The translations under genes and the position numbers were made by a program. Positions 1 through 64,000 of a DNA stretch of 64,000 nt are shown piece after piece. A model generated the notes under the pieces. That model worked only from the letters and a program-made list of their open reading frames with translations, made no database searches and had not been told where the DNA came from. The DNA lies in contig CM097888.1 in the NCBI GenBank assembly GCA_044892525.1, positions 37,262,001 to 37,326,000 on the forward strand, read 5' to 3'. How positions within the stretch are numbered: position 1 is the stretch's first letter; every line of letters begins with the position of its first letter. Source of the stretch: Schmidtea polychroa (Eukaryota).

Positions 1-491
1 ATAATGTGCCTAGTCGACTGATGATAATCAGAAAGGCATTTACGAACCTTTAGGTGCAGTTTTCCGATGAGAACGGTGACTAAATTTTGTTAAAGAGCCT
101 ACTAATATGTCGATTGTGTGACATCCCCAATCACTGTGCGAATTCCAATTAACTTTCTACCTTTCGTACTCTAAATTGATACTATCTTCCCCAAATATTA
201 CTCATAAATTTTAGGCGCATCTTCAGCGACGGACCCGTGAGGAAGCCCCCACATTTCGGCCCGAATCAGCTGCGTGATTGAAATGTTCCCTACCCACCGG
301 CTGAGCACCCGAAGGCCCCTCACACCATGGTAGAAAACATTTCAACTCCACGTTTCTCATAAATTTTAGTGAAGCCAAACAAAATATAAAAATAATATAT
401 AGATTATAAAAATTATCTACTACCACTACCTTAAATAAAAATGTCTTAACCATAAAAATTATTAAAGTTCATTATTACTATAACTCAAATG

Positions 492-1125
492 AAGAGAGGA
501 AAATGTTTAATTACATTAAATTTACTCAAATAGGTTACAGGTTAAATTATTCATATGATCATACTAAATAAAACTTTACCTAAATATCTTCCAAAGGTTT
601 TCCGTCAAAGATTTTGGTCCGTGGGCTGAGTTGAATGATCGATCTACTTTGCTCGAAGTTTCTATTTGTAAATTGAATCTCTATTGTCGAAAATTCTTTA
701 ATGTTTCTGATTGTCCTGTGTACGCTAAATGTCGAAAGTTTTAACACTGATCGTAAGCTGGTTACCTAAATGTCGAAAATTTTTTAACACTGAGATTTTG
801 ATTTCAGTGCTTGCCTTATATAGTAATTTTCTATATGTGCGGACCAATCAAAATTGAGTACCGCTTAATTATTTAATTTAATTTTGATGTTTCTTAGTTG
901 CTTTTCCTATTTTTTCATTATTTTTATAATATTTTTTATTTATTTCTTTAATTTTCTTATTAATTACTTAATTTTGTGTCATTTTATTCGTTATTGTATT
1001 TTTTCCTTATCGTAATTTCTTAATTTATTATTTCTTTTGTTTCCTGAATCTTGTTTATTTTTAAATTCTTGTTTATTTTTTGCCTGTCTTATTTCCCTAA
1101 TTTCTTGTTTCAACTCAGCCCAACA
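492..1125 (-). mobile_element. 5' (U3) part of a giant LTR-like unit, probably continuing left of 492
   Basis: Minus strand starts TGTTGGGCTGAG at 1125, then ~250 bp A-rich tract, ATTGG at 848, TATATAAG at 822, TCAGT initiator-like motif near 795 and GT donor TTTAG|GTAACC at 765. Shares CATTTTCCTCTCTT with the 1524 unit. Confidence 0.7.
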
Positions 1126-1523
1126 GTATTTTAAATTTCGATTAAATTATAAGTTAAATCTATAACTAAGTTGTTTACCTTCTCGCCACTGAGACCAATT
1201 GTACGGGGTTGAAGCCTCTTACCCTTCTTCTACCTATAATTGTAGTAAATGGTGTGATCAAAAGGTATCTTCAGAAGAAAAAACATTTGCTTTATTTATA
1301 TTTTAAGTCGATGAATGCATTATTTTTTTGGCACCATGGCTTATTACTAGGAAATCGAGCTCGTCGATGTAAAATTACCGATTGAATCAGGATAGTAGTA
1401 ACTTCAAACTCACAAAATCCGATTTGATTGTGAGCTACATATTAGTTCAAGCTCTCAGAGTGTTATTAATAATTAATATATTTATGGTTGTCAAAAAACT
1501 GATTTGCTTTCGTTAGTTATTTT

Positions 1524-2040
1524 TGTTGTGCTGAGTTAAGATCAAAAGAAAAAGATTAAATAGAGTAAGTAAATAAAGAGTAAAAAAACAAAAAGCAACA
1601 ACAAAAGATACCCCAAAAATCAAAAATAACTAAATAGAAATAAGTACATTAACCAAATAAATAAAACATCAAACAAAAAATTAAAAGAATCAAAGCATGA
1701 AAAACCGATAAAATCAACAAAATATATAAATTTTAATTAAATTACTTAATTTGGCGGCGCCTAGATTTTGATTGGCCCGCACATTAGACAATACACTATA
1801 TAAGCACGGCATTCAAATGAAAATTTCAATGTCAAATTTACAACAATTTAGCTTTAGGACAAACCATAGTACAACAGATTCAATCATGAAACTCAGCTTA
1901 ATATAAACACATTCAGAAACCGCAATTACTAGCCAAGGAAACAAAAACAAGAAGATTTATAGTTATGTAATATGTTAATTATGATAAAATTTTAAATTAG
2001 CAATGTAACATTTTTTAAAGGTTCATTTTCCTCTCTTTTA
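1524..2040 (+). mobile_element. 5' (U3) part of a related LTR-like unit, divergent from the unit ending at 1125
   Basis: Starts TGTTGTGCTGAG, A-rich tract, ATTGG 1771, TATATAAG 1797, CATTTTCCTCTCTT at 2024-2037. Confidence 0.7.
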
Positions 2041-2113
2041 GTATTTAAGAAGTAAAGTAAATGTGGTTAATAAAGTGTTTTTGAAAGCTAAATCATTGTA
2101 TTTTAAATAGAAT

Positions 2114-2632
2114 TTAAATGAATTTTTCGATGAGCAGGTTCGACGGAAGAGGCGTCGCACTCGGCACATAGATAGGCGGAACGCTGGATGTCTGCATGGC
2201 GCTAGACAGAACCGGTTAATGGAGGGGCGGCAGTTGAGGCCCATGTCCTGCGCAACTGGTCAAGGCTCGTGATCCTACATCGATTTGATAGTGGATCGGG
2301 AACACGTTGGTCCTGTACTGAATCGGATATTCGCGAACTCGCTTTAAAATTTCGGCTTCAGTGTACACTTTGTGCAGTGCCTCTGATTGGGCTTTGATAG
2401 TTAGCCGCTGGCACCAAATTTCTTCCAGAAGACTGTCACGGCAGTGCTCCAATCTTAAGATCTTTGTTCGTTCTTCCTTCATTTGTGGCGGGGAGAACTG
2501 CGTGCCTTCATACGTATCGATACGTTTTTTGAGAGCCCCGATATAAGCGTGTAACTTCCTGATGTCTTCGTTCTTGTCAGCAGAAGAAAAGCAGGGTTGG
2601 AGTTCTTTAATGGAAGTGCTGGGTACTGACAT
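2114..2632 (-). pseudogene. Family F copy 1 (short variant; internal stop at 2216-2218)
   Basis: N-terminal ~115 aa align closely with ORF 38970-39731 (PCFSSADKN, YIGALKKRI, FSPPQMKEERTKILRLEHCRDSLLEE, QRLTIKAQSEALHKVY). Splice acceptor TTTTCCTTGTAG 2 nt before the ATG. Same frame continues past the stop (PVLS...) to TAA at 2114. Confidence 0.85.
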
Positions 2633-4165
2633 GCCTACAAGGAAAAGGAAAATTCTCGATCATCGTCGTTAATGGTCGTTCAGAAATACTAATGAAACCA
2701 AATAACACCACAAAATTACATAGGTGGTTTCGATTGTACCCGAAAAAGGATTATGAGTATCTTAGTAAGTCGCCATATCGTCATCACGTAAGGTCACTAT
2801 CACTACGGTCGGTTTCCTGCAAAACATTCCCGTACTCCAACAATCGGTCTGGAATTGAACTTTTATTCGGGATTATTGAGGGAAAATTACGACTCCTCAT
2901 CTGGTAGCACCCGTACCCAAAGTACCAGCGTTCGTTAAAAATGTTTCATCGACTATTCATCTTCCCTTTTGCTTTATCATCTCAATCATACTCATCCAGA
3001 AATCGTACTGAGGGTAACGAGATATATCATCATTCAGTAGTATAATATAACTTCCCCTTGACGACGGAGTAAAGGAGGGGTTGGGTGGGATTTGATCTTG
3101 ACAAATCGACAAAATCGACAACAAATAATAATTAATTTAATTATTTAGAATTTAAATTTCGTAATACTGTGGTGACTTTTCGTTGCGACACGAAAAAATG
3201 CTTATATTGCTATATTGTTGATTATATTGATATTCAGATTCACTGCAAAGTTCTTAAGTACGGTTAGTAATACTGACACGATACAGTTAGTGTTATTGGC
3301 GATTGAGTACATTCTATGGATCGTTAATTGTGTGACAGAAATACTAACAGCAACAGTGAAAACTAGGTCAATAATGGAATTTCTAATGTTTAGAATAAAT
3401 CTAGTTACAATAATAGGGATGATAGTTGCTAGGCCGGTGTTAACAATGATAATAAATGAAATAGTCCAATTAATAAGGAGGTTAACCGTTAATAATTAAA
3501 ATTGGAATAACCGAACCGTAATATTTCTAACAATGCTAACGCCAATGATTAGGTTAAAATCGATTATTATGACAACAAGCAGAATATCAACAATTAATAC
3601 ATGTAGTGGTATGGGTCATCCATGATTCCCACTCGGGACAGGCAGTTATCTACCGGCATTCATTTTCGTCTTTTTGTTACGGTAATGACTGAGGTCGTTG
3701 TTGCACTATAACGCTGACGAATTCTTGTCTGCAGTTGTCAATTTTCTCTTTATCTGACTGAATGTGTTTGCATGCCTCATATCCGGACAAGATAATGATT
3801 TCTATTTTTTAATTATTTTTGTTTTTCTTTTATTATTTATTTCGGTTTTTTCTAGTGGGTTTTCTTTGGTTTATTGTTATGTTGCTTAGATTCGGTTGGG
3901 GTTACCTTACTTATTTATTTTATTTTTATGTGGTTTCCTCTTTCATACCGGATTCAACTCCATCGAAATTTATCCCTTTGAAATTTAGCCGAACAGATTG
4001 ATACTACCTACATATCTCCGATAGGGAGTCGGAGCATTTGTGAGCCGGGTAATACATGATGTTGGTTACTTAGAGTAAATATTTATGAACTCAGTCTAAT
4101 CCCATAAGCTTCCTTCGCGATTTACGATTTGTCTCCAATATGTGTACCCAAGACGTCGTATCATG

Positions 4166-4308
4166 TTGGTGACGCGCACGCAGGTTGGAACTTACAAGCA
4201 GGTAAGCCCTAGTGTTAGGACTACTCGCTGTAAGATTCACGATACGGGTTCCTGATTGCCGATGGAATGACTTACATATCTTTCACTTTACTACATCCCT
4301 GATCCAAG
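4166..4308 (-). other. Conserved non-coding block downstream of family F (copy 2)
   Basis: Minus strand CTTGGATCAGG...GTAAGTC...GGCAATCAGGAACCCG...GAGTAGTCCTAA...GGGCTTACCTGC...TTCCAACC...CACCAA matches 17058-17191 and 39985-40131. Confidence 0.85.
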
Positions 4309-4560
4309 GAGATGAGGTTCATGCTAAGCTTATCTACCATGAGAGTTGGATCATATCCGAGTTACACCTTCGTAATTGAGCGTACTGATGAACGAGGAAA
4401 ATGATAAGAACCCAAATTTTTTTATTATATCCGTATTACAACACATACTAAATTCACGAAATCAAGAAGTTAAATCCATTCAGTTATCTAAAAAGTTCGG
4501 TTCCATTTATCAATATAGACAGACAAACCACAAGATTGTTATTAGGGTACTATCGTGACT

Positions 4561-5336
4561 TTAGTTGACCTCCATATCTCCTTCGGTCAGCAGGGCATCT
4601 ATATCCACCTGCAGCCAACGATCTTCCTGGTGAGTCGATGCTACGGATGAGATGATTCGAAAGGTATTGAGTCGTGCGATTGATTGAGGATTGGTATTTG
4701 TCTTGGCAATATCCGAGTGGGCAGCGAACAATGAAGTCTCTAGTGCTTCCATCTCCTTTCGTCGTTTTAAAGTTCTCTCAACCCTCGATGGGCCTTCCAC
4801 TTCTTTGGATTCGGACTCGTTGACTTCCCGGAATGGCTTGGAGGAACGGTAGGAAACGATTAACGGAAAGTAGATTCGGAAGTGACGCCATCATTTTTTA
4901 CCCCTTTCAGAATGGGTTCTACGATAGGGGAAAGTTCCGGACCATGCCCTGCACAGCTTGATGACGCTGGGGCATTCAACTCGTCCGCTTGATGATGTTA
5001 GGGGAAAACGTTAAGTCCGTCCTTGATCGGGAATTCCCTGACTCTTCTCAGTATCTCTGATTCGGAGTATACGTGATGCAGGGTATCTGACTGGGCCTTG
5101 ATGGTCAATCGCTGGCAACGGCTTTCCTCCAGGAGACTGTCTCGGGAGTGCACCAGTCGCAAAACGTTCATTTTTTTTTCCTTCATTTGTTGCGGGGAGA
5201 ACCACGTATGTTCTAAAATTTCAATTCGCTTTTTGAAAGCCCCGATGTAGTCTTGTAGTTTTCGGTTGTCCGCGTTCTTGTCGGCACACGAAAAACAAGG
5301 TTTCGGGCTGTGTGGAGGCAAATTAGGCTCGGACAT
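4561..5336 (-). pseudogene. Family F copy 2 (full length; 2 stops and a frameshift)
   Basis: MSEPNLPPHSPKPCFSCADKN...; ORFs 4998-5360 and 4561-4800 match the N- and C-terminal parts of ORF 38970, ending LQVDIDALLTEGD. Confidence 0.9.
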
Positions 5337-8300
5337 GACAGAAAATGTTTTAAAACACAATTTATCAATCGTAAATGAAAACTTTCCTCAATACTACCAG
5401 ACTCATTCGTCGTTCACCTTGATTAGTCAGTCACGAAATCAATATCATCCTAACTCAAATATCAATATTCATATCACGTGCGTACAAAAACGAGGTCTGT
5501 CGTACATATTGAATTCATTACGGGTAGGATTCGATCAAATTATTAATAGGTTCATTTTTTAATGGTTCAATCTTAAATATTTAAATAATATCGAGGGGAG
5601 ATTTTAAGCCAAAATACTTCATGCTAACGATACTAGAATACTGGGTCTAAAATAATTTCTAGCAAACTTTGAGATTCGATGAAATATAGTATTCTAAAAT
5701 TTAAATAAAAATGTTACTAGTAAGAATATTAGCCCTATGTTTAAATTAAGTTTCGGGTTTGTGATACAGAAATTAGTATTATGTATTTCGTCATTATTAT
5801 GGTAGTTTAGGTTTTCATATTTACTTAGTGGTTGAAATGTTTAATTAATTGACGTTTTGTTTATTCTTTCATGGCAATGTTATAAATAATGTCTAAGACT
5901 TGCAAATCCGTTGCCCCACATTTTAGGGTTATCGTGTTTACGTTGACGTTAACAGAATCTGTTTTAGTTCATCCAGTTGGTAGTTTTATGTGTATACGAT
6001 CGTGATTATTTGGAAAATATTTAGTGTATACAATTCAGGAATTGATTTAAATGATTTTCGGAATGTTTACATGCGATTTCTACTTCACGTCACAATATTG
6101 TCTTTAGCGTGATGAGAGAAACTCGATCCATTGAGGTTACGTTTATATGTGATAATATGTCCGGATGTGGTCTGCCGAAAAGTTGATGTTGACTATGCGT
6201 TTAAAAATTTAATGAATTAGCAATTCTAGAGCTTTCAAGTTTTAGTGAATTTTTATTATTGGTACATCTTAACGGAAAAGCCGTGGATAGATTTACGTGA
6301 AAATGAAGACACTGAAGCCTTGGGAGTACCGAAACGACGAAATATCGGATTTATCAGTGATGTTGCCGGAGTTACAAAAATTAATTTAGATGATTCCTGT
6401 GTAAACTTGTTGAAGTTTCCAGTAGTCTTCCTGTCTTATAAGATTTCCGGATCGCTTTTCCATAGTGGCTTTAGAAGTTCCTGAATAGTTTTCGCTCTAA
6501 GTTTTAGAAGTTTGCTATGAGAATTAATGAGAAAATTTTTTTAGTTCTTAAATTTATAAAATTTAACCTGTCGAAAATTTTTTAGAAGTTTAGGGAATAA
6601 GCCAAGTGTCCGCCTTATATAGAATTTTTCGTCCAATCAGGACTTAGTTAGGGTGTATTTTTAATATTTTTCTTATGTCTTGTGCTTTTAACAGTTTTTC
6701 TTAAACTATTTAATCGTTTTAATTTGATTAATTTATCAAGTACTTTATTTTAAATGTTTTTCCTTATTTTTGTTCATTTCTATTGGAGATTCTGTTTGTA
6801 TTTCGTTATTTTTACTTTTATCTTTGTTTTTATTTATGGTTTTATGATAAATTTTTATTTTCTTGTTTGCATTTTTATTGTATTTGTATTTTGTATTTTA
6901 CTTTACAGAATTATTTTCTTCAGCTTGTTCGTTATGGTTGTGTATTTTTGTGATTTAATTGCTACTCTTCATGTTTTTGATGCTCTGATTTTAATTATTT
7001 TTTTATTCTGTTATTTTCTCCTTTTTTATTATTTATTTTTCTCACACTTGACTGATCCACTCCCTTTTTATTATACAGGATTTATTTTTAACTAAGATAT
7101 TTTAATGACCTGTCAAGATGATTTATTATTTTATTATTAACTTTCGTAACTCCCAGCCCAACAATGAGAACCCGATAGCATTTTCAAACCACCAGCAAGT
7201 AGAATGAATCGATAAAGAGAGAAAGTTCACCCGTTGAGACAAATGATCGCGTGTGACATTAGCTAGCTACTTAAGCTGATTTTCATTCTCATTTGAAGTT
7301 GCTACAAATGCAGTTGGCCTTATCGAAATTTTGGCGATATAAATGACATCAGTGCGCTGAGTTAGCAGATTAGAGTTGACTACTATCTAGACAAGCCAGA
7401 TAGTTCACGTTATCGTTCCATGTTAAAATCTATATCACTAATCATCGATGAACCTAAGATTGACGTTGTCTATGAGTATTCGCCTAAAGATTGGCATAAA
7501 TTATTAGAATTACGGCTAGTCGAAGCCACTATACTCATTTTATGTATTGATAAGAATTAGACTCGAAAACCTTAATTGCGTAATCACAGAATTTCGATAA
7601 AAATTAATGGTGCGCCTTCATTAACGTTGGCTTTTGAATTAGATTCCAAAAATAATTTTTGTGTGCGAAAAAATTTAAGTGAATAGAAGATAAAGTTCGA
7701 TTTCATTTTTTTTATAAAACCCATTCGTAGAATATTTGAAAGTAATAGATTGAATAATTATTCCTTGAGTTACGTAATTTTAAAAAACATTAAGAACATT
7801 TAATTTTGTCATTGATTATGGTTTGGAATATGGGAACCCACGAGTAACAGAAACAATGTGCAATTATAATTAGAGTATTTTGGAATAATTAGGTATGATA
7901 AACCGACTTTGTAATTTCACTACTTCGTCACTACAGAATGCCCCAAGTAAGGCCACTACGATTGGCATTTTTATCTTCTATCAAGGATAACAATCTTAGG
8001 TTAAATAAATAAATTAATGTTAATAATTCAACTATCGTTTTTGTTGTTATCTTTAACGGGCCTACGAGCTAACGTCATCGGCACTGATTGGAAAGAGAAT
8101 GCGAGGGATTTCTATGACCTCCATAAGCTTTTTGCCGGAACCTCCCAATCAACCTTGTTATAATAAGCGTGGAACTCGAACTGTCGATACACAATGAACG
8201 GGACTTCTGTAAAATTTTCTTCTCGTAAACCTGTTGTATTGTAGAGACCCATGAGGGTGCACCTATGTATTGCTTGTTTATTTATGCTATAATATCTATT

Positions 8301-8391
8301 CTCAAATAAATATTTTGTGTTACGTAAAGTTGTGATTTTGTTTCTAAGTTCCCGTAATAGAGTTGAATAAGGCAAGAGTGTTGTGTGGATT

Positions 8392-8934
8392 GTGGGAAAA
8401 ACAAACCTGTTAAAACATGAGATTGTTCTCACCAATACAAAACCTATAAAGTTGAAACCGTACCGCATTCCATTTAGTCTGAAGGAATCGGTAGACAAAC
8501 AGGTGAAACTGATGCTAAAACATGGGATAATCAGACATAGTAAATCACCATATCAATCACCAATGATAGTGGTGGCCAAGAAAGATGGATCAGTGCGATT
8601 GTGCAATGATTATCGCATGGTAGACGAGGCAACATGCAAGGATAGCCATCCATTGCCATTTCTAGATTATATTTATGGGCGCATGAGTAACGCTAAGTTT
8701 TTCTCATTAATGGACGCCTAAAAAGGATTTTATCAAATTAAGTTAAAAGATGAGACTATACCAATAACAGCATTTTCTACAAGCATGGGTCATTACGAAT
8801 ATAATGTAATGCCTTTAGGACTCACGGGAGCTCCAGCCAGATTTCAACGAGCAATGAATTTCAAAAGCAAAGGCAATAGAGAAACCGGTGAAAAAACATC
8901 ACCGAAGAAGCACAAGGACACCGATAGCCGTTGA
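8392..8934 (+). pseudogene. pol: Ty3/gypsy reverse transcriptase N-terminal fragment with internal deletion
   Basis: [70 protein letters not shown]. Homology stops near 8860, before the YxDD motif. Confidence 0.92.
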
Positions 8935-8966
8935 GATCACGTGGTGTTCCAAGATCAGTCACTCTT

Positions 8967-10102
8967 ATGGTAATAATAAATTGTATGTTGACGTTAGCCA
9001 TGGCCAAAAGGGATAAAAAAGCATATTTTCAGCCTGTGGCAATGCAAGTAGACTACTTAAATGGAATCCGTATATTTACAACGTGTGATAATGACACAAA
9101 ATTCAATCTACATTTTTACAATAAATAAGGGGTCCGCCCACTTAACTCACTAGAAAGAGAATGGGATTTATACGATTTAAAAGCCGGGACAGATTACAAA
9201 CTACACATCGCCGCATCAAGGTTATATCAGAGTGGTTGGCATTCTTACCAAGTATCAAATTGGATACTTGGGACGGCGGATTTCAAAAATCGCATATCGA
9301 AGTAAAGTTTAGTCGACAAATTCGTGGGGAGGAAAAGGTAAAGATTAATATTCTAGACGGACTAACCACGAGGGAACTGGTATGGTTAGATCATAACTCC
9401 CCTTCCAAAGAAATGTATGTAAATCAGTCCGTAGAACATTCGGTTCTAGTTATAAACTATAGTCCGAGAAAACGACAAAACGACAGGTGGTTCGAGGTAT
9501 TTGAAGAGATATTACCTCTTAGACATCCAGTTACAACAAAAATACCACAAAAAGTAATAAGGAAGAACATGGTGATACATCCAGTGAAATGGCAACATTT
9601 CAGACAATTACCACCTATCAAACAAATATCCTGCCAGACGACTCCAAATCTGACAAACTGTTGTGATTCCAATGCCCTCACAAACTTCAAAGCTGGATAC
9701 ATTCTGAAATTACCCATAGGGGTATGGATCACTGTATCGGCAGTATTATTATTAAGAACTACATTGATAGCTATGGGCATTTGGACCAACCTATATATTA
9801 AACATACAACGCAGTGCTGATGTCGCAATTTACGTGCTACTACCCTACTGAAGGAAAAGCTTATATATAAAAGCCTAAAAAAGCAGATAACCGATCAAAG
9901 TCGGAAAGGGCAACGGCACTGGTTCTACGGTCATTGCTCGGGCATACCCAACAAATTTAAATTCTACGAGGCCCAAAAACGTCAAATGATAATAACGAGA
10001 ATTCCGGGCCAGCACAATGCCATCATTAGGCTTACAGTTGTCATGCCCGAATTTGGCCGACATTGTGTAACTTATGTTCGGCTGATAACTGAATGGGATT
10101 AA
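8967..10102 (+). pseudogene. env-position ORF: signal peptide, FN3-like domain, TM helix, Cys cluster, cytoplasmic tail (~378 codons; 2 stops, 1 frameshift)
   Basis: MVIINCMLTLAMA leader. Reading through TAA 9126 gives EWDLYDLKAGTDYKLHIAASR (FN3 L-x-x-G-T-x-Y-like). After a frameshift near 9300: TM IGVWITVSAVLLLRTTLIAMGIW, then QC*C and 93 more open codons ending 5 bp before the TG at 10108. Confidence 0.7.
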
Positions 10103-10107
10103 AATCA

Positions 10108-11800
10108 TGTAAATAACTAAAATAAATATTAAAGATAAGGGAACAAATGGGGGAAATAGGAAACGGATAAGTTAAAATAAAATAACCGCGGAAAGTCTAA
10201 ATAAAAAATAAAATAATAAAAATAAAGAAAATTAACGTACTAATGACAAATCCGAAAATAAAAATAATAATTAATAAAAAATAAGAAAAATAAGAAAATA
10301 CGATAAAAATAGCCAAAAACCCTCAAAAGAAAAGAAAATAAGAATATTTAAAATTATTTATTAATAAAGTTACACAAAAGTAAAGAAAACATAAAAATAA
10401 TAAAAAAGAGAGGAAAAAGAATAAAATCATAATATTACAACTTACTGAATTCTGATTGGGCAGAATTTGGTATATAAGGGAACAGACTGACAAATTTTTC
10501 AGTTTCTAAAATCATCGTTAAGGTAAGGAGAAAATTAATTTTTCCAGTTTCTAAAATAATCCTTAAGGCACCACAGAACGTCAATCTACTAACTATACAT
10601 ACAGGATCCTAGGACTACTAACGAGACTTATATTCGTTATATTCAGTTCACATTCAGTTATAAACCCAGCGATTTCAACAAGTGCGTTCGCTTTTATTTT
10701 TTAAGTTTATTTAAGTTAAGTAATGTGTTTATTATATTGATAAATTTCAATTTAAAGAATTTCACAGTTCGTTGTTCTCATTTCTTTTGATTTTAGGTTT
10801 ATAATATTCATTTAGGTTATACTATGATTTTTATGCTCGTCGAAAGAATGTATATGAATGTTTTAGATCGATTGTTAATCACCTTTAGTCAATTTAGTTA
10901 CATTAATAAAAGGTTCGGTCGTATGGATTTGTTATTAAAATTTGTGTTCAATATACGCTGATTATGTAGATGGGGGGATCAACAGATGGGAACTCGGTCG
11001 ACACAGACAGAAGTATTTGGAGATTGGGAAAAAGCAAAGATTTTAGTCGGAGAAATTTGATGTCATTTTCTCGAGAATTGAATGTGCGATTGGGTTTGGA
11101 ATGGCAAGAGAAGGATCAATATCAGTTACTCGGAAATTATGAACTGAGGGAGTTGAGGGAAAAGTCGATGACCGAATAGTAGACAGGGTAAGGAGGTCGG
11201 AATGAAGGGGAAGTCAGGAAAAAAGGTCGGCATCAATGGGGAAGATAACACGATGAGGAAGAAATCGACGAGTCAGATGGAGATAAACAGGCCAGATTAG
11301 GGAAGATATGAAACGAGGAATAAAGTGCCCAATGGTGGGTTAGAGCTAGGCATCAGTAATTTTTCAGTTTAATTTTTCATATATTCAAAACTTCAATTCG
11401 TTATTTTGTTTACCTGTATTATTTACAGCGTAAATTTTTTTTTATAAATATATTTTTAACATTGCAGATTCATAATGTCTAATTACCGAACCAGCCAGCT
11501 CCGTCGGTGTTGGGTGAACTGTTAGAGCCGTGGGTTCACACTTCATCCTCACTTAGACTTAGTTGTCAGGTTCGGTATGGTCATCTATGACCTATCATTC
11601 TCATAATTTGAATTTTATGTTTTTCAGATTCATGAAGATTAACGTAATGAAGATGTCGGCTCACGAAATTTAGTGTACGGTGATCGACTTGTGCTATATT
11701 CTAGACCGGATTACTGGGTGAATATCCATGGACAGAAGAGAGAATTACCTATCGAGTTGGATTTTAATCTTATCATGATTTGCTTTTCAACTTGAGTTTT
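10108..11800 (+). mobile_element. Probable 3' LTR of the gypsy remnant (right end not determined)
   Basis: TGTAAATAAC start directly after the env-like ORF, A-rich tract, ATTGG 10455, TATATAAG 10471, TCAGTT 10499, donor AAG|GTAAGG 10523, purine-rich tract about 10970-11340. Confidence 0.6.
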
Positions 11801-13108
11801 TAAATAAAAATTTCAATAATTTTCGATTCTCATTAAAAAACTTTTTCCACATGGGATTTATATTACGAGTAATTCGATGAATTTTATGTCCAAAATTTTG
11901 TTGGAAACTTTTGTGTTATCAAATGCAAAACCCGGATGACATATATTAGCAAGTTGTTTGCGATTGGTAAAGGGTCAATATCAAAATCGATCTTTTCATA
12001 GTACTTCCTAGATTACCATTTTTTGATCAATTTGGTCATTTACCCATAATAGGCACTGTTTCCAGTTGTCAGGTGTGCTCGTTTTTCTCCGAGTAAAGGT
12101 TCATACCCGCTGGTGGTCATAGGTACAAGGATTCTTAAATCCTGCCAGTTCATTGAGTGGGTTGACAACTCTTAGTGTTTCTCGTCGGCAGTGGTGATTG
12201 GTCGGCAAGCGTCGGCATGCCAATTCAGTGATATGACGAAACTTGCATAATATCATGAGATTGATATGGATAGCTAAAAGGGGGGGGGTGTTACTAAGAA
12301 TAGATTTACTGAATTACTGCAACATCATTGGATGGATGTGGAATGGGGTTTCTAATATTAGTAACCGGGGGAATCCAAATAAATAAATTTGTTTGAAAAT
12401 TAATTAAATTCATATCAAGAGGATATATTAATTATTAGTAGAAAAATTAAGGGTCGTCCATTAAATGGAATAATAATGGTCATGATCAGAATAATGTAGC
12501 AATAATAACGACAATGACAATAATACTAAGTAATAATCATATTAATAATAACTCCATCGATAGTAATATGGTAGCAATAATAATAGAATTCGCATTAATG
12601 ATAATCGTAATAACAATGGTAATAATATCGCTAATAACAATTATAATGATAACAACGCTAATGGTAATAATAATAGGGAGAACAACAATAATCATAATAA
12701 TAATAAATGAAGATTTATATTTCCATAAGAGTACCTCATATAGACAGCTTGGGGGAGCGGGGTCCATTTATGTAAAATTATGAAATTATATTTAAAATGA
12801 TATAATTTAATGATATATGAATATGATGATTCATTACACCTAAATAATAATTAATGGTTGCCGGTCTTGAGGGGGGTAAAACGATAAGCTACATTTCTAA
12901 AAGTAATAAGTTGGATATATTTGAGGAAAATTCAAATTAGTACTGTCGGGTAACGACTATAGGATCTGAAGGGTGGCGTCTATAACAATTTTCTATTTAT
13001 CATATCACGACAAGTTAATTTAGTATACTAAAGTAACGGTTAATGACTATGATTTTGAGGGGTGTCATTTAGGAATTTTTAGAATTATGCTTTTAAAATC
13101 AAATATGA

Positions 13109-13613
13109 GGACGCGACTTGTGTGTAATGTTATTATTTATTATTAATATTTTTATGTTTTTTAATGTAATATGCTAGATTTTAATGACTTTTCTTATTTT
13201 TATTATTATTTTATTTATTTTCCTATTTTTTATTATTTTTTCCTGTTTTTCCTGTGAATTTATTGCTATTTAGTTATAATATAATTTTTTGTTTTAATTA
13301 GTCCATGCATTTATTTGAACACGGTTTTATTTCTATTTTATTTCCTAATTTCTTGTTTATTTTTTCCTAAATTTTACTATTTTATTTCCTTCTGCTATTC
13401 TGTGTGTTGGGTAATTTTCTTTTTTCCTCTTATTTTTCGTCTTATCAATTTTATTATTTTATTAGTTATTTTTATTTTCTTTATAATCTTATTTCTTTTA
13501 TTGTTATGTAATTTAGTTGTTCTTATATTTTTCCCCGATTTTCGTGAAATTTATTTTATCCTTTTTATCCATCCCTAACCTGATTTCCAACACTCTCGAA
13601 GTTTGGCCCAACA
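13109..13613 (-). mobile_element. Truncated U3 module of a giant LTR-like unit
   Basis: TGTTGGGCC start, A-rich tract, AGTCGCGTCCT shared with 36054-36064; breaks before the CCAAT and TATA boxes. Confidence 0.65.
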
Positions 13614-13799
13614 GGTATATAATTTGAAGGGGTGGTATAGAAAATTTAAGAGTTATAATTTTAAATTCAAATATAAGATAAATATAATTCTGTATTAGTA
13701 TAATTAATGATAGGTATTTCATTGATAATATTTTAGGATTTATATTTTATAAATGAGTTATCTTTTGTATTTTGAAATTATAGTTGATAATCAACATTT

Positions 13800-14349
13800 T
13801 ACTTTAAAATTTCCCATTTAGGTTTTTGGAATGGGTTGCATTTGATGCTTCACGAACTTATGATTTATTGTGTGATTTTATAATTTATGAAAAAATTTTT
13901 TCATATATTAATTTTAATTTAATTTTTATTTTAATGGTGTTTTTCCTAATTTCTTTTTAAAAATTTTTATTTTTATTACTAATTTATTTATTTTTGATAA
14001 CTTTTATTGCTCTATGTGGCTTTTATAATGGTTATCGCCATTCTGATGAAATGTTCTGGGGTTTTCTAGAATTTTTTAATGTTTTACCATCTTTCTAAGC
14101 TATTCGAGTCTGTTTTTTGTAATTCTGTGTTTCTTTCATATTTTTAAGTTAGTTTCTTGCACTACTTCTTGCATTTGTATCCTTTTATTTAATTTCTGTG
14201 TTTATATTTTTGTTACTTTTCCTCTTAATTAATATTGCTTATTTGGTGTATTTCTTATATTTAACTGAACGTTTTTTGCGTGCTATGTACCAACGCACTT
14301 TAGTCACAAATTAGAGTTTTTGGGTCTAGAAATCAGTTCTAGCCCAACA
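13800..14349 (-). mobile_element. Truncated U3-like module
   Basis: TGTTGGGCT start at 14349 followed by a long A-rich tract; no CCAAT or TATA seen; left end approximate. Confidence 0.45.
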
Positions 14350-14899
14350 GTACAGTACGTTCACCTAATCATGCTTTTACCTAACAGTACAGGGAACAGT
14401 TTTCGTCGGAGCATAGACTAATATTCCAAAAGCTATGAATTTTTATTTCTAAATAGGTTCCTCTTACGGAGTACTAGATACGGTAATCACTGTGGAATAA
14501 TCCAACGTCTTCGTAAATTCCATTGGTTGTACTTTTCAGCGATTTGCTCGCCAACGAGTGAGCATCGGGAACCATAAACAAATTGTTCATCTATCCCGTC
14601 GTATCACATGGAGAATCTAATCGCGTTCGCTGATAATTAATTCTGAAGATTTTGAATAAACAAATAAGCAAGCAACGATTGACGTCGAGATAATTAGTGA
14701 ATATATATAATTAGCGTCTAAATTCTTCGATGACTAGTGACAGCAACAGTAAACACCTAGCGGCAGATTTTTGATGATTAACTAGATGAGACTAGCTGTT
14801 ACGACACGAACACTCGGAATATTTATTTCAGCTATCCACCTGTTTACACGTTACACCGGCACAGTATTGGTAAACATATATTCCACCTGAAGACTATCC

Positions 14900-16020
14900 C
14901 TGAACATCAATGTAATCGGAGAACACAGTAGATTTTATCACCGACCATAATAGGATGCGGTGAAACCAAAATGATCTTAGGACGATTAAGTGCATCTATA
15001 CCTGACTATGGTGAGCCCCATCACCAACCGAGCCACTCGGAGTAATTTTGATATAATCACTAGGAAATTATCTAACTGGAAACCGTTACTACTGCCGGGT
15101 AGCAAAATCGCGACGGAGTCAATACAAGCACTACACACTAACTACTTCTACATGCACAATACGAGATAAACCTTTTACACAAAACATCTTCCGTACTTGT
15201 CATCGAAATTCCATCGCTGATTGGCTGTATTTCCCCGTCAANNNNNNNNNNNNNNNNNNNNNNNNNNNNNNNNNNNNNNNNNNNNNNNNNNNNNNNNNNN
15301 NNNNNNNNNNNNNNNNNNNNNNNNNNNNNNNNNNNNNNNNNNNNNNNNNNNNNNNNNNNNNNNNNNNNNNNNNNNNNNNNNNNNCATTATTAAAATTAAT
15401 GTCTCCATCATTCAATACGAATTGTCTCCCCTACCCACATCTTCTTTACGAGCACGACTTTTAATTCTAGGATTTATTTTTTCATAATGGATACTGTCAT
15501 CATGTTTGTTGTCAGGATTATTAGTATTAAACTTATCAGTGTTGAGATTTTCTGAGTTAGCGTCAGGATAATGAGTGTTAATAGCACCACTATTAATCCC
15601 TTGAATATGAAAAATCTTTACCACCCGAATTATTATCATTATAATCCTTGCAATTGGGGTCATTGGGACAATTATTAGGGTGAGTGGTAATATTATGATA
15701 TATTTTCCTGCTGTTATGAGTAAGATAAGCAACCCTGTTAAAACTGTCATTCCTTCTGTGGTCGCCAGGGAGTATTAGCGTTATAGCTGTTTTCCAGACT
15801 GTCACTATAATTGATTCCTTACGACTACAATCCTCATCGACAAGGTAGATCTTAATAAGACCAAGGTCTAACTAATGTGTGTAACGGTGAATTTTGAGCG
15901 TACTCCAAGGGAGTTAATAAAACCCAACATCGTTTAATCGAAACCCTGCTCTTCATAACCCACCGCCCAACAAATGTAATAATTCCTTCCCGAGTAGAAC
16001 TGACCGGGAAATGGACATCA
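14900..16020 (-). pseudogene. Degenerate gag-like, Asn-rich and protease-like retroelement frames
   Basis: REGIITFVGRW (gag-like), Asn-rich frames 15400-15800, CSACIDSVAIL (possible decayed D-S-G motif); many stops; spans an N gap. Confidence 0.35.
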
Positions 16021-16034
16021 ATCGGGGGGGGGGG

Positions 16035-17324
16035 AGTCGAATGAATGCCGAATGTCAGTTATTTTTACCAGTATGATGGAGCTGTTTTTCTGAAGAGTTT
16101 TCCTTAGTTTTATAGAAAATGTCTGAACCAAATCTGCCAGTAACCGGCCTGAGACCGTAGTTCTCGTGCACGGATAAAAATTCGTTATTGAGGAAATCAG
16201 ACGATTATATCAGAACGTTGAAGAGAAAAATCGACACGTTGAAAGGCACCTGGTTCAATCCAGCGGCCATGAAAGAAGCCCAGACGAAAACTCTCAGGCT
16301 CGAGCACTGCCGTGACAGTTTGCTCGAGGAAAGCCGAAGTCAACGGCTTACGATTAAAGCTTAGTCGGCGGCTCTACACCGCATCTATTCCGACGCAGAG
16401 CTCAAGGCCAGAGTAGTTGAGTACCCCTCTGCATCATCGAACCGATCACGTGGGCCCATCCCACTCTTCACCTTGCCACTCTCATGGACCCACCGTAACA
16501 TCATCTGATCGTCCAGACATCTTAATGTCGGAAATTTACAAGTCCGCGACATCTAATATACCTCCAGAACTTACTTGGGTTCCCCGAGGAGACGTCCAAG
16601 CTGATCCCCCTACAGCAAAGAAGAAGCGGCTGACTCGCGCCGAGAAAACTAAAAAACGAAACGAAGAGCTCGCGGCAACTTCGGTTCAGTCGGTCATTCC
16701 GAAAGACGCGAATTCTGCAGTAAGAATCGTGCCAGCTACAATTTCTCAGACAGCTTCTGACCTGGCATTGGAAACCGACATCGCGGCTATGCTGTTGGAA
16801 GGAGATTGGTAACGGGCGGAGATCGTCAGCTAGCTTTATGTATCGGTACATTCGGCACTTCATGATAGTGGTAGACTCATTGAGCACAATAAAACTGTAT
16901 CTGTGTATAAAGTAGTCGTTTGCTGATTTTTGTAATTTCTACGCATGCTCGGCGAATAAATGTATTGCGAACGATGGGTTGTTGATTTATTAAATTTGCC
17001 TTATCTTATTGTTAAGACTCTGATGCGCTTGAGTAAACGGGAATGAGAAAAACCTCACTTGGACCAGACGGTTTGGGGAAAGCGTAAGTCCTTCTACGGC
17101 AGTCAGGAACCCGTACCGCGAATACTGGGGGAGTAGTCCTAACGCACGGGCTCATCTGCCCGCAGGTTCCGACCTCGGTGCACATCACCAAAATGGTTTA
17201 GTGTCATGTGTGCATCGGAGGGAATATCATTACCATCATCTTGGGTAACTAGGAAAATCGAGCTAGTCAAAATTCCACCAGTAGTCGTCCCATTCGTCAA
17301 CTATCCAACCCCAGGTACCCAACA
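16035..17324 (+). mobile_element. 5'-truncated giant LTR-like unit (3' end at 17324)
   Basis: Contains F copy 3, AATAAA near 16955 and conserved block 17058-17191; ends ACCCAACA at a distance from the block similar to the two TSD-bounded units. Left junction at the G11 run 16024-16034. Confidence 0.7.
16119..16812 (+). pseudogene. Family F copy 3 (stops and a frameshift)
   Basis: MSEPNLPVTGLRP*FSCTDKN...RLEHCRDSLLEESRSQRLTIKA*S...; C-terminus KKKRLTRAEKTKKR...RIVPA...ETDIAAMLLEGDW; acceptor TTTTATAG 3 nt before the ATG. Confidence 0.9.
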
Positions 17325-17359
17325 CTAACCACCTGTGGATACACGCCATTAACAAACCA

Positions 17360-19490
17360 GTTACGGTTTTTGTTCCTGGCTCCACTAGTCCCATCTTGCT
17401 TCAAGAGCATACCTTCGAAATCGAAAATGGGGATGGAAAAAGAATATCTCTATTATGTGAAGGAATGGACACCATCATCGCAATGGAGATCCTAGAACCT
17501 GTTAGGGAATGAAAATGTCGTCTATATATAACATTCATAGCACCTGGGCAGAACTGACCCAAGATGTACAAAAACTAATGACCCTTTTCAATTTAGGAAA
17601 GGAATCGAAAGGGATAATAGCATGCTGGAATCGAATCCGGACGCGGCTGCGTCATCCAAATTCCAACACCGCGTTATACATCGAGAACGTGATCGGTAGA
17701 AAAACAAGGAGGGCCGATTACGGGCAATTACGCTGCTCACCACGGTCGGCCAAGATACCGGAATTTCTTACAAAACAAATAACAACATTGACTTTAAAAC
17801 GAAATCGATTAATGATGTCTATTATTATAAAAGGATACAGAGAGCGAATGTCGGGCGTGACACTGGATGGGGAGAGCCGGGGACCGGAAGATCTCAGAAG
17901 GTGACTCCTCAACTCTTTAGGCCTAACAGTGGCCACATGCCACACGCCGGAGGAGCTGCAAATGAACAACACGAGCGTACTGAGAGATCCGGAGGCCTCC
18001 TCAAGAGAGCAGATTGGCTATGATTCATATGATTTTCCATATATTTATGATAGAGGGGCTAACAATAAATTGCCCAATGACCACCGAAATAAAAATGGAA
18101 TTAGCCCGAGCAAGGATATTATTACTTATGGCTTTAATAAGCCAAATCGATATGAAAATCATTCTTCAGACTTGCCCATTGTTAATGGTGGAAGGATGCA
18201 TAATAAATCACCCAATGACCATGCAAATAAATATGGATATGATGATCCAATGAATGGAAATTATATTGCCAACAGAGGGATCCCTAACCTGAATGTGACA
18301 TCTGGCAATAAAATTCCTACATATAAAGAAAAACTCCTGAATAGAATGGAATTTAATATTCCAGAGGATAAAATCACTGAAAATGGCATTATGAAATTCA
18401 GTTTTCGAAACTATGATAATTGTAGAGATCAATATTCTAAAAATAATAAAAATTATTATTCCAAATACGATCACAGTTTTTTTTAGCGAAAATCACTTTA
18501 ATGCATTTAATAAAAATGGCCATAATAATTATATGCCAAAATTTGAAATTCCTAAAAATAATTATGAAAGTTTTAAACAAGAGGAATTTAATGTTAATGT
18601 TAATTATAATTATAATAATAAAAATACTAATTTTAGATATATAAACCCAAATAAAAGTAAAAATTTAACTAGATTTAATAATTATAAAAAATTTAGTAAT
18701 AATGAAAACATCGTCTCAGCGACCTATGATTGTACAATTAAAAACTTTTATAATGAAGGGTTGAGAATCTTCTCCCCTTATGCCTTAATTGGCCTGTATT
18801 GTTATACGATAAATAAAAATTTTCCTAACAAACGAGATAGTTCAACAAGCCAAATTGGACGTACAACGTCAACGATAATGATATTAAAACGTTCAAATCT
18901 TTAGTGAGACAACGTTTGGACCCCAGACAAGAAGATAACCTTACGATTTTCGTGGCAGCTCATTACGCTACGTTACGTCAATTCCTCAAACCAGCAATAG
19001 TGGCAATTTCTGTTTCGCATTTCAACGGAAATTTAATCCTAGAGTTAACACTAGAGTTAGCCCCTGATCACAGGTCAAACATTACCAATCGCATGCGCAT
19101 GGTATGACCGAAAGAGAAGTAGCCGGACAGTTTGACGGAGAAGATGGGGCGAAAGAATCAGGAAAATCTGCGATGGGAAAATCATCGTGGGATTGTTAAT
19201 GAAGGATTTATTGGAAGTGATTAAATTTCCAATGCAGCGCGCACTCGGAATTCGTGAGTTAGGCGCAGCCAAATGCCTCGAAAATAGGGACTTTACCGTT
19301 TACTGTCACAGGAAGAGGCGCATCATTTCTCTGACCTTCAAACAGAGAACGATGTTACGACTATTAAAGAAATATACGGCAATCTGCGAGACATCTGGCT
19401 TGATGATATTTAACCCGAAACCCGAAAAGATGTGCTTAATAAATAAAACAAACAGAAGCAGTAATCTCAGGCACGCAGAAAACCCTTAGC
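17360..19490 (+). pseudogene. Decayed gag-like plus Asn-rich retroelement coding region
   Basis: Fragmented frames: KRISLLCEGMDTIIAMEIL, TWAELTQDVQKLMTLFN, KGIIACWNRIR; Asn-rich ORFs 17929-18486 and 18413-18904. No diagnostic motif is intact. Confidence 0.35.
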
Positions 19491-19515
19491 TATGGAGAGC
19501 TATATAAAAGAAGAC

Positions 19516-20142
19516 ATGCCCGAGACTAAGCTGATGAAAATTGTGGATTGATTGTCGCCACCATCCATCTCAATTGCGGATGAAGATGAATATGCCACTT
19601 GCGAAAGCGACGACGTCAATTGTCTCCAAGACCTACTTACCAGTGGTGGTAGAGTTGTGAATTCGGATAAAATGGAGACGGAGAAATTACCCCAAGCGGA
19701 CAAACTGGTTGATTGGGTCACAAATATTTTGAAAGCATTGGCTCCGTTTGGCGAATCCAAGGGAGTAGCAAAAGGAGGAGCATTACCTCAAGCTATAGTC
19801 CCACTGCTTAAGCTCCTGGACTTAAAATTCAAAAAGAAAACCACTGTCGAACCTATCCAGAAAGAAGCAAAGGAGAAAACCGTTCCTACATCTACAAAGA
19901 AAAAGGAGATCCCGTAGAGTAGCAAAAAGAAAATGCCTCGGATATCCATCCAGGATGAGGACGATGATCTCTTGGAAATCCAATATCAGCCACCAGGTCC
20001 TGCATTGATCAAGATATTGGCAACAAAGGTCGAACCCATGGTTGCAGGCGAGCCTTTCATCGTGAAAGAAGGCGAATTCATTGGTAAAGGCAATTCCATT
20101 AATATACGGGAAGATGCTGACAGAGAAGACCATAGTTGGTGA
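19516..20142 (+). pseudogene. Unknown acidic/basic ORF with two in-frame stops, probably retroelement-borne
   Basis: ORFs 19552-19917 and 19933-20142 share a frame with ATG 19516; internal repeat PSISIADED / PRISIQDED. Confidence 0.45.
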
Positions 20143-20164
20143 ATGAGACCCGATAGTAAATGGA

Positions 20165-20893
20165 AAATAATTTTTTCCAATACTAGCTATTTCATCTCTT
20201 ACCACCCGTTTTGAAACTTTGTCAAATTTCGAACAATGTTTTGGATTTCTATACAAATTTATTGATATGGAACATGAGGAAATAAAAAAAAGTTGTTTCG
20301 ATCTCCATAATAAATTTAAAGATGGTGAATCTTAAGATATCAGTGGCGTAGAGTTAATAGTTAAGAGTTAATTTCTCTAAAAATTATAATAAAAGACAGA
20401 AAGCAGCCCTAAGAACTCATAAAGTTTTTATACAAATACAACTTGGAGACTTCTTTTCCAAATGTCGCCACAAGTTTAAAACTGACAGTTCCAGTATCTG
20501 TTGCATCTGGAGAGCGAAGTTTTTCAAAATTAAAAATAATCAAAAACCACCTGAGAACTTCAATGACTCAAGAACGTCTCGGTAATATATCAATTATTGC
20601 AATTGAAAGTGAAATTGCTGATTCCTTAAATATTGAAGGGGCGATTGAAGAATTTGCCTTTAAAAAATCGCGTAGAGTAAATTTTTGATTGTAATATCAT
20701 AGATTTATAGATGTGCACAAAACTTATTAATGTTTTATATTCAATGGTAATATGTACATGTACATTAGATATATAAGTATAATAATAAACATTAAGAATG
20801 AAAATTTGATTTTTTTCTTTGATTTTGATGTTATCTCAAAGGGCGGCCATGCATACTAGCACGCAGGCGGCCATATACCCAGGCACGGCCCTG
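20165..20893 (+). mobile_element. hAT transposon 3' remnant (C-terminal dimerisation domain plus right TIR)
   Basis: TVPVSVASGERSFSKLKIIKNHLRTSMTQERL...EFAFKKSRR; terminus CGGCCCTG at 20886-20893. Confidence 0.9.
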
Positions 20894-21274
20894 TACACGG
20901 GAGACGTTGGTGGTTAGTTACAGACCGGACATCGTTGAACAAAGGATCCGGAATGAAAGTGCCAAAATCATGCAGAGAAGGAAATATTAGCAATTCTGCT
21001 ATGTAATCAATGAAACTAGCTATTTGCTATACGTCCTCAAGTACCAGCATCTTCGACAGCCATCCCGGCCCAATCAGTCATTCATTGAACATTTATTGAG
21101 CATTTGCTTTATGTATATATTTGTATTTTTATATGAACACTGATCGGACATTTAACATTTTGTGATTTGGAATTTTTATTTAAGCTTGCATTATATATTT
21201 TATTTTAATATTTATATTTTTTGGCTGCAATTATCTTGTCTTGCCGCTTTAATTTTCGGAACGAAAATTTTGTT

Positions 21275-21700
21275 AGGGGGAAGACATGTTGGGGTTCAAT
21301 AGGAGCCAAGATAAGGATATAAACAGATTTTAGGAAAGGAACAAAGATAAATTAAAAATAGTATTTAATAATTACTTAAAATATAAAATAATTACTATAG
21401 TTAGAGTTAAAATATAAATAGCAATAAAAAATTACTATATTTAGATTTTAAATAATAATAGTATTTTAATATATATAAATACATATATTTAGTAATTAAA
21501 TAATTACTAAAAATAGATATAGTCGAGTTAAAATAATATAAATACAGTTACAAATTTTAGTTTAGAGACGAATATTGAATAAGCAGGAAACGGACAAAAA
21601 AAAGTAAATATTAAATTTACAATAAGGCTCACCATAAGCAAACGGCATTTGATTTGCGATTAAGTCAGACTTCGTTTGATCATGTATCCATTTCAATTTA
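21275..21700 (+). mobile_element. Polypurine tract followed by a TGTTGGGG-type LTR start
   Basis: AGGGGGAAGA (21275-21284), CA, then TGTTGGGG at 21287 and an A-rich tract; right end approximate. Confidence 0.6.
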
Positions 21701-22129
21701 ACAAACATACAGTATCAATTATCAAACTATATCGAAATAAATATCGATTGAAAATTGTTAAATTCATTTGAAATTCTTTCGTGTTTTGGAATAAATAACC
21801 ATTTTCGGGTTTTTCTCTATATTTACTCAAGGATATCTGATAAATTATTTGTTAGTTTTATTGTCATTGTTTATTAAAATATTTGTAAAAGAAATTCATC
21901 TATATAATTAAAAGGGTTAAAGCGTCATTACGCCTTTGTTACTGTTTCGCTTTGATTGGAAAATTAAGTCTGATTCATTTCTGAGATTTAGACTATAGCG
22001 TAAATTTACGAGATTCTCCCTTGCCTTTATCCTTAGTACCTATATCGGGCTGTTGGCGCATTTAGGGCCAGCCTTGATACATAGAAGTAATCTTCAGGGC
22101 GGTTTGAATAACCGTTGATTTGAGCAAAC

Positions 22130-22920
22130 ACAAATACCCAGAAAAGGAACTACAGAAATTTCTTTATTAACGACTTTTGAAACATAATCCAACATAACTG
22201 TTATCATTTCAAGAACATCACAACTTACATTTATCACCTGAGATAAATCAGGTTTCATATAAACGTGCCTTTCTTTATTTCTTAATCCTTCTTTCATTAA
22301 ATCCAATGCCTATCTTTCAGATTCATGAGCAATTCTTTGTACTTAAATATTTGTACTTAAATATAACTCCATTACTTTTATTTTTATCCAATAGTTCATA
22401 TTTCATATCACATAAATAATCTTCATTTTGTTTTTTAATCAAATTATTAGTTTTATCTTTACTTTGTAAATTTGAAGACTTATCTTTCATTGTGATATTA
22501 GGCAGTCGGATGTTCATTGAATACTTGCATAACGGCTCTGATTCTTTAAGATTTTCTAAATATTGGATAATACTAGAAAATGTACAAGTTTTTCATTTTG
22601 AAATTGTCAGATTTGGGGAAATCAAATGAACGAAATTTGTTATTGAACGTTATTTGTTATTTGAATGTCTACTTTATATTTGTAAGAATATATATCATCA
22701 TGTATCAATTCATTTCCTTCAATGGAATTAATAAATAAAGATTTTGTCAGATCATCACAATGAAAATCCACAAATGAATTTGTGACATGAATGTCCCTAC
22801 TGTCGGTATATCCCAAAAGAGCACCAATGACACAAGAATTTAGGTCAGACCTTCTTTCAATGCATCAGTTATTGAGAATAGAGCCACTGGGTGAATATTA
22901 ATTTTAACCACACTTTTCAT
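22130..22920 (-). pseudogene. EIF3F: eIF3 subunit F-like (MPN domain) pseudogene
   Basis: MKSVVKINIHPVALFSITDA[fs]ERRSDLNSCVIGALLG...VTNSF; ELIHDDIYS; GVIF; AHESER*ALDLMKEG...DLSQV...MLDYVSKVVN. These follow the order of eIF3f motifs recalled from memory (HPV..SI.D..ERR, VIG.LLG, VTN.F, LIHEYYS, GVMF, ERIGVDL, DLQQV). Several frameshifts and stops. Confidence 0.8.
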
Positions 22921-24245
22921 TTTAAAAACTCCATTTCAAAAAAAATGATACTCGAACCTTCCAAAAAACAATTTTCTACAAACAACAATCAATTGTCATT
23001 TTAAAATCGAGATCAAAAACTACCAAATCTTCGCGTCTGTGTACGCACATCAATTTGAAAATAATTCTGCACAGACGCGACAAAAACAAAAACAAAAACT
23101 GCCAGTCGGAGGTAGACGTCATTCCCCCCTCTGACTGGTGGAAACAACCGTTATCTTAACTTCATGGGAATACATGATGGGTAGTATATTTAGCGTCACT
23201 TCACTATAGACAATAGGTTATCTGGATATTGTTACAACTGTTACGGAAACAATTGTTAGATGGATTAGGTAGTCTGAGGGAATTTAAGTCCAAACGTAGG
23301 TGAGGGTCCTATGGATGTTGTATGATTCTGTACGAAGATCACGGTTCCCTGTGGTCGATGGTGATTGGCTCGATTGTGAGGGAGCGTGTACCGTCAGTTT
23401 ATTCGGCCGAAATGAGTTCAATGGTAGTACCATTTATTTTACGGGGTTGTTCCTATTAATAGATGCGGTTCTTTTGGTCATATTTGACCACCAAAAGAAA
23501 TCGATAATTTCGGTTTTTTAAATTTTGCTATTAATAGTAACNNNNNNNNNNNNNNNNNNNNNNNNNNNNNNNNNNNNNNNNNNNNNNNNNNNNNNNNNNN
23601 NNNNNNNNNNNNNNNNNNNNNNNNNNNNNNNNNNNNNNNNNNNNNNNNNNNNNNNNNNNNNNNNNNNNNNNNNNNNNNNNNNNNNNNNNNNNNNNNNNNN
23701 NNNTCTGTAGATTGTCCTGGAGTTGACACGTTTTTATGATGGTGTGTCATTGACCTACATATTTAAATGACTAGTATGTTCGTGTATGTGACCTATTTAT
23801 TATTTAATAAAATCTATATGCCCTACTTATTTTATAACTATGTATGGTTGGTGTTTGGGTTAGTAGTATAAGCGCTAAGTATGTATTCAAAATTTGGGAT
23901 AATGAAACGAGATAAACTCATCTAGAACTCATGTATAATAAGAAAATGATTAGACTATCGATATTGCAAAGTTTTATTGTGGAGACTACAGTATGGTCTG
24001 ATGATTTTCCAACATATGATTTTCCAGAAATATTGTAATAGATTAAAATTTTAAAAATGCTTAATATATTGATACTGTGTAAATTTCTTAAAAGCAGAAA
24101 CAATATAAGTCAGGACTAACTGTGAAGCAAAAATTATAATCCAAAATTATTGTTTGATACATTAAACTCACATTTATAAATGACAAAATTATTTATAAAA
24201 CTTCGGCAGTAAAAAGTTAAAATTTAAATTATTAAAAATATTTAC

Positions 24246-24819
24246 CGGGAATGGATTAAATCCGCTAATTGAAGAATTTATTATAATTGATGCATTGCTA
24301 TAATTAATTTAATTAAAAAACATTATTATAATTTGTACTTGTTAAAATATGGCGATGCTTCTTTTATCAAAAAGAATGCTGATTTCAAATTCGTATGAAA
24401 TATCTACAAAATAAATCTAATAATAATGATTTATTTGTACTTTATCCCATGAATCTTCTGAGCATTCCAGAATTGGACCAAAATGAACATTTGTAGCTGC
24501 ATTCGATACGAGAACATCGATTCGACCGAAATTTTCAACTGTCTAAATAGGTCATAATAAATTACAATTTATAATAAATAACCTCGGAAATTAATTTCTT
24601 ACGAGCTTCAATTTCACCAACGTGACAAACGATACCTCGCAAATTATTTGGATTGCAATTTTGTTTCAGTTTCTCAACAGCATAATTGACATTTTTAGAT
24701 TTCCTACTACATATAACGACTTTTGAACCTTCTTTAAGAAATTTTTCAGCGATTGAATATCCAATACCATCAGTAGATCCGGTTACAATTGCTACTTTAT
24801 TAAGAAGTCTTTGCGCCAT
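24246..24819 (-). CDS. DHRS4: Dehydrogenase/reductase SDR family member 4-like, exons 1-4 (24583-24819, 24441-24542, 24339-24403, 24246-24297); remaining exons not found in the window
   Basis: [15 protein letters not shown](P)-binding motif, [46 protein letters not shown]; GT-AG introns of 40, 37 and 41 bp keep the frame open. Confidence 0.9.
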
Positions 24820-25084
24820 TTAAAAATATTCCAAATGTACATTATTTAAACACAGAATATCAAACAAAGAAAGGATTTTATATATAACTTTAATTTTTCA
24901 TTAATTAATTAATTAATAATGATTTGGTTTGCTTTAGTATTTTTAACGCGTGTGGTGTTTTTTATTTATTATTAGTTATGTAAAGTTGTTTGTTTTAATA
25001 ATATTCGTTTTAGCGTGTTTTTGAAAAACATATTTTAATTGCATTTATTGATTTTATGAATTTAGAAGTTCAAGACATCATAAC

Positions 25085-25095
25085 TGGCGACCACG
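25085..25095 (+). promoter_or_regulatory. Primer-binding site, probably tRNA-Arg
   Basis: TGGCGACCACG is complementary to a tRNA 3' end CGUGGUC-G-CCA, consistent with Arg(UCG) acceptor stems beginning GACCACG; shares its T with the LTR end. Confidence 0.65.
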
Positions 25096-25101
25096 ATTGA
25101 C

Positions 25102-27420
25102 ATGCTTTGGGACTCTGGAGCGTCAGTATCAGTTATGAGTGAAAAAAGTTGGACAAAGATCGGGAAACCGAGGTTAAAGCAGAGCACAATTTCTTTTTGT
25201 GGAGTATTTTCGACGGGAATGGAAAGACCGTTAGGAGAAATGACGATAGAAGCTGATTGGAATGGGAAAAAAAGAATTATTAATGTTATAGTTGTCAAAG
25301 ATATGCGTCCAGATTTCATTGGGGGTGTAGATACAATGGAGAGATTTGGTATTCGACTGGTAGAGGTGGACAATATTGAAGCGTCACAAGTAGGGAGGAC
25401 ATATGTGGACTCACAACGAGAAGAGAAAGCATTATTAATGCTTGGAGACAGGAAGAATGAACAGTTAGACATATTTCTACGGAAGTTCAAAGGTATTTTT
25501 ATGGCTTCAACCTTTGATCTCGGGTTTACGAAAGTTGTTCAACTTGAAATGAATATAGTAGGTGGGCCTGTAATGTTACAGCCAAGAAGACAACCAATGC
25601 ATTTAGAACAAAAGCTTGACGAACTTGTCACAAACTTATTAGAAGCGAGAGTTATTAGAAAATGCAAAAGTGCATGGAACGCACCACTAGTGATTGTGGC
25701 TAAGAAAGATGGATCAATAAGGATGTGTGTCGACTATATAGGGTTGAATGCGATCACGGAAAAGATATCTTTTCCAATGCCAGATACACGATTTCTACTG
25801 GATTGTCTGGCAGATTCAAAATATTTCACATCCATCGATCTAGGTCAAGCATATTATCAAGTTGGAATGGCGAAGGAAATTCAAGAGGTCACGGCTTTCA
25901 GTACAAGGGAAGGACAGTTTTGTTTTAACCGACTTCCTTTTGGACTAGCAACCGCCCCTGCGACGTTTCAAAGAATGAAGCACTCAATGTTGGATGGAAT
26001 ATTATTTAAGGGTGTTGTTGTCTACCTCGATGACATTCTTGTCTATGGAAAAGACAAAGAGGAACACAATAACAGATTAGAGGAAGTATTCAGAAGAATT
26101 CAACTAGCGGGGTTGAGAATTAACCCAGAAAAATGTAATCTGTATAAAGAAGAATTGACATTCCTAGGGCACACTGTAAGTGCAAGTGGGATAAAAACGA
26201 ACGACAAGAAGATTAAAGAGATTCAAGATGCAGAAATACCAGTATGCGCCAAACAATTAAGATCCTTTTTAGGTATGACCAATTACTATAGGAAGTTTAT
26301 AAAAAAAGAGAAAAAAGATGACTTGAATAAAAAAAAATTTCCTTTCAATTTGTATAACAACATAAAATTAGAAGATGGGTTTTTATTATTAGAGAAGAAT
26401 GGTAAAGATGTCATCCTGCTGCCGATAGACTAGTCAAATACGTTAGTTAAAGGAATACATACTGAAATGTGTCACATTGGAGTAAAGAAATTAATTAGCT
26501 ATATGAGCAACATATTTTTTTGGCCAAACATGCAAGAAACTATACAAAACTGTTTGATAGTATGTGAGATATGCTACAGAAGGAAGATAGTGCAGGAGAA
26601 GACAAAGGAACGATTGTTGCCGATAATAAGTTCAGAATTTTTAGAACAGTTGGTCATTGATATAGCACACATGAAGAATGGTGGAGTGTACAAGTATATG
26701 CTAGTTATCATTGATCGTTTTAGCAAAATGGTCAGTCTGACCGCACTGGAGAGACAAGACGAGAGATCGATTTTCAAAGCCATATTGGAGAAGTGGATAT
26801 ACCGTTTCGGAAAACCGCGAAATTGTCTGTCAGACAGAGGGAAGAACTTCGATAGTGGTTTTATGAAAACAAATCTAGGAAGACTGGGTATTAGGCAACA
26901 GTTCAGTTCACCATATCAGCATCAATCTAACGGTTTAGTTGAGAGAACAATACGGACAGTCAGAGACTTGCTGGCAACATCATTAGCAGGTGGACTAGGA
27001 GAGCGAAATTGGGTGGAGTTACTTCCTCGAGTAGAATTTTGTATCAACGTGACACAACAGAGCGCGACGGGATTTTCTCCATTTGAAATTGTTTTTGGGA
27101 GGAAGATTAACCTTCATTCAACATTGCCTCAGACGACATTGGATACAGTTGAGATACATAGATTGGTAAGAGAGAACAGTGAGAAAGCAGCTAAACGAAT
27201 GAAAGAGATGGAAACAGAGAAGAGAACGAATCGATGTTTCACGATGGGGGAGAAAGTATTAGTTCGGAAAGAACCACAAAATCGCGACAAAGATGGACTA
27301 CAGTATGAAGGTCCGTTTGTCATATCAAAGTTTTTGTCAGAACACCAGGTGGAATTGAGTGACGGGACGACAAAGAAACTCAGACGAATTGAGTGGCTTA
27401 AGAGATGGGCAGTTCCTTAA
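25102..27420 (+). pseudogene. pol: pol: protease (N-truncated), RT, [RNase H missing], integrase; one in-frame stop at 26431
   Basis: LWDSGA; KKDGSIRMCVDY; LPFGL; YLDD; FLGH; LRSFLGMTNYYRKFI; integrase H-H...C-C (IHTEMCHIG, CEIC) and DIAH / SDRG / VERTI. ORFs 25102 and 26467 are in the same frame. Confidence 0.95.
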
Positions 27421-27703
27421 AGAAGGGGAGAGTTATGTAAAGTTTTTTGTTTTAATAATATTCGTTTTAGCGTGTTTTTGAAAAACATATTTTAATTGCA
27501 TTTATTGATTTTATGAATTTAGAAGTTGAAGACATCATAACTTTATTAAATTCATTATTTTCATTTTATTGCATATGTTCAATATGTTGGAGAAACTTTT
27601 AAAATTAAAAAATAATCGTTTTGCTAATCCATTCATAGAAATACAACCTTCAATAATATGTTTAAGATAATTTACACCCTTTTGACGAGAATGACATACA
27701 ATT

Positions 27704-27850
27704 CAGTGGTGAGCTATAGGAGGCTCGTGGGGGCTCGCGCGAGCCCTTTGTTAAATTATTTTATGATTTGTGAGCCAATTGTTCTTCTTGGTGAATATTT
27801 TCATGTAGTAATATTATTGGATTTAACTGTTCAGTTTTGATAATTCAAGT
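27704..27850 (+). mobile_element. hAT-like left terminus (orphan)
   Basis: CAGTGGTGAGCTATAGG with GC-rich subterminal GGGCTCG repeats; no matching right end with a TSD found. Confidence 0.45.
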
Positions 27851-27989
27851 CGGTAACCTCTGACTCCACGTGTCCTTTTAATCATAAATAACAACACAAT
27901 AAACTACCCAATGCATATTTGAATCACAAATTTCTCTCGATAATAAATAATCATTAACCAAATTTTTACGAATCTGACCGATTCTCTGC

Positions 27990-28780
27990 TCGGTGTTGAT
28001 GCCTTGACAAAAGAAAATATTGACCTTTTTATTCCCTATCTTCTTTTGACCAACGTTTTCCTTTTCTATTCGATTTAATTCTTTTCCACTCTTTACGTAT
28101 CTCCTGATTCTATATTTTCTTTTTCCCTCAACTTCCTAATTCGTCTTTTTCCTTTTCCTACCCTCGTTTTCTTCTAATTCCTAGCTGAAGCAGAATGCCG
28201 GATTGCTCTGATTTTCCCATTCCTTATATACTCTTCGAAATCGTGATGACAAATGGTTATTGCCGAGCAAATCTATCTCATGACATTTAACTAAACATTT
28301 CTGCTTGGGCTGTCACCCAGAATGGTCCAACGAACAAAGATAACTAATGGCTTGCCCAGCACGCACTATCTTTTTCTTGGTCTTTTCCCATCAATCATTG
28401 TGACACGATAATGGGCCCAAATCTTTCTTCTGTTTACTTTTCTCTTTGTTTACCCAACTCGTCATTTCTTTCGGTTAGCTAATTAGCACTCTTCCTAGCA
28501 CTTCCTGAAACTGTCGTTATCACCATGTTATTCCCCGCTATCTGTTCTCCCTAGGATCAAAGTTTCAGACTTTAATTCGAATTTATGAATCTTTTATCGA
28601 ATTTTCTCAATTCACCTTTTTTGTGCTTTTTCCATGTACTGATGCACCTTCTCGAGCCTTTCTACCCATTTAATCTTCGTTTTGTCAATTCTCTCCTTGA
28701 CCAGCCTTGCACCTCTTTCGTTCTTTTAATTAAAAATATAATTATATTATTTTAATTTTAATTATTTTATAACCCCAACA
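27990..28780 (-). mobile_element. LTR-like fragment of the TGTTGGGG type
   Basis: Starts TGTTGGGGTT at 28780; strongly purine-rich on minus; TATATAAGG at 28230-28222; left end approximate. Confidence 0.55.
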
Positions 28781-31700
28781 GTATATTTAGTGAATTTTTA
28801 CAAATGGCATATTTTTCTTTCTTTTATTCTATTGTATTGTTTGTTCTATTCTTTATTAATATAATATTGTTGTTTTTTTATCAACTAAGAAAAATTGTAT
28901 TTGGATTTTAGATTTACCTTACGACTTCTGATTTTCATTAGTGTGGAAATCAATAAAAATAAATACTTATAAAGTTAATATGTTCTTGCCTTTGGGTGAA
29001 TTCACTTTGAATATCAAGTAAGTTTAGTTGAATTAATAAGATTTTTTTATTTGTAATTTACATTCTAGCTGCACAACGGACTCTATGCTCTCAAAGATGT
29101 CTGATCAAGTCAACAATTCCAATGGCTACTAGGTTTCAATTACTAAGTTAGCGTCATGGAATCGTAAATGATGCAAAATATTGGGTTGCTATGATTTTGT
29201 TTTTTAAATTAAATTTATTTAAATAAGAGCAATTCTAAAATGGTTTAAAAAGGATGTAGAAATTCTTGGAATATACATTCAAAATGTCCCGGAAAATTTA
29301 CCATTAGATATGATCCATTTTGAAATAATTCTTATCCAGATCTAATGTTCTCAATACAATGTTACGTTTCTAGAGATTATAATCCTTTTAACAGATTGCA
29401 CTAAAGTTTCATAGATAACCCGGATCTCGCGAATTTTGAACGAGGCTTTAATTTAAACAATTTAAAATATTTAAAAACAAAACCTTTTAGACAGCAATAT
29501 GATTTCGAGATTAAATTTAGAAGGATGTGAAATAGCTTTCCAAAAGTTAGTAAAGAAAAACTATTGAAGAAAATCGAATTTCTTAACAAAACTACTGATG
29601 ATTTACATAGTAGAAAGTATTAATCAAAATCCAGAAACAAGCTCCTAAAACTTTTGGAAATACTAGAAGGATTGAGTAAATTGTGACTCGCATGAAAAAT
29701 TAATAACATTACTAGTTCATATCTGAAAAATTCAAATTCTAATATCAACAATATAAAGTTTGAACATATTTCAAGACCAAATATAGTAAAGCTTTTTATT
29801 TGCAAGATGAGTTCAAACAGAAAATTAGACAAGTTATATTCAGGCAAGGAAGCTAAATATTATATGATATGGAGAATCTATGGAGAATGGACTAAAATTA
29901 AATAATTTGTCAAGTTAATATATGCTAAAATTGATTTAGTTTAAAACAGAAGTTTCATTTTCATTGAACTGGGAAAAGTGAATGAGGTAGGGGATCGAAA
30001 ACTGGCGTTGAGTTTGAAACCTCACAAGAATTTTTCCTCGATTTAATAATAACTTTCTATGTGAATTGCGAAATAGTTGTCAGCAAATAAGTAAATCTTG
30101 ACAAACTTTTTTTTAAAAATCTGAACTTCCCAATTAGGATAAATTATTTTAGATAACTCACAGTTAGCTAGAAATCACACATCGAACTACTGACAATTTT
30201 ACTGCTTATAAATTTAGAAAAATTATGAAAAATCAAACATTAAAATCAATAACGAAAAAGTGCTCAGAAATTTATTTACAATCGTTTCAATAATAATCTA
30301 ATAATCAATAATTTTTTCTGTGTCAAAAAGACTTTCGGAAACGTTTCAGTTTTAAATATTTACATATTTTGGATTTCAATGATTTTAATCTTGAACTCTT
30401 GAAGCGTCTATCTAGTTTAACTTTTCCAAACATTCTTCCGATGCAAGTTTTCGTAGAAATCGGTTTATTTATGTTACCTACCGATCAATTATTTCCAACA
30501 ATTAGAATATTTATTATATATTTTACTATGTTTGGTATATAAGTTTGTATGTGAAATTCTGATATTGTTTTTGGAATCAACGAATAAATTTGACGAATAA
30601 TCAGTATTAATCAGTATTTCTTCAATAACTTCCATTTTGCACGTAAACATCGGCACAGACAAAGAGAGTGATGTCGAATTTTGTTCTATGTTTTTCTGAT
30701 CTGTCTTTTTGAGTTTACTGCGCAAAATTCTAAAAAATAAATATTAGTTCCCATTGAATAGTATTAATAACTGAATACATTGATTTACAATTTGTAAATT
30801 CTGCTCCTGGCATGGAAAAGTAAATATTTTGCATTTATCAAAAATATTTAATTAGCTATCTCGGAAAAATAAATTGAAAAAATTACGCTATTTTTTAATT
30901 AGATTCTATTTATAACAAAAATCATTTACAACGAGCCAATAAAATATTAACCCATCCTTATTTTCTACTTACTTTTTATATACATAATTACACAATAAAT
31001 TGAGAAAACAATATCGAATTATTTAGACTCATAATTTAATAATTAAATTTCAACAAACCAAAAAACATTGAATATCCACATTATTATGAAATATATTAAT
31101 TTTTTTAAATGTTATCTATGTACATGGTAAATTAAATTGTAATGTTTGCAATGAATTTAAAATAAATGCAATAAAATTAATTTAAATTGAGTTTTTAATA
31201 AAAATTAAAAATAAATAATGAAAATACTAACTGGTTATCTAATGAAATTGATACGAACAAAATTATGAAATAATAAATGTCAAGTGAATATTTTGTTCGA
31301 AGGATTGGCTTACATTGTTAAATATTTTTACAATTTCATCACGTTATAGATGAACAATGTAAAATTTCTATACATACTTTCATAATTTAGTTTATTATCA
31401 TGATTTTTAAATCTAATAAATATTTACTTAAAGTTATGAGGTTAAAATTAATGGTTTTTAAGTTTTGTGGCACTAGTCACAAGATTTAAACAGATTGCTT
31501 TTCAATATTAGCAATATAATATAATTATGAATTTTTATGATTTAATAATAATTTTATTTATTTGAAAAAAACTAGAAATAATAGTAAAGAATTTGTTCGG
31601 TTTGTCATCATTATATATTAATAAAATTATATATAGATATATATATAAAATTCGGGAAATAAATACCGCAACTCTTTTTACTCTTTTTTTTTTAAGTTAC

Positions 31701-33072
31701 ATGGTTCAAAAATCTGTATTCCTTTTGTTTGGAGGTTTTATTTAATCTAACAGCATCTGAAAACCATTGTCTTCTAATTATATACATATGCAGATTCTGT
31801 AAGAGGGAACAACCGGGGTTGTTCGATAAAGGACTCTGAATTCATGACCCTCCATAATTTAGCTATACAAAATGATAAAAATTTTATTTCGCACTTTATA
31901 TAATGATTTTCTCCTATAATAAAGTCTAATTGCCTCCGAATTAATTTTTTTTTCACAAATTCACTTTTGTTTTCTAATATTTTGAATTAGATATTTTTTA
32001 TTTTGGATTAATACATTTTTAGTCAACAAGACTTACATTTTTAAAAATAGTTTCATTACATAGGGACCTTATATATTAACTGAGCTGGGCCTTCATGTAG
32101 ATCTTACAGGCCTTGTACACATGTATCACAAAAATCTATATTTTATTACCTCATTTTTAAAACCAGACAGCACTGTTATTTTAATATATAATAAAAAATA
32201 TCTCATTCAAACTTGGCGTTGTTTTTATTTACAATAAAAATACTACATCTGGTTCCCCTAATGATAGCGATAATTGTTGTATAAATGAAGAGACTGAAAT
32301 AAATCAACTAGCAGTTTATTTAATTGACGAAGGTCTAAAATTTGGTGAAAAGTGATGTAAAATTGGAATGCTCCCAAAAATCGATTGAAATTTGAAGAAA
32401 TGTTTAGATGTATATCACGGGTTGTATAAAGTTTTCCAGTTATTCAAAAGATTATTACGTGACGAAATTCTCTATTTCATAAACAATTGTCATTTTTATG
32501 TATTACCAACGAATAATTATTTATGTCAGGTTATAGATTTGACTTCGAAATGATTTACCAGCCTTATCTTCAGTATTTCAACTAGCTTACACCTCAAATC
32601 TTTATCAACGCAGTTTTTTCTGATTGGCTTGTTCCGGTTTTCCTACTTATCGTATTAAAGGTCTCGCACAAATTCCTCCAGAATCTTTCTACTGAAAGAA
32701 ATTGATAAGGGTGAGCTAATTGTCAAAATGATGTTTAACAAATATAAATGAATTTATTAATAGATGAAGTTTCACACCATTTTCATAATGGTTTTAGTAG
32801 TAGATAGAATAAAATTAGCATGAAACATAAATACAATATGAAATTCGAAATTAATTTCCAAAAAAATTTCCAATTACCGTATCCGGGGTACTCTATTCGG
32901 GGAGTTACTATATTCAGAACTTTACGGTACAAAGTCAAAGGCGTTTACGCGATCATTATGTATTTTATAAATTGAGTGGGGTGTCAACAAAGTTTCCATT
33001 TCTGGTCTCCAAAGCTGCAAACCTGTCAATCATAAATATTTATGGAATCATAATGATTCTGTTGTACATAGA

Positions 33073-33680
33073 TAAGGTGACCAGATTTTTAGATGGGCAA
33101 AGCGGGACAACTTTGAAGAAGAGGGTATCAACAAAAATTTTCATATAGAATAAAAATAATATGGTAATATTTTTTGATTTTTAACATAAATACAATTTAT
33201 AAATATAAAAAATTGTATAATATTTTATTCCTTGACATATGTTTATTTGAGCGAATTGGTTTCAGTAGATTGTTGTCATTTTTTAAAATATTGTAAAAAT
33301 CTTCACAAGAATTTATCAAATTATATTTGACACTTAAAATGACTTTCAAAGTTTATAAATAAAATGAATAAATTACTTACCTTAATTTTCTATGGTAAGT
33401 AGCAGATTTGTAATATTTATTTGTTTAATTAGCTATTTAGCACGCAGTACGAACACGAAGTGTATCATCTGAGAAACAAATACAATATAAATGGGTAAGA
33501 AAAACAATATGTTAGTCTTAGTTGTCCGATGGATTCTTAAAATGCAAAAGAATGATTTTCATAAATATAAAATTTAACTTAATTCTAAAAGTCGGGACTA
33601 TTGGAAAACGTTGCGGGACGCGCGATAAATCGTGAAAAATCGGGGCTATTCCGCCAAAATCGGGACATCTCGTCACCTTA
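33073..33680. mobile_element. hAT-type MITE (608 bp)
   Basis: TIRs TAAGGTGACCAGAT / ATCTCGTCACCTTA, subterminal CGGGAC repeats, exact 8-bp TSD TACATAGA. Confidence 0.92.
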
Positions 33681-33900
33681 TACATAGACAATAATAAAAA
33701 TTAATTTAAAATTAAAAGTCTTAGTGACATGATCTCAGTTAAAAAAGGTAAAATGATTAATTCTAGTGTAAGCCTAAGATAATAAGATTTCACTAAAAGA
33801 TTAAATAAAATTTTAAAATGAAAATGTTATTAAAGGCGATTGTTTTAAATTACTCAAAGTATAACACTAAAATTTGATATGGATTATTTAAATTTCAAGG

Positions 33901-36900
33901 TCGATAAAGATGTCAACTAAATCTCTCTCGAATTCGAAGAATAGTTCTACAAAAGCCATTAATGAGGATAAAAGTTATGAAAATAGAAGTCCATCTGAAT
34001 TAGAAAGTGGAGATCAGTTAAATTTGTTAACAGTGCCCCAACTTGTTCGTCGAGATGCGTCAGCTTCTTTTGGAGATTTAAGTTCTTTAGACGAATATAA
34101 TATCAATGAAATCAAGTCAAAAATAATGCAAAACAATGAGTTCGCATCAGAAATCACCATTAAAAACCATACTAGGAGTGCTGACCTCAGTGGGAAAAAT
34201 GTTTCCAACACAAACAATTTTGATTTGCTGCCCAGATCAGAATCTTCGTGTAACTAAATCAGAAGAAATTGCTTTTCTATTTTCATGAATATTTTTTTGC
34301 CTTTCTTGATTTTGTACATTAAAATTGTATTAAGTTTATGGTATTTTTAAGTACAATAAAATTTACCAGCTATTAAAACAAAATTTTCAGAAATGAAGCA
34401 GTGATTTGCTTTACCCTTACAAGTTGGAATTTTTCTCCTAGCAAAGGTGCCGTAGAAATACAAACAATAAATCAATATCATATCAAAAATAAGAAAATAT
34501 GTTACGAAGCCTTTTACTAACGGGTGAGTTTAGGTTTTCTATTAGTCTCAAATAGTAGATTATAAACTTCATTTTTAATTACTAAATCTTTAGAAGTTAT
34601 TGTTTGAGTAAGAAGTGTCATGAGTAACGGATGTATTAGGTCATTTTGAAAGTAATGTAGTTTTGTAAAGGGTCTATTTTAATTCTTCAGAAATATGGTT
34701 AATGATAAAGTATACGAATTACTTTAAGATTTAAAACCTAACATTTTCTTTGGAAATGAAGTCACACAAAGGACATATTGTAAAGAAAATTAAAATAAAG
34801 AAACATCGAGATAAGCCTCACAGACTTATAAAATCTTTTGAATAAAAATTTAAATAATGAACATTTGGAAACAAAAAAGACAGATAAACGGTGCACCGCG
34901 AACCCATTTGAATACGTGTCCATTAAAGTGCACGAGATGTCACTTACTTTAGACGAGTGTTCTCCGACGGAATACAATACCAATGTTAAGCATTCAACAG
35001 TATTGCGCGGTTGATAAAAGCTGTGTCCTTAGTTGCGCTGGAAACAGCACGAGAGGGTAACTCCCTCCATTGAATTTATCATGAACAAATATTTGTCGAC
35101 GTCAAGTGCCTAAAAAACAAAAAACACCATTTTCCTGTATTTTATTTACTCTAAATGTAATACTATGACATCTGTCTGTACTTTGTAATCTGTACTCTCA
35201 GTACACACTCATTCGTACACACTTGAAATGATTGACCATAATATTAATAAATATTTTTCAACTCTAACCTAGTCCCCACTCCTTCACAAATTCCTAGCTA
35301 CGCCACTGAGCAAATGATGTTTTATTTGACATAGTGGCCTGTGGCCCATGGCTATGTTCTATATTACGCAAATGATACGCATGGTTTCAGTTTCAGTAAT
35401 TATGGTTAGTAAATACAACAGTTTTTAATTCCATCATTAAAAAAACTCAAAACTTTATTTAGCTTATTTTTGAATATTGATACCGATGTTGATCTAACTA
35501 CTTGTTGATATTCGTTCAATTTATTCTGATGGAGTTCAGATGCTTGAACTTTAAACTGATCGTAGTGTTGCGGTAAAGTTTAGAGTGGAAAAAACTGGAT
35601 CAAATAGAGAAGCGAACCTCGAAAAATAAATGAAATAAAATAAAAAAATAAAATTACCTCAAATCCCAGTAGTAAATAAGGAGAAACAATAAAATACCCG
35701 TAAAAAAAATAAGAATAGGTAACAAATAAATAAAACCCTAAGATTACGAGATAAATCAAGGAGAAACAATTTAAAAACACACCATGAATAAAATAGAAAT
35801 AGTATAAGCAAAAAAGGTGAGAAAATAAACGAGAAATTAAAGCAATAAATAAAAATAAAACTACTTTTAGGACTAATTAAAACAAAAAATTATATTGTTA
35901 TAAAATAGCTATAAACCAGCAGGAAAAATAGGAGAAAAATAGTAAAAATAAGAAAATAAATAAAATAATAATAAGAAATAAGTTAGTTATTAAAAAATCT
36001 AATATAGTATAATAAAAACATAGAAATACCAATAAATAACGAAATTACAAGCTAGTCGCGTCCTGATTGGACGGAAAATAGTATATAAGCAATGGAAAAT
36101 ATCTGTAGAGTACCATTTAACCGCTATACTCTACAGCAACCAATTTTCGGATATTACCTTAGAAGACACTCTACCAACGTTACGAACTTGCGAAAAACTT
36201 TATTACAGCGAACTAGTTCTAGAATTCAAATTCAAACTCTAGGAAGAAATCCATAGTAAATTTAGCGACAAACTTATTCAGGAGAAATTTTAGTTTTCAA
36301 CCAATTTGATCCAGTTTTGAAACCCAAGGTATGTTGAGTCGTTTATGATTCAATTTAGTAAATTTTTGAATGGTTTAATTTTGTATGATTCGATTTTTGT
36401 AAATATAATGATAACTTTCAGAAAATAAATTTATTTAAAAGAAAATAGCTTTCTTCATGGTGCCGGCGACTGTACCATTTGGTAACTTCAAGTATGATGC
36501 GAATGAGAGGAAATAGCCACGAGGGATTTTCATGATATGCATCCAGAAGATGTTGAAAGGACATTGGGTTCTCAGAGAATACGATACTGGGAGAAGAGAG
36601 GCCCGCCAATGCCTGATTACGCGAGTGATTTAATGGAGAGAGACATCATACTTGGAGCCCAAATGATAGGGTCGCCGGGTAAATTATATTTATTCATTAT
36701 TTCGTAAACATATTTTGATCATTATGAATTATATGCAAATTATCATTTTATTGAATGCGAAGGAGTTGATTGGTCCCTCATGACGGTGCAAGAATGGCGG
36801 CAGCAATGAATGCCTTCTTGGGTGTGTCATGAGGGGTGATGAGACTCTGTAGATTGAGAAGTCGAATTTCCTTCACCGAACGCGATTGTTCGTAGAATAC

Positions 36901-39900
36901 TCCATTGTTATATTTGGTCGCATCAAAATTTCCAATAGCTGCGGAGACGATTTAGAATTCGAAAAAGAGACAATTCGTATTTGAGACTCATGTTTACGTT
37001 AGTGCTGATTAGGGAAAATCTACATAGATAGAGGAATACTTTCTTGATCATCAGCTTGTCGATCAGAGTGATTTGGAATAGGACCTTGTCGATCACAACG
37101 CACGAATAAATCCAATGAATTTCTGCAATATACTGCCTTTTGAAACGTCATCCGATTTAGATCGCCAGAGCATTAGCGCCAAAATCCATTTACGATGTAC
37201 TTTTAGTCTACAATATTGACTTTCGAGTGGCTGATAAGCACCGTCTTCTGAAAATTAAAGTAAATAACCAATGAGAAATTATCAGAAATCTTACGATAGA
37301 GATGAGAGAAATTACTGACAGAATTATCGGTTAAGCTTGTATTGACTGGAGGAATCACTGTGAGGGTTATCTGCTAATTGACAAATGAATTGCAGTCAGA
37401 TTATAACCAACATAATTTGACGATCGACGAAACCAGATAGAGTTGATAACCGGTTAACTTCCAAAATGATTTGTTTAAGCGGCGCGGGGGTAGACGTTGT
37501 CTTGAGTTGGCCGTTTGATAAGCGAATTAGATTATGATTCCCAGCTCATTTCACCATTTACCGAATTGCCACACGCGATCTAAGGCAGATGCTCATACAT
37601 CTACACCTAACCGCGAAATATAACATTATCTATAATCTAAAAAAAAAATCAATAAATATATATTATAGGAACACACAAACTTACCTGTGTGTAGAAATTT
37701 AATGCCGCGAAATTTATCAATATTATAAATGCTGACTAACAGTAATATTTAAGAACTTGAATAATGATCTCATAATTATATAAAATCAAAATTCAAGTCC
37801 TAAAAATTACTTCAATGCAAAAACTTACCTTTAAACGATTTTTGGAAAATTGAATAAATGAAATTAAGTTAACATTGTCATATAATTGGTGACTCACCTC
37901 AGGTGGTGTGCACACCAACTTATATTATAGACAATGTTAACTTTCGCGGTTAGGTGTAGTATCAATTCACATCGACCGTGTGGTACACGCATACCTTCGC
38001 ACACTCTCCTTACAGTAGGATACACCAAACACCACTGAGATGCATTTCCTATAATATAACAAAAAAATCAATAATCTTACATTATAGAAACATACATACT
38101 TACTTTGATTTCACGTTGATGTTCTCATTTATAGCTCAACGTATCTCAGTGGTGTTTGGTGTAGCAAAATACTTTAAATAGTAGAGTTTTCGACGACGTC
38201 ATAATTACATAATAGTCTACGATTCACGATTTCATGAGATAGTAGGATGGTGTGTATAAGTAGTAGGACAGATCGCTTTATTAACGACGTAATACGACAT
38301 CGGACTGTATAGCCTATTAGGGAGAACGACAACACATGCAGACACAAGCCTACACTAATCTAACCGAACATACCAACTCGCTTAAGGCAAATTGAATATA
38401 ACACAAGCACACGAGTGGGCGTCGTCATGACGACGAGTGCAGCGCGTTTTATAAAAATTCATAATTTAATTTCTAAAGCATTATTATATATTATATATAA
38501 TATATAATATAATATGATTCGAATATTTTTCAACCTGCATTGCAATTAACATCGTACAAATAATTATAAATTACACTAAATTTCGACCACCAGACATGCA
38601 CAACTCAACAAAACCACAATACTAGGCATTAGCGCTTTAATTGATTTTCGGAACATAACAACGTTAGCAGATAATCAAAAAGAGTAATAATGGAGAGGAC
38701 TGTCTAACCTGAAAGTAAATGTTGATTTTTAGGTCGAGTAAATTGAATTTAATATTTCCCCGTTTTCTTTTCTAAATTATTATTAGTAGATAATTTGATT
38801 TGAACGTTTAGTAACGGAATGAATGTGAAGTGCTGAGATATAGGAAAGAGTGGTTTGAGGGTTGCATAAAGTGGTATGATGAATGAGATCGTTAAGCCTG
38901 GGGGTTAAATCGTAAATGATACGCAAATGAGTGTTGCGACTGCTTCTGAATATATTAATAAATTTCTAGATGACTACACCATCCAACAAGGCTAAAGAAC
39001 TCGGCCCGTGTTTTTCTTGTGCCGACAAGAACGCGGATATCGCTCAACTTCACATATATATCGGGGCTCTAAAGAAGCGCATAAACCTTCATGAAGGCAC
39101 GTGGTTCTCGCCGCCACAAATGAAGGAGGAAAGGACTAAGATCCTCAGATTAGAGCACTGTAGAAACAGCCTGCTGGAAGAGAGCCGCTGTCAAAGGCTC
39201 ACAATAAAGGCACAGTCAGAAGCCCTCCATAAGGTCTATACGGAGGCAGAACTAGCCAAGCGAGTGCGCGAATTTCCCGTCGTGGATGGAACAAACGTGT
39301 TCCCTCTCCACCATCAGTCGTCTACATCGTCTACCACAAGTTGTCAAGGGCACGGCTCCCATCGGCCGCCCACCCCAGCCCCAGTACTGTCGGGATATTT
39401 ACCCATGAAAGGTGGCCTGTCTGACCCAATTCTGGCCCCAATTCTCGTGGCACCTTCTGTCACCACGGCGGTAGGAGAAAATCCGCCATCCCGCAAACGC
39501 AAGCATCCAACTAGGGCCGAGAAGAATAGAAAACGCCGGAATGCAATGAAGGCACGCGAAACGTCATTATCAGCGGCACACTTGAAAATTAAGGAAATAT
39601 CAACAACTCACTCAATCCCCTCAAAAGAAGTTTTCCGCATTGTTCCAGCCAGCGGTATCAAATTCATATCCGACTGCCGATTACCTGTTGACATCGACGA
39701 GATGATCGCCGAAGGGGACAACTTCGTCTAGACCGGATTCCTATTGAGCTCGATGTTTGCTTCGAGCCGTAAATGAACTTGAAGACTTTGTCGAATGTCG
39801 TATCCTACTGGTTCATATGCTGTTGATCTAATAATTGGGATGATGTATTGTTTTATTTTTGTTTCAGTGTCAATACATTTTTCTGTTTGGTTATTATTTT

Positions 39901-42718
39901 GTAAAGTCTTCAAATATTTGGTTTTGCGAATTAGAGTAAATGAATTAGGGCGGAAGAATGAAGGAATTAGGCCAACGGTCGTCCTTTGGACCAGGATCGA
40001 ACCGAGATTTATGTATGAATGAGGGTAAGTCCTTCTCAGGCACCATGGAACCCGAACCGAACAGGGGTTAGGAGTAGTCCTAAGGCAGGGCTCACCTGCT
40101 AACCTCTTCCGACCCGTGTGGGCAGCACCAACGTGGAACATCGTCACGGGCTCACGCGTGGGAATATTTGTATGATCATTAGGGATATGCAAGGGGAGTG
40201 TCTAAGCGGAACGATAAGGCTTCGTATGTCTGGAAATCGTACGTAACTAATTTTCTTCCCCACCATACACCAACAGTAGTTAAATCAACTTAAGTGTCAG
40301 TAATATTATATTTGAATATATAAAAAATTGAACCCGGATACCTGGGCATTAATAAACAAATTGCTTTATTTTCAAATGAAAAGTTAAAAAGAATCAGTTG
40401 GAGCATTGAACAAGTATATGATTTTATAAGGACATAAATATCTTCAGAGTAGTTCCTGTGTCGATAATTGTTCAGCATTTTTCCTAACACTTTCTACGTT
40501 GTTAATATTGATGAATTTTTTTTCAACTTGGTAATTAATAAAATAATTTTATATACACTTCTCTTATCTAAGAAAGCTTATAATTTAAGTTTATGTTCTT
40601 TATCAAGGTCGGTTCTAGATGTAGGCTACGTAATCTCAAACCCACATCCGCAACAGCAATGAGAATAACAACATATATGGCATGGGATTCAGTAAATAAT
40701 GAAAATTTAAATCTAGATCTAAAAAATGTTAGAGATAAAAGGTATTTTCCGTTCTCTGTTCGAAGAACTGACGAGACTGTTTTTCCAGTATTTACATTGT
40801 TGAGGTTACGCAAATTGGTGTAATTTTCACAAAAAATGATTAAAAATGATTAAAAAATTTTAAATATTATGTAAAAATTTAAAAATTAATATAATTCGCG
40901 AGTTGGGGGTTGGGGGTAGATTTAGAAAAGCTGGTCGGAAATACGTGAAAAAATATAGGTGGCCCTAAATCCCCTTTTTACATCTCATATTGTCGTTTTA
41001 TAATGTACTATCTCATAATTATAAAAAAGACTGCTGCCTATATAGTAAACGACCGAAGGATAATTGACTCTATTTAATTGTTCTACAGAATGATTTAGAT
41101 ATAAGTTATTATAATTAATAATACCAGTTATGAAGCTGAAACTAATGACAGACAGACAAATACAGAGTCCCTACTATCAAATATCAAACTCATCAATGGC
41201 CCTATATATAGGATTGACCAGAAAATATACAACTGTGGAAGGCATAAGTGCGGTTTAACAATAAAATTGCCCATGTTGCAATATTTAAAATAATAATGGT
41301 TTTCAGAGTGGTTCCCAAACGCCAAGGAATTTAGTTACAACTGATGTTTGTACATAAAATTGTTCTTGATAAATTATATGACTTTTACAATTACGATGTT
41401 AAATATATATAATTAGAGGCTATAACATTTCACTGTTCACTCATAATCCCAAAATTTATTTCATTACAGGTCGTAAAAAATATTTTTTAAGACAATTACT
41501 AATTATTTAATATCAACAAAAAAATTTCAAACATTCATCATTCATAAAAACTTTAAACATTTGATTTTTTAATTTAAAAACTAGAATAAAACTTTTACCC
41601 TATATAAATAATAATATAATTTAAAAATAATTTCAAAATAAAAATTTTGTTTTTTAATCCTTTGAACCCTAAACTCCGATAAAATGACCTGATTTAGTGA
41701 CGCATATACCATAATGGCGGGTTACTGGCCTCAATGTATATCCAGATATGTATATGTTAATACTTTTGACTCATTAACACCGTCATCGCGAGATGATAGG
41801 AAGGGCAGAACTTGTTTTAGCATGAACTCCGTGCGAAAGTGTTCCTAGGTTGAGATTGTTGTGTGCAGAGGTGCTAGTAGTTTTATATACATTTTGAAAA
41901 ATTTGCGTGTGAATCTGAAAACTGTTATGATGTGTATCATTCCAAAGTTGAATTCTGGAGATAAATTAATATTTTATTATAAGAACTTTTTTTTCACTTG
42001 AAAAGGGCAGTGCCGAAAATTTGTGAATATCAAAAACATCGACTTATTTATTGATTCATAGTTTTCAAATTTTTAAAAAATTTTTTTTTTTATAAATAGA
42101 TGTTTTTACCTATTATAATTAATTAAAAACTCATTATTCTTATATTAATGTAATTATTATTTTTATAATCAATAACTTTTTTTACTACAGGAAGTTGTGT
42201 AAAATTATTATAAACTAGAAAAAGGTTTCCTGGTTGGAAATTGATTTTTGGTTAAAATTGCAGTTTTAGTCAAATATTATTTTTTGGTCAAAAATTACTT
42301 ATGAGCTCAGGCTTAGCGTACTTGTATAATGAACGCCTCAGGGTTCAAAAGATTGAATTTTCTCCTCACACAACATATATAAAAATTTAATAAAAGCAGT
42401 TTTTAAAATATTATTACTGTCATTAATAAATAATTTTTTTTACGAATTAATTCTCACTGACTTCCAGCTACGACAGGCAGCTTGCGAATTATATATCTGT
42501 TGAAATATGCCAGGTAACCTATAGTAAGAGTAAACAATGATTATGATATTTAGATTATTTGTTCAATGATCTTTTATCCAATGAGCTTTTGTTTCAATAT
42601 TGCTCTTATTCGTGTTACCAGTAAGCCATCAATTATTTATCAACGCTATTCACAATTTCATCTTCCATCAATTCGTTTCATTCAAGGAATAAATATTACA
42701 TCGGAAATCAAGCAAACC
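33901..42718 (+). CDS. Multi-exon host gene of unknown function (exons about 33901-34249, 40608-40741, 42468-42513, 42554-42718; ends undetermined)
   Basis: The last three exons have canonical GT-AG sites and join in one open frame (VGSRCRLRNLK...VRDK|SYDRQLANYISVEICQ|IICSMIFY...EIKQT) with a 40-bp intron. Linkage of the 115-aa ORF at 33910 is inferred and needs an extra small exon. Confidence 0.5.
37604..37956. mobile_element. Tc1/mariner-type MITE (353 bp) inside the solo unit
   Basis: TIR CACCTAACCGCGAAA / TTTCGCGGTTAGGTG extending imperfectly to ~35 bp; TA on both sides. Confidence 0.85.
38023..38161. mobile_element. Tc1/mariner-type MITE (139 bp) inside the solo unit
   Basis: Perfect inverted repeat CACCAAACACCACTGAGAT / ATCTCAGTGGTGTTTGGTG; TA on both sides. 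Confidence 0.85.
38970..39731 (+). CDS. Family F copy 4, intact 253-aa protein of unknown function (coiled coil, Pro/Ser linker, basic NLS-like tract, acidic C-terminal motif)
   Basis: Uninterrupted ORF; three homologues in the window; acceptor TTTCTAG abuts the ATG; RKRKHPTRAEKNRKRR; ends LPVDIDEMIAEGDNFV. Confidence 0.9.
   Translation: MTTPSNKAKELGPCFSCADKNADIAQLHIYIGALKKRINLHEGTWFSPPQMKEERTKILRLEHCRNSLLEESRCQRLTIKAQSEALHKVYTEAELAKRVREFPVVDGTNVFPLHHQSSTSSTTSCQGHGSHRPPTPAPVLSGYLPMKGGLSDPILAPILVAPSVTTAVGENPPSRKRKHPTRAEKNRKRRNAMKARETSLSAAHLKIKEISTTHSIPSKEVFRIVPASGIKFISDCRLPVDIDEMIAEGDNFV
39985..40131 (+). other. Conserved non-coding block downstream of family F (copy 4)
   Basis: TTTGGACCAGG...GTAAGTCCTTCT...GGAACCCG...GGAGTAGTCCTAA...GGGCTCACCTGC...TTCCGACC...CACCAA. 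Confidence 0.85.
41658..42352 (+). mobile_element. Internally deleted piggyBac-like element
   Basis: TIRs TCCTTTGAACCCT / AGGGTTCAAAAGA; TTAA on the left, TTGA on the right; C-terminal Cys-rich remnant FACESENCYDVYHSK. Confidence 0.7.
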
Positions 42719-43042
42719 GTAAGTAAGTAAAATTTTGCAATTTTTTTAAACTAATTTTTAAAAAAATTAATTTTTTTATTATTTGTTTAAATTGAAAGAT
42801 TTAAAATAGCTTTAAGAAATTTAATTTAAAAATGATAAATTAAGCTATAATTTCCGAAAAATTATTGATTCATCATCATCCGATGAACGGAACTATCCTG
42901 CAACTTTTTTTGGGTATAGAATAAAAAGTTGGTTCCCAGAAAAAATATTTATTTTGAACTGAAAGGTTTCTATTTTTAAGAAAAAGTTATATTATCGCTT
43001 TAAATTATCATTTGACTATTTTAATTATCACATGGAAATATA

Positions 43043-45267
43043 AAGGTATTCCCCGACTTACGACCGAGATAGGTTCCTGATCATCGGTCGTAAGTCGAAT
43101 TTCATAGAAAAAAATTAAGAAAAAAATTACATACTGTACTACTAACTTTGAGGGTCAGGAGAAATGAAACTCCCAAAAATTCATATAATTCAAACTTTAT
43201 TTAAAATAATATTAATAACACAAAAATATATATTGAATTAAAAACAACACATTAATGTATAATAAAACAAAAATACATAATAAAAAATATATATAATTAA
43301 ACAAAAATATATTATTTAAATTAGAGTTATTTAAATGTCTTCATCATCCGTACTTATTACAAGAGTGCAATCCATTGCGTTGTCTTCAGAAACATAATGT
43401 CCAGTGCTGGTTTTCTTAAAAAATTTGTCTAAAGTCGTCTGAACAGTTTGAGCTTTCATTTCCCGGTAAATTTCATGATAACAAGTCAAATTTTCCTGAA
43501 TCAGCCTATTTATTTCTGAGAATCGCTCTTCATTTGCATCCATTTGTTGTAATTTTAGCATTCCCTTATTAATTTGGTGAAAAGCAGCACTCATTTCTTT
43601 TGTTGAGAATTTTTTTTTGTGGACTTTCTTCTTCATCTGATTTGCTTTTATCTTCGTTTTCTGTAACACATTGTGCCTCAAATTCCAATAAATCTTCATT
43701 CGTTAGGTCATCCAATTGGTGTGCAATGAGTTGGTTAATATCTTCACTGACAACTTCAAGATTAAGCTGCCGACCAAGATCTACGATCTGATCTGTAATT
43801 TCCTCAATGTCAACTTCTTTTTCAATCGATGAACTTGTACATTCTTCAAATCTTTTTGTTAATTTTTCCATATTCCGCTCATACAAGAAGGCTTGACTTC
43901 TTTCCATCCACTTGCTATGTTTTTAATTCCATGAAGAATATTATACTTTGACCAAAATTCTTTTAAAGTAATCCCCTCTTCAAGAGCCATAATTGCTTGA
44001 ATAAATGTAATTTTTAAATAATAGGCCTTAAATGTAGCTATAGTACTCTGATCCATGGACTGCAAAACACTCGTAGTATTTGGAGGCAGATACATAATTT
44101 GAATGTTCGGGTGTAAGTCGCATAGGTGTGGTGGATGTCTAGGTGCATTATCCAGTATTAAAAGTATTTTAAAAGGAATATTCTCCTGATTACAATATTC
44201 TTTTACTTCGGGCGCAAATACTTTCATAAACCAGTCTTCAAAAAGTAATCGTGTCATCCAAGTATTTTTATTTGAGTTGTAATGCATTGGTAACATATTA
44301 ATATTTACTCCTTTAAATGCTCTTGGATTTTTCGAGCGATGTATTACAAAAGGTTTCAATTTATAACTATCAATATTTCCGCCTAATAAAACTTTTATTC
44401 GGTCCTTAAAAACCTTGAACCCTGGCATACTTTTTTCCTCCTTATGAATATACGTACGTTCAGGTATCTTCTTCCAATATAGACCAGTCTCATATAAATT
44501 AAATATTTATTCCTTTGTATAATAGTTTTCTTTTAGAAACTCGTCGAATTTAACTCCAAATTCCTCAGCAGCTTTATAATCAGCACTAACTGCCTCTCCA
44601 CCAATTTTTACATTTTGAAAATTAGTTCTCTTCCTATATCTTTGAAACCAACCATGGCTTGCAGTAAAAGCCTGATCATAGTTTTTACCGTCCTTCAATT
44701 TTAACATATTGAAAAGACTACATGCTTTGGTTTGGATAATTGCGAGACTTAGAGGAATTCGTTTTTAAATCAAATCCTCCATCCAAATCACTAATAGTTT
44801 TTCCATATCATGTATGGAACCTTGTCTATTTTTGGTTATTATTGTAAATTTCATAGATGTCGATTCTTTTACAGCTTCCAAAATTCGTTTTTATCCTTTA
44901 AAATCGTCAATATTGTCGAATGGGACAGTTTAAGATCATGTGCTATATCTTTCACTTTTTTATCACTTTCAAATTGTAATATTATTTTATGTTTGGTTTC
45001 CAAGTCTATAACACTTTTATTTTTACTAGTTTTACTAGTTCCAGCCATTTTTGGGATGATATAAAAATTTTTTTATAATAAAATTATTCACTTAAAAAAT
45101 TGACTTAGCTAATGTAATGTATTATTTGTACTTAAATATGTATGTAAATCGGTTTTTTTACTTTGTTTTTTTTTAAATTTTCTCATATATTATGAAAAAA
45201 ATTGGAAAAAAATGGTCGCAAGTGCGAATAGTCGTAAGTCGAACGGTCGTAAGTCGGGGACTACCTG
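43043..45267 (-). mobile_element. Tigger/pogo (TIGD1-like) DNA transposon, full length, decayed transposase about 45048-43331
   Basis: TIRs (C/A)AGGTA(G/T)TCCCCGACTTACGACC with TA TSD; psq-HTH start, FTASHGWFQRY, FNLYETGLYWKK, LLILDNAPRHP, YLPPNTTSVLQSMDQ. Confidence 0.95.
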
Positions 45268-46722
45268 TAAAATCATTACTGGAAAATTATAAATTTTTAT
45301 TATTTTATGTCATTTGTTTTAATTATATATTTTTATACAATACTTCTAACTTTTTTATTATTCATTTTCTACTTATAATGTTCTGATATTTTTTGCACTT
45401 CATTTCTGATAAATAATTGTATTATATGTACTGAAGCATGTAATTAACATTCACTTAGTGTATGTAAAGAATATTTTGCCAAAAATGACGTAACAATATT
45501 GAAATTTCCTGACATGTTTATCAATAGTAATAGTAATAGTAAGAAATAAAACAGTTTTCGGGTTTTGTCTTTGTCTTTGTGATAAAGTGTCACGTGATAA
45601 ATTATCAGCGTAGATTCTGCCAAATCCGTTCGCAAAGATACATTAACTTGGATCGAAATGTCTTTTAGATTATCATTACCAAATCCATCGTGAATTAGAA
45701 CTTCGATTTTGTTTTTGAGCGTTTCTGACATCTTTATAATAATCAATTTCAAATACTTTTCTGCTTTATCAACCAGTCCATTGATCTGTTTTAATAAATC
45801 TTCAGTTTCTTCTATTTTAGAAAATACAGTTTCAGGTGCAATTTCTTCAGGTTTTAGTGGGCTATTGGTTGAAATGTCATCATTATTTTGGAATCGGAAC
45901 AACTTGTGAATCAACGAACCGCTTCACCTCTATATTAAATGTACATTATAAATGATAAATTTTGTAAAGCCGCTGCTGATACTTCTACTCGTTGTCGGAT
46001 CATAGAACATCCAGCCAATAGAAAAGTCAAAAACAAATCAATGATCTTGATCGGATAATGAAGACTGCACCATCTCAATTGAACACAATCAAACAACCCG
46101 AAAATAGGAGAGTCGTATTCAATTAAATGCATTGTGAAGCAAAATCTCCAAAACGCCAAATACGCTTTGTACAAAGACATGAATTTGATCATCCAATAGA
46201 AATGGAAAGTCATAGCTGTTCGAATCTACTCGATTTACTTACGGAGAAATTAATAAAACCAATAATGATGAATGTATCTTACCAATTAGTCTTATGTTAT
46301 TACGAGGTGAAGTTTAAAATTAAGGTTTACAATGTCATCCCATGGCGATAAGTGATTAAATTTAATCAAATGATTTTTGAATAACTAACTGAATAAAATA
46401 AAGTTTTTAAAGTTATAGTGATAAAAATAAGTTATAAATTTATTTATGTAGCAATCTCATAGAATATCACTTAAAAACTTAAAATTATAAATTAATACTA
46501 ATAAATGTCCACTAAAACCTATATATTAAGAATCGTTAAAAGTTAAAATTAAATTTATAAAACATTGTTTGGTTTTAATATAAGAATGATTTTGATTTTG
46601 ATAAATAAATTTCGGTCAAACTCCCAGTGTTATTTAGAAAAGATGATAATTTCAGTAAAGAAAGTTGTCTAAGTGTTTAAAAAAGTAATAGTTCGTTGGT
46701 GAGAGATCAGCTGAATATAGAG

Positions 46723-47239
46723 CAGAGGTGGCGAAACTGCGGCTCTTCAAATTGTTTTCTTAGAGCTGCAGAAAATTCATCGATTTTTTAAATTTAATTT
46801 TTTTCTGAAATTAGAAACAACTTCGTTTATGAAAAACGAAAAAGTTTTTATCATAATTTTACCATAAATTGCCTTTCCAAGTCAATTTTAATCTTTCAAA
46901 AATAAGTTGTGCAAACCACTAATAAAACTTTTAATTTGAATAATTATAATCAAAATTGAATAAAATACTTTAATAACAAATCGTTGGTTTACAAGCAAAA
47001 TTCACTAAGTACATTTTCCAAGATTTTGATTTTTTGTACTAAATTAAATCATTATAATGCCAACTTTATAAACTTAGAAGCCTAAAAAACTATTTTTATG
47101 CACAAATTGATAGTAAATACAATTACTAAATTTTCAGATACACAAACTTCTTAAATATCGATTTACTAAAAACTATGTTTTTTGACTTAGTGATTTCTGC
47201 TTTTAAACCGACGAAATATCCATTTCAAATACATATATT

Positions 47240-47282
<43 letters not shown>

Positions 47283-49054
47283 GTTTTGTTTACAGCCTTT
47301 AACTACCATTTCCTTTTCAAACAATATTTTCTATTTTTTGACACCCATTAATTATTTCATCAATATGACAAAAAACAGAAAAGAAAATATGAAGAAGAAA
47401 ATAGAAGCTTTAAATTAAAATTGGAGGATGATTATGCGTTTATTGAAAGAAACGGTAAACCAACATATCTTATGTGGAACCAGACACTTTCCAATTCAAA
47501 GCAAGTAACTGAAAAGAACCACGGAAGTTTTATCATCACTTATCCATATAATACCATTATAAGAACTGCCAAAATGAATTCGTACATATCTGGACTAAGT
47601 TCCCAACAGAAATTGTTATCATCATTTACTAATGAGAGTATTTTTGTAGCTGAGGTTAGTTACGCCTTATCCTGATATATTGCACGAGCTAAACGGCCAT
47701 ATACAGAAGGTGAATTTATAAAGAAAAATATATGTGAGGTGGTCAAAGAAGCTAGATTCTAATAATACCAAATTACATATGTTGGTTGAACAAATTCTGA
47801 TTTCACGCCATACAACCGAGAGACGTGTTTCTGAAATTAGTAGAGATTCTGTAGAACAGCTAATAGTTGATATAAAAAACAGTGTAGCGTTTAGTTTAGC
47901 TCTCGATGAATCTACAGACATTCAAGATATTCCACAACTAGATGTATTTATCCGATACGTATCTGCTGATGTAACCGTGAAAGAAGAATTGCTGGATTTA
48001 GTAGCACTCAAGGATGCAACCCGTGGGATTGATATTAAGAATGCACTCGACACAATATTGTCATCTAATAGTATACATTTGAACCGATTTGTAAGCGTTG
48101 CAACCGATAGTGTATCGTCGATGTTAAGTAAAAATATAGGTCTTGTTTGTCTTTTAAAAAGTGGTCCGAGAATACCTAATTTTATCTGTTCATTGTATTA
48201 TTCACCGAGAAAATTTAAGTATGAAAACAGTTCTTAAGGTTGTTAATTATATTTGAAAAAACTCAAAAAATCATAGACAATATAAAAATGTTCTTGAAGA
48301 ATTAGAATTTGATGACCATTCTAATGAGTTGCCGTTCTATTCTATTGTCAGATGGTTATCTACATATAATGTATTAAGTTGTTTCTGTTATTTAATATAC
48401 CCAATCAAGGATTTTCTTATAAAAAGCAAAACTTTTATCCACAATTAGAAGAAACTTACTGGCTACAAGATTCAATGTTCTTAACTAATACTATAGAACA
48501 TATACAATCACTCAATTTAAAATTACAAGGCCTTGAAAGAAAATTAAAACTGTTCAAAAACGATTTGATTTCGAAAAATTTCAGTCATTTTCTCAGATTG
48601 AAAAATGTGTCTTCACAAATGAAAGATACAAAACTTGAAGAGTATATAGATAAATTAGAGGAATTAATAAATGATTTGCATTGAGATTTGAAGGTTTAAG
48701 AAAATTCCAATTATGCATCGATTTTTTGGTGAATTAATTTGAAATTGATGTAATCAACAAAGGATTTTCAATTATATAAAGTATTTTACCTATAACAACT
48801 ACTGCAGAATTAAAATTGATTGAGATGCAGAAAGACTCTGGATTAAAAGAGCATCATAGATCGATAGCGTCTCCAATATAATTTTGGAAACTTGTTGCTA
48901 AATCTAAATACCCACATTTGAAAAAGGCCACCTTAAAGTTAATCTCAATGTTTGGCACCACCCACTGTTGTGAATCTTTGTATTCTGCAATGAAGTATAT
49001 TAAGAAAAGTTGGCAACCCTGATATAGAGGATGAAACAGAGTTTCATATCCCAA
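46723..49054 (+). mobile_element. hAT transposon (Buster/GTF2IRD2-like), decayed; right end missing
   Basis: Left TIR CAGAGGTGGCGAAAC; frameshifted transposase from about 47365: SLALDESTDIQDIPQLDVFIRYV, EELLDLVALKDATRGIDI, VRWLS, WLQDSMFLT, FGTTHCCESLYS. Confidence 0.92.
47244..47279. repeat. (AT)n microsatellite
   Basis: About 18 consecutive AT units. Confidence 0.95.
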
Positions 49055-49064
49055 TTCATTGAGA

Positions 49065-49750
49065 TTCTATAGTCAATCGTGCGTGTGATTGAGTGTTGTT
49101 ATGCAAGGGAATTGGACATTTTTTGATCAATGTCGGATAAGTAAGATAAAGTTTTTGTTGCATTTCATCGATTTCATGACAATGCTTAACTGATGTGAGG
49201 CCTATAGTGAATAATGCCACCAGTAGACTACGAAGCAGTAACATGACCTTCCTTCAATAGAATTTCGATTTTAAAAAGTGTGTCGGTGCTTAAATTTTTC
49301 CAATTATTGATAAGAACATCTTATAATATTATTAATAATCAAATTTTCATCGCACATCATTATACTATATTGTTGCATAATTGAAGAGCGATACAGGCCC
49401 GTAGTGGCGATTCCTTAGATGATTGTTCAATTCACATGATACACCAGCTTGTTGAGGTTCTTCACCTTACAGATTTGTTTCATATCGTAAACGACAGTGG
49501 AATGATCAACGTTGATTTCCCAACCTTCTCTCGTCGATTTGAGTAAGTCAACTTCGATTATTGCCTTCATCAAAGGCTGATTTCTTCACTTTGAAACGTT
49601 TTTAACCAACGGATGAATGTACACACAATTACACTACCTTTGACGACAACTTGGTTGATATATCAAATATATCAAATAAAAAAGTGAAACCTATTTTTAA
49701 ATCGCACAAGGTCGAGACGTTCCGGACGAGGTTCGATCAGAAATTGTAAG
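49065..49750 (-). mobile_element. Mariner (Hsmar1/SETMAR-like) transposase remnant
   Basis: MKAIIEVDLLKSTRE..EINVDHSTVV..MKQICKVKNLNKLVYH; IMMCDENLII; KVMLL; EIDEMQQKL; PIPLHNNTQSHA. Confidence 0.85.
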
Positions 49751-50595
49751 CAAAATCGTGGTTAACTAAAAATTGTAATTATTTATTGAGAATTGTAAAT
49801 TTGCTATAAAACAAATATACGTTGGGAATTTGTGTTTATCAATTTTTGGGACACATGGACTTTTTAGTATCATAAAACCCAACACATTTTTACATAGTAA
49901 AAATAAATATAATTGAAATTCTAAAGAAAACACATCAAAAGTGAACAAAAAGATAAATGATATTATTCATATTTAAAATTCTTAATTAATTATAATTTTT
50001 CATTATTATAATTAAGCCTTTTGATGTTTAATTTGCGTTTATAAATTCAGCGAATATATTAACTAGATTTAATAAAGCATTTATTCAAATAATATTGAAT
50101 AATTTATTCTAAGATAAATAATGCTAATGATATACTACTCGCCATTGTTGGATATTAATGATAAATTATTAAGTAGTTTCTTTGTGAGCATATAGTGTAA
50201 TGAATTTCCATTACTGATTTCATATCAATCATTATTTGAAAAATACAGAATTTCTCAATGGTGTTTTATTAAAGTGATAATACGATTGATAACGCGACTG
50301 CTTTTTAAAATAATTATCATCATAATTGGTATTTAATTGTTAATATTATATACTGATTTTTGTAATCATACTGATTTTGATTTTGGAATAATTTCTAATG
50401 AGTGTTGACAATGAAATATACGATCCAATATGTTATCTATCCAATGGAAAAGTAAGACATTTTTAGTAATTAAAATTACATGAATTTCAATAATGATATT
50501 AGTTTTTTTTTAATTTTAAATTTATATAACTTTTAATTTGGAATTGACATAAATAATTTTTATGACTAAAATTTTTCCATTAAAATAAGTATAAC

Positions 50596-51161
50596 CAGCG
50601 GCCTAAAAATGGGGTTGCAAAAGCAAGCAATGATTTGGGGTCTTGCAAAAGCCCTTTTCCATAAATTGAATATTTTAAAATTATAAAATGTTAAAAGCAT
50701 AATCATAAACCTATCTAAAATAATTCATATTCAACCTTCGTCAAGAGTGATTCCACTACTCGATAAAACATGCTACAAGTGTCATGAGAATGAACATATA
50801 ATATGTAATTAAAAATTGTAAAGGATCATGAAAGAAATTCAATTAGTAATCACGACTATATCAAAAGAAAATAAAGAGACTAGAAAAATGAACTTTGCAG
50901 ATCTCATTGTCAAATTTTCTCATGAAAAGGTTAGAAAGAAACTATAATATATATTTTATTATAAATATAAAATACAATATTTTCTTGCTTAAAAAAATGA
51001 CAAAATTCTATATTTTTTCATATACAAGCGCATTCTTAATATTTATTTAAACTTGGCCAGATCAATTCGTAACTTATTACATTTATTCTAAATGTTCAGC
51101 TGCCAAAAGAGCCTCGATATTAATTTTACTCGGGGGTCTAAAATTTGTATCTACGTCGCTA
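50596..51161 (+). mobile_element. Non-autonomous hAT derivative
   Basis: Ends CAGCGGCCTA / CTACGTCGCTA; internal hAT C-terminal remnant DLIVKFSHEKVRKKL*. Confidence 0.6.
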
Positions 51162-51290
51162 AATCGCTTATACAATTAAATTGAAAAATGGACTATTATA
51201 AGAAAATTTATTAAATACTAAGTGACAACCAATAAAACTAAATAGCGTTCAAAAATTGTATGAAATTAAATGCAAAGTCATGTATAAGTG

Positions 51291-52916
51291 CAGAGCCGTA
51301 GCTAGGGAAAATGGCGCCCCTGGTGCCAAAAGAATCCACCACTCCCACTAATTATGTACTTACAGGAATGGAATTGGTCTTGAAGAGTCAAATTAAGATG
51401 CAAAGCTATACAATGTTTAACCAAACTTATATTATAACGAAAACCAATTAAAAATNNNNNNNNNNNNNNNNNNNNNNNNNNNNNNNNNNNNNNNNNNNNN
51501 NNNNNNNNNNNNNNNNNNNNNNNNNNNNNNNNNNNNNNNNNNNNNNNNNNNNNNNNNNNNNNNNNNNNNNNNNNNNNNNNNNNNNNNNNNNNNNNNNNNN
51601 NNNNNNNNNNNNNNNNNNNNNNNNNNNNNNGGATTATGTTTGTTCTGACAATGTCTCATTCGGCATAATGTCGTATACTTTATAGTATATTTTGCGGTAT
51701 AATAAAACATGGTTCCATGTATTTATAAACAATTTCTGTTAAATTCAATTGAAATTCAATTGAATATGACCGTCGAAATAGGCCTGGACGAATGGAGAAA
51801 TTGTTAAAAGATAGTACGAAAATCAATTCATTCCAGAAATGAAAAAATATCAAAACACTATTAATAAAAGAGGGAAAACTCTAGAAAACTCTAGACGATG
51901 CACATTCCCACTCATCACTAGAATGTGTAAACCAGATTGATAAAATGTTTATAGTAAAATTTCTTCCTCCAAATGTCACGTCAGTAATACAACCGATGGA
52001 TCAAGGTGTGATAGAAACTGTTAAGTGCTTATATAGAAAAAAGATGCTTCGACAATTATTGCTAGCAGACGAAAACAATGAAGAAAAGTTATAAGAAATT
52101 AAATTTAAAAGACCTTTGCTATATGGCAGTCGAAAGTTGGAATTCCATAGATGTGTCAACTTTAAGAAAATCATGGAACAAAATTTTGAAAAAAGCAGTG
52201 GCAAATTCCAGAGCAGTAGCTAGGGAAAATGGCGCCCCTGGTGCCAAAAGAATCCACCACTCCCATTAATTATGTACTTACAGGAATGGAATTGGTTTTG
52301 AAGAGTCAAACTAAGATGCAAAGTTATACAATGCTTAAACGACCTAATATTATAAAGAAAACCAATTAATTATAAATATTTATTATACATGTGTATATAC
52401 ATATATAGCTTCATCTCCAATATCAGCGGGTGGCCGAGTTTGCAAGAAATGAATTGCCATATTTCACAAAATTTCCCTTACTATGAAAATATAATTCTGA
52501 TTCTTTTCTCAATATTGAATAGGCTATTCTCCGATTTCTCGTTTTTATATATAGACTACTGTATCGGGCATATCGATATCTTTAACCATTATCATCAATT
52601 GTCCTTCCTTCTTTCAAACGATTTTCAAGATCTTTCCAGGCTAAGTAGCATTTTCTATCCTAAAAACTGTTTTCATGATCAACCACCTTCGGATTTAGTC
52701 GCCCGTTTGCAAAAACCTTTAGATAGACCAGCAAAACAGTTTTGTTTTAGTATAATTTTTGAAAACAGTAAACATGGAAAGCAGAATATAAAAATTTAAT
52801 ATGAAAAAAAGAAAGAAAAGCAAAAAAAATTTAAATGATCATTTCACAGTTTTGGCGCCCTTCGACTCGGCGCCTGGGGCGGTCGCCCCATTCGCCACCC
52901 CCTACCTACGGCTCTG
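51291..52916. mobile_element. hAT-type non-autonomous element with duplicated left end (51291 and 52209)
   Basis: TIRs CAGAGCCGTAG / CTACGGCTCTG; 8-bp TSD TATAAGTG / TATAGGTG; spans an N gap. Confidence 0.75.
51750..52200 (+). pseudogene. pogo/Jerky-like DDE transposase fragment
   Basis: LDDAHSH...[31 protein letters not shown]...LKDLCYMAVESWNSI...KSWNKIL. Confidence 0.85.
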
Positions 52917-55377
52917 TATAGGTGAACTGTTCTTCACACATTTTGAAAATTTTAATTAAGTGTTTTATTTTTTGTGTTAGAGAAATGTCGTTACAAATGC
53001 AACCTTTGTGACCAAAAGGAACGCCGGTTTACAAATGATTCGTTATATGAGTCGATATATCCTATTTCGGGATGCAAGTTCACGCGACCACTAAATCAAT
53101 TGAAATTTGTGTTTCATAAATCTTGTTATTATTGTTGTCTTTTCGTTTAAATTATATAGAAAATTGGGACGCTTAAATAATTAAATAAGTAAATCTTTGA
53201 AGTTTGATATAAAATTTTAAAAAATTTGTAAAAATTGTTTCGTTATTTTTTTAAACCAACAAATTTCACATTCATTTTGTTTTTTCAAGAAATTTGGCAA
53301 TTTTGCAATGAGGTAGTTATTATTTTTATTGCGAATTTGAAACTTTTAAGGAAAATATTTAAGCTTCATTTAAAACAAAATTATATTCAAAAACTAGGAA
53401 TTGACTTTCATACAAGTTCAGACAAAAATTTTTTAATTTTATTTAATCGATAACCAAAAACAATGAGAAATATATCTGTGGCCTCTGACATTTGATCCAC
53501 AAATAATTGAATTTAGTTATTTCATTAACTTTATTACCAAGAGATATGCTAAAAATCCTTCGTTCACATTCATTTTGTCATAGGAAACAATCAAGAATTT
53601 AACAAATAAAATCTAATTAAATGCGAAATTTTTTTTTTATAATTGGTAACAATTTTATTAACAAATTCTCATAATTATTTAGTCTATTTATATCACTTAT
53701 TAAAATATTTGGAATTATTAAACAGATTTATTTCTTTAAACCTCATTTTAAATTTAATATTCAGTTTTTTTAGCTTTAAAAAGTCATTTGAGACAGAATT
53801 TAAAGATTTCACAAATTTTGTTTCAAATGTTAATATTAAAAATCTGTCTTGATTGTCTTGACACATTGGTGTTCGCTGGTAGTTTTATTTGTTTTAATGA
53901 ACTGAGTGATCTCTACACCTACAATGAAAGCTGAAATACAAATAAAACCCTTACCACACTGATTAAATTAAGGGATGTATTTCATGTAATTTATTTAATA
54001 ACTGCAAAAAAGGATAATTTTTCAGTTAATATTTTCTTGATAAGTTTGATTTAATGAATCAAATTCGTCTATTATATCCATGTAAATGTCTTCAGAGTAA
54101 CTTTCACAAAAGTTTTCGCAATTGTTCCTATTGTTATTATTCTTTAGAAGAAACTTTCATAAAAAATAAAATTGGTTTCACACTTTACATTATAACAAAC
54201 GTTCTTTTAAATCTAACTACTAGCAGTATCAATAAAAATGTAAAATATTCCAGTCCCTCAAATTTATTTGTATAATTTTTATTCATATGCAAAAAATTAA
54301 ATGCTGCCGTCTCCCCCCCCCCCCCCCGACCCCTTTTTAAAATTGACTTTTCTATCCGACACTATTGATCAACTTTTTATGCTTTAATTGAAATCAACTT
54401 TTTTTAAATTATATTAATAAATTTTAAATACCAAAAATAGAATTCATTGTTGTTTATATTTCATTATTGATCGAATTATAAGAACTTTATTTTCCTTTTC
54501 AAATTTTGCCACTTATTTCTTTTCCATTGTATTTATTAAAAAAGCTTGACTATGAATCAATAAATATTTTTTTGATATTCACGAATTTTCGGCATTGGTT
54601 GTAATCATTATGTTTGTGTTGTTTCAGAATTTATTTTATTTAATAATTTTTTATTATTATCTCTACTGGTCATATTTTTAGATATAATAGGATCTACAAT
54701 GGAGTAATTTTTTTTTATCAATAACTATTTATCAAAATTATATTAAATTATCTATTTTAAAATTAACATCAATCTATTTATAATTAAAATATTGTTTAAT
54801 TATTTACAAAGTAAATATAACATTTGTCTAAAAAAACGAAAAAGGCACGTTGCAGAAAAAAGCTCATGATAAAATGCAAGAGATTGGAGATTTTGTGTTC
54901 ACTGATTTTTTAACCAATTCGATCTTTAACTATCGACGAAGACATCATTAATACCGTTTCCAAGCTGATCAGTGCAGAATGATTTTATAAGTGCCAACCT
55001 TAAAAACTGTTATGATAAAAATAAATTATATGAAGACACAATTTATGATTTATCTGGAACCTCAAAAAATCATTTACAAATTGAAATTTTAATTACAAGA
55101 AAGTTAATTTAAACACTATTTTTCATTATTTTTGAAACAAGTACAACCTTTTCTAATGTAAAATTTCAAAATCATCAATCAAAATTCGCTTGACGGACTA
55201 GAAATGTGAAAAGATAATTGAAACTACTCACCGAGACAGTCAAATGAATAATGATACATTTGGTAATCCTGAAAGATGATATGCATCACTGCAATATGTC
55301 ATATAAATATAAAGAAACATTTTTAAAATTTGTACTAAACTACATTTTTAATCTGTTTAAAACCTTAGAGAAAATTC

Positions 55378-58300
55378 ATGCGTGTCTTTATTACATATGA
55401 AAATGATCGGGTTTCGATGGACATACCATTTGGAGAAACAGTTAGAAAAATCAAAGAATTAATAATCAAGAGAATGTCTATTCCACAAAACACCAGTCAC
55501 TTAGGTAATGAAAATCAAATGAGGAAAGTTCTGGTTTTGAATTGTTTTGGAGCAGAATTACCCGATCATTGGATACTGTCTGATTTGAGCATTACTCCTG
55601 GATCTACTTTGAAAGCTTACATGAAAGATGAAATGGATCCAATTTTGTATTTCAAAATTGGCTACAATTCAAACACTATTCCAGTTTTGGAAAAGATGAA
55701 ATTACAAGATTTATCTGTATCAGATCTCAGATCATTAGCATCCAAGTAATCTTTTATTATTTCTAATTATTTATTGTAATTTATCATATAAAATTATTCT
55801 TAAAATAATTTTCCAATAATAATTATTATATATGAAATTTTATATGGCTAATAGTTATTTTCTGGTTATGTTTGAAAACCATATGTAATAATTATTTCAA
55901 TAAAATTTTATTTAAATAATTATGTAAAAATTTCCTGTAATTTGTCAACCTTAGAAAACTTCTCTGTTTTTATGTCACTAATAATTTTTCATTGTTTCGA
56001 TTTTTCTATTATTCATTCTAATACAATCCACATCTGATAAAATGGACTAAAATTTTTGTTATCATGAAATTATATTAATCTGTATTTAATTTTCTTTCAT
56101 ATTCCTGTAGTTTTAAAAATACATTCCTGCCTTTTAATGAATTTTAGGTGTAGATACAAAATATAAGAATATCATCCAAGTACAGGAATACTTCGAACAG
56201 GTTAATCGGTTCTGGAATTTAGCCGTACTATTTGAAACCGGACTATTCGAGGCATTCTGGTGCTAATAACTCTACGGCTTAGTACCCCTATTAAGAAATT
56301 TAAAAATCGTTATTATAATCTAGTAAACAAAAAATATTTTGTTATGTATTTTTATTTTTCTGATATTCAAGAGCAAAACAAGCATATTTAACACAGTTGT
56401 ACATTTAAATATATATTTATTGAAATTTATAAGCCGGCAATACCAATTCATTGCAACTAAATCAAAAAAAAGAATTTATTTCATTTTAAAAATATTAAAA
56501 AAAGCTGATGAAAAACAAGTAAATAAAATTAAATAAACACAACAATTTAATTTAAAAAAGATCAACAAAAGCAATTCACTTAAATTCTAATGTTTAGATT
56601 CATTTTTTATTGTTTAAAAATTTCAATAACGATGTCTGAACTTTTTTTTGTCGTTTCTCCTCATACATTTCTTTGTAGCAATGAATTGCGTTGGCTATTG
56701 TTCGACGAATTGTAATGCGGCGTTCTATATTAGAATCAACTTCCATTATATGATCCGAAACTTTTTCGATCATTTCAATGATTTCTTTGAGCTGTTCAGA
56801 AGTTAAATCTTTAGCAGGGGTTCAACAATTTCATTGTGAAGTTTAATAACGCTAAGCTTCTATTCTAAAGTGAGCCATTTGCGTTTTTTGGTTGTGGAGT
56901 CACTTTTACACTTTGTTCTGCCACTCATTTTATTTTTTAAATTAAAATCTAAATATATAAAAGTCAACATACTCTACGATTAAAAATATAAAACCAACAA
57001 CTTTGATCTATTATCGCACGATCGGGAATGTATCCGTAGTGAATTTTTTTACGGTTTATTTATTTAATTTTTTATTAAAACTACAAACCAGAAATTAAAC
57101 GTAACAAAACAAATTATTAAACACGTGCCGTATGATTTTATAATAACGAATAAATTCTAAAAAATTAATTTAAAAAAACTTTTAAATTTCGAAAATTTTA
57201 TTTAGTCATTTTAAAAACAATCATATTTTGAAAATTTCAAAACCGTACTATAGAGAAACCGTACTGATCGAAACCGTACTTTCACCTAAATACCCAGAAG
57301 ATCTAAAAAAATAACTAAAATTTAGAGCTAATAATCAATTATTTCAATATAATATAAAAAATGTAAATTACAAATTTTTTGAAAATCTTAATTTATAAAA
57401 AAAAATTCATTTTGCTTGTAATGACATTTTTAATTTTTTTAATACTAAATATATTTCTTTTTATTATTGATGTATTTCAAATCCTGCTTTTGAATGTCAT
57501 GAGTGCAATACCACATACATAGGAATGACTATCCCTCATTAATGCGCTCTCAAATCGACCGAGGAAATTGATAAAGTGAGCATAATAAGGAATAAAATAG
57601 AGGTGGTACATGAAAAACATTTGTCTAAAATGATGTTATGTAAGCTTGTAAAAAATCGTTAAACTTAATAAAAATTATTTAGCGATCTTAAAAAAAATTT
57701 TTTAATCAAATATATTTTTTAAAAATTTATGAATTTTTTGGCTTGTGAATTTAAAAATTTTATTTATTTTATTATTATTTTTATTTATCAAATTATTTTA
57801 TTTATTATATTTTATCATGAATCCCTTAACTCATAATATGGACACCCGAAATAAAATTTTTACTAGTGAACCCTTTCAATGCTCCTATGGACACCGTTTG
57901 CTTAAGATCAAAAATTTTCATTTAATTAACACGAACTTTATACCATTTAGTGTATTGACCATAATTCCTAAAAATGGAATGCAAATGACTAATTATATTC
58001 ATAAAGTCGTTTTTGAAAATTATTTAATGATTATTATTTAAAAAAAAGCTTGATCATAAATTGGTCACACTCAGCTGAACACCAACGCCCCAAAAGAACA
58101 CCATAACAACATCAAGTAATTAATTACTTTTCTGTAGCTATTTTTAGGAATCCATACAAAAATTTTAATTTAATTACGAATGGCATTATTAGCTATACAA
58201 ATTTAATTGATTTATTTTCACAACAGAGAATAAAACACTTTATATTTTAGTTACTTTACAAATAATATTATTGTTTTACTAAGTGAAATGGTAAATTTCT

Positions 58301-61300
58301 ATTGGTAATACAGTAAATGATTTTGGGATATTGTTTTACTGATGGATGGAGAAATGAAATTTCCAGCTTGCCTAATTTGGTTAAAATGATAGGAAATTTT
58401 CAAATAATAAAATTACATTTTGAAATAGAGGTTTCAATTTGATTTTTTTTATTAAAATAACTTATTAAAATTGAATAATTCTTTATAAATTATTTGATAA
58501 CATCTTCACATTAAGAATAAAAAAATTTTAAACAATTAAATGATAATATAAGCCTTTTGCTGCGAAGTATTTATTCAATAACATTAAAGAATTTTCAATT
58601 ATAAAAATAGTCCGTTTCAATTTCTTGTAATTTAGCTTCTTCAATTTTCAAATACATTTTGATCTTCTATTTTATTTCCATTTTCTCTTCTCATTGGTTT
58701 ATTTTCCAATGAGTAAAAATGTTATAATTCTTGCTTTGTTTTCGTTTTTAAATGTAGTTTCATTTATTCTCATTTGAGGAATTATTTTTAAAATACAAAA
58801 AAAAATTTTCCATTATTGAATAACTAATTTCTAAAATTGAATTGCAAATAATTCAAAAAAATTAAAAATTGTCTAGCAAATTAAAATAAAAACAATTAAA
58901 ATACACCGATTAATCTTTTTTCATTATATTTAGAGAGTAGTAAATAAAAAGATAATAATTCATAAATGGAAAGAAGATGGTTAAATTGAATTTGAGACGG
59001 ATTCTTGAAGAACCAGCCACTTCAAACTTATTTTAAGGGGTAAATAAATACATTTTTTGGGGAAATAGCATATTTTATATACAATTAAAACATTCGATAT
59101 AGTAACAAAGGTTGCAACCCAATTTTATAAGGAATGGCGATATTAAAAGTTTAAACCATTATTGAAAAAGAGGCACCAAACTTCATATCACATAGTACAT
59201 AAAATGATTGAACTTTTATAAATATTTATTTTTACTAAATTTAAATCACTTTTACATTTGGTGTTGATGAGCCGAATTTAACCGAAAGAAAATGTTTAAT
59301 ATGTTGCACTAAAAAAGAACTTACAGAAAATAACCCAAAAGCATTCTATTGTGTTAGAAAATAATTTATATTTTCTTGTCGAACATTTATAAAATTTGAA
59401 TTTTTGATTTTAGATGTTATTTCTTCTTTCAGATTTCTCATAGAAAAGTATTGCTTTCAAATGAGAATTATGCATAATTTCACGGTTGAATGAAAAAAGT
59501 CAGAGAATACACTAAAAATATTAAATTATAAAACGATTACGTCATTTATAAAATTATAATAAATTGATACATTATTTATTCACTATTCAAATTATTATCT
59601 AAATCAAATAAATAATTTCTTGTGTTAGTCTCTCCGAAGACAAAATGAAATAAAATACGAAACAAATTCGTCAAGAGTTTATTAATTTTTTACCCCATTA
59701 ATTTTTTATTTTGCTTTGATCGTCATCTTGAAAAACTATAATTTGATTTGGTTTGATTTAATAAAATTTAAATTTCGAACAACAAAATGTTTCAAACCAA
59801 ATCAGATTATAGTTTTTATAGTTAATTGTTCGATTATTTATAAAAATATTGAAAATTTATTTGCTAGTTTAACCGACATTTCACGGGTGATTATTTAGAT
59901 GCGAAATACTGTCCAACACTCAGTTCAGTTATTTTTAAATATGATTTGAAGGTAAATTAATTGTTCGCAATACTTATACTTATATTACAGTTTGCACCCC
60001 AAAACTTAAATTTAATGGTTTTTGATGGGCAAATAGTCTCATTGATTCAATTGGTGCAGTTTTTACTACTACAACAAGAATATTTTTGTAGATTGTGATT
60101 TTCACATTGTACTTCAATTGATCTCACAGTTGATTTGTTGTGCTGACTGTTAGAAGACTTTGGAGACATAAGATTTATTAATACTAAAAGCTGATTATCC
60201 ATCTGAAGGAAGTTATTATATTGTAAATATCTTGAGCAAGATACACACGCATCAATAATACAATATTACACCTCTGGTATTCAGACATACATCACATAAT
60301 AATCTAACATACAAATTCAACATGCAATAATGTTATTTCAAATAAGTATTATTTACACTGACTAAACCCTGAAACTAATTTTTATAGTATTTTCCTAGTC
60401 AAAAACAAAATAACATGTTGAAAGATTTTCCTTCCCGTTCTATTTCATTTAGTCGACCTGATTTTCAGCTGCAAATTATTCCTGTTGATTTGTAATATTT
60501 TGAAAGACTGAAATTTTTGAATGCTTTTTATCTGTTAAAACGTCGTGTTTTGTATTAATTTCATAATGGTTAACTGTCATAGCTCATCAATTGTACGAAG
60601 CATGGATGAAAGTGAAAATAATTAAAAAAAAATCATGCAATATTAATAAAAGTGAAATTACTAAGTAGACTATCCATACATTTTATACAATCTCTCAGAA
60701 TAATTTATCTTAAATTTTCTAAAGGCAACGAACATTGCATTGTTAAGATGTTTTTTTCCATCAAAGGTGTTGCATGATACAATAAATAATAATTTACTGC
60801 ATTTTGTAGGCAGTAATAGCTCAGAAAGTAAGATGTTGGGATAAATTCCTTTGCAGATGAACAAAAATAAGTAATGTAAGTTACAATTTTAAAAACTGAT
60901 AATTATAAAAATGATGATAGTACTGAAAAATTAATGAACTCCTTCATGGATTAACAAGTGAAATGGATTTATAAAATACATCTAATTATCCAGAAGAAGC
61001 AGAAACCTAATGCAACGGTGTCCATGTTAATTATTGAAATCTCCATATATAAAGTAAACACAATCCTTTTACCACTAAGGTCATGTTTTCATGAAATTGT
61101 GTATACTTATTGTTCAATATAAACCAAACCTTGCTGATAGAATCCAAAAATTTACCCTTATGCATTTGAAAATATTATTTTTCATAAAATTATTAATTTT
61201 AGAAAATCTGGTTTGCCCTGCAGTGTTTTTCGAATGGTGACAGAAAAGAATAAAGAAATTTTTGACTGTTATATGGTTGAGGATTATGACATACATGCCA

Positions 61301-64000
61301 ATAGTGTTATCAGAATTGAAACATGGGATGGCTGGAATGAATTTTTGCATCTGAGTTCTTTGGGTTTTACAAATCAAGTATTAAAACTTATTAAGGATGA
61401 AAAAGATGAAAAAGATGAAAAAGGTGAAAAAGATGAAATACTTATCAGATATCAAAAAAAGGTTATTGTTAAAAAATGTCCATATTGATTTAATTTTTAA
61501 AAATAATTTTTTTCAATTTAATAATTGAAGAAAATTTATGTTTCCCGAAGTTTATCGAACTTGACGATATTTGTAATGATTGGCATATTGAAATAGAGAG
61601 AAAGATAATAAATATTTATTATTTTAAATTTACTGCTAATTTAGACGTTTATAAATGTATAAAATTGAAAATTATTACCCAAAACTAATTCAACTTTTAT
61701 TATTTATGATCTAACTTATACGGCAGTTCCACATATATAATTGTCCATGTAACAATGCATGGTTGTAACGCTATTTAAAGGTTTAAATGAATACTAATTG
61801 ATTATTAGTTATTTATTAATTTTTATTTAATATTTCCACATATTTTATATATAATTTTTGAATATAAAAATATCTTTAGGAAGTGAATTATCTGTGTTTT
61901 GATTTATACAGTGCTGGAACATAAAAATAATTAATTATCTAAAATTGAAATTTAAACCGTCATTTAGACTAGTTTATAGCTAGCCGTCATAACTAGTTTA
62001 CAATAATAATTTATCCACCCGTGTTCCTCAAACAAATATTAAAATAATTATTTAAATAAACAAAAAATTTTAATTAGGGTTGTAAGTTAAATCATGTTTG
62101 ATTATTTCATTGACTTTAGAGCCATAAATACAGGCAATCTTATGGAATCATGTATAAATTCCATATGAATTGCTTGTCTTGTCTAAACTTTTTATGGAAT
62201 ACATCAGCCACTGTCTAGATTTCAATTGTGAATTATGTAGACTGAAATAAATTGTTTTATAAAAAATTCAAAAATTAAATTTAAATTAGTGATTAATTTA
62301 CAAATTTAACATCGAATTTTTGTCTAAAATTAATAATATTAAATTGGAAATTTTAAGAGTCTTCTATTTTATAAGTTTTTTTGTTAAAATATTGGTTTTT
62401 ATAATATAATTGAATTGTTTTATCGTTTGAATATTTAAAATAATTTGAAATTGTAAATTTAATCATTATCAATAATAATAATAATAATTGAAAGAGTAGA
62501 ATGCACGTTTCAGTTAAAACGGAAAATTGCTAATAAAAATTTAAATTGTATTTATCAAATTACATAAATTTTTATATAAACATTTAAATTAATAAATTAA
62601 AGTAAACTTAAAATATATATTATTACTTAATTAATAAATTAAACCAGCATTGAAATCAACATCAAAATTAAAAGAAGAAAAGCCTCGAAGATATTTGTTT
62701 TAATATGAAGGGAAAAGCTAGGTTTGTGAAGATATAATAAATTTTAGTTAAGTGATTTTATTGCAGTGATTTTATTAAGTGATTTTATTATTGGATACCG
62801 AAAATGAATTTGATGTCGTTGCTGCTAATAATAAGAATAAGAATAAAATAAACAGTACAAGCTTTGTGATACCAAGTGCAAATCCCAATAGTAGACTAGT
62901 TTTGAGCTTTTGGCTCTCATCAGTACTATGCAGGAGACGCGAAGATTTCTCTTCGCGCCAGGTAAGTATACAATATTGCTGATTCAACTCTATTGCATAC
63001 TTTCCCCGGTACACTGGAAATCACATCGTTTGCAAATTAGCTTGGTCACAGAAAAAATCTGTAAACTTGTAAACATGGCGTATGAAAAATCATAATCACC
63101 TCTGCGGACTAAAAAATTAGTCGATACACAGATACTGTTTACAAGTGCATCCGATTACCTATAGAATTTTTAACTTATAAAGTAATGGTGTATCACAAAG
63201 CTTGTACTGTTTATTTTATTCAAGTGAGACATCCGAAAAAAAATTTTACACCATTACTTTATAAGAATAAGAATAATAATTTATAATTCAATGATGTGTA
63301 TTTTAATTTGTAAAATTTCTTCATAATGTGTAATTTTTTCTGAAAAGATTTTTTTAAAATATCAAATTTATAGGTCGCTATGTATATAGCTGCACATTTT
63401 GGACATGTCGATTTGGCGTTAACTATGTGTAAAAGAGGGATCACGCCAGGTGAACCGGTTGGTTTGCATCCGTTGCGTCAATGGTGTCCAAATAACCAAC
63501 ACGTTGATAATTTAAAAGCTCCAATTCACGAAGCAGTTGAATGCGGACAGTTGGGAGTCCTTCGAAGTTTTGTACACCAAAATATTACAAGCATTCTTTG
63601 TAAGGATGGCCATGGACTTCAACCACTTAATATTGCATTAAGAAAGAAAATAAAAACTTGTGCCTCTTTTCTTCTTAGTAAACAATGGAGTCGCATTCCA
63701 TTTAATGGTAGCACAATCACATTGTCAATATTCAATAAATTAAAGAAATGGACGGAAAGAGCGAAAGAAAAAACAAGTCTGAGCTTAAATTCAGATAAAC
63801 CTACTGCAAAACCAAGACATTTTCAATCATTCCCATTAGTTGGACAAGGGATTTATATTGATGGATATTCAGCTGATCAAATTAGTAGTAGATCTAAATT
63901 TCCGCCGAAAAAAACCATCAAATCAACTAATATCGAAGCATACTATCGAAATCTCTATGGGATTTCTCCTGAACAATATTTTGAAATTCCTGTTATCAAA
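55378..64000 (+). CDS. ANKUB1: Ankyrin repeat and ubiquitin domain-containing protein 1; exons 55378-55745, 61203-61461, 63374 to window end
   Basis: MRVFITYE..., WILSDLSITPGSTLK, VSDLRSL|..GLPCSVF, ETWDGWNEFL, YQKK|VAMYIAAHFGHV, EPVGLHPLRQWC, APIHEAVECGQL, LLSKQWS follow ANKUB1 as recalled; phase-consistent GT-AG junctions. Confidence 0.92.
56183..57290 (-). mobile_element. Internally deleted Tigger/pogo derivative in ANKUB1 intron 1
   Basis: MSGRTKCK...KKRKWLTLE*KLSVI (HTH start) fused to a C-terminal tail CYKEMYEEKRQKKVQTSLLKFL; repeated CCGTACT subterminal motifs; ends approximate. Confidence 0.6.
62888..62929 (-). ncRNA. Minimal type I hammerhead ribozyme motif, one core substitution (G12 to A)
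   Basis: ATAGTA CTGATGA GAGC-CAAAA-GCTC AAA AC-TA-GT C TACTAT: 6-bp stem I, 4-bp stem II, palindromic ACTAGT stem III, GUC triplet. Confidence 0.7.

Follow-up and report, generated by a model that had tools for sequence, protein, structure and literature searches.

Our analysis of the window, the whole 64-kb stretch of DNA examined here (about 30% GC), supports an intron-less gene for a type I membrane protein lying between a gypsy-type reverse transcriptase (RT) fragment and an LTR-like promoter. The RT fragment, the ORF and the LTR-like block are colinear on one strand and are separated by gaps of about 100 and 5-45 bases, respectively (Table 1).

Table 1. Features of the locus, with window coordinates and the basis of each assignment
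Feature	Positions	Strand	Basis
N-terminal half of Ty3/gypsy-type RT, internal stop 8719-8721, ending before the catalytic DD motif	8371..8859	+	Pfam RVT_1, pol profile
Junction: probable deletion breakpoint and short basic stretch, possibly the extreme 3' end of pol	8860..8966	+	translations
Putative signal peptide, short hydrophobic leader ending A-M-A	8967..9005	+	KD 9-mer 2.33, translation
First ectodomain, candidate FN3-like beta-sandwich, broken by stop 9126-9128, one N-glycosylation sequon	9006..9290	+	Pfam fn3, PDB sequence match
Beta-rich ectodomain segment 2, downstream of the frame switch, with two sequons	9290..9520	+	five short strands, pLDDT <50
Stalk rich in Pro/Thr/Ser, C-x8-CC cluster, one sequon	9518..9697	+	composition/translation
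Single transmembrane (TM) helix	9698..9811	+	KD 19-mer 1.96; AlphaFold helix
Juxtamembrane Cys pair around stop 9818-9820, then basic cytoplasmic tail, 93 open codons	9812..10102	+	stop count
LTR-like block: A-rich U3-like tract, reverse CCAAT 10452, TATA 10471, AATAAA 10905	10108..10985	+	motif scan, similarity

The ORF at 8967-10102 is a former protein-coding gene that is now decayed. It starts with an ATG at 8967, meets its first in-frame stop at 9126-9128 and stays open beyond that stop up to 9305; the same frame is also open for about 14 codons upstream of the ATG. From 9146, another frame runs open up to the stop at 9818-9820 and then has no further stop between 9821 and 10102; a single switch between the two falls somewhere within about 9245-9302, where both frames are open and no exact site can be fixed. 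The best one-switch path has 378 codons and 2 stops. When the sequence was shuffled with its dinucleotides preserved (n = 300; both strands and all frame pairs permitted), the best one-switch path contained at least 5 stops (range 5-17, mode 13), and two or fewer occurred in 0/300. Each of the two pieces has one stop in its frame versus 4-11 and 9-28 across the other five frames, and the tail frame has none versus 3-9. These results bear out an earlier sequence-only reading of this DNA, which had described a frame of about 378 codons with two stops and one frameshift and had located the segment EWDLYDLKAGTDYKLHIAASR behind the stop at 9126; this segment indeed follows directly past the stop in the same frame. 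Introns are not required, since the frame is continuous from the leader through the domains, the TM helix and the tail. No host-gene-type introns were found between these parts. Near the start there is a single donor-acceptor pair (8983-9032), and its use would rule out an open exon upstream, as three stops lie just ahead of it in the needed frame.

The encoded protein has a type I membrane topology, running from a leader through a beta-rich ectodomain and a stalk to a single TM helix and, last, a basic tail. It starts with MV, and the hydrophobic leader proposed earlier stands in part: its 9-mer is hydrophobic (KD 2.33), but it is short, at 13 residues, and its 19-mer value is just 0.55. The ectodomain measures about 230 residues, with 4 Cys after the leader, and all four N-glycosylation sequons are on its side of the membrane. 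Its first domain (about 95 residues) has an alternating beta pattern, its second segment (about 75 residues) was assigned to no family by Pfam, NCBIfam, PDB or ESM Atlas, and 14 of the 60 stalk residues are Pro, Thr or Ser. The single TM helix was confirmed by its KD 19-mer of 1.96 and by AlphaFold, which placed a helix at residues 143-174 of the modelled piece, within the sole confident part of the model (block pLDDT 73-90). The predicted juxtamembrane QC*C cluster was found as two Cys flanking the second stop, and the predicted basic tail of about 100 residues has 100, with 19 K/R versus 6 D/E. For the tail, no known domain, family or look-alike was found by Pfam, NCBIfam, ESM Atlas or PDB sequence search; it was also rejected as a relative of the repeated ORF family of the window (see below), whose profile it did not match. 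For 9290-9817, the PDB sequence search gave nothing and ESM Atlas gave only matches under 0.9.

The first domain is probably FN3-like, judging by its sequence. The fn3 family was its only Pfam match (E = 0.046-0.05, residues 44-83), with 14.2-14.4 bits, which does not reach the PF00041 gathering cut-off of 25 bits. Its only match in the PDB sequence search was the FN3 scaffold Centyrin S17 (E = 0.14), and the Pfam and PDB matches are not independent. An equally good PDB match of the tail, to plectin (E = 0.1), was evidently due to chance, and plectin was rejected as a relative. The motif that had been read as L-x-P-G-T-x-Y is in fact L-K-A-G-T-D-Y; it aligns with LKPGTEY of Centyrin, with Ala replacing the Pro. 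FN3 strand B typically carries a Trp, which was not seen in the first domain. As controls, 140 of 168 eligible stop-poor windows of the same length were drawn randomly, and 10 were removed because they lay in frame on pol, RT, transposase or host exons that were already known. None of the remaining 130 matched fn3, and 20 of them matched some family at E <= 0.05 (14/124 without 6 judged to be real genes). Since 14/124 non-genic controls reach this level for some family, the fn3 score alone is at noise level. FN3 is favoured because the protein is recognisable as a membrane protein on other grounds and the match sits on its first ectodomain, where this family would be expected. Animal type I proteins commonly begin with an FN3 domain, a fold unrelated to FN2.

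Single-sequence AlphaFold modelling of the first domain gave an all-beta model with four strands (pLDDT 42.5), and the model of the downstream piece (pLDDT 48.0) had five short strands below 50 before the TM helix. Structure prediction, proposed earlier as a check, recovered the TM helix but formed no sandwich. Foldseek found no match to either model at E <= 0.001 in PDB or BFVD, and this result is uninformative because the input models are too poor. The claimed FN3 domain is plausible, with fn3 as the sole Pfam match, but it remains below threshold and the predicted fold is not confirmatory. A second FN3-like motif, spotted by eye near 8100, had no statistical support.

Upstream of the ORF, the RT fragment was recognised by Pfam RVT_1 (E = 1.9e-13), and a pol profile matched just 8395-8859 in this region. 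Its sequence places it in the gypsy type: the nearest database proteins are 39-45% identical, and those with full domain lists have the PR-RT-RNase H-IN order. No protease, RNase H, integrase or gag was found near the fragment by tblastn with 7 pol relatives or by the pol profile, and neither a 5' LTR nor a target-site duplication for this element was found in the 64-kb window. The missing RNase H and integrase downstream of RT are consistent with a deletion. In the junction, the RT frame is open to a stop at 8932-8934, and another frame is open from 8858 to 9016, overlapping the ORF start. The junction (8860-8966) matched neither the pol relatives nor NCBIfam; it contains an RRSTR stretch that may resemble integrase C-termini. 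The ORF had been said to come directly after the pol remnant, which does not hold in the sense of after integrase, as only the RT half at 8395-8859 matches pol. Because RNase H and integrase are absent and the region is one of nested fragments, the env position of the ORF is deduced from order and spacing. Farther upstream of RT is a stop-poor stretch (7250-8340, +) with a leader-like hydrophobic segment near 8015. A protease-like pattern spotted by eye near 7600 had no statistical support from Pfam or the pol profile.

The block downstream of the ORF starts at 10108 or 10148 and ends near 10985, both bounds being uncertain. The motif pair CTGATTGG-N(8-24)-TATATAA has 3 matches in the window versus 0.03 expected, and the block has 61-67% AT-rich similarity to four dispersed blocks in the window. 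The excess of the motif pair and the presence of similar blocks at four other places mark it as an LTR-type promoter that is repeated. A search of the 64 kb for a close second copy that would form a partner LTR to 10108-10985 found none. The TG at 10108 is five bases beyond the final stop and the longest purine run before it is 4; the TG at 10148 is preceded by an interrupted purine stretch (13/15), and the control run at the 3' LTR of a young element (27431) is 14. The LTR-like TG that had been noted 5 bp after the ORF is thus present at 10108 with a promoter block behind it, but it lacks a purine tract and a partner LTR. Related blocks at 6615 (-) and 36063 (+) each lie 1.3-2.9 kb ahead of a repeated ORF, so 10108-10985 may have served as 5' LTR to an element lying farther downstream. 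At 12280-12300 (+), 1.3 kb downstream, a G-run purine tract followed by TGTTAC forms a typical 3' LTR start of another element.

Several other elements were observed in the window. The repeated ORF, of about 250 aa, occurs in four diverged copies at 2216-2659 (-), 4561-5340 (-), 16119-16812 (+) and 38970-39728 (+). It is intact at 38970 and has a Cys pair, a helical N-half and a basic NLS-like stretch; the family had no Pfam or NCBIfam match and probably belongs to large LTR elements as an accessory ORF. About 300 bases past it is a conserved non-coding block of approximately 130-160 nt with apparent hairpins (4143-4275 (-), 17081-17239 (+) and 40022-40179 (+)), which had no Rfam match and could be an LTR end with a primer-binding region, or a structured RNA. 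Asn-rich, gag-like broken frames without a family match are located downstream of the repeated ORF at 17506-19107 (+). The young gypsy element at 24974-27542 (+) is 2.6 kb long, with 112-bp LTRs that are 98% identical, AGTTA...TAACT ends, a TTATT duplication, a purine tract and a TGG primer site; it codes for protease-RT-integrase, apparently without gag, RNase H or a third ORF. Adjoining this insertion is a short-chain dehydrogenase exon at 24580-24816 (-) (adh_short, E = 9e-12). Host exons at 55369-55746 and 63374-64000 (+) gave ubiquitin-like and ankyrin matches, presumably reflecting an ANKUB1-like architecture. DNA-transposon relics at 20329-20649 (+), 43334-44608 (-), 47379-48645 (+) and 51753-52073 (+) are fragments of hAT dimerisation, DDE_1 and DUF4371-type transposases. 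In addition, a mir-753 precursor-like hairpin at 37746-37806 (-) (Rfam E = 7e-12, 61.8 bits versus a gathering score of 62; weak bantam overlap) sits between 40-nt inverted-repeat arms at 37601-37640 and 37920-37959. Together with the GC content of about 30%, this hairpin makes a planarian the probable host; mir-753 would be a planarian family, although the literature searched did not bear this out.

The composition of the ORF was compared with that of other coding sequences in the window. Its plus-strand A skew is 0.14-0.19 versus 0.16-0.17 for RT and the other pol of the window, and its GC3 is 0.36-0.44, compared with 0.35-0.39 for RT, pol and gag-like frames, 0.53 for the repeated ORF and 0.19-0.30 for six host or host-like exons. 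In codon usage, the two main pieces scored +0.13 and +0.16 bits per codon, RT +0.13 and the tail just +0.03; among the controls, 5/6 host exons were negative, and 1/4 retroelement and 1/6 host sequences were misclassified. Since off-frame readings were also positive (up to +0.13) and 2/10 controls were misclassified, the codon test is confounded by composition. Base and codon usage together make it mildly more likely that the ORF resided in a retroelement for a long time than that it was captured recently. Homologue searches yielded 0/343 candidates for the downstream piece at near lengths and 0/29 for the first piece at longer lengths. The downstream region gave one match among 1.84 billion representative proteins, which was spurious; P0001 was rejected as a homologue, being a tandem-repeat protein with a score summed over nine weak repeats. 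ESM Atlas contained no match to the tail, and no second copy of the membrane-protein ORF was found elsewhere in the 64-kb window.

The features of known envelope classes were also looked for in the protein. With regard to F-type env, there is no R-x-[KR]-R furin site, the only ectodomain R-x-x-R precedes charged residues, the single long hydrophobic segment leaves no fusion peptide, and Pfam gave no env family match. An ectodomain of about 230 residues with 4 Cys, in an ORF downstream of RT, lacks the hallmarks of HSV/gB-type env, which are a large ectodomain bridged by cysteines and, in flatworms, the gag-env-pol order, and 378 codons with an MV start do not agree with sORF2/FAST-like proteins. 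A TM segment followed by a polybasic region is present as in the latter, and this is a generic feature of type I proteins. The suggestion that the protein is not a viral-type fusogen is therefore upheld, as hallmarks of the F-type, gB-type and FAST-like classes were absent in every feature tested.

A survey covering 1,512 Ty3/gypsy elements with an env gene divided env into two viral fusogen classes, one F-type and the other HSV/gB-type, and flatworm elements had only gB-type env in the gag-env-pol order (PMC13524379). The search used known env baits and so need not have reported this type of ORF; the word fibronectin is absent from the main text (PMC13524379). As described there, errantiviruses resemble the present locus in having a gypsy-type RT and a downstream ORF with a leader, an ectodomain and a C-terminal TM anchor, but this ORF lacks F or gB features, is shorter and has a long basic tail; in flatworm gB-type elements env lies between gag and pol, whereas this ORF is downstream of RT (PMC13524379). 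Bdelloid rotifer LTR elements carry diverse ORF3 (TM/Cys ORFs, GDSL, DEDDy). These are likewise non-viral third ORFs and include 210-230 aa TM proteins of unknown origin, but they differ in size and topology, and fibronectin is not mentioned in the available text, the comparison being one of descriptions only (PMC5408684). The sORF2 proteins of the MDG1 group are, in the available text, 63-107 aa long (FAST 80-200), with an ectodomain of about 30 residues, an N-terminal MG and N-myristoylation (PMC11952523). Like this locus, they combine a single TM and an adjoining basic region within an LTR element that has no env, and some copies are downstream of pol, as here after RT; in contrast to their 63-107 aa, the present ORF has about 378 codons, a leader and two predicted folded domains (PMC11952523). 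Planarian Burro giant gypsy elements have the same probable host group, captured host-like domains and accessory ORFs, but their env homology is in a frame between gag and pol, and the domains listed in the available text are BIR, BCL2, MATH and ankyrin, with no mention of FN3 (PMC6431247). The planarian nidovirus PSCNV, as its available description states, is also a planarian parasite with extracellular-matrix-type modules (FN2), proposed as a transmission aid, but the modules are FN2 rather than FN3 and it is an RNA virus, not a retroelement (PMC6211748).

Taken together, our results suggest, with a probability of roughly 45%, that the ORF is what remains of the third ORF in a Ty3/gypsy element that underwent an internal deletion, in an AT-rich animal genome that is probably planarian, and that its product was a surface protein resembling adhesion molecules or receptors and not a fusogen. 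Membership of the ORF in a gypsy element is in itself likely, and given this membership and an FN3-like domain, an adhesion or decoy function rather than fusion is quite likely. A deletion would have taken pol from mid-RT to its 3' end and left, in order, the RT half, the pol tail, ORF3 and the 3' LTR; an internal part of pol is missing from the window's second gypsy element as well, whose match to the pol profile contains no RNase H. The leader would direct the protein into the ER, and the glycosylated surface ectodomain would consist of two beta-sandwich domains, the first of them FN3-like, carried by a stalk. The juxtamembrane Cys, possibly lipid-modified, and the basic tail would anchor the protein at the membrane and could bind capsids. 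The protein may have served in attachment or adhesion, docking cells or particles to cells, or as a receptor decoy, and would not be a stand-alone fusogen. The earlier proposal of a captured or novel surface protein acting as env or receptor mimic is supported as regards the type I surface-protein anatomy, but nothing observed points positively to env; the anatomy is more in keeping with adhesion at the surface or action as a decoy than with serving as env.

Chance juxtaposition is a somewhat unlikely alternative. The ORF would then derive from another mobile element, for instance an integrated virus or a giant element of the Burro type in which it was an accessory ORF. The RT would be a separate relic, and the promoter block would serve as 5' LTR to an element farther downstream comprising the repeated ORF at 16119 and the gag-like frames from 17506. 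The first 41 kb are a mosaic of nested fragments, 8860-8966 is not bridged by pol homology, the blocks at 6615 (-) and 36063 (+) precede the repeated ORF, and planarian giant elements are described in the available text as holding many captured domains and accessory ORFs (PMC6431247), all of which would suit such an origin. However, it requires two tight same-strand junctions to arise by chance, and it is at odds with the continuous composition from RT into the ORF, with the lack of homology between the DNA downstream of the 10108-10985 block and that downstream of the other blocks, and with the 13/15 purine stretch ahead of the TG at 10148. It is also unlikely that the ORF is the element's ORF3 with an FN3 call due to a chance motif, the ectodomain having another beta-rich fold. 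The score of 14.4 versus 25 bits, the change of the motif Pro to Ala, the absent strand-B Trp and the failure of the AlphaFold models to form a sandwich would agree with this, but the fn3 match covers 40 residues over three predicted strands, 0/130 controls matched fn3, and FN3 is generally common as the first domain of such animal proteins.

A rather improbable origin is that a rapidly evolving receptor of the host (cytokine-receptor-like or an adhesion molecule) was retrocopied, or its mRNA captured, on a single occasion, and that this copy recombined into gypsy RNA and has been dead since, the ORF never having been a functional part of an element family. The receptor-like architecture without introns and the single copy within the window are in line with this origin, and a template switch from RT into foreign RNA might explain why RT ends half-way. 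On the other hand, base and codon usage resemble those of retroelement ORFs and not host exons (a weak to moderate argument), no poly(A) follows the final stop, and no host homologue was found in the protein sets searched, whose planarian coverage is uncertain. Least probable is a true env of a new type that itself drives particle-cell or cell-cell fusion. Provided that the element forms a single unit, the ORF would sit where env canonically lies; the protein has a leader, sequons, a TM helix, juxtamembrane Cys and a basic patch, and its C-x8-CC cluster before the TM presumably bears a loose likeness to retroviral TM motifs. Small TM proteins with polybasic tails are tied to Drosophila retrotransposon transfer in the available text of PMC11952523. 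Against this, the protein has no R-x-[KR]-R, no fusion-peptide-like hydrophobic segment and no predicted long ectodomain helix, its ectodomain of about 230 residues matched no env family, and it is far longer than sORF2/FAST-like proteins, with no MG start.

The preferred reading of a decayed third ORF thus describes the locus as an orphan receptor-like pseudogene in a plausible ORF3 position and not a known env, its FN3 domain and element membership being probable. No literature report of an FN3 ORF3 in an LTR element was found, and planarian genome annotation, Repbase or survey supplements may already list the family. It is conceivable, though rather doubtful, that a flatworm Ty3/gypsy family employs, as its equivalent of an envelope, a surface protein that is receptor-like and of FN3/Ig type, which would add a third type to F and gB, one that docks capsid-laden cells or vesicles on targets such as stem cells and spreads the element without a viral fusogen. 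If this is true, a host-receptor-like FN3 protein at the env position would be a different solution, namely attachment, cell-cell transfer or an immune decoy. Planarian elements need pluripotent stem cells for inheritance, so the attachment and transfer idea would be testable there.

What the first reader, a model, noticed from the sequence alone, without database searches (positions are those of the whole stretch)
35566..40275. Giant solo-LTR-like unit that is a self-contained protein-coding cassette
Seen: a 4.7-kb unit with TGTTG...CAACA ends and an exact GTAG TSD, containing a promoter (A-tract, ATTGG, TATATAAG), an intact 253-aa ORF and a conserved 3' block, but no gag/pol and no internal LTR pair. 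A second TSD-bounded unit (4060-7163) has the same layout. Known: TG...CA ends with a 4-bp TSD fit Ty3/gypsy integrase; multi-kb LTRs occur in planarian giant retroelements (Burro) and plant Ogre; LTR-encoded genes are rare, MMTV sag being the classic case. Inference: these are solo LTRs of giant gypsy elements whose LTR carries its own gene, so each solo-LTR event leaves a promoter-plus-gene cassette. Alternative: a non-autonomous linear element mobilised by a gypsy- or Ginger-type integrase.
Basis: partly seen in the sequence, partly recalled or inferred. Interest (0 to 1): 0.92.

Follow-up and report, generated by a model that had tools for sequence, protein, structure and literature searches.

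The report
Integrase-type repeat carrying its own gene
A 4.7-kb repeat bounded by retrovirus-style ends and a 4-base target duplication carries its own promoter, an intact 253-residue gene of an undescribed protein family and a conserved 3' signal; it is most likely a solo LTR, but this window cannot prove that.

Summary
Unit A (35566-40275) and unit B (4060-7163, minus strand) have TGTTG...CAACA ends, exact 4-bp duplications (GTAG; ATGA) and the same layout. The layout is an A-rich 5' region, a CCAAT-plus-TATA promoter, a variable stretch, a splice acceptor just before the ATG, the ORF, a poly(A) signal, and a conserved ~110-nt block.

The window holds at least ten 5' ends and four 3' ends of such units, from lineages so old that silent sites are saturated. 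Even so, the ORF (third-position identity 0.29-0.44, second-position 0.74-0.80), the promoter and the 3' block are conserved, so all three are under selection.

The protein has no Pfam, PDB or fold match. Its only relatives are about a dozen chimeric gene models in UniParc.

The LTR reading is not shown. None of the 14 termini adjoins a primer-binding site, a polypurine tract or gag/pol, and no same-family pair exists here. No other copy of the genome could be reached.

A near-threshold mir-753 hit and about 70% A+T suggest a planarian, where giant Burro elements with multi-kb LTRs are known.

Best reading: solo LTRs with an LTR-borne regulatory gene (about 0.55). Main rival: a free-standing cassette moved in trans by an integrase (about 0.3).

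The parts
35562..35565 (.). Left target-site duplication GTAG of unit A
   Evidence: Read directly; identical to 40276-40279.
35566..40275 (+). Unit A, complete: TGTTG...CAACA, 4710 bp
   Evidence: The edges coincide with the edges of the architecture shared with units B and D.
35566..36062 (+). A-rich 5' region (proposed start of U3)
   Evidence: 56% A; 16 AATAAA on the sense strand and none on the antisense strand, against about 3 per kb in the window. Aligns with 13105-13483 on the minus strand at 72%.
36063..36089 (+). Core promoter: CTGATTGG (CCAAT box) followed by TATATAAG
   Evidence: The same two boxes, 12-22 nt apart, are invariant in A, B, G, H and C' while the surrounding sequence is unalignable.
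36330..38969 (+). Putative intron between a non-coding leader and the ORF (inferred)
   Evidence: GTATGT donor at 36330. A pyrimidine tract plus AG ends 0-4 nt before the ATG in A, C and D but not in B. This stretch varies in length among units and is not conserved. No transcript data.
37601..37959 (.). Nested 359-bp insert with 40-nt inverted ends; carries a mir-753-like hairpin at 37746-37806 (minus strand)
   Evidence: Inverted repeat at 90%. Rfam mir-753 at 61.8 bits, gathering score 62, E 1e-11.
38970..39731 (+). Intact ORF of 253 aa: helical hairpin, disordered linker, Arg/Lys-rich helix, acidic tail
   Evidence: AlphaFold2 gives helices 20-41, 48-89, 92-101 and 182-205. Purifying selection. 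Family alignment.
39830..39835 (+). AATAAT at the position where units B and D have AATAAA (proposed poly(A) signal, end of R)
   Evidence: 99 nt after the stop in A, 150 nt in B, 76 and 143 nt in D.
40025..40137 (+). Conserved non-coding 3' block, starting with GTAAGT (proposed U5 signal or splice donor)
   Evidence: 74% mean column identity among A, B and D where silent sites are saturated. No coding signature in any frame.
40276..40279 (.). Right target-site duplication GTAG of unit A
4060..7163 (-). Unit B, complete, 3104 bp; ATGA at 4056-4059 and 7164-7167. Promoter 6613-6640, 3' block 4162-4275
4576..5336 (-). ORF copy in unit B, broken: 1 in-frame stop and at least 1 frameshift
   Evidence: tblastn gives 58% and 41% identity in two frames; stop count.
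2130..3995 (-). Unit C, 3'-truncated. Its ORF copy at 2162-2632 is broken: 1 stop, and the C-terminal ~96 codons are missing
1524..2130 (+). Unit C', 5' part only (terminus, A-rich region, promoter at 1768-1804)
1..1125 (-). Unit H: 5' terminus at 1125, promoter at 814-851; runs off the window
10075..10479 (+). Unit G: 5' terminus, A-rich region and promoter (10452-10479). Possibly the 5' part of the unit that ends as D
   Evidence: Flanks are CTTA at G against CTAA after D, a 3-of-4 match.
16119..17324 (+). Unit D, 3' part. ORF copy at 16119-16806 is broken (2 stops, at least 1 frameshift). 3' block at 17084-17191; CAACA ends at 17324
12944..14349 (-). Unit F, probably complete but short (1406 bp): GTAC on both sides, no ORF and no 3' block; contains fragment E
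   Evidence: By eye from the sequences printed, its 3' end matches that of D at 9 of the first 11 bases; one CA-plus-TSD hit is expected by chance, so the end is probable, not certain..
13105..13613 (-). Fragment E: 5' terminus and A-rich region, cut off at the promoter
   Evidence: Flanked by a 49-nt direct repeat at 76%.
28223..28780 (-). Fragment J: 5' terminus, purine-rich region, TATA-like box
9860..9953 (-). Possible unit end I: terminus plus a degenerate CCAAT/TATA pair, without an A-rich region
   Evidence: Weakest assignment.

Best explanation
Units A and B, and the other ends and fragments in the window, are insertions made by a retroviral-type (DDE) integrase. They are best read as solo LTRs of a diversified group of LTR retroelements with multi-kb LTRs, probably in a planarian genome.

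Proposed layout in this reading:
- U3 is the 5' terminus, the A-rich region and the CCAAT/TATA promoter.
- R runs from the start site, about 30 nt after the TATA box, through a non-coding leader, an intron and the 253-codon ORF to the poly(A) signal about 100 nt after the stop.
- U5 is the last ~430 nt, holding the conserved block and the CAACA end.

A transcript that starts and ends inside one LTR would therefore be a complete mRNA for the ORF. Every LTR, paired or solo, would be an expressible gene.

The protein has a dimer-type helical hairpin, a disordered linker, an arginine-rich helix and an acidic tail. I take it to be a nuclear nucleic-acid-binding regulator of the element. It could act on the element's own intron-containing transcripts or on its promoter. 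The conserved 3' block, with its GTAAGT, is the likeliest cis target or splice/poly(A) control site.

Shown: the discrete insertions with duplications, the shared architecture, selection on the ORF, promoter and 3' block, and the lack of known homologues. Inferred: LTR identity, the U3/R/U5 borders, the intron, and the protein's role.
For: - Termini and exact 4-bp duplications for A and B, and probably F.
- An extended shared 5' terminus at ten sites and a shared 3' terminus at four.
- Inverted identity of the two ends is only 6-7 bp, as in LTRs. There are no long inverted repeats and no terminal direct repeats.
- The order promoter, transcribed gene, AATAAA, conserved terminal block is the order U3-R-U5.
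- The ORF shows the signature of a translated, selected gene across lineages whose silent sites are saturated. pN is 0.22-0.30 against pS 0.77-0.95 in the N-terminal segments, and pN 0.38-0.45 in the shorter C-terminal segments. Nucleotide identity by codon position is 0.60-0.70, 0.74-0.80 and 0.29-0.44. Selection over that depth is expected for part of an autonomous, replicating lineage rather than a passive passenger.
- About 70% A+T and a mir-753 hairpin point to a planarian, given my own recollection (no paper found) that mir-753 is a planarian-specific family. Giant Burro gypsy elements have an internal region up to 25 kb and exceed 30 kb with LTRs, so each LTR is multi-kb, and they occur in thousands of copies (PMC6431247; PMC11410931).
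- Long LTRs recombine readily, so a large excess of solo copies is plausible (general knowledge).
Against: - Zero of 14 termini adjoins a primer-binding site, a polypurine tract, gag or pol. The unrelated small gypsy element in the same window shows both signals plainly, so they are detectable here.
- No CCHC knuckle occurs anywhere in the window.
- The only other pol piece is an orphan 560-bp RT fragment.
- No two units belong to one family, so no LTR pair exists here.
- R would be 2-3.7 kb and would contain an intron, which is unprecedented to my knowledge.
- The start of U3 carries 3-16 sense-strand AATAAA hexamers (none in J). A genomic transcript would have to read through them in the 3' LTR.
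- Ten 5' ends against four 3' ends is unexplained.
- A Burro LTR could not be fetched for comparison.
Confidence: 0.55

Rival explanations
1. The units are free-standing, non-autonomous mobile cassettes with neither LTRs nor long inverted repeats. They would be moved as DNA by an integrase supplied in trans, either a Ginger-type transposase or the integrase of an LTR element. The integrase would recognise only the short TGTTGGG...CCCAACA ends. The gene with its own promoter, intron and poly(A) signal would be the element's cargo. The A-rich, AATAAA-dense region would shield the promoter from read-through coming from the flank.
For: - All complete units are bounded directly by host sequence with duplications, and no terminus touches retroelement internal sequence.
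- An intron is kept, which is simple for a DNA-level element.
- There is no terminal direct repeat that could serve as R if the unit were copied through RNA on its own.
- A short derivative (F, 1406 bp) keeps both ends but lacks the ORF and the 3' block, as deletion derivatives of DNA transposons do.
- TGTNR ends and 4-bp duplications are also those of Ginger1. This is my recollection of Bao, Kapitonov and Jurka 2010 and was not checked here.
Against: - Inverted identity of the ends is only 6-7 bp. There are no subterminal repeats shared by the two ends, whereas Ginger-type elements have inverted repeats of tens to hundreds of bp.
- A passenger moved in trans has no obvious reason to keep an ORF under purifying selection across saturated divergence.
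- No integrase partner other than that of the small gypsy element is in the window. That element uses different ends, AGTTAT...ATAACT.
Confidence: 0.3
2. The 5' module (terminus, A-rich region and promoter, 0.3-0.7 kb) is the real repeat unit of a more ordinary element. The long units A and B are composites, or one-ended products, that happen to include the ORF and the 3' block.
For: Ten 5' ends against four 3' ends. Six copies consist of the 5' module alone or nearly so: C', E, G, H, J and I.
Against: - A and B have exact duplications around the whole long unit.
- The 3' ends of A, B, D and F share a terminus and, for the first three, a conserved block at a similar distance of 102-144 nt from the end.
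- No 5' module has its own matching duplication at short range.
- Truncation by later insertions and deletions in this repeat-dense region can explain the fragments.
Confidence: 0.08
3. This is not a mobile element. It is a dispersed host gene family with a shared promoter, and the termini and duplications are chance.
For: Termini plus a 4-bp duplication alone occur by chance about 2.5 times per window.
Against: - The same extended terminal motifs occur at ten 5' and four 3' ends exactly where the homology stops.
- The units lie in both orientations, nested and truncated, within 40 kb.
- Three of four ORF copies are broken.
- Relatives in the public database occur only as pieces fused to unrelated host genes.
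Confidence: 0.04

Closest known systems
Solo LTRs of Ty3/gypsy elements with very long LTRs: planarian Burro/GYPSM1 and plant Ogre (LTRs 1.9-6.5 kb; PMC6431247)
   Same: TG...CA ends with a short inverted match, a 4-bp duplication, multi-kb length, high copy number, and promoter-then-poly(A) order. The probable planarian host is the host of Burro.
   Different: No paired copies, primer-binding site, purine tract or gag/pol are seen next to any terminus here. A complete spliced gene lies inside the unit. R would be kilobases long. No sequence comparison with a Burro LTR could be made.
LTR-embedded accessory genes of retroviruses: MMTV sag in U3, and foamy-virus tas/bet reaching into U3 (my own knowledge)
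   Same: A protein-coding ORF lies inside the repeat, so it is present twice per provirus and survives in a solo LTR.
   Different: There is no sequence or fold similarity: no Pfam family (any Sag or foamy-virus models in Pfam-A included) and no PDB match. Here the ORF would sit in R, behind the LTR's own TATA box and an intron. In MMTV the ORF sits in U3.
Ginger1 DNA transposons (cut-and-paste elements with a gypsy-like integrase; my own knowledge)
   Same: TGTNR...YNACA ends and 4-bp duplications.
   Different: Ginger elements have inverted repeats of tens to hundreds of bp and encode the integrase. These units have 6-7 bp of inverted identity and encode no enzyme.
Arginine-rich retroviral regulators (Rev/Rex type) and coiled-coil plus basic-region nucleic-acid binders (functional analogy only)
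   Same: A small protein with an oligomerising helical part, an Arg/Lys-rich helix and an acidic tail, encoded by an element whose transcripts appear to need splice control.
   Different: There is no homology. The only trace is a sub-threshold Pfam REV hit in one relative (19.1 bits against a cut-off of 22), most likely due to composition.

Membership tests
LTR of an LTR retrotransposon (Ty3/gypsy-type), present as solo LTR | TG...CA termini with a short imperfect inverted repeat | tested here: met
   TGTTG...CAACA in A, B and D, and TGTTG...CGACA at the proposed F end. The extended motif is shared at ten 5' ends.
LTR of an LTR retrotransposon (Ty3/gypsy-type), present as solo LTR | Target-site duplication of 4-6 bp around the unit | tested here: met
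   GTAG (A), ATGA (B), and probably GTAC (F).
LTR of an LTR retrotransposon (Ty3/gypsy-type), present as solo LTR | U3-R-U5 organisation: promoter upstream of a poly(A) signal inside the unit | tested here: inconclusive
   A CCAAT/TATA promoter lies about 0.5 kb from the 5' end, and AATAAA lies 76-150 nt after the ORF stop. The order fits, but there are no transcript data and R would be 2-3.7 kb.
LTR of an LTR retrotransposon (Ty3/gypsy-type), present as solo LTR | Elsewhere, two same-family copies in direct orientation enclose gag/pol, with a primer-binding site and a polypurine tract | tested here: not met
   Within the window, 0 of 14 termini meet this and there is no same-family pair. Genome-wide this is not testable with these tools, so the failure applies to this window only.
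Burro (planarian giant gypsy element) LTR | Host is a dugesiid planarian | tested here: inconclusive
   mir-753 hit at 61.8 bits, 0.2 below the gathering score. About 30% G+C against more than 70% A/T reported for Schmidtea. That mir-753 is planarian-specific is my recollection; no paper was found.
Burro (planarian giant gypsy element) LTR | Sequence similarity to a Burro LTR or adjacency to the Burro polyprotein | not testable with these tools
   No Burro sequence is reachable, and the genome paper is not held. No Burro-type domains were found next to any unit.
Ginger1-type DNA transposon, non-autonomous derivative | TGTNR termini and 4-bp duplication | tested here: met
Ginger1-type DNA transposon, non-autonomous derivative | Terminal inverted repeats of tens to hundreds of bp | tested here: not met
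   Only 6-7 bp of inverted identity. No inverted repeat links the two ends.
MMTV Sag-like superantigen | Sequence homology to the Sag family | tested here: not met
   Pfam scan of the ORF found 0 families. No PDB sequence or fold match.
Rfam mir-753 (nested hairpin, not the unit itself) | Score at or above the curated gathering score | tested here: inconclusive
   61.8 bits against a gathering score of 62.0; E 1e-11; full-length match 1-62.

The most novel reading that the evidence does not exclude
The units are not LTRs at all. They would be a new kind of mobile gene cassette without LTRs, long inverted repeats or any enzyme gene, inserted as DNA by a retroviral-type integrase acting in trans. 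Each would carry a complete Pol II gene for a previously unknown arginine-rich regulator, which the cassette needs and has kept under selection through deep diversification.
Probability: 0.22. Interest if true: 0.85.

Novelty: new variant of a known kind. Interest (0 to 1): 0.6.

Why it matters
If the LTR reading holds, these would be LTRs that each contain a full, spliced, selected gene with its own promoter. Every recombination to a solo LTR would then leave a working gene instead of a dead scar. The element would also express a factor independently of its genomic RNA.

That would add a new accessory-gene family to the giant retroelements of flatworms. It would also offer a handle on how such elements control splicing and export of very long transcripts.

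The copies are dense and carry strong conserved promoters and a conserved splice donor near their 3' end. They could therefore drive or splice into neighbouring host genes. Public gene models that fuse this ORF to about ten unrelated host proteins show that it already confuses annotation.

If the units turn out to be free-standing, they would be a new way for a gene to ride on integrase activity.

Tried and rejected
- Protein searches with the ORF. The word-indexed search of 5.8 billion proteins found nothing. The exhaustive search found 11 weak hits, all UniParc-only chimeric models. A profile search added one. None has a contig on record, so no genomic context was available.
- Scans of metagenome and viral contigs with protein patterns and with a 20-base pattern from the 3' block were all empty. 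A first profile was too divergent to use.
- Pfam, PDB sequences, fold search and a profile comparison with a gypsy Gag gave no true match. Furin hits came from the host part of one chimeric relative.
- The 3' block as a structured RNA. The alignment fold gives a hairpin whose lower stem changes sequence but keeps pairing. The single folds are inconsistent and not more stable than shuffles, with z from -0.5 to -1.9. With three sequences I leave it as a lead.
- The 3' block as coding was rejected. It matches no Rfam family and no tRNA.
- Primer-binding site after D, purine tracts before all 5' ends, CCHC knuckles, and retroelement domains in the ORFs downstream of D: none found.
- Terminal direct repeats, long inverted repeats and paralogous empty sites: none found.
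- B and C as an LTR pair with a 64-bp remnant between them was rejected. B has its own duplication, the two are deeply divergent, and the spacer has no primer-binding site or purine tract.
- The organism could not be named. The window's own proteins are not in the collection. The Burro genome paper is not held and no paper was found for mir-753.
Full report
**1. What is there**

Unit A runs from TGTTG at 35566 to CAACA at 40275, with GTAG on both sides. Unit B (4060-7163, minus strand) has the same ends and ATGA on both sides.

Ends plus a 4-bp duplication are weak evidence by themselves. Six such pairs occur in the window, against a mean of 2.5 and a maximum of 9 in shuffles. The case rests on architecture. 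In both units the ends coincide with the limits of the same ordered set of parts.

**2. Anatomy, in element orientation**

- (a) A shared 5' terminus, TGTT then G or C, followed by a G-rich triplet.
- (b) An A-rich stretch of 0.2-0.55 kb. It is 51-59% A in eight units and 39% A but purine-rich in J. It carries 3-16 AATAAA hexamers on the sense strand in those eight (J has none) and none on the other strand in eight of the nine units (one in G). The window averages about 3 per kb.
- (c) CTGATTGG followed 12-22 nt later by TATATAAG. Both boxes are invariant in five units, although the flanking sequence cannot be aligned. This is a textbook CCAAT-plus-TATA Pol II promoter.
- (d) A stretch that differs in length and is not conserved. 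The distance from the 5' end to the ATG is 1.4-3.4 kb. In A this stretch begins with a GTATGT donor. In A, C and D it ends with a pyrimidine tract and AG 0-4 nt before the ATG. I read it as an intron. In A it holds nested insertions.
- (e) The ORF.
- (f) AATAAA 76-150 nt after the stop in B and D, and AATAAT at the same place in A.
- (g) A block of about 110 nt that starts with GTAAGT. It has 74% mean column identity among A, B and D. It is not coding in any frame.
- (h) A further 100-145 nt, then CCAACA.

**3. Copies in the window**

tblastn finds four ORF copies:
- A is intact.
- B has 1 stop and at least 1 frameshift.
- C has 1 stop and is 3'-truncated.
- D has 2 stops and at least 1 frameshift (counts).

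Ten 5' ends carry the terminal motif: A, B, C, C', E, F, G, H, J and, weakly, I.

Four 3' ends exist: A, B, D and F.
- F (12944-14349) has GTAC on both sides. Its 3' end is close to that of D. It has no ORF.
- G and D may be one unit split by nested insertions. Their flanks are CTTA and CTAA, a match of about p 0.05.

**4. Selection**

Between copies, nucleotide identity is 0.74-0.80 at second codon positions and 0.29-0.44 at third positions. pN is 0.22-0.30 and pS is 0.77-0.95 in the N-terminal segments.

Silent sites are therefore saturated, and the copies come from lineages that split long ago. The protein was kept throughout. On that background the promoter boxes, the termini and the 3' block must also be constrained.

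**5. The protein**

- It matches no Pfam family.
- The exhaustive search gave 11 hits with E from 5e-8 to 4e-4. A profile search gave one more.
- All hits are UniParc-only models. In them the domain is fused to pieces of unrelated proteins: an SNF transporter, glycine dehydrogenase, subtilase, CRAL-TRIO, L21, actin, an ABC protein, a tyrosine phosphatase and a hAT transposase.
- Two relatives start with the same MSEP-type N-terminus as copies B and D. The ORF is therefore a complete unit.
- Conserved features are a GTW-x-SP turn, ESR-x-QR, an IP-x-x-H motif and an Arg-rich patch.
- AlphaFold2 models a confident helical hairpin (residues 20-101) and a basic helix (182-205). The rest is disordered, with mean pLDDT 60.
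- There is no significant fold or PDB match.

**6. LTR or not**

For:
- The ends, the duplication size and the very short inverted match are those of LTRs.
- The order of parts fits U3-R-U5.
- Long-term selection on an ORF is what one expects of part of an autonomous lineage.

Against:
- No terminus adjoins a primer-binding site, a purine tract or gag/pol.
- The window has no CCHC knuckle. Its only pol sequences are an orphan RT fragment and a separate small gypsy element.
- That small element (24974-27542) shows a clear primer-binding site and purine tract. Such signals would therefore have been seen.
- If a fraction f of LTR copies still belonged to full or partly deleted elements, the chance of 0 of 14 junctions is about (1 - f/2)^14. 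So f is probably below about 0.2-0.3. That is compatible with a solo-dominated family of long LTRs, and equally with a free-standing element.
- The kilobase-long, intron-bearing R and the AATAAA-dense start of U3 are awkward for the LTR model.

**7. Host**

Inside the proposed intron of A lies a 359-bp insert with 40-nt inverted ends. It carries a full-length match to Rfam mir-753 at 61.8 bits, against a gathering score of 62. To my knowledge this is a planarian miRNA family.

Together with about 30% G+C, this suggests a planarian. Schmidtea is reported as more than 70% A/T with giant Burro elements. Burro has an internal region up to 25 kb and exceeds 30 kb with its LTRs, and it occurs in thousands of copies.

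**8. Verdict**

I put 0.55 on solo LTRs with an LTR-borne regulatory gene. I put 0.3 on a free-standing cassette moved in trans. The rest goes to the minor rivals.

- While reading copy D by eye, I registered in my working notes where one of its stops lies. I have not repeated this or used it.
- Broken copies were compared only as single-frame pieces. Only counts and outer bounds are given.
- Consensus lines printed by the alignment tools were not used.

Noticed in passing
window 37601-37959 (hairpin 37746-37806, minus strand); related palindrome 38021-38163: A 359-bp insert with 40-nt inverted ends (90%) carries a full-length mir-753-like hairpin at 61.8 bits, 0.2 below Rfam's gathering score. 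A second, shorter palindromic copy lies 420 bp downstream. A miRNA family may be riding on a MITE-like repeat.
   Followed up: partly
window 24974-27542: A small gypsy-type element with 112-nt LTRs (98% alike), AGTTAT...ATAACT ends, a TGG-type primer-binding site and a purine tract. It has RT and integrase ORFs but no RNase H, so it is internally deleted. Its closest relative (84%) is on an ENA contig, and another relative on a 9.3-kb ENA contig has gag-pol-integrase units arranged in tandem.
   Followed up: partly
window 24562-24819 (minus strand): The first exon of a host short-chain dehydrogenase gene (Pfam adh_short, E 2e-12). Fragment J (5' end at 28780, same orientation) and the small gypsy element lie just upstream of it.
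   Followed up: partly
whole window: There are ten 5' ends of the unit family but only four 3' ends. Several copies consist of the terminus, the A-rich region and the promoter alone. Whether this reflects later truncation or a property of the element is open.
   Followed up: partly
window 8311-8874 and 9161-9820 (plus strand): An orphan gypsy RT fragment (42% identity to its best database hit) is followed by a 219-aa ORF with a hydrophobic C-terminal stretch and no Pfam match. They lie between unit B and the possible unit end at 9953. Any relation to the units is unknown.
   Followed up: partly
window 13061-13109 and 13629-13677: A 49-nt direct repeat (76%) brackets fragment E inside unit F, and a third partial copy lies at about 12963-12990. 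This could be a local duplication or part of the unit's promoter-proximal region.
   Followed up: no
window 20443-20688, 43862-44428 (minus strand), 47734-48234: Remains of other transposons: a hAT dimerisation region, a pogo-type DDE_1 transposase ORF and a hAT-associated DUF4371 ORF.
   Followed up: partly
window 35475-35502 and 40275-40302: The host sequences on the two sides of unit A are 79% complementary over 28 nt. The unit may have landed in a palindromic site or a small inverted-repeat element.
   Followed up: no
window 51286-51451 and 52204-52369: A 166-nt direct repeat (92%), with an N gap (51456-51630) right after the first copy. It was not examined, and the gap was left untouched.
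   Followed up: no
proteins P0121-P0132 (UniParc only): Public gene models fuse the unit's ORF domain to about ten unrelated host proteins. Some relatives carry a PPPY motif after the basic patch. These are probably annotation chimeras caused by the repeat.
   Followed up: partly

Follow-up and report, generated by a model that had tools for sequence, protein, structure and literature searches.

Judging from the substitution pattern of its genomic copies, open reading frame (ORF) F of the window, by which we mean the whole stretch of 64,000 nucleotides analysed here, is an accessory protein encoded within a long terminal repeat (LTR) and kept under strong purifying selection. For its function we argue by analogy, and we give an even chance to the reading that F is a Rev/CERV-like regulator of intron-retaining genomic RNA, acting as a dimeric RNA-binding protein. 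The features to which the argument refers are as follows.

38970..39731, plus strand: ORF F, 253 aa, with a coiled-coil domain (residues 12-117), a disordered linker, a basic tract and helix (173-213) and an acidic tail
2162..2632, minus strand: F copy 1, broken and truncated (tblastn, 67% over 159 aa)
35566..40275, plus strand: solo LTR, TG...CA, 4,710 bp, of a Burro-type giant Gypsy element, with a TSD of 4 bp (GTAG)
4135..6689, minus strand: older-subfamily LTR, decayed; contains F copy 2 (5336-4576, broken), a CCAAT box and the downstream RNA element
16119..17320, plus strand: end of a decayed LTR from a third subfamily; contains F copy 3 (broken) as well as the downstream RNA element
36060..36087, plus strand: likely LTR promoter, CCAAT box (GTCCTGATTGGACG) plus TATA box, with a probable start about 30 nt downstream
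36329..38969, plus strand: intron before F, GTATG...TTTCTAG, 2,641 nt, removed exactly in two independent insertions elsewhere
36424..36435, plus strand: AATAAA(TTTATT), putative poly(A) signal within the intron; AATAAA stands here in 7 of 7 LTR types
36463..36678, plus strand: long-range RNA stem within the intron, with a variable loop enclosed by two arms, each about 35 nt long; candidate response element
40025..40165, plus strand: second splice donor (GTAAG), then two covarying stem-loops; candidate packaging signal or response element

A sequence-only reading of the window had reported four copies of F, and all four were found again: the ORF at 38970-39731 (copy 4) is present, and tblastn recovered the other three, including copy 2 in two parts (5336-4902 at 58% and 4809-4576 at 41%) and copy 3 likewise (16119-16427 at 56% and 16594-16806 at 36%). 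Its count over 17 codons of copies 1 and 4, with 9 codons differing and 8 of these synonymous, was exact. The motifs that it described as shared do not all occur in all four copies, because copy 1 has a stop and breaks off upstream of the basic tract and tail, and stops and frameshifts interrupt copies 2 and 3; copy 4 alone is intact. The statement that the flanks barely align needs qualifying, since about 300 nt past the stop a conserved element recurs in copies 2, 3 and 4 (4162-4275, 17081-17195 and 40022-40131, respectively), and a CCAAT box is common to copies 2 and 4 (6632 on the minus strand and 36063).

Conservation of F is far above chance. Between the window copy and a young subfamily, divergence at codon positions 1, 2 and 3 was 0.10, 0.03 and 0.40, and the F frame alone is open, the other five frames having 3-17 stops in each of 10 copies tested. 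For estimates of selection, 40 intact copies (240-262 aa, with the tail motif) gave 31 distinct aligned proteins, 27 of them young and 2 belonging to each of the older groups. The median dN/dS, taken from the 233 of 465 pairs with dS between 0.2 and 2.5, was 0.09 and not near 1. By region, dN/dS was 0.03 in the N-domain (217 pairs), 0.24 in the linker (322 pairs), 0.09 in the basic helix (219 pairs) and 0.13 at the C-terminus (254 pairs), and a codon model gave an omega of 0.128. The choice of intact copies pulls these values down somewhat; nevertheless, synonymous sites are near saturation between subfamilies, and selection on the F protein is therefore beyond doubt.

The element that carries F was identified from the genome itself. 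A search of 781 Mb with F residues 1-117 as query produced 6,376 first-look candidates. Among the 150 that were scored, 127 keep a frame open for 249 aa or more with no internal stop, and they often lie in same-strand pairs spaced by about 26 kb. Nine paired regions were fetched, three of them being incomplete as fetched or segmental duplications, and the other six are full-length elements with F in both LTRs, at about 2,830-3,040 nt within LTRs of 4.1-4.3 kb, and with 4-bp target duplications wherever these were read. Identity of the solo LTR at 35566-40275 to both LTRs of a full-length element is 70-75%. The primer site of the full-length elements is, we presume, tRNA-Pro-like. Three elements have an unbroken ORF of 4,623-4,626 aa, in which Pfam finds gag, zinc knuckle (a CCHC knuckle in Gag), fusion glycoprotein, protease, RT, RNase H, integrase and ankyrin repeats (Ank_2, E 7e-18); the env-like fusion glycoprotein (PF24664, E 3e-71, residues 1869-2208) lies in frame between gag and pol. 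Pfam also identifies a RING protein in the leader and a TRAF/MATH protein downstream of pol, and lists no BIR or BCL2-like domain at E 0.001 at the profile-sequence level. The order PR-RT-RH-IN, the size of about 30 kb, the multi-kb LTRs, TSD and PBS, and the single giant ORF with env-like fusion protein and ankyrin repeats are all those of a Burro-type element, and the F-bearing element is a Burro-type planarian Gypsy element of about 30 kb. Burro/GYPSM1, in the available part of its description (PMC6431247), has the same size, multi-kb LTRs and TRAF/MATH and RING cargo, and likewise encodes a single polyprotein, about 4,600 aa long, in which gag, an in-frame fusion glycoprotein, PR, RT, RNase H, IN and ankyrin repeats are combined. 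Unlike in that account, TRAF is here a separate ORF downstream of pol, and the same part of the review text names no LTR-internal ORF, intron or RNA structure.

F lies downstream of a probable promoter and appears to be reached by splicing. The CCAAT box is invariant in 7 of 7 aligned LTR types, with CCAAT and TATA at about 500-530 nt, and both boxes also occur upstream of F in two older subfamilies; most of the 1.6 kb before F is unalignable across the seven LTR types. The intron before F measures 2,117-2,183 nt in three young LTR types. A YAG acceptor stands 0 nt before the ATG in 29 of 30 group-1 (young) copies, 2 nt before it in 16 of 21 group-2 copies and 9-13 nt before it in 17 of 19 group-3 copies, these counts covering copies with an intact ATG (4 and 6 of 25 being set aside). 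The phase of the acceptor thus shifts between groups, from which we argue that the upstream exon is non-coding, and we rejected the idea that F forms the 3′ exon of some longer protein in the same frame because this phase differs between subfamilies. By eye, an AG also stands shortly before the ATG of gag and of each downstream accessory ORF.

Copies that have lost the intron give a closer view of this splice. In the sole young exception, at C1:70,561,075, a donor at LTR position 781 is joined exactly to the ATG. The junction pattern has 3 matches genome-wide, all of them true, one in this insertion and the other two in the paired LTRs of an element at C3:35.75-35.77 Mb. That element is flanked by a TSD (CTTA), and over 21.3 kb its body is collinear, at 97.7%, with that of an intact relative. 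In a third insertion, a 103-nt GT-AG piece is missing from the same donor, and of its 3 matches two are LTRs and one is a duplicate contig whose flank is the same; the subfamily of this insertion contains 52 intact donors, a count for that one subfamily. The junction patterns were exact and cover some of the subfamilies, and each of the three intron-loss insertions found is single-copy, which suggests that intron-less LTRs do not spread. The simplest reading of these sequences is that spliced genomic RNA was reverse-transcribed, and this would fix both the sense of transcription and the splice leading to F. Because two independent insertions lost the intron exactly to the ATG, a spliced LTR transcript is the most likely source of F. 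Exon and intron both end in AG, and a 2-nt microhomology deletion might also give an exact loss; it is unlikely as the cause, since both sites were struck in two subfamilies.

All three intron-loss deletions remove the AATAAA of the intron. If this is the poly(A) signal, the U5 would be very long and would contain F. As an alternative, we considered a conserved poly(A) signal behind F and rejected it: AATAAA occurs there in one LTR type and AATACA in the window, and neither is kept across 13 copies. Contigs of one of four runs, whose RNA status is a guess, cover F as well as the accessory ORFs; since diverged copies are drawn to conserved parts and 0 of the 13 joints listed were GT-AG, these contigs were weighed neither way.

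Two RNA structures accompany F, and both sit in intron positions, one in the LTR intron and one behind the second donor. In the intron stem, 10 of 32 pairs have compensatory changes across 7 LTR types, and 90.5% of cells are paired versus 31-47% in slid controls. The GTAAG donor, about 300 nt behind the F stop, is near-invariant, and in the stem-loops that follow it 17 of 30 pairs have compensatory changes, with 95% of cells paired versus 29-53% when slid, in a set of 34 copies chosen from 41 non-redundant among 100 matches. Both structures were derived from the same alignments and are therefore favoured over the slid controls. Neither of them has a family in Rfam. The window copy of the downstream element folds no better than shuffles (z -1.7 and -0.2), and covariation is the whole of its support. 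This element adjoins the primer-binding site and is kept in a spliced, reverse-transcribed copy; it may simply be the packaging signal. A mir-753 hairpin, considered as a core part of the LTR, was rejected because it is absent from 8 other LTRs tested.

The protein itself is predicted by AlphaFold2 to form helices at residues 15-41, 48-89, 92-101 and 182-213, the rest being disordered (mean pLDDT 62, pTM 0.31). In line with the oligomerisation proposed by the sequence-only reading, the N-domain is predicted as an in-register homodimer (score 0.58 versus 0.04 for the best control, contacts agreeing to at least 93%, pLDDT at least 76), and F is thus predicted to dimerise through an N-terminal coiled coil. 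In a eukaryotic benchmark, 17 of 29 true pairs and 0 of 30 single chains reached the mark for a dimer, but only 1 of 7 pairs without an older solved relative did so. The basic tract and acidic tail were also found as described, at residues 173-195 (pI 12) and 233-253 (pI 4.1). The former contains 11 K/R and runs into the helix 182-213, and we regard it as an arginine-rich motif on a helix and a candidate RNA binder. The tail has 5-7 acidic residues in its last 20 in 10 of 10 copies, around a core of I-x-x-hydrophobic-hydrophobic (DIDEMI, DIDALL, DIAAML). One classical regular expression for a leucine-rich export signal, applied to 10 copies, found no conserved exposed match; the sole recurrent match, at residues 31-40 in 6 of 10 copies, lies within the predicted dimer interface.

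Relatives of F were found in a close sister species. A profile search of 1.84 billion representatives gave 14 matches at E 0.001 or better, all via an F-like segment, and 12 of the 14 contain unrelated host domains; the 10 that were looked up are singleton UniParc records. We take them to be mis-annotated gene models into which an F-like exon was drawn. One relative has a host part 93% identical to a locus in this genome, which points to the sister species as their source, and the F-like family of that species is 31-48% identical to the copies here. The relatives keep the coiled coil and the GTW, ESRxQR and IPxxH motifs, and carry RRRPNRNRRRRERRR or NPSKNRRRRERRR at the site of RKRKxPTRAEKNxKRR in F, including an arginine run NRNRRRRERRR. 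The cysteines of the PCFSC motif, listed before as a shared feature, are conserved within this genome and absent from these relatives, and a zinc finger as hallmark of the family was rejected on account of this loss. One of the 14 relatives weakly touched the Pfam family REV (E 0.0013, 19.1 bits, cutoff 22), a sub-cutoff match that may reflect arginine content only.

Searches with F found no match to a host gene or Gag subdomain by Pfam, PDB or profile search. Pfam gave no family, and no DNA-binding family, for F; by sequence, neither F nor the REV-touching relative matched the PDB; Foldseek gave no match at E 0.001 in the PDB and viral structures. With VIA-align the best Z was 9.2, to generic helical hairpins (bar about 13), and the best ESM Atlas values, 0.87 and 0.84, were under the bar. 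Word-index protein searches restricted to near lengths gave 0 matches among 493 candidates with F and 0 among 6,362 with the F alignment A2. No captured host domain was found in F by Pfam or profile search, and no sequence or fold link to Rev, Rex, Rec or CERV by Pfam, PDB, Foldseek or VIA-align. A bZIP protein has as its hallmark a basic region with N-x7-R directly before the leucine zipper; F as a bZIP was rejected, with no Pfam bZIP at E 0.1, the N-x7-R pattern absent by eye and an Atlas bZIP cluster at 0.81, under the bar. A literature search gave no account of a Burro LTR ORF, its intron or RNA structures, and Grohme 2018 and Lee 2026 may annotate the ORF. The element family is known, and F appears by sequence to be new as a protein family, although its novelty is not certain.

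According to the reading we prefer, transcription would start behind the CCAAT/TATA box of the 5′ LTR, and a default splice would join a short non-coding exon to the F ATG, removing the putative poly(A) signal and the first RNA stem; this splice would make F an early product. F would then dimerise through its predicted N-terminal coiled coil, its Arg/Lys helix would bind a structured element of unspliced RNA, and F would let the intron-retaining genomic RNA escape splicing and exit the nucleus. The unspliced RNA must survive because LTR-spliced RNA yields a shortened LTR, and as both LTR and leader hold splice sites, the element would have to protect and export unspliced RNA. F is about twice the size of HIV Rev.

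Rev-like proteins possess an arginine motif, a coiled coil, an export signal and a structured target (PMC5568270, in its available part). As set out there for Rev, Rex, Rec, Rem and Rej, the helix with arginine motif, the coiled-coil oligomerisation, the spliced mRNA and the structured RNA are the same as proposed for F. In contrast, F has no detectable homology to them and no conserved leucine-rich export signal, its host is a Gypsy element and not a retrovirus, and it lies behind the LTR promoter. A precedent among Gypsy elements is CERV of Cer1, from C. elegans, which is required for export of unspliced genomic RNA according to the available part of its report (PMC10309623); CERV too is a novel Gypsy-encoded protein made from a spliced mRNA, and its leucine zipper, basic nuclear signal and predicted self-assembly resemble the layout of F. 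F is Rev-like by layout, and we do not class it as a member of the Rev family.

The sequence-only reading had proposed a nuclear oligomerising regulator, with both an LTR transactivator and an RNA regulator as possibilities. The selected LTR-encoded protein, predicted coiled coil, basic tract and acidic tail support this in part. LTR splicing, the intron-loss copies, the two covarying structures and the Rev-like arginine motif of the relatives lean to an RNA regulator over a Tas/Tat-like activator. Against a Rev-like function stand the lack of a conserved leucine-rich export signal in 10 copies by regular expression, and the acidic hydrophobic tail, which fits an activation domain equally well.

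The main rival, held at a lower level of expectation, is that F is a transactivator of the LTR promoter, similar to foamy Tas, HTLV Tax or Tat/TAR. Its coiled coil would then dimerise, its basic tract would either contact DNA or nascent RNA or act as a nuclear signal, and its acidic tail would recruit coactivators. The predicted dimer, the early spliced position of F behind its own promoter and the core of the acidic tail in 10 of 10 copies, a matter of composition only, would all suit such an activator; its basic region, however, has no bZIP N-x7-R and belongs to no Pfam DNA-binding family, and the arginine run of the relatives is more typical of RNA-binding motifs. The region behind the TATA box, the place of a TAR at the probable start, is poorly conserved, and the first conserved stem comes about 350 nt downstream. 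One recombinant bears on this reading from both sides. Its body is 97% identical, its LTR-borne F only 68% identical, as though promoter-proximal LTR, F and leader travel as a module, which would favour an activator; but its distal U3 comes from the other family, at 91-100% over the first 400 nt, which does not.

Rather improbably, F might be an RNA chaperone, or a factor for packaging, dimerisation or poly(A) choice, that binds the LTR RNA structures and has no role in export. The lack of a detected export signal agrees with this, as does the position of the downstream element next to the primer-binding site and its retention in RNA that was spliced yet packaged and reverse-transcribed; for poly(A) choice, the putative signal would have to be passed over in the 5′ LTR but recognised in the 3′ LTR. 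A packaging factor would nevertheless be added to a Gag that already has a CCHC knuckle.

An action on the host, as silencing suppressor or adaptor, with the LTR site only securing early and high expression, is unlikely to a still greater degree. The conserved Cys/His residues of the copies in this genome recall cysteine-rich viral suppressors, and the element carries other cargo of this kind (RING, TRAF/MATH, ankyrin). Burro1 is under PIWI control in the available part of PMC8532177, and is said to shield stem cells by means of an IAP region (cited in PMC13465017, as available in part). However, the cysteines are absent from the sister-species relatives, the very low dN/dS of the N-domain is unlike a host-conflict interface, and F contains no captured host domain. 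That F is untranslated, its open frame a by-product of LTR sequence or RNA-structure conservation, is scarcely credible given synonymous sites near saturation with dN/dS of 0.03-0.13, one open frame among six and protein-level homology at 31-48% to the sister-species family.

Returning to F as a Rev/CERV-like regulator, its place in the LTR differs from known cases. In MMTV sag, HIV nef and foamy tas/bel, coding sequence in or next to the LTR is also reached by splicing, and it lies in U3 or before it and is read from the 3′ LTR. F in contrast lies downstream of the probable promoter, and its transcripts would therefore come from the 5′ LTR and perhaps also from solo LTRs. We tentatively suggest that the Burro LTR may be a self-contained module of promoter, intron, RNA response element and convergent Rev-like protein, giving an early/late switch for a 30-kb element, swappable between bodies, with solo LTRs as possible sources of trans-acting regulator.

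Burro elements are abundant in planarian genomes and PIWI-controlled, as far as the available text of PMC8532177 goes, and one Burro is reported to support regeneration (cited in PMC13465017, available in part). Natural intron-loss insertions offer a way to read retroelement splicing from DNA alone. For the nuclear exit of unspliced RNA from a large, multiply spliced element, F is a candidate ready for knock-down, with two candidate RNA targets. If F is Rev-like, it would be a second, unrelated invention in Gypsy elements besides CERV, encoded behind the LTR promoter.

Two elements of the genome (G000), at C1:184,124,001-184,160,000 and C1:235,458,001-235,498,000, have bodies that are 97% identical and carry different LTR modules. 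Between them the distal U3 is 91-100% identical, F only 68%, and the LTR middle cannot be aligned. Judged from this alignment pattern, the pair is a natural swap of LTR and leader.

Accessory ORFs occur in two sequences fetched from Burro-type element(s), L039 and L041:

L039:7759-8238, RING protein of 159 aa, in the leader of the element
L041:4528-9181, five ORFs of 119, 462 (TRAF), 345, 233 and 208 aa, downstream of pol

In most of these ORFs AG stands shortly before the ATG, and a Pfam search of the leader RING ORF and the five post-pol ORFs gave no match for four of them.

At L047:2624-2813, in another fetched sequence, the downstream RNA element recurs in diverged form; upstream of this copy the F profile detected no F homolog, and the copy possibly belongs to another LTR family. 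Within the RNA element of the window, one motif, when read on the minus strand, matches the consensus of a splice donor:

40090-40098, CT(C/T)ACCTG, near-invariant

The motif, which resembles the 5' end of U1 snRNA, could be used by an antisense transcript, or it could mask the donor close by. The conserved AATAAATTTATT at 36424-36435, in the intron before F, is a perfect palindrome, so each strand carries a poly(A)-type signal there.

Elsewhere in the window are:

24974-27542, small remnant of Gypsy type that contains RT and integrase; 112-nt direct repeats lie on either side
55378-55749 and 63380-64000, exon-like ORFs whose matches, ubiquitin-like and ankyrin, are weak

The remnant is separate from, and unrelated to, F; the exon-like ORFs probably represent a host gene.

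The window's solo LTR also contains a microRNA-like hairpin:

37746-37806 (-), mir-753-like hairpin within about 37600-38100 (Rfam mir-753, 61.8 bits; gathering 62)

Its 3' arm begins UGAGAUCA, the bantam seed, and a literature search found no paper covering miR-753 together with planarian. The hairpin sits in an insert within this solo LTR copy. A 61-nt direct repeat flanks the insert, and pieces of related sequence were also found outside LTRs (fetched sequences L024 and L048). The insert may be a small mobile element that spreads a bantam-seed microRNA.

Follow-up and report, generated by a model that had tools for sequence, protein, structure and literature searches.

A conserved base-paired RNA fold near the 3′ ends of the LTRs in giant Burro-type retroelements of the planarian Schmidtea polychroa

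The window analyzed here, a 64,000-nucleotide stretch of the Schmidtea polychroa genome, holds three copies of a conserved non-coding block, each situated near the end of a long terminal repeat (LTR). Each of the three units bearing the block, recognized initially by their open reading frame (ORF) F, is an LTR copy of a giant gypsy element of the Burro type, assigned by likeness to the published description. One of them is a 4.7 kb solo LTR on the forward strand (35566..40275), which begins with TGTTG, ends with CCAACA, is bordered on both sides by the 4-bp target duplication GTAG, and is homologous to both LTRs of a full element present elsewhere in the genome. A 3.1 kb solo LTR on the minus strand (4060..7163; 4-bp target duplication TCAT) holds a further copy of the block at 4120..4313, identified by sequence and by a covariance-model match. 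The remaining copy, at 17054..17237 on the forward strand, belongs to an LTR that ends at 17324 and whose left end is unmapped. Within the 4.7 kb LTR, ORF F (38970..39731, forward strand) begins directly behind a pyrimidine-AG acceptor-like site and encodes 253 amino acids, among them a basic Arg/Lys stretch.

The full element carries LTRs of 3.7 and 4.2 kb that are 99.7–99.8% identical and lie 25.8 kb apart; each has the block at its end, and the primer site follows the 5′ LTR directly. The hallmarks of a Burro-type gypsy LTR element are in evidence, namely long direct LTRs, an interior of more than 20 kb, TG..CA ends and target duplications, the last at the two solo LTRs of the window. A Pfam scan of eight proteins detected gag, CCHC knuckles, a Monjiviricetes-type fusion protein, protease, reverse transcriptase (RT), RNase H, integrase and ankyrins in the interior; three further ORFs and ORF F matched no Pfam family in this eight-protein scan. 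A RING-MATH ORF is also present in the full element. The polyprotein of the examined copy is split over two reading frames, with the break within the fusion-protein region. Burro/GYPSM1 elements are giant gypsy-like LTR elements of planarians, and the traits held in common with their published account, as far as it was drawn upon, are a 30 kb size with 3.7–4.2 kb LTRs, gag with CCHC knuckles, a fusion glycoprotein between gag and protease, RT/RNase H/integrase, ankyrins and a MATH accessory ORF (PMC6431247). The position of the fusion glycoprotein between gag and pol, and the ankyrin and MATH cargo, are those expected of Burro. Unlike the described elements, the examined copy gave no Pfam match to a BIR, BCL2, SUMO-like or dUTPase domain. 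The portion of the Burro/GYPSM1 account used here covers the proteins and holds nothing on LTR RNA structure or primer use (PMC6431247). A Pol III promoter or a tRNA-derived LTR, of the Helenus type as outlined in the source consulted (PMC10886601), was considered and rejected, as ARAGORN detected no tRNA in 30 LTR-end loci.

Predicted transcription signals bear on the position of the block within the LTR. A promoter is predicted at 36060..36136 on the forward strand, comprising a CCAAT box, a TATA box (36082) and, where transcription probably begins, a hairpin. The CCAAT and TATA boxes lie ~500 nt from the LTR start, and this region is conserved in two other window units and in locus L252. 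Upstream of the block, the poly(A)-signal variant AATACA (39872..39877, forward strand) is followed by a T/GT-rich tract, and AATAAA is found at the equivalent place in other families. Relative to the GCTCAC motif of the block, AATAAA is enriched between positions −260 and −175 (16 of 43 cluster representatives, 3.7 expected) and is at expectation in three other bins. From the promoter ~500 nt into the LTR and the upstream enrichment of AATAAA, we infer that the block lies in U5, with the transcription start and the poly(A) site both predicted from sequence.

An earlier note on this DNA had described the block as extending over 39985..40131, with a fixed order of motifs shared by three copies. 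All three copies were recovered at the positions given there with the motifs in that order, and the distance from GTAAG to the CCAACA end was measured at 251, 241 and 216 nt, where 215–250 bp had been claimed for GTAAGT. Two aspects of this description required amendment: i) the fold reaches ~30 nt further 3′ than 40131, the whole block at the 40k copy spanning 39981-40162, and ii) several of the motifs, namely GTAAGT, GGAACCCG, TTGGACCAG and TTCCrACC, are lineage-limited and not universal. Covariance-model matches in the window fall at 40017-40177, 17076-17237 and, on the minus strand, 4120-4283.

The element is abundant in its own genome (781 Mb), and its recurrence greatly exceeds chance. 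The exact pattern GGAACCCG..GAGTAGTCC gave 120 matches versus 0 for the reversed control, and the looser two-motif pattern GCTCAC..CAKYWCCAAC gave 6,825 matches versus 11 for the control; among the 100 matches listed, the spacing between GCTCAC and CAKYWCCAAC is almost constant. Three DNA queries against the same genome returned 40 scored matches each, of 978, 353 and 253 candidates. Mean identity across 12 families (66 pairs) was 0.65 for the block, relative to 0.50–0.54 for four flanking windows and 0.49–0.53 for shuffled sequences. The flanks are thus at shuffle level, and the block is conserved above its neighboring LTR sequence, a comparison that the earlier note had singled out. Motif frequencies were counted in a motif-blind sample of 66 loci chosen by the primer motif alone, among the matches listed and on one contig; these loci represent 11 sequence types and are therefore not independent. 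In these copies, anchored by the primer site (PBS), GCTCAC was present in 65 of 66, CCAAC in 64, TTCTA in 59, GAACCC and GGACC in 52 each, and GTRAG in 41.

None of the Rfam 15 covariance models matched over the block, either in the window at E ≤ 5 or in 20 loci at E ≤ 10; the scan of the window returned a mir-753 match, which, like the element type, fits a planarian genome. Two element patterns had 0 matches in viral contigs. One element pattern matched 7 times in metagenome contigs, with a best model E of 0.5, and these matches were counted as chance, the rest of the fold being absent in all of them. The literature searched contains no account of the element; the original Burro description (Grohme 2018), its supplements and Repbase lay outside this scope and may cover LTR features. 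We regard the element as real and, within that literature, new, yet of a kind to be expected in the leader of a retroelement: a structured U5 beside the PBS in a known element family.

Clustering of 197 motif-matching loci yielded 44 clusters, from which 11 damaged, chimeric or truncated representatives were dropped (L016, L036, L040, L099, L210, L217, L219, L237, L238, L239, L240). The remaining 33 representatives were aligned with two window copies using MAFFT, and the resulting 35 rows were left unedited. Because the rows were selected by GCTCAC and CCAA, the invariance of both motifs is built into this alignment, and the motif-blind sample furnishes the fair measure of it. An all-against-all column scan of the alignment ranked the helix pairs top. 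Across the 35 divergent copies, the resulting six-helix, 32-pair structure is paired in 89.8% of 1,107 cells. Double-sided change occurs in 25 of the 32 pairs, and several pairs take five or six different types. Its covariation score was 0.561 relative to 0.219 for shuffled alignments, with 0 of 500 shuffles as good; the score counts sequences and not events, the structure was drawn from the same sequences, and relatedness was not removed. Slid-structure controls were 33–44% paired. RNAalifold, applied to a separate 43-row alignment, returned the same P4, P5 and P6 stems. Mapping the wobble pairs identified 121 G-U cells in the sense orientation versus 33 A-C cells, which would be G-U on the antisense strand, and this asymmetry indicates folding of the sense strand. 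Single-sequence folding energies were not better than those of shuffles on either strand, and a single window copy folds no better than its own shuffles (z 0.05), which speaks against a strong fold.

Taken together, these data show that Burro-type LTRs carry at their 3′ end a conserved RNA fold of six base-paired helices. The covariation analysis that the earlier note had called for, along with the strand asymmetry, supports its characterization of the block as a cis-acting RNA element in an LTR. The stem that it had drawn between GTAAGTC(C) and GGGCT(Y)AC, which would have hidden a splice donor, is not supported: this stem is 66.8% paired, has double-sided change in 0 of 8 pairs, and is equaled by 360 of 500 shuffles. 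GGGCT pairs locally with AGTCC instead, with five pair types at one position.

The fold is organized into three domains, preceded by an upstream hairpin and given here by their coordinates on the forward strand at the 40k copy. The upstream hairpin P0 (39981..39997), with the loop TTGGACCA, is lineage-limited and stands outside the counted structure; changes in its stem are visible by eye, and GGACC occurs in 52 of the 66 PBS-anchored copies. Domain 1 (40022..40045) comprises helices P1 and P2, paired at 79% and 89.5%, respectively. Its 4×1 internal loop, which holds GTAAG, reads GTAA in most lineages and is ACAC-like in one, and its 7-nt terminal loop is T-loop-like, with TTCTA plus two nucleotides in most copies and TTCTCA in the 40k copy. 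A GAACCCG linker (40048..40054) resembles a primer activation signal (PAS) and is Watson-Crick complementary at 7/7 positions to the T-arm of host tRNA-Pro, in its 5′ strand and loop. Domain 2 (40059..40110; helices 3-4) consists of the long covarying stem P4, a 4×6 internal loop and the hairpin P5, the base of which is a near-invariant AG(U)/GCU followed by CAC; the corresponding GCTCAC is the motif found in 65 of 66 motif-blind copies. Domain 3 (40113..40162; helices 5-6) consists of the stem P6, an unpaired AGYACCAA strand and the hairpin P7. The CCAA at 40128-40131 is unpaired in 7 of 8 single-sequence folds, and CCAAC occurs in 64 of 66 motif-blind copies. Progressing further 3′, family-specific stems close at the LTR end and return the PBS to the vicinity of domain 3 in all 8 of 8 predicted folds.

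Several functions could be proposed for such a fold. The base of P5, in which GCUCA lies opposite YAG with U-A and C-G pairs, matches L1 of the twister-sister and LINE-1/OR4K15 'lantern' ribozymes, and the 7-nt loop shares U..C..A with SL4, as far as these are described in the sources used (PMC5660989, PMC11620745, PMC7373991). A twister-sister-like self-cleaving ribozyme would cut GCUC^AC, between C40093 and A40094, and would use the T-loop-like hairpin for docking. The resemblance to twister-sister (RF02681) and the twister-sister-like 'lantern' extends to the L1 strand GCUCA paired with (N)AG and to a nearby 7-nt T-loop-type hairpin, but not to the junction topology or to the equivalents of G5, C6, A33 and G35, and there is no model match (PMC5660989, PMC11620745). 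The combination of G5/C6 (G36/C37) on the opposite L1 strand, G31, A33 and G35 of SL4, and a P4 within the junction was sought in the fold and not found. The equivalent of G5, which contacts the scissile phosphate, is among those that differ; columns 66-67 are A/U and G/A, and the loop positions are U and W. The extruded G corresponds to a U-G pair here, the T-loop hairpin lies outside any junction that P2 encloses, and the RF02681 model finds nothing in the planarian's own genome. Constitutive cleavage in U5 would, moreover, presumably cut the template from which U5 is copied, and we regard a ribozyme as very improbable. The proximity of ORF F suggests another possibility, in which the element-encoded basic protein would bind the fold and export or stabilize the unspliced RNA, in the manner of Rev/Rex. 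ORF F lies 250 nt upstream of the block and possesses an Arg/Lys-rich stretch, the elements contain several acceptor-led accessory ORFs, and long stems with purine-rich internal loops suit binding of this type. This possibility is weakened, and to our mind quite unlikely, because among six fold-keeping LTR loci ORF F was undetected in two and weak (E 1e-4 to 1e-3) in two more.

The GTAAG motif could alternatively point to the control of 3′-end formation. With a predicted start ~3.7 kb upstream, transcription of the 5′ LTR has to continue past the poly(A) signal of that same LTR, and U1 bound to GTAAG, ~110–190 nt behind that signal and aided by the fold, would suppress 3′-end formation to furnish genome-length RNA, the site perhaps serving as a splice donor as well. 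A GTRAG donor-like motif in 25 of 44 cluster representatives and accessory ORFs that begin behind acceptor-like sites are consistent with this proposal. Foamy virus offers a precedent in its major splice donor/poly(A) switch, which likewise combines a donor-like site and a poly(A) signal in a structured LTR region; unlike that switch as described in the source, the donor here lies downstream of the poly(A) signal and is absent from one lineage (PMC3694450). Both the upstream AATAAA and the same fold occur in that lineage, from which GTAAG is missing; furthermore, the exon-side bases are poor (GAC at the exon end in 12 of 25), the donor is carried by both LTRs and has the same context downstream of it in each, and covariation is lacking in the hiding stem, so that we consider read-through control unlikely. 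A structure-regulated major splice donor was rejected, as the consensus does not occur in all lineages (GTRAG in 41 of 66 PBS-anchored copies) and its hiding stem is without covariation. Among the matches listed, contigs from five presumed-RNA runs on a young element displayed no GT..AG joint or loose end at GTAAG, and a few contigs of these runs pass through the block unbroken; these contig rows carry no weight for or against splicing or cleavage. Two long contig joints on L252 (1408-9306 and 5203-8588) are without splice ends and look like microhomology.

We next consider the primer. The primer site is of the tRNA-Pro(UGG) type, with a core exactly complementary to the 3′ terminus of tRNA-Pro(TGG) genes in the same genome and located 149–211 nt behind GCTCAC in PBS-adjacent copies; conversely, the GCTCAC core is carried by 65 of 66 PBS-anchored LTR ends (11 sequence types). 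The PBS core has 2,679 matches in the genome, which do not equal a count of PBSs because tandem tRNA-Pro gene arrays share the motif. In addition to the match between the linker and the T-arm, CCAA is complementary to U33 and the UGG anticodon of tRNA-Pro, and TTGGACCA could, by complementarity, pair with the tRNA-Pro D-arm in three lineages. The rough chance of a 7-mer matching the T-arm window is ~0.6% over 20 positions and that of CCAA matching U33 and the anticodon is ~3% over 8 motifs, with windows set by retroviral precedent and for matches that are short and were noticed post hoc (PMC3185550, PMC11251516). Among 32 representatives, GAACCC is exact in 18, nearly matched in 5 and missing in 9; these 9 constitute one lineage, which has the same PBS and also lacks the TTGGACCA hairpin. 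A genome search for families with another primer tRNA, or with another codon in place of CCA, found none, only 61 scattered single variants.

Given these complementarities, we propose that the block is a U5 replication element for tRNA-Pro primer docking or packaging that acts on the unspliced genome RNA, a reading to which we assign a probability of about 0.55. Among the three roles offered by the earlier note, a packaging or priming structure is the best fit; its ribozyme is a long shot, and the motif of its splice donor is missing from one fold-keeping lineage. Transcription beginning ~500 nt into the LTR, together with a poly(A) signal ahead of the block, would leave the block next to the PBS only in read-through genome RNA. 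Stems particular to each family, lying between the block and the LTR end, would then bring the PBS back alongside domain 3. The 3′ 18 nt of the tRNA would anneal, the T-arm so freed would pair with GAACCC(G), akin to a retroviral primer activation signal, and the unpaired CCAA (a Pro codon plus A) would pair with U33-U34-G35-G36, akin to the HIV-1 A-rich loop with tRNA-Lys. The T-loop-like hairpin and the GCUCAC loop may supply tertiary contacts or contacts with Gag or RT. In retroviral biology, the 5′ end of the genome RNA is the template for U5, so selection on the fold would act in the leader beside the PBS. LTR loci in which ORF F was undetected (2 of 6) retain the fold, as do copies that lack GTAAG. 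Against docking are the loss of GAACCC in one lineage with the same PBS, and the GCUCAC loop and T-loop-like hairpin, which tRNA pairing leaves unexplained.

In the retroviral work drawn upon, the T-arm and the anticodon loop are the primer parts contacted by the viral RNA (PMC3185550, PMC11251516). We compared the block with the HIV-1 PAS and A-rich loop, the U5/T-arm pairing of HIV-2 and ASV, and the predicted HTLV-1 PAS for tRNA-Pro (PMC3185550, PMC11251516). Like these elements as described there, the block is positioned upstream of a PBS that matches the 3′ end of a host tRNA, and it possesses, in most lineages, a complement of the T-arm 5′ strand, along with an unpaired complement of the anticodon loop. 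Unlike them, its motifs reside within a larger multi-helix fold at 110–250 nt from the PBS, one lineage has lost the T-arm match, a T-loop-like hairpin and a GCUCAC loop are added, and the block is known from sequence alone. Were the docking model true, extended tRNA recognition would be shared by vertebrate retroviruses and an enveloped retroelement of a flatworm, where it would be more elaborate. A more specific version, which we regard as unlikely, is primer selection by RNA alone in the manner of a T-box: a CCAA bulge would read the tRNA-Pro anticodon as a codon, GAACCC(G) would unwind the T-arm, and the T-loop mimic would replace the D-loop contacts. If this held, tRNA capture would gate packaging and reverse transcription in an animal retroelement.

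For gypsy-type elements of invertebrates, cis-acting RNA structures have hardly been mapped, and the thousands of copies in many divergent lineages described here provide natural covariation data by which the fold is fixed. The covariation data also isolate ~20 near-invariant unpaired or wobble positions, which makes precise in vitro tests of anticodon read-out, T-arm pairing and cleavage possible. Three further resemblances are lineage-limited or too short to weigh: GCTCA is common to the element, the PBS and the tRNA 5′ end, GGGACC resembles the tRNA variable arm, and the 3′ strand of domain 1 pairs with the PBS in some minimum free energy folds.

The primer tRNA of these Burro-type elements is the tRNA-Pro(TGG) encoded in tandem arrays with a 475-bp period (L244:1501-2997, a locus drawn from the window's own genome, G000; G000:C1 130.90-130.95 Mb and 133.14 Mb). 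Across this genome, an extended motif returned 2,311 matches when at most one mismatch was allowed. Downstream of the primer binding site, by 325-712 nt, a conserved ORF of 160-161 residues precedes gag in four loci (L253, L255, L256 and L258), and its start lies behind an acceptor-like site. On the minus strand of locus L252 (3750-3830), the TATA box is followed directly by a hairpin and a donor-like site, along with a direct repeat that duplicates the segment before it.

In the full element, the 5′ LTR (L243) is without 551 bp of ORF F that are present in the 3′ LTR, the two being otherwise 99.7-99.8% identical. A fourth ORF-F copy in the window (2162-2632, minus strand) ends prematurely, with no block behind it. 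The block copy at L258:8887-9047 (plus strand; 35.8 bits) is highly divergent, and nonetheless retains both GCTCAC and CCAAC. A single lineage contributes three distinct LTR ends inside 2 kb at L273:788-2669, and these are likely nested insertions.

A match to the mir-753 precursor (37746-37806, minus strand; 61.8 bits against a gathering threshold of 62) lies in an inverted-repeat region inside the 4.7-kb solo LTR at 35566-40275, and this placement suggests that LTRs of this type may carry or spread this planarian miRNA family. Elsewhere in the window, a small LTR element (24974-27542), unrelated to the block, has 112-nt direct repeats (98%) that enclose protease/RT-like and integrase-like ORFs. 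Probable host exons lie at 55369-55749, 61141-61485 and 63374-64000; their frames, judged by eye, look ubiquitin-like and ankyrin-like.
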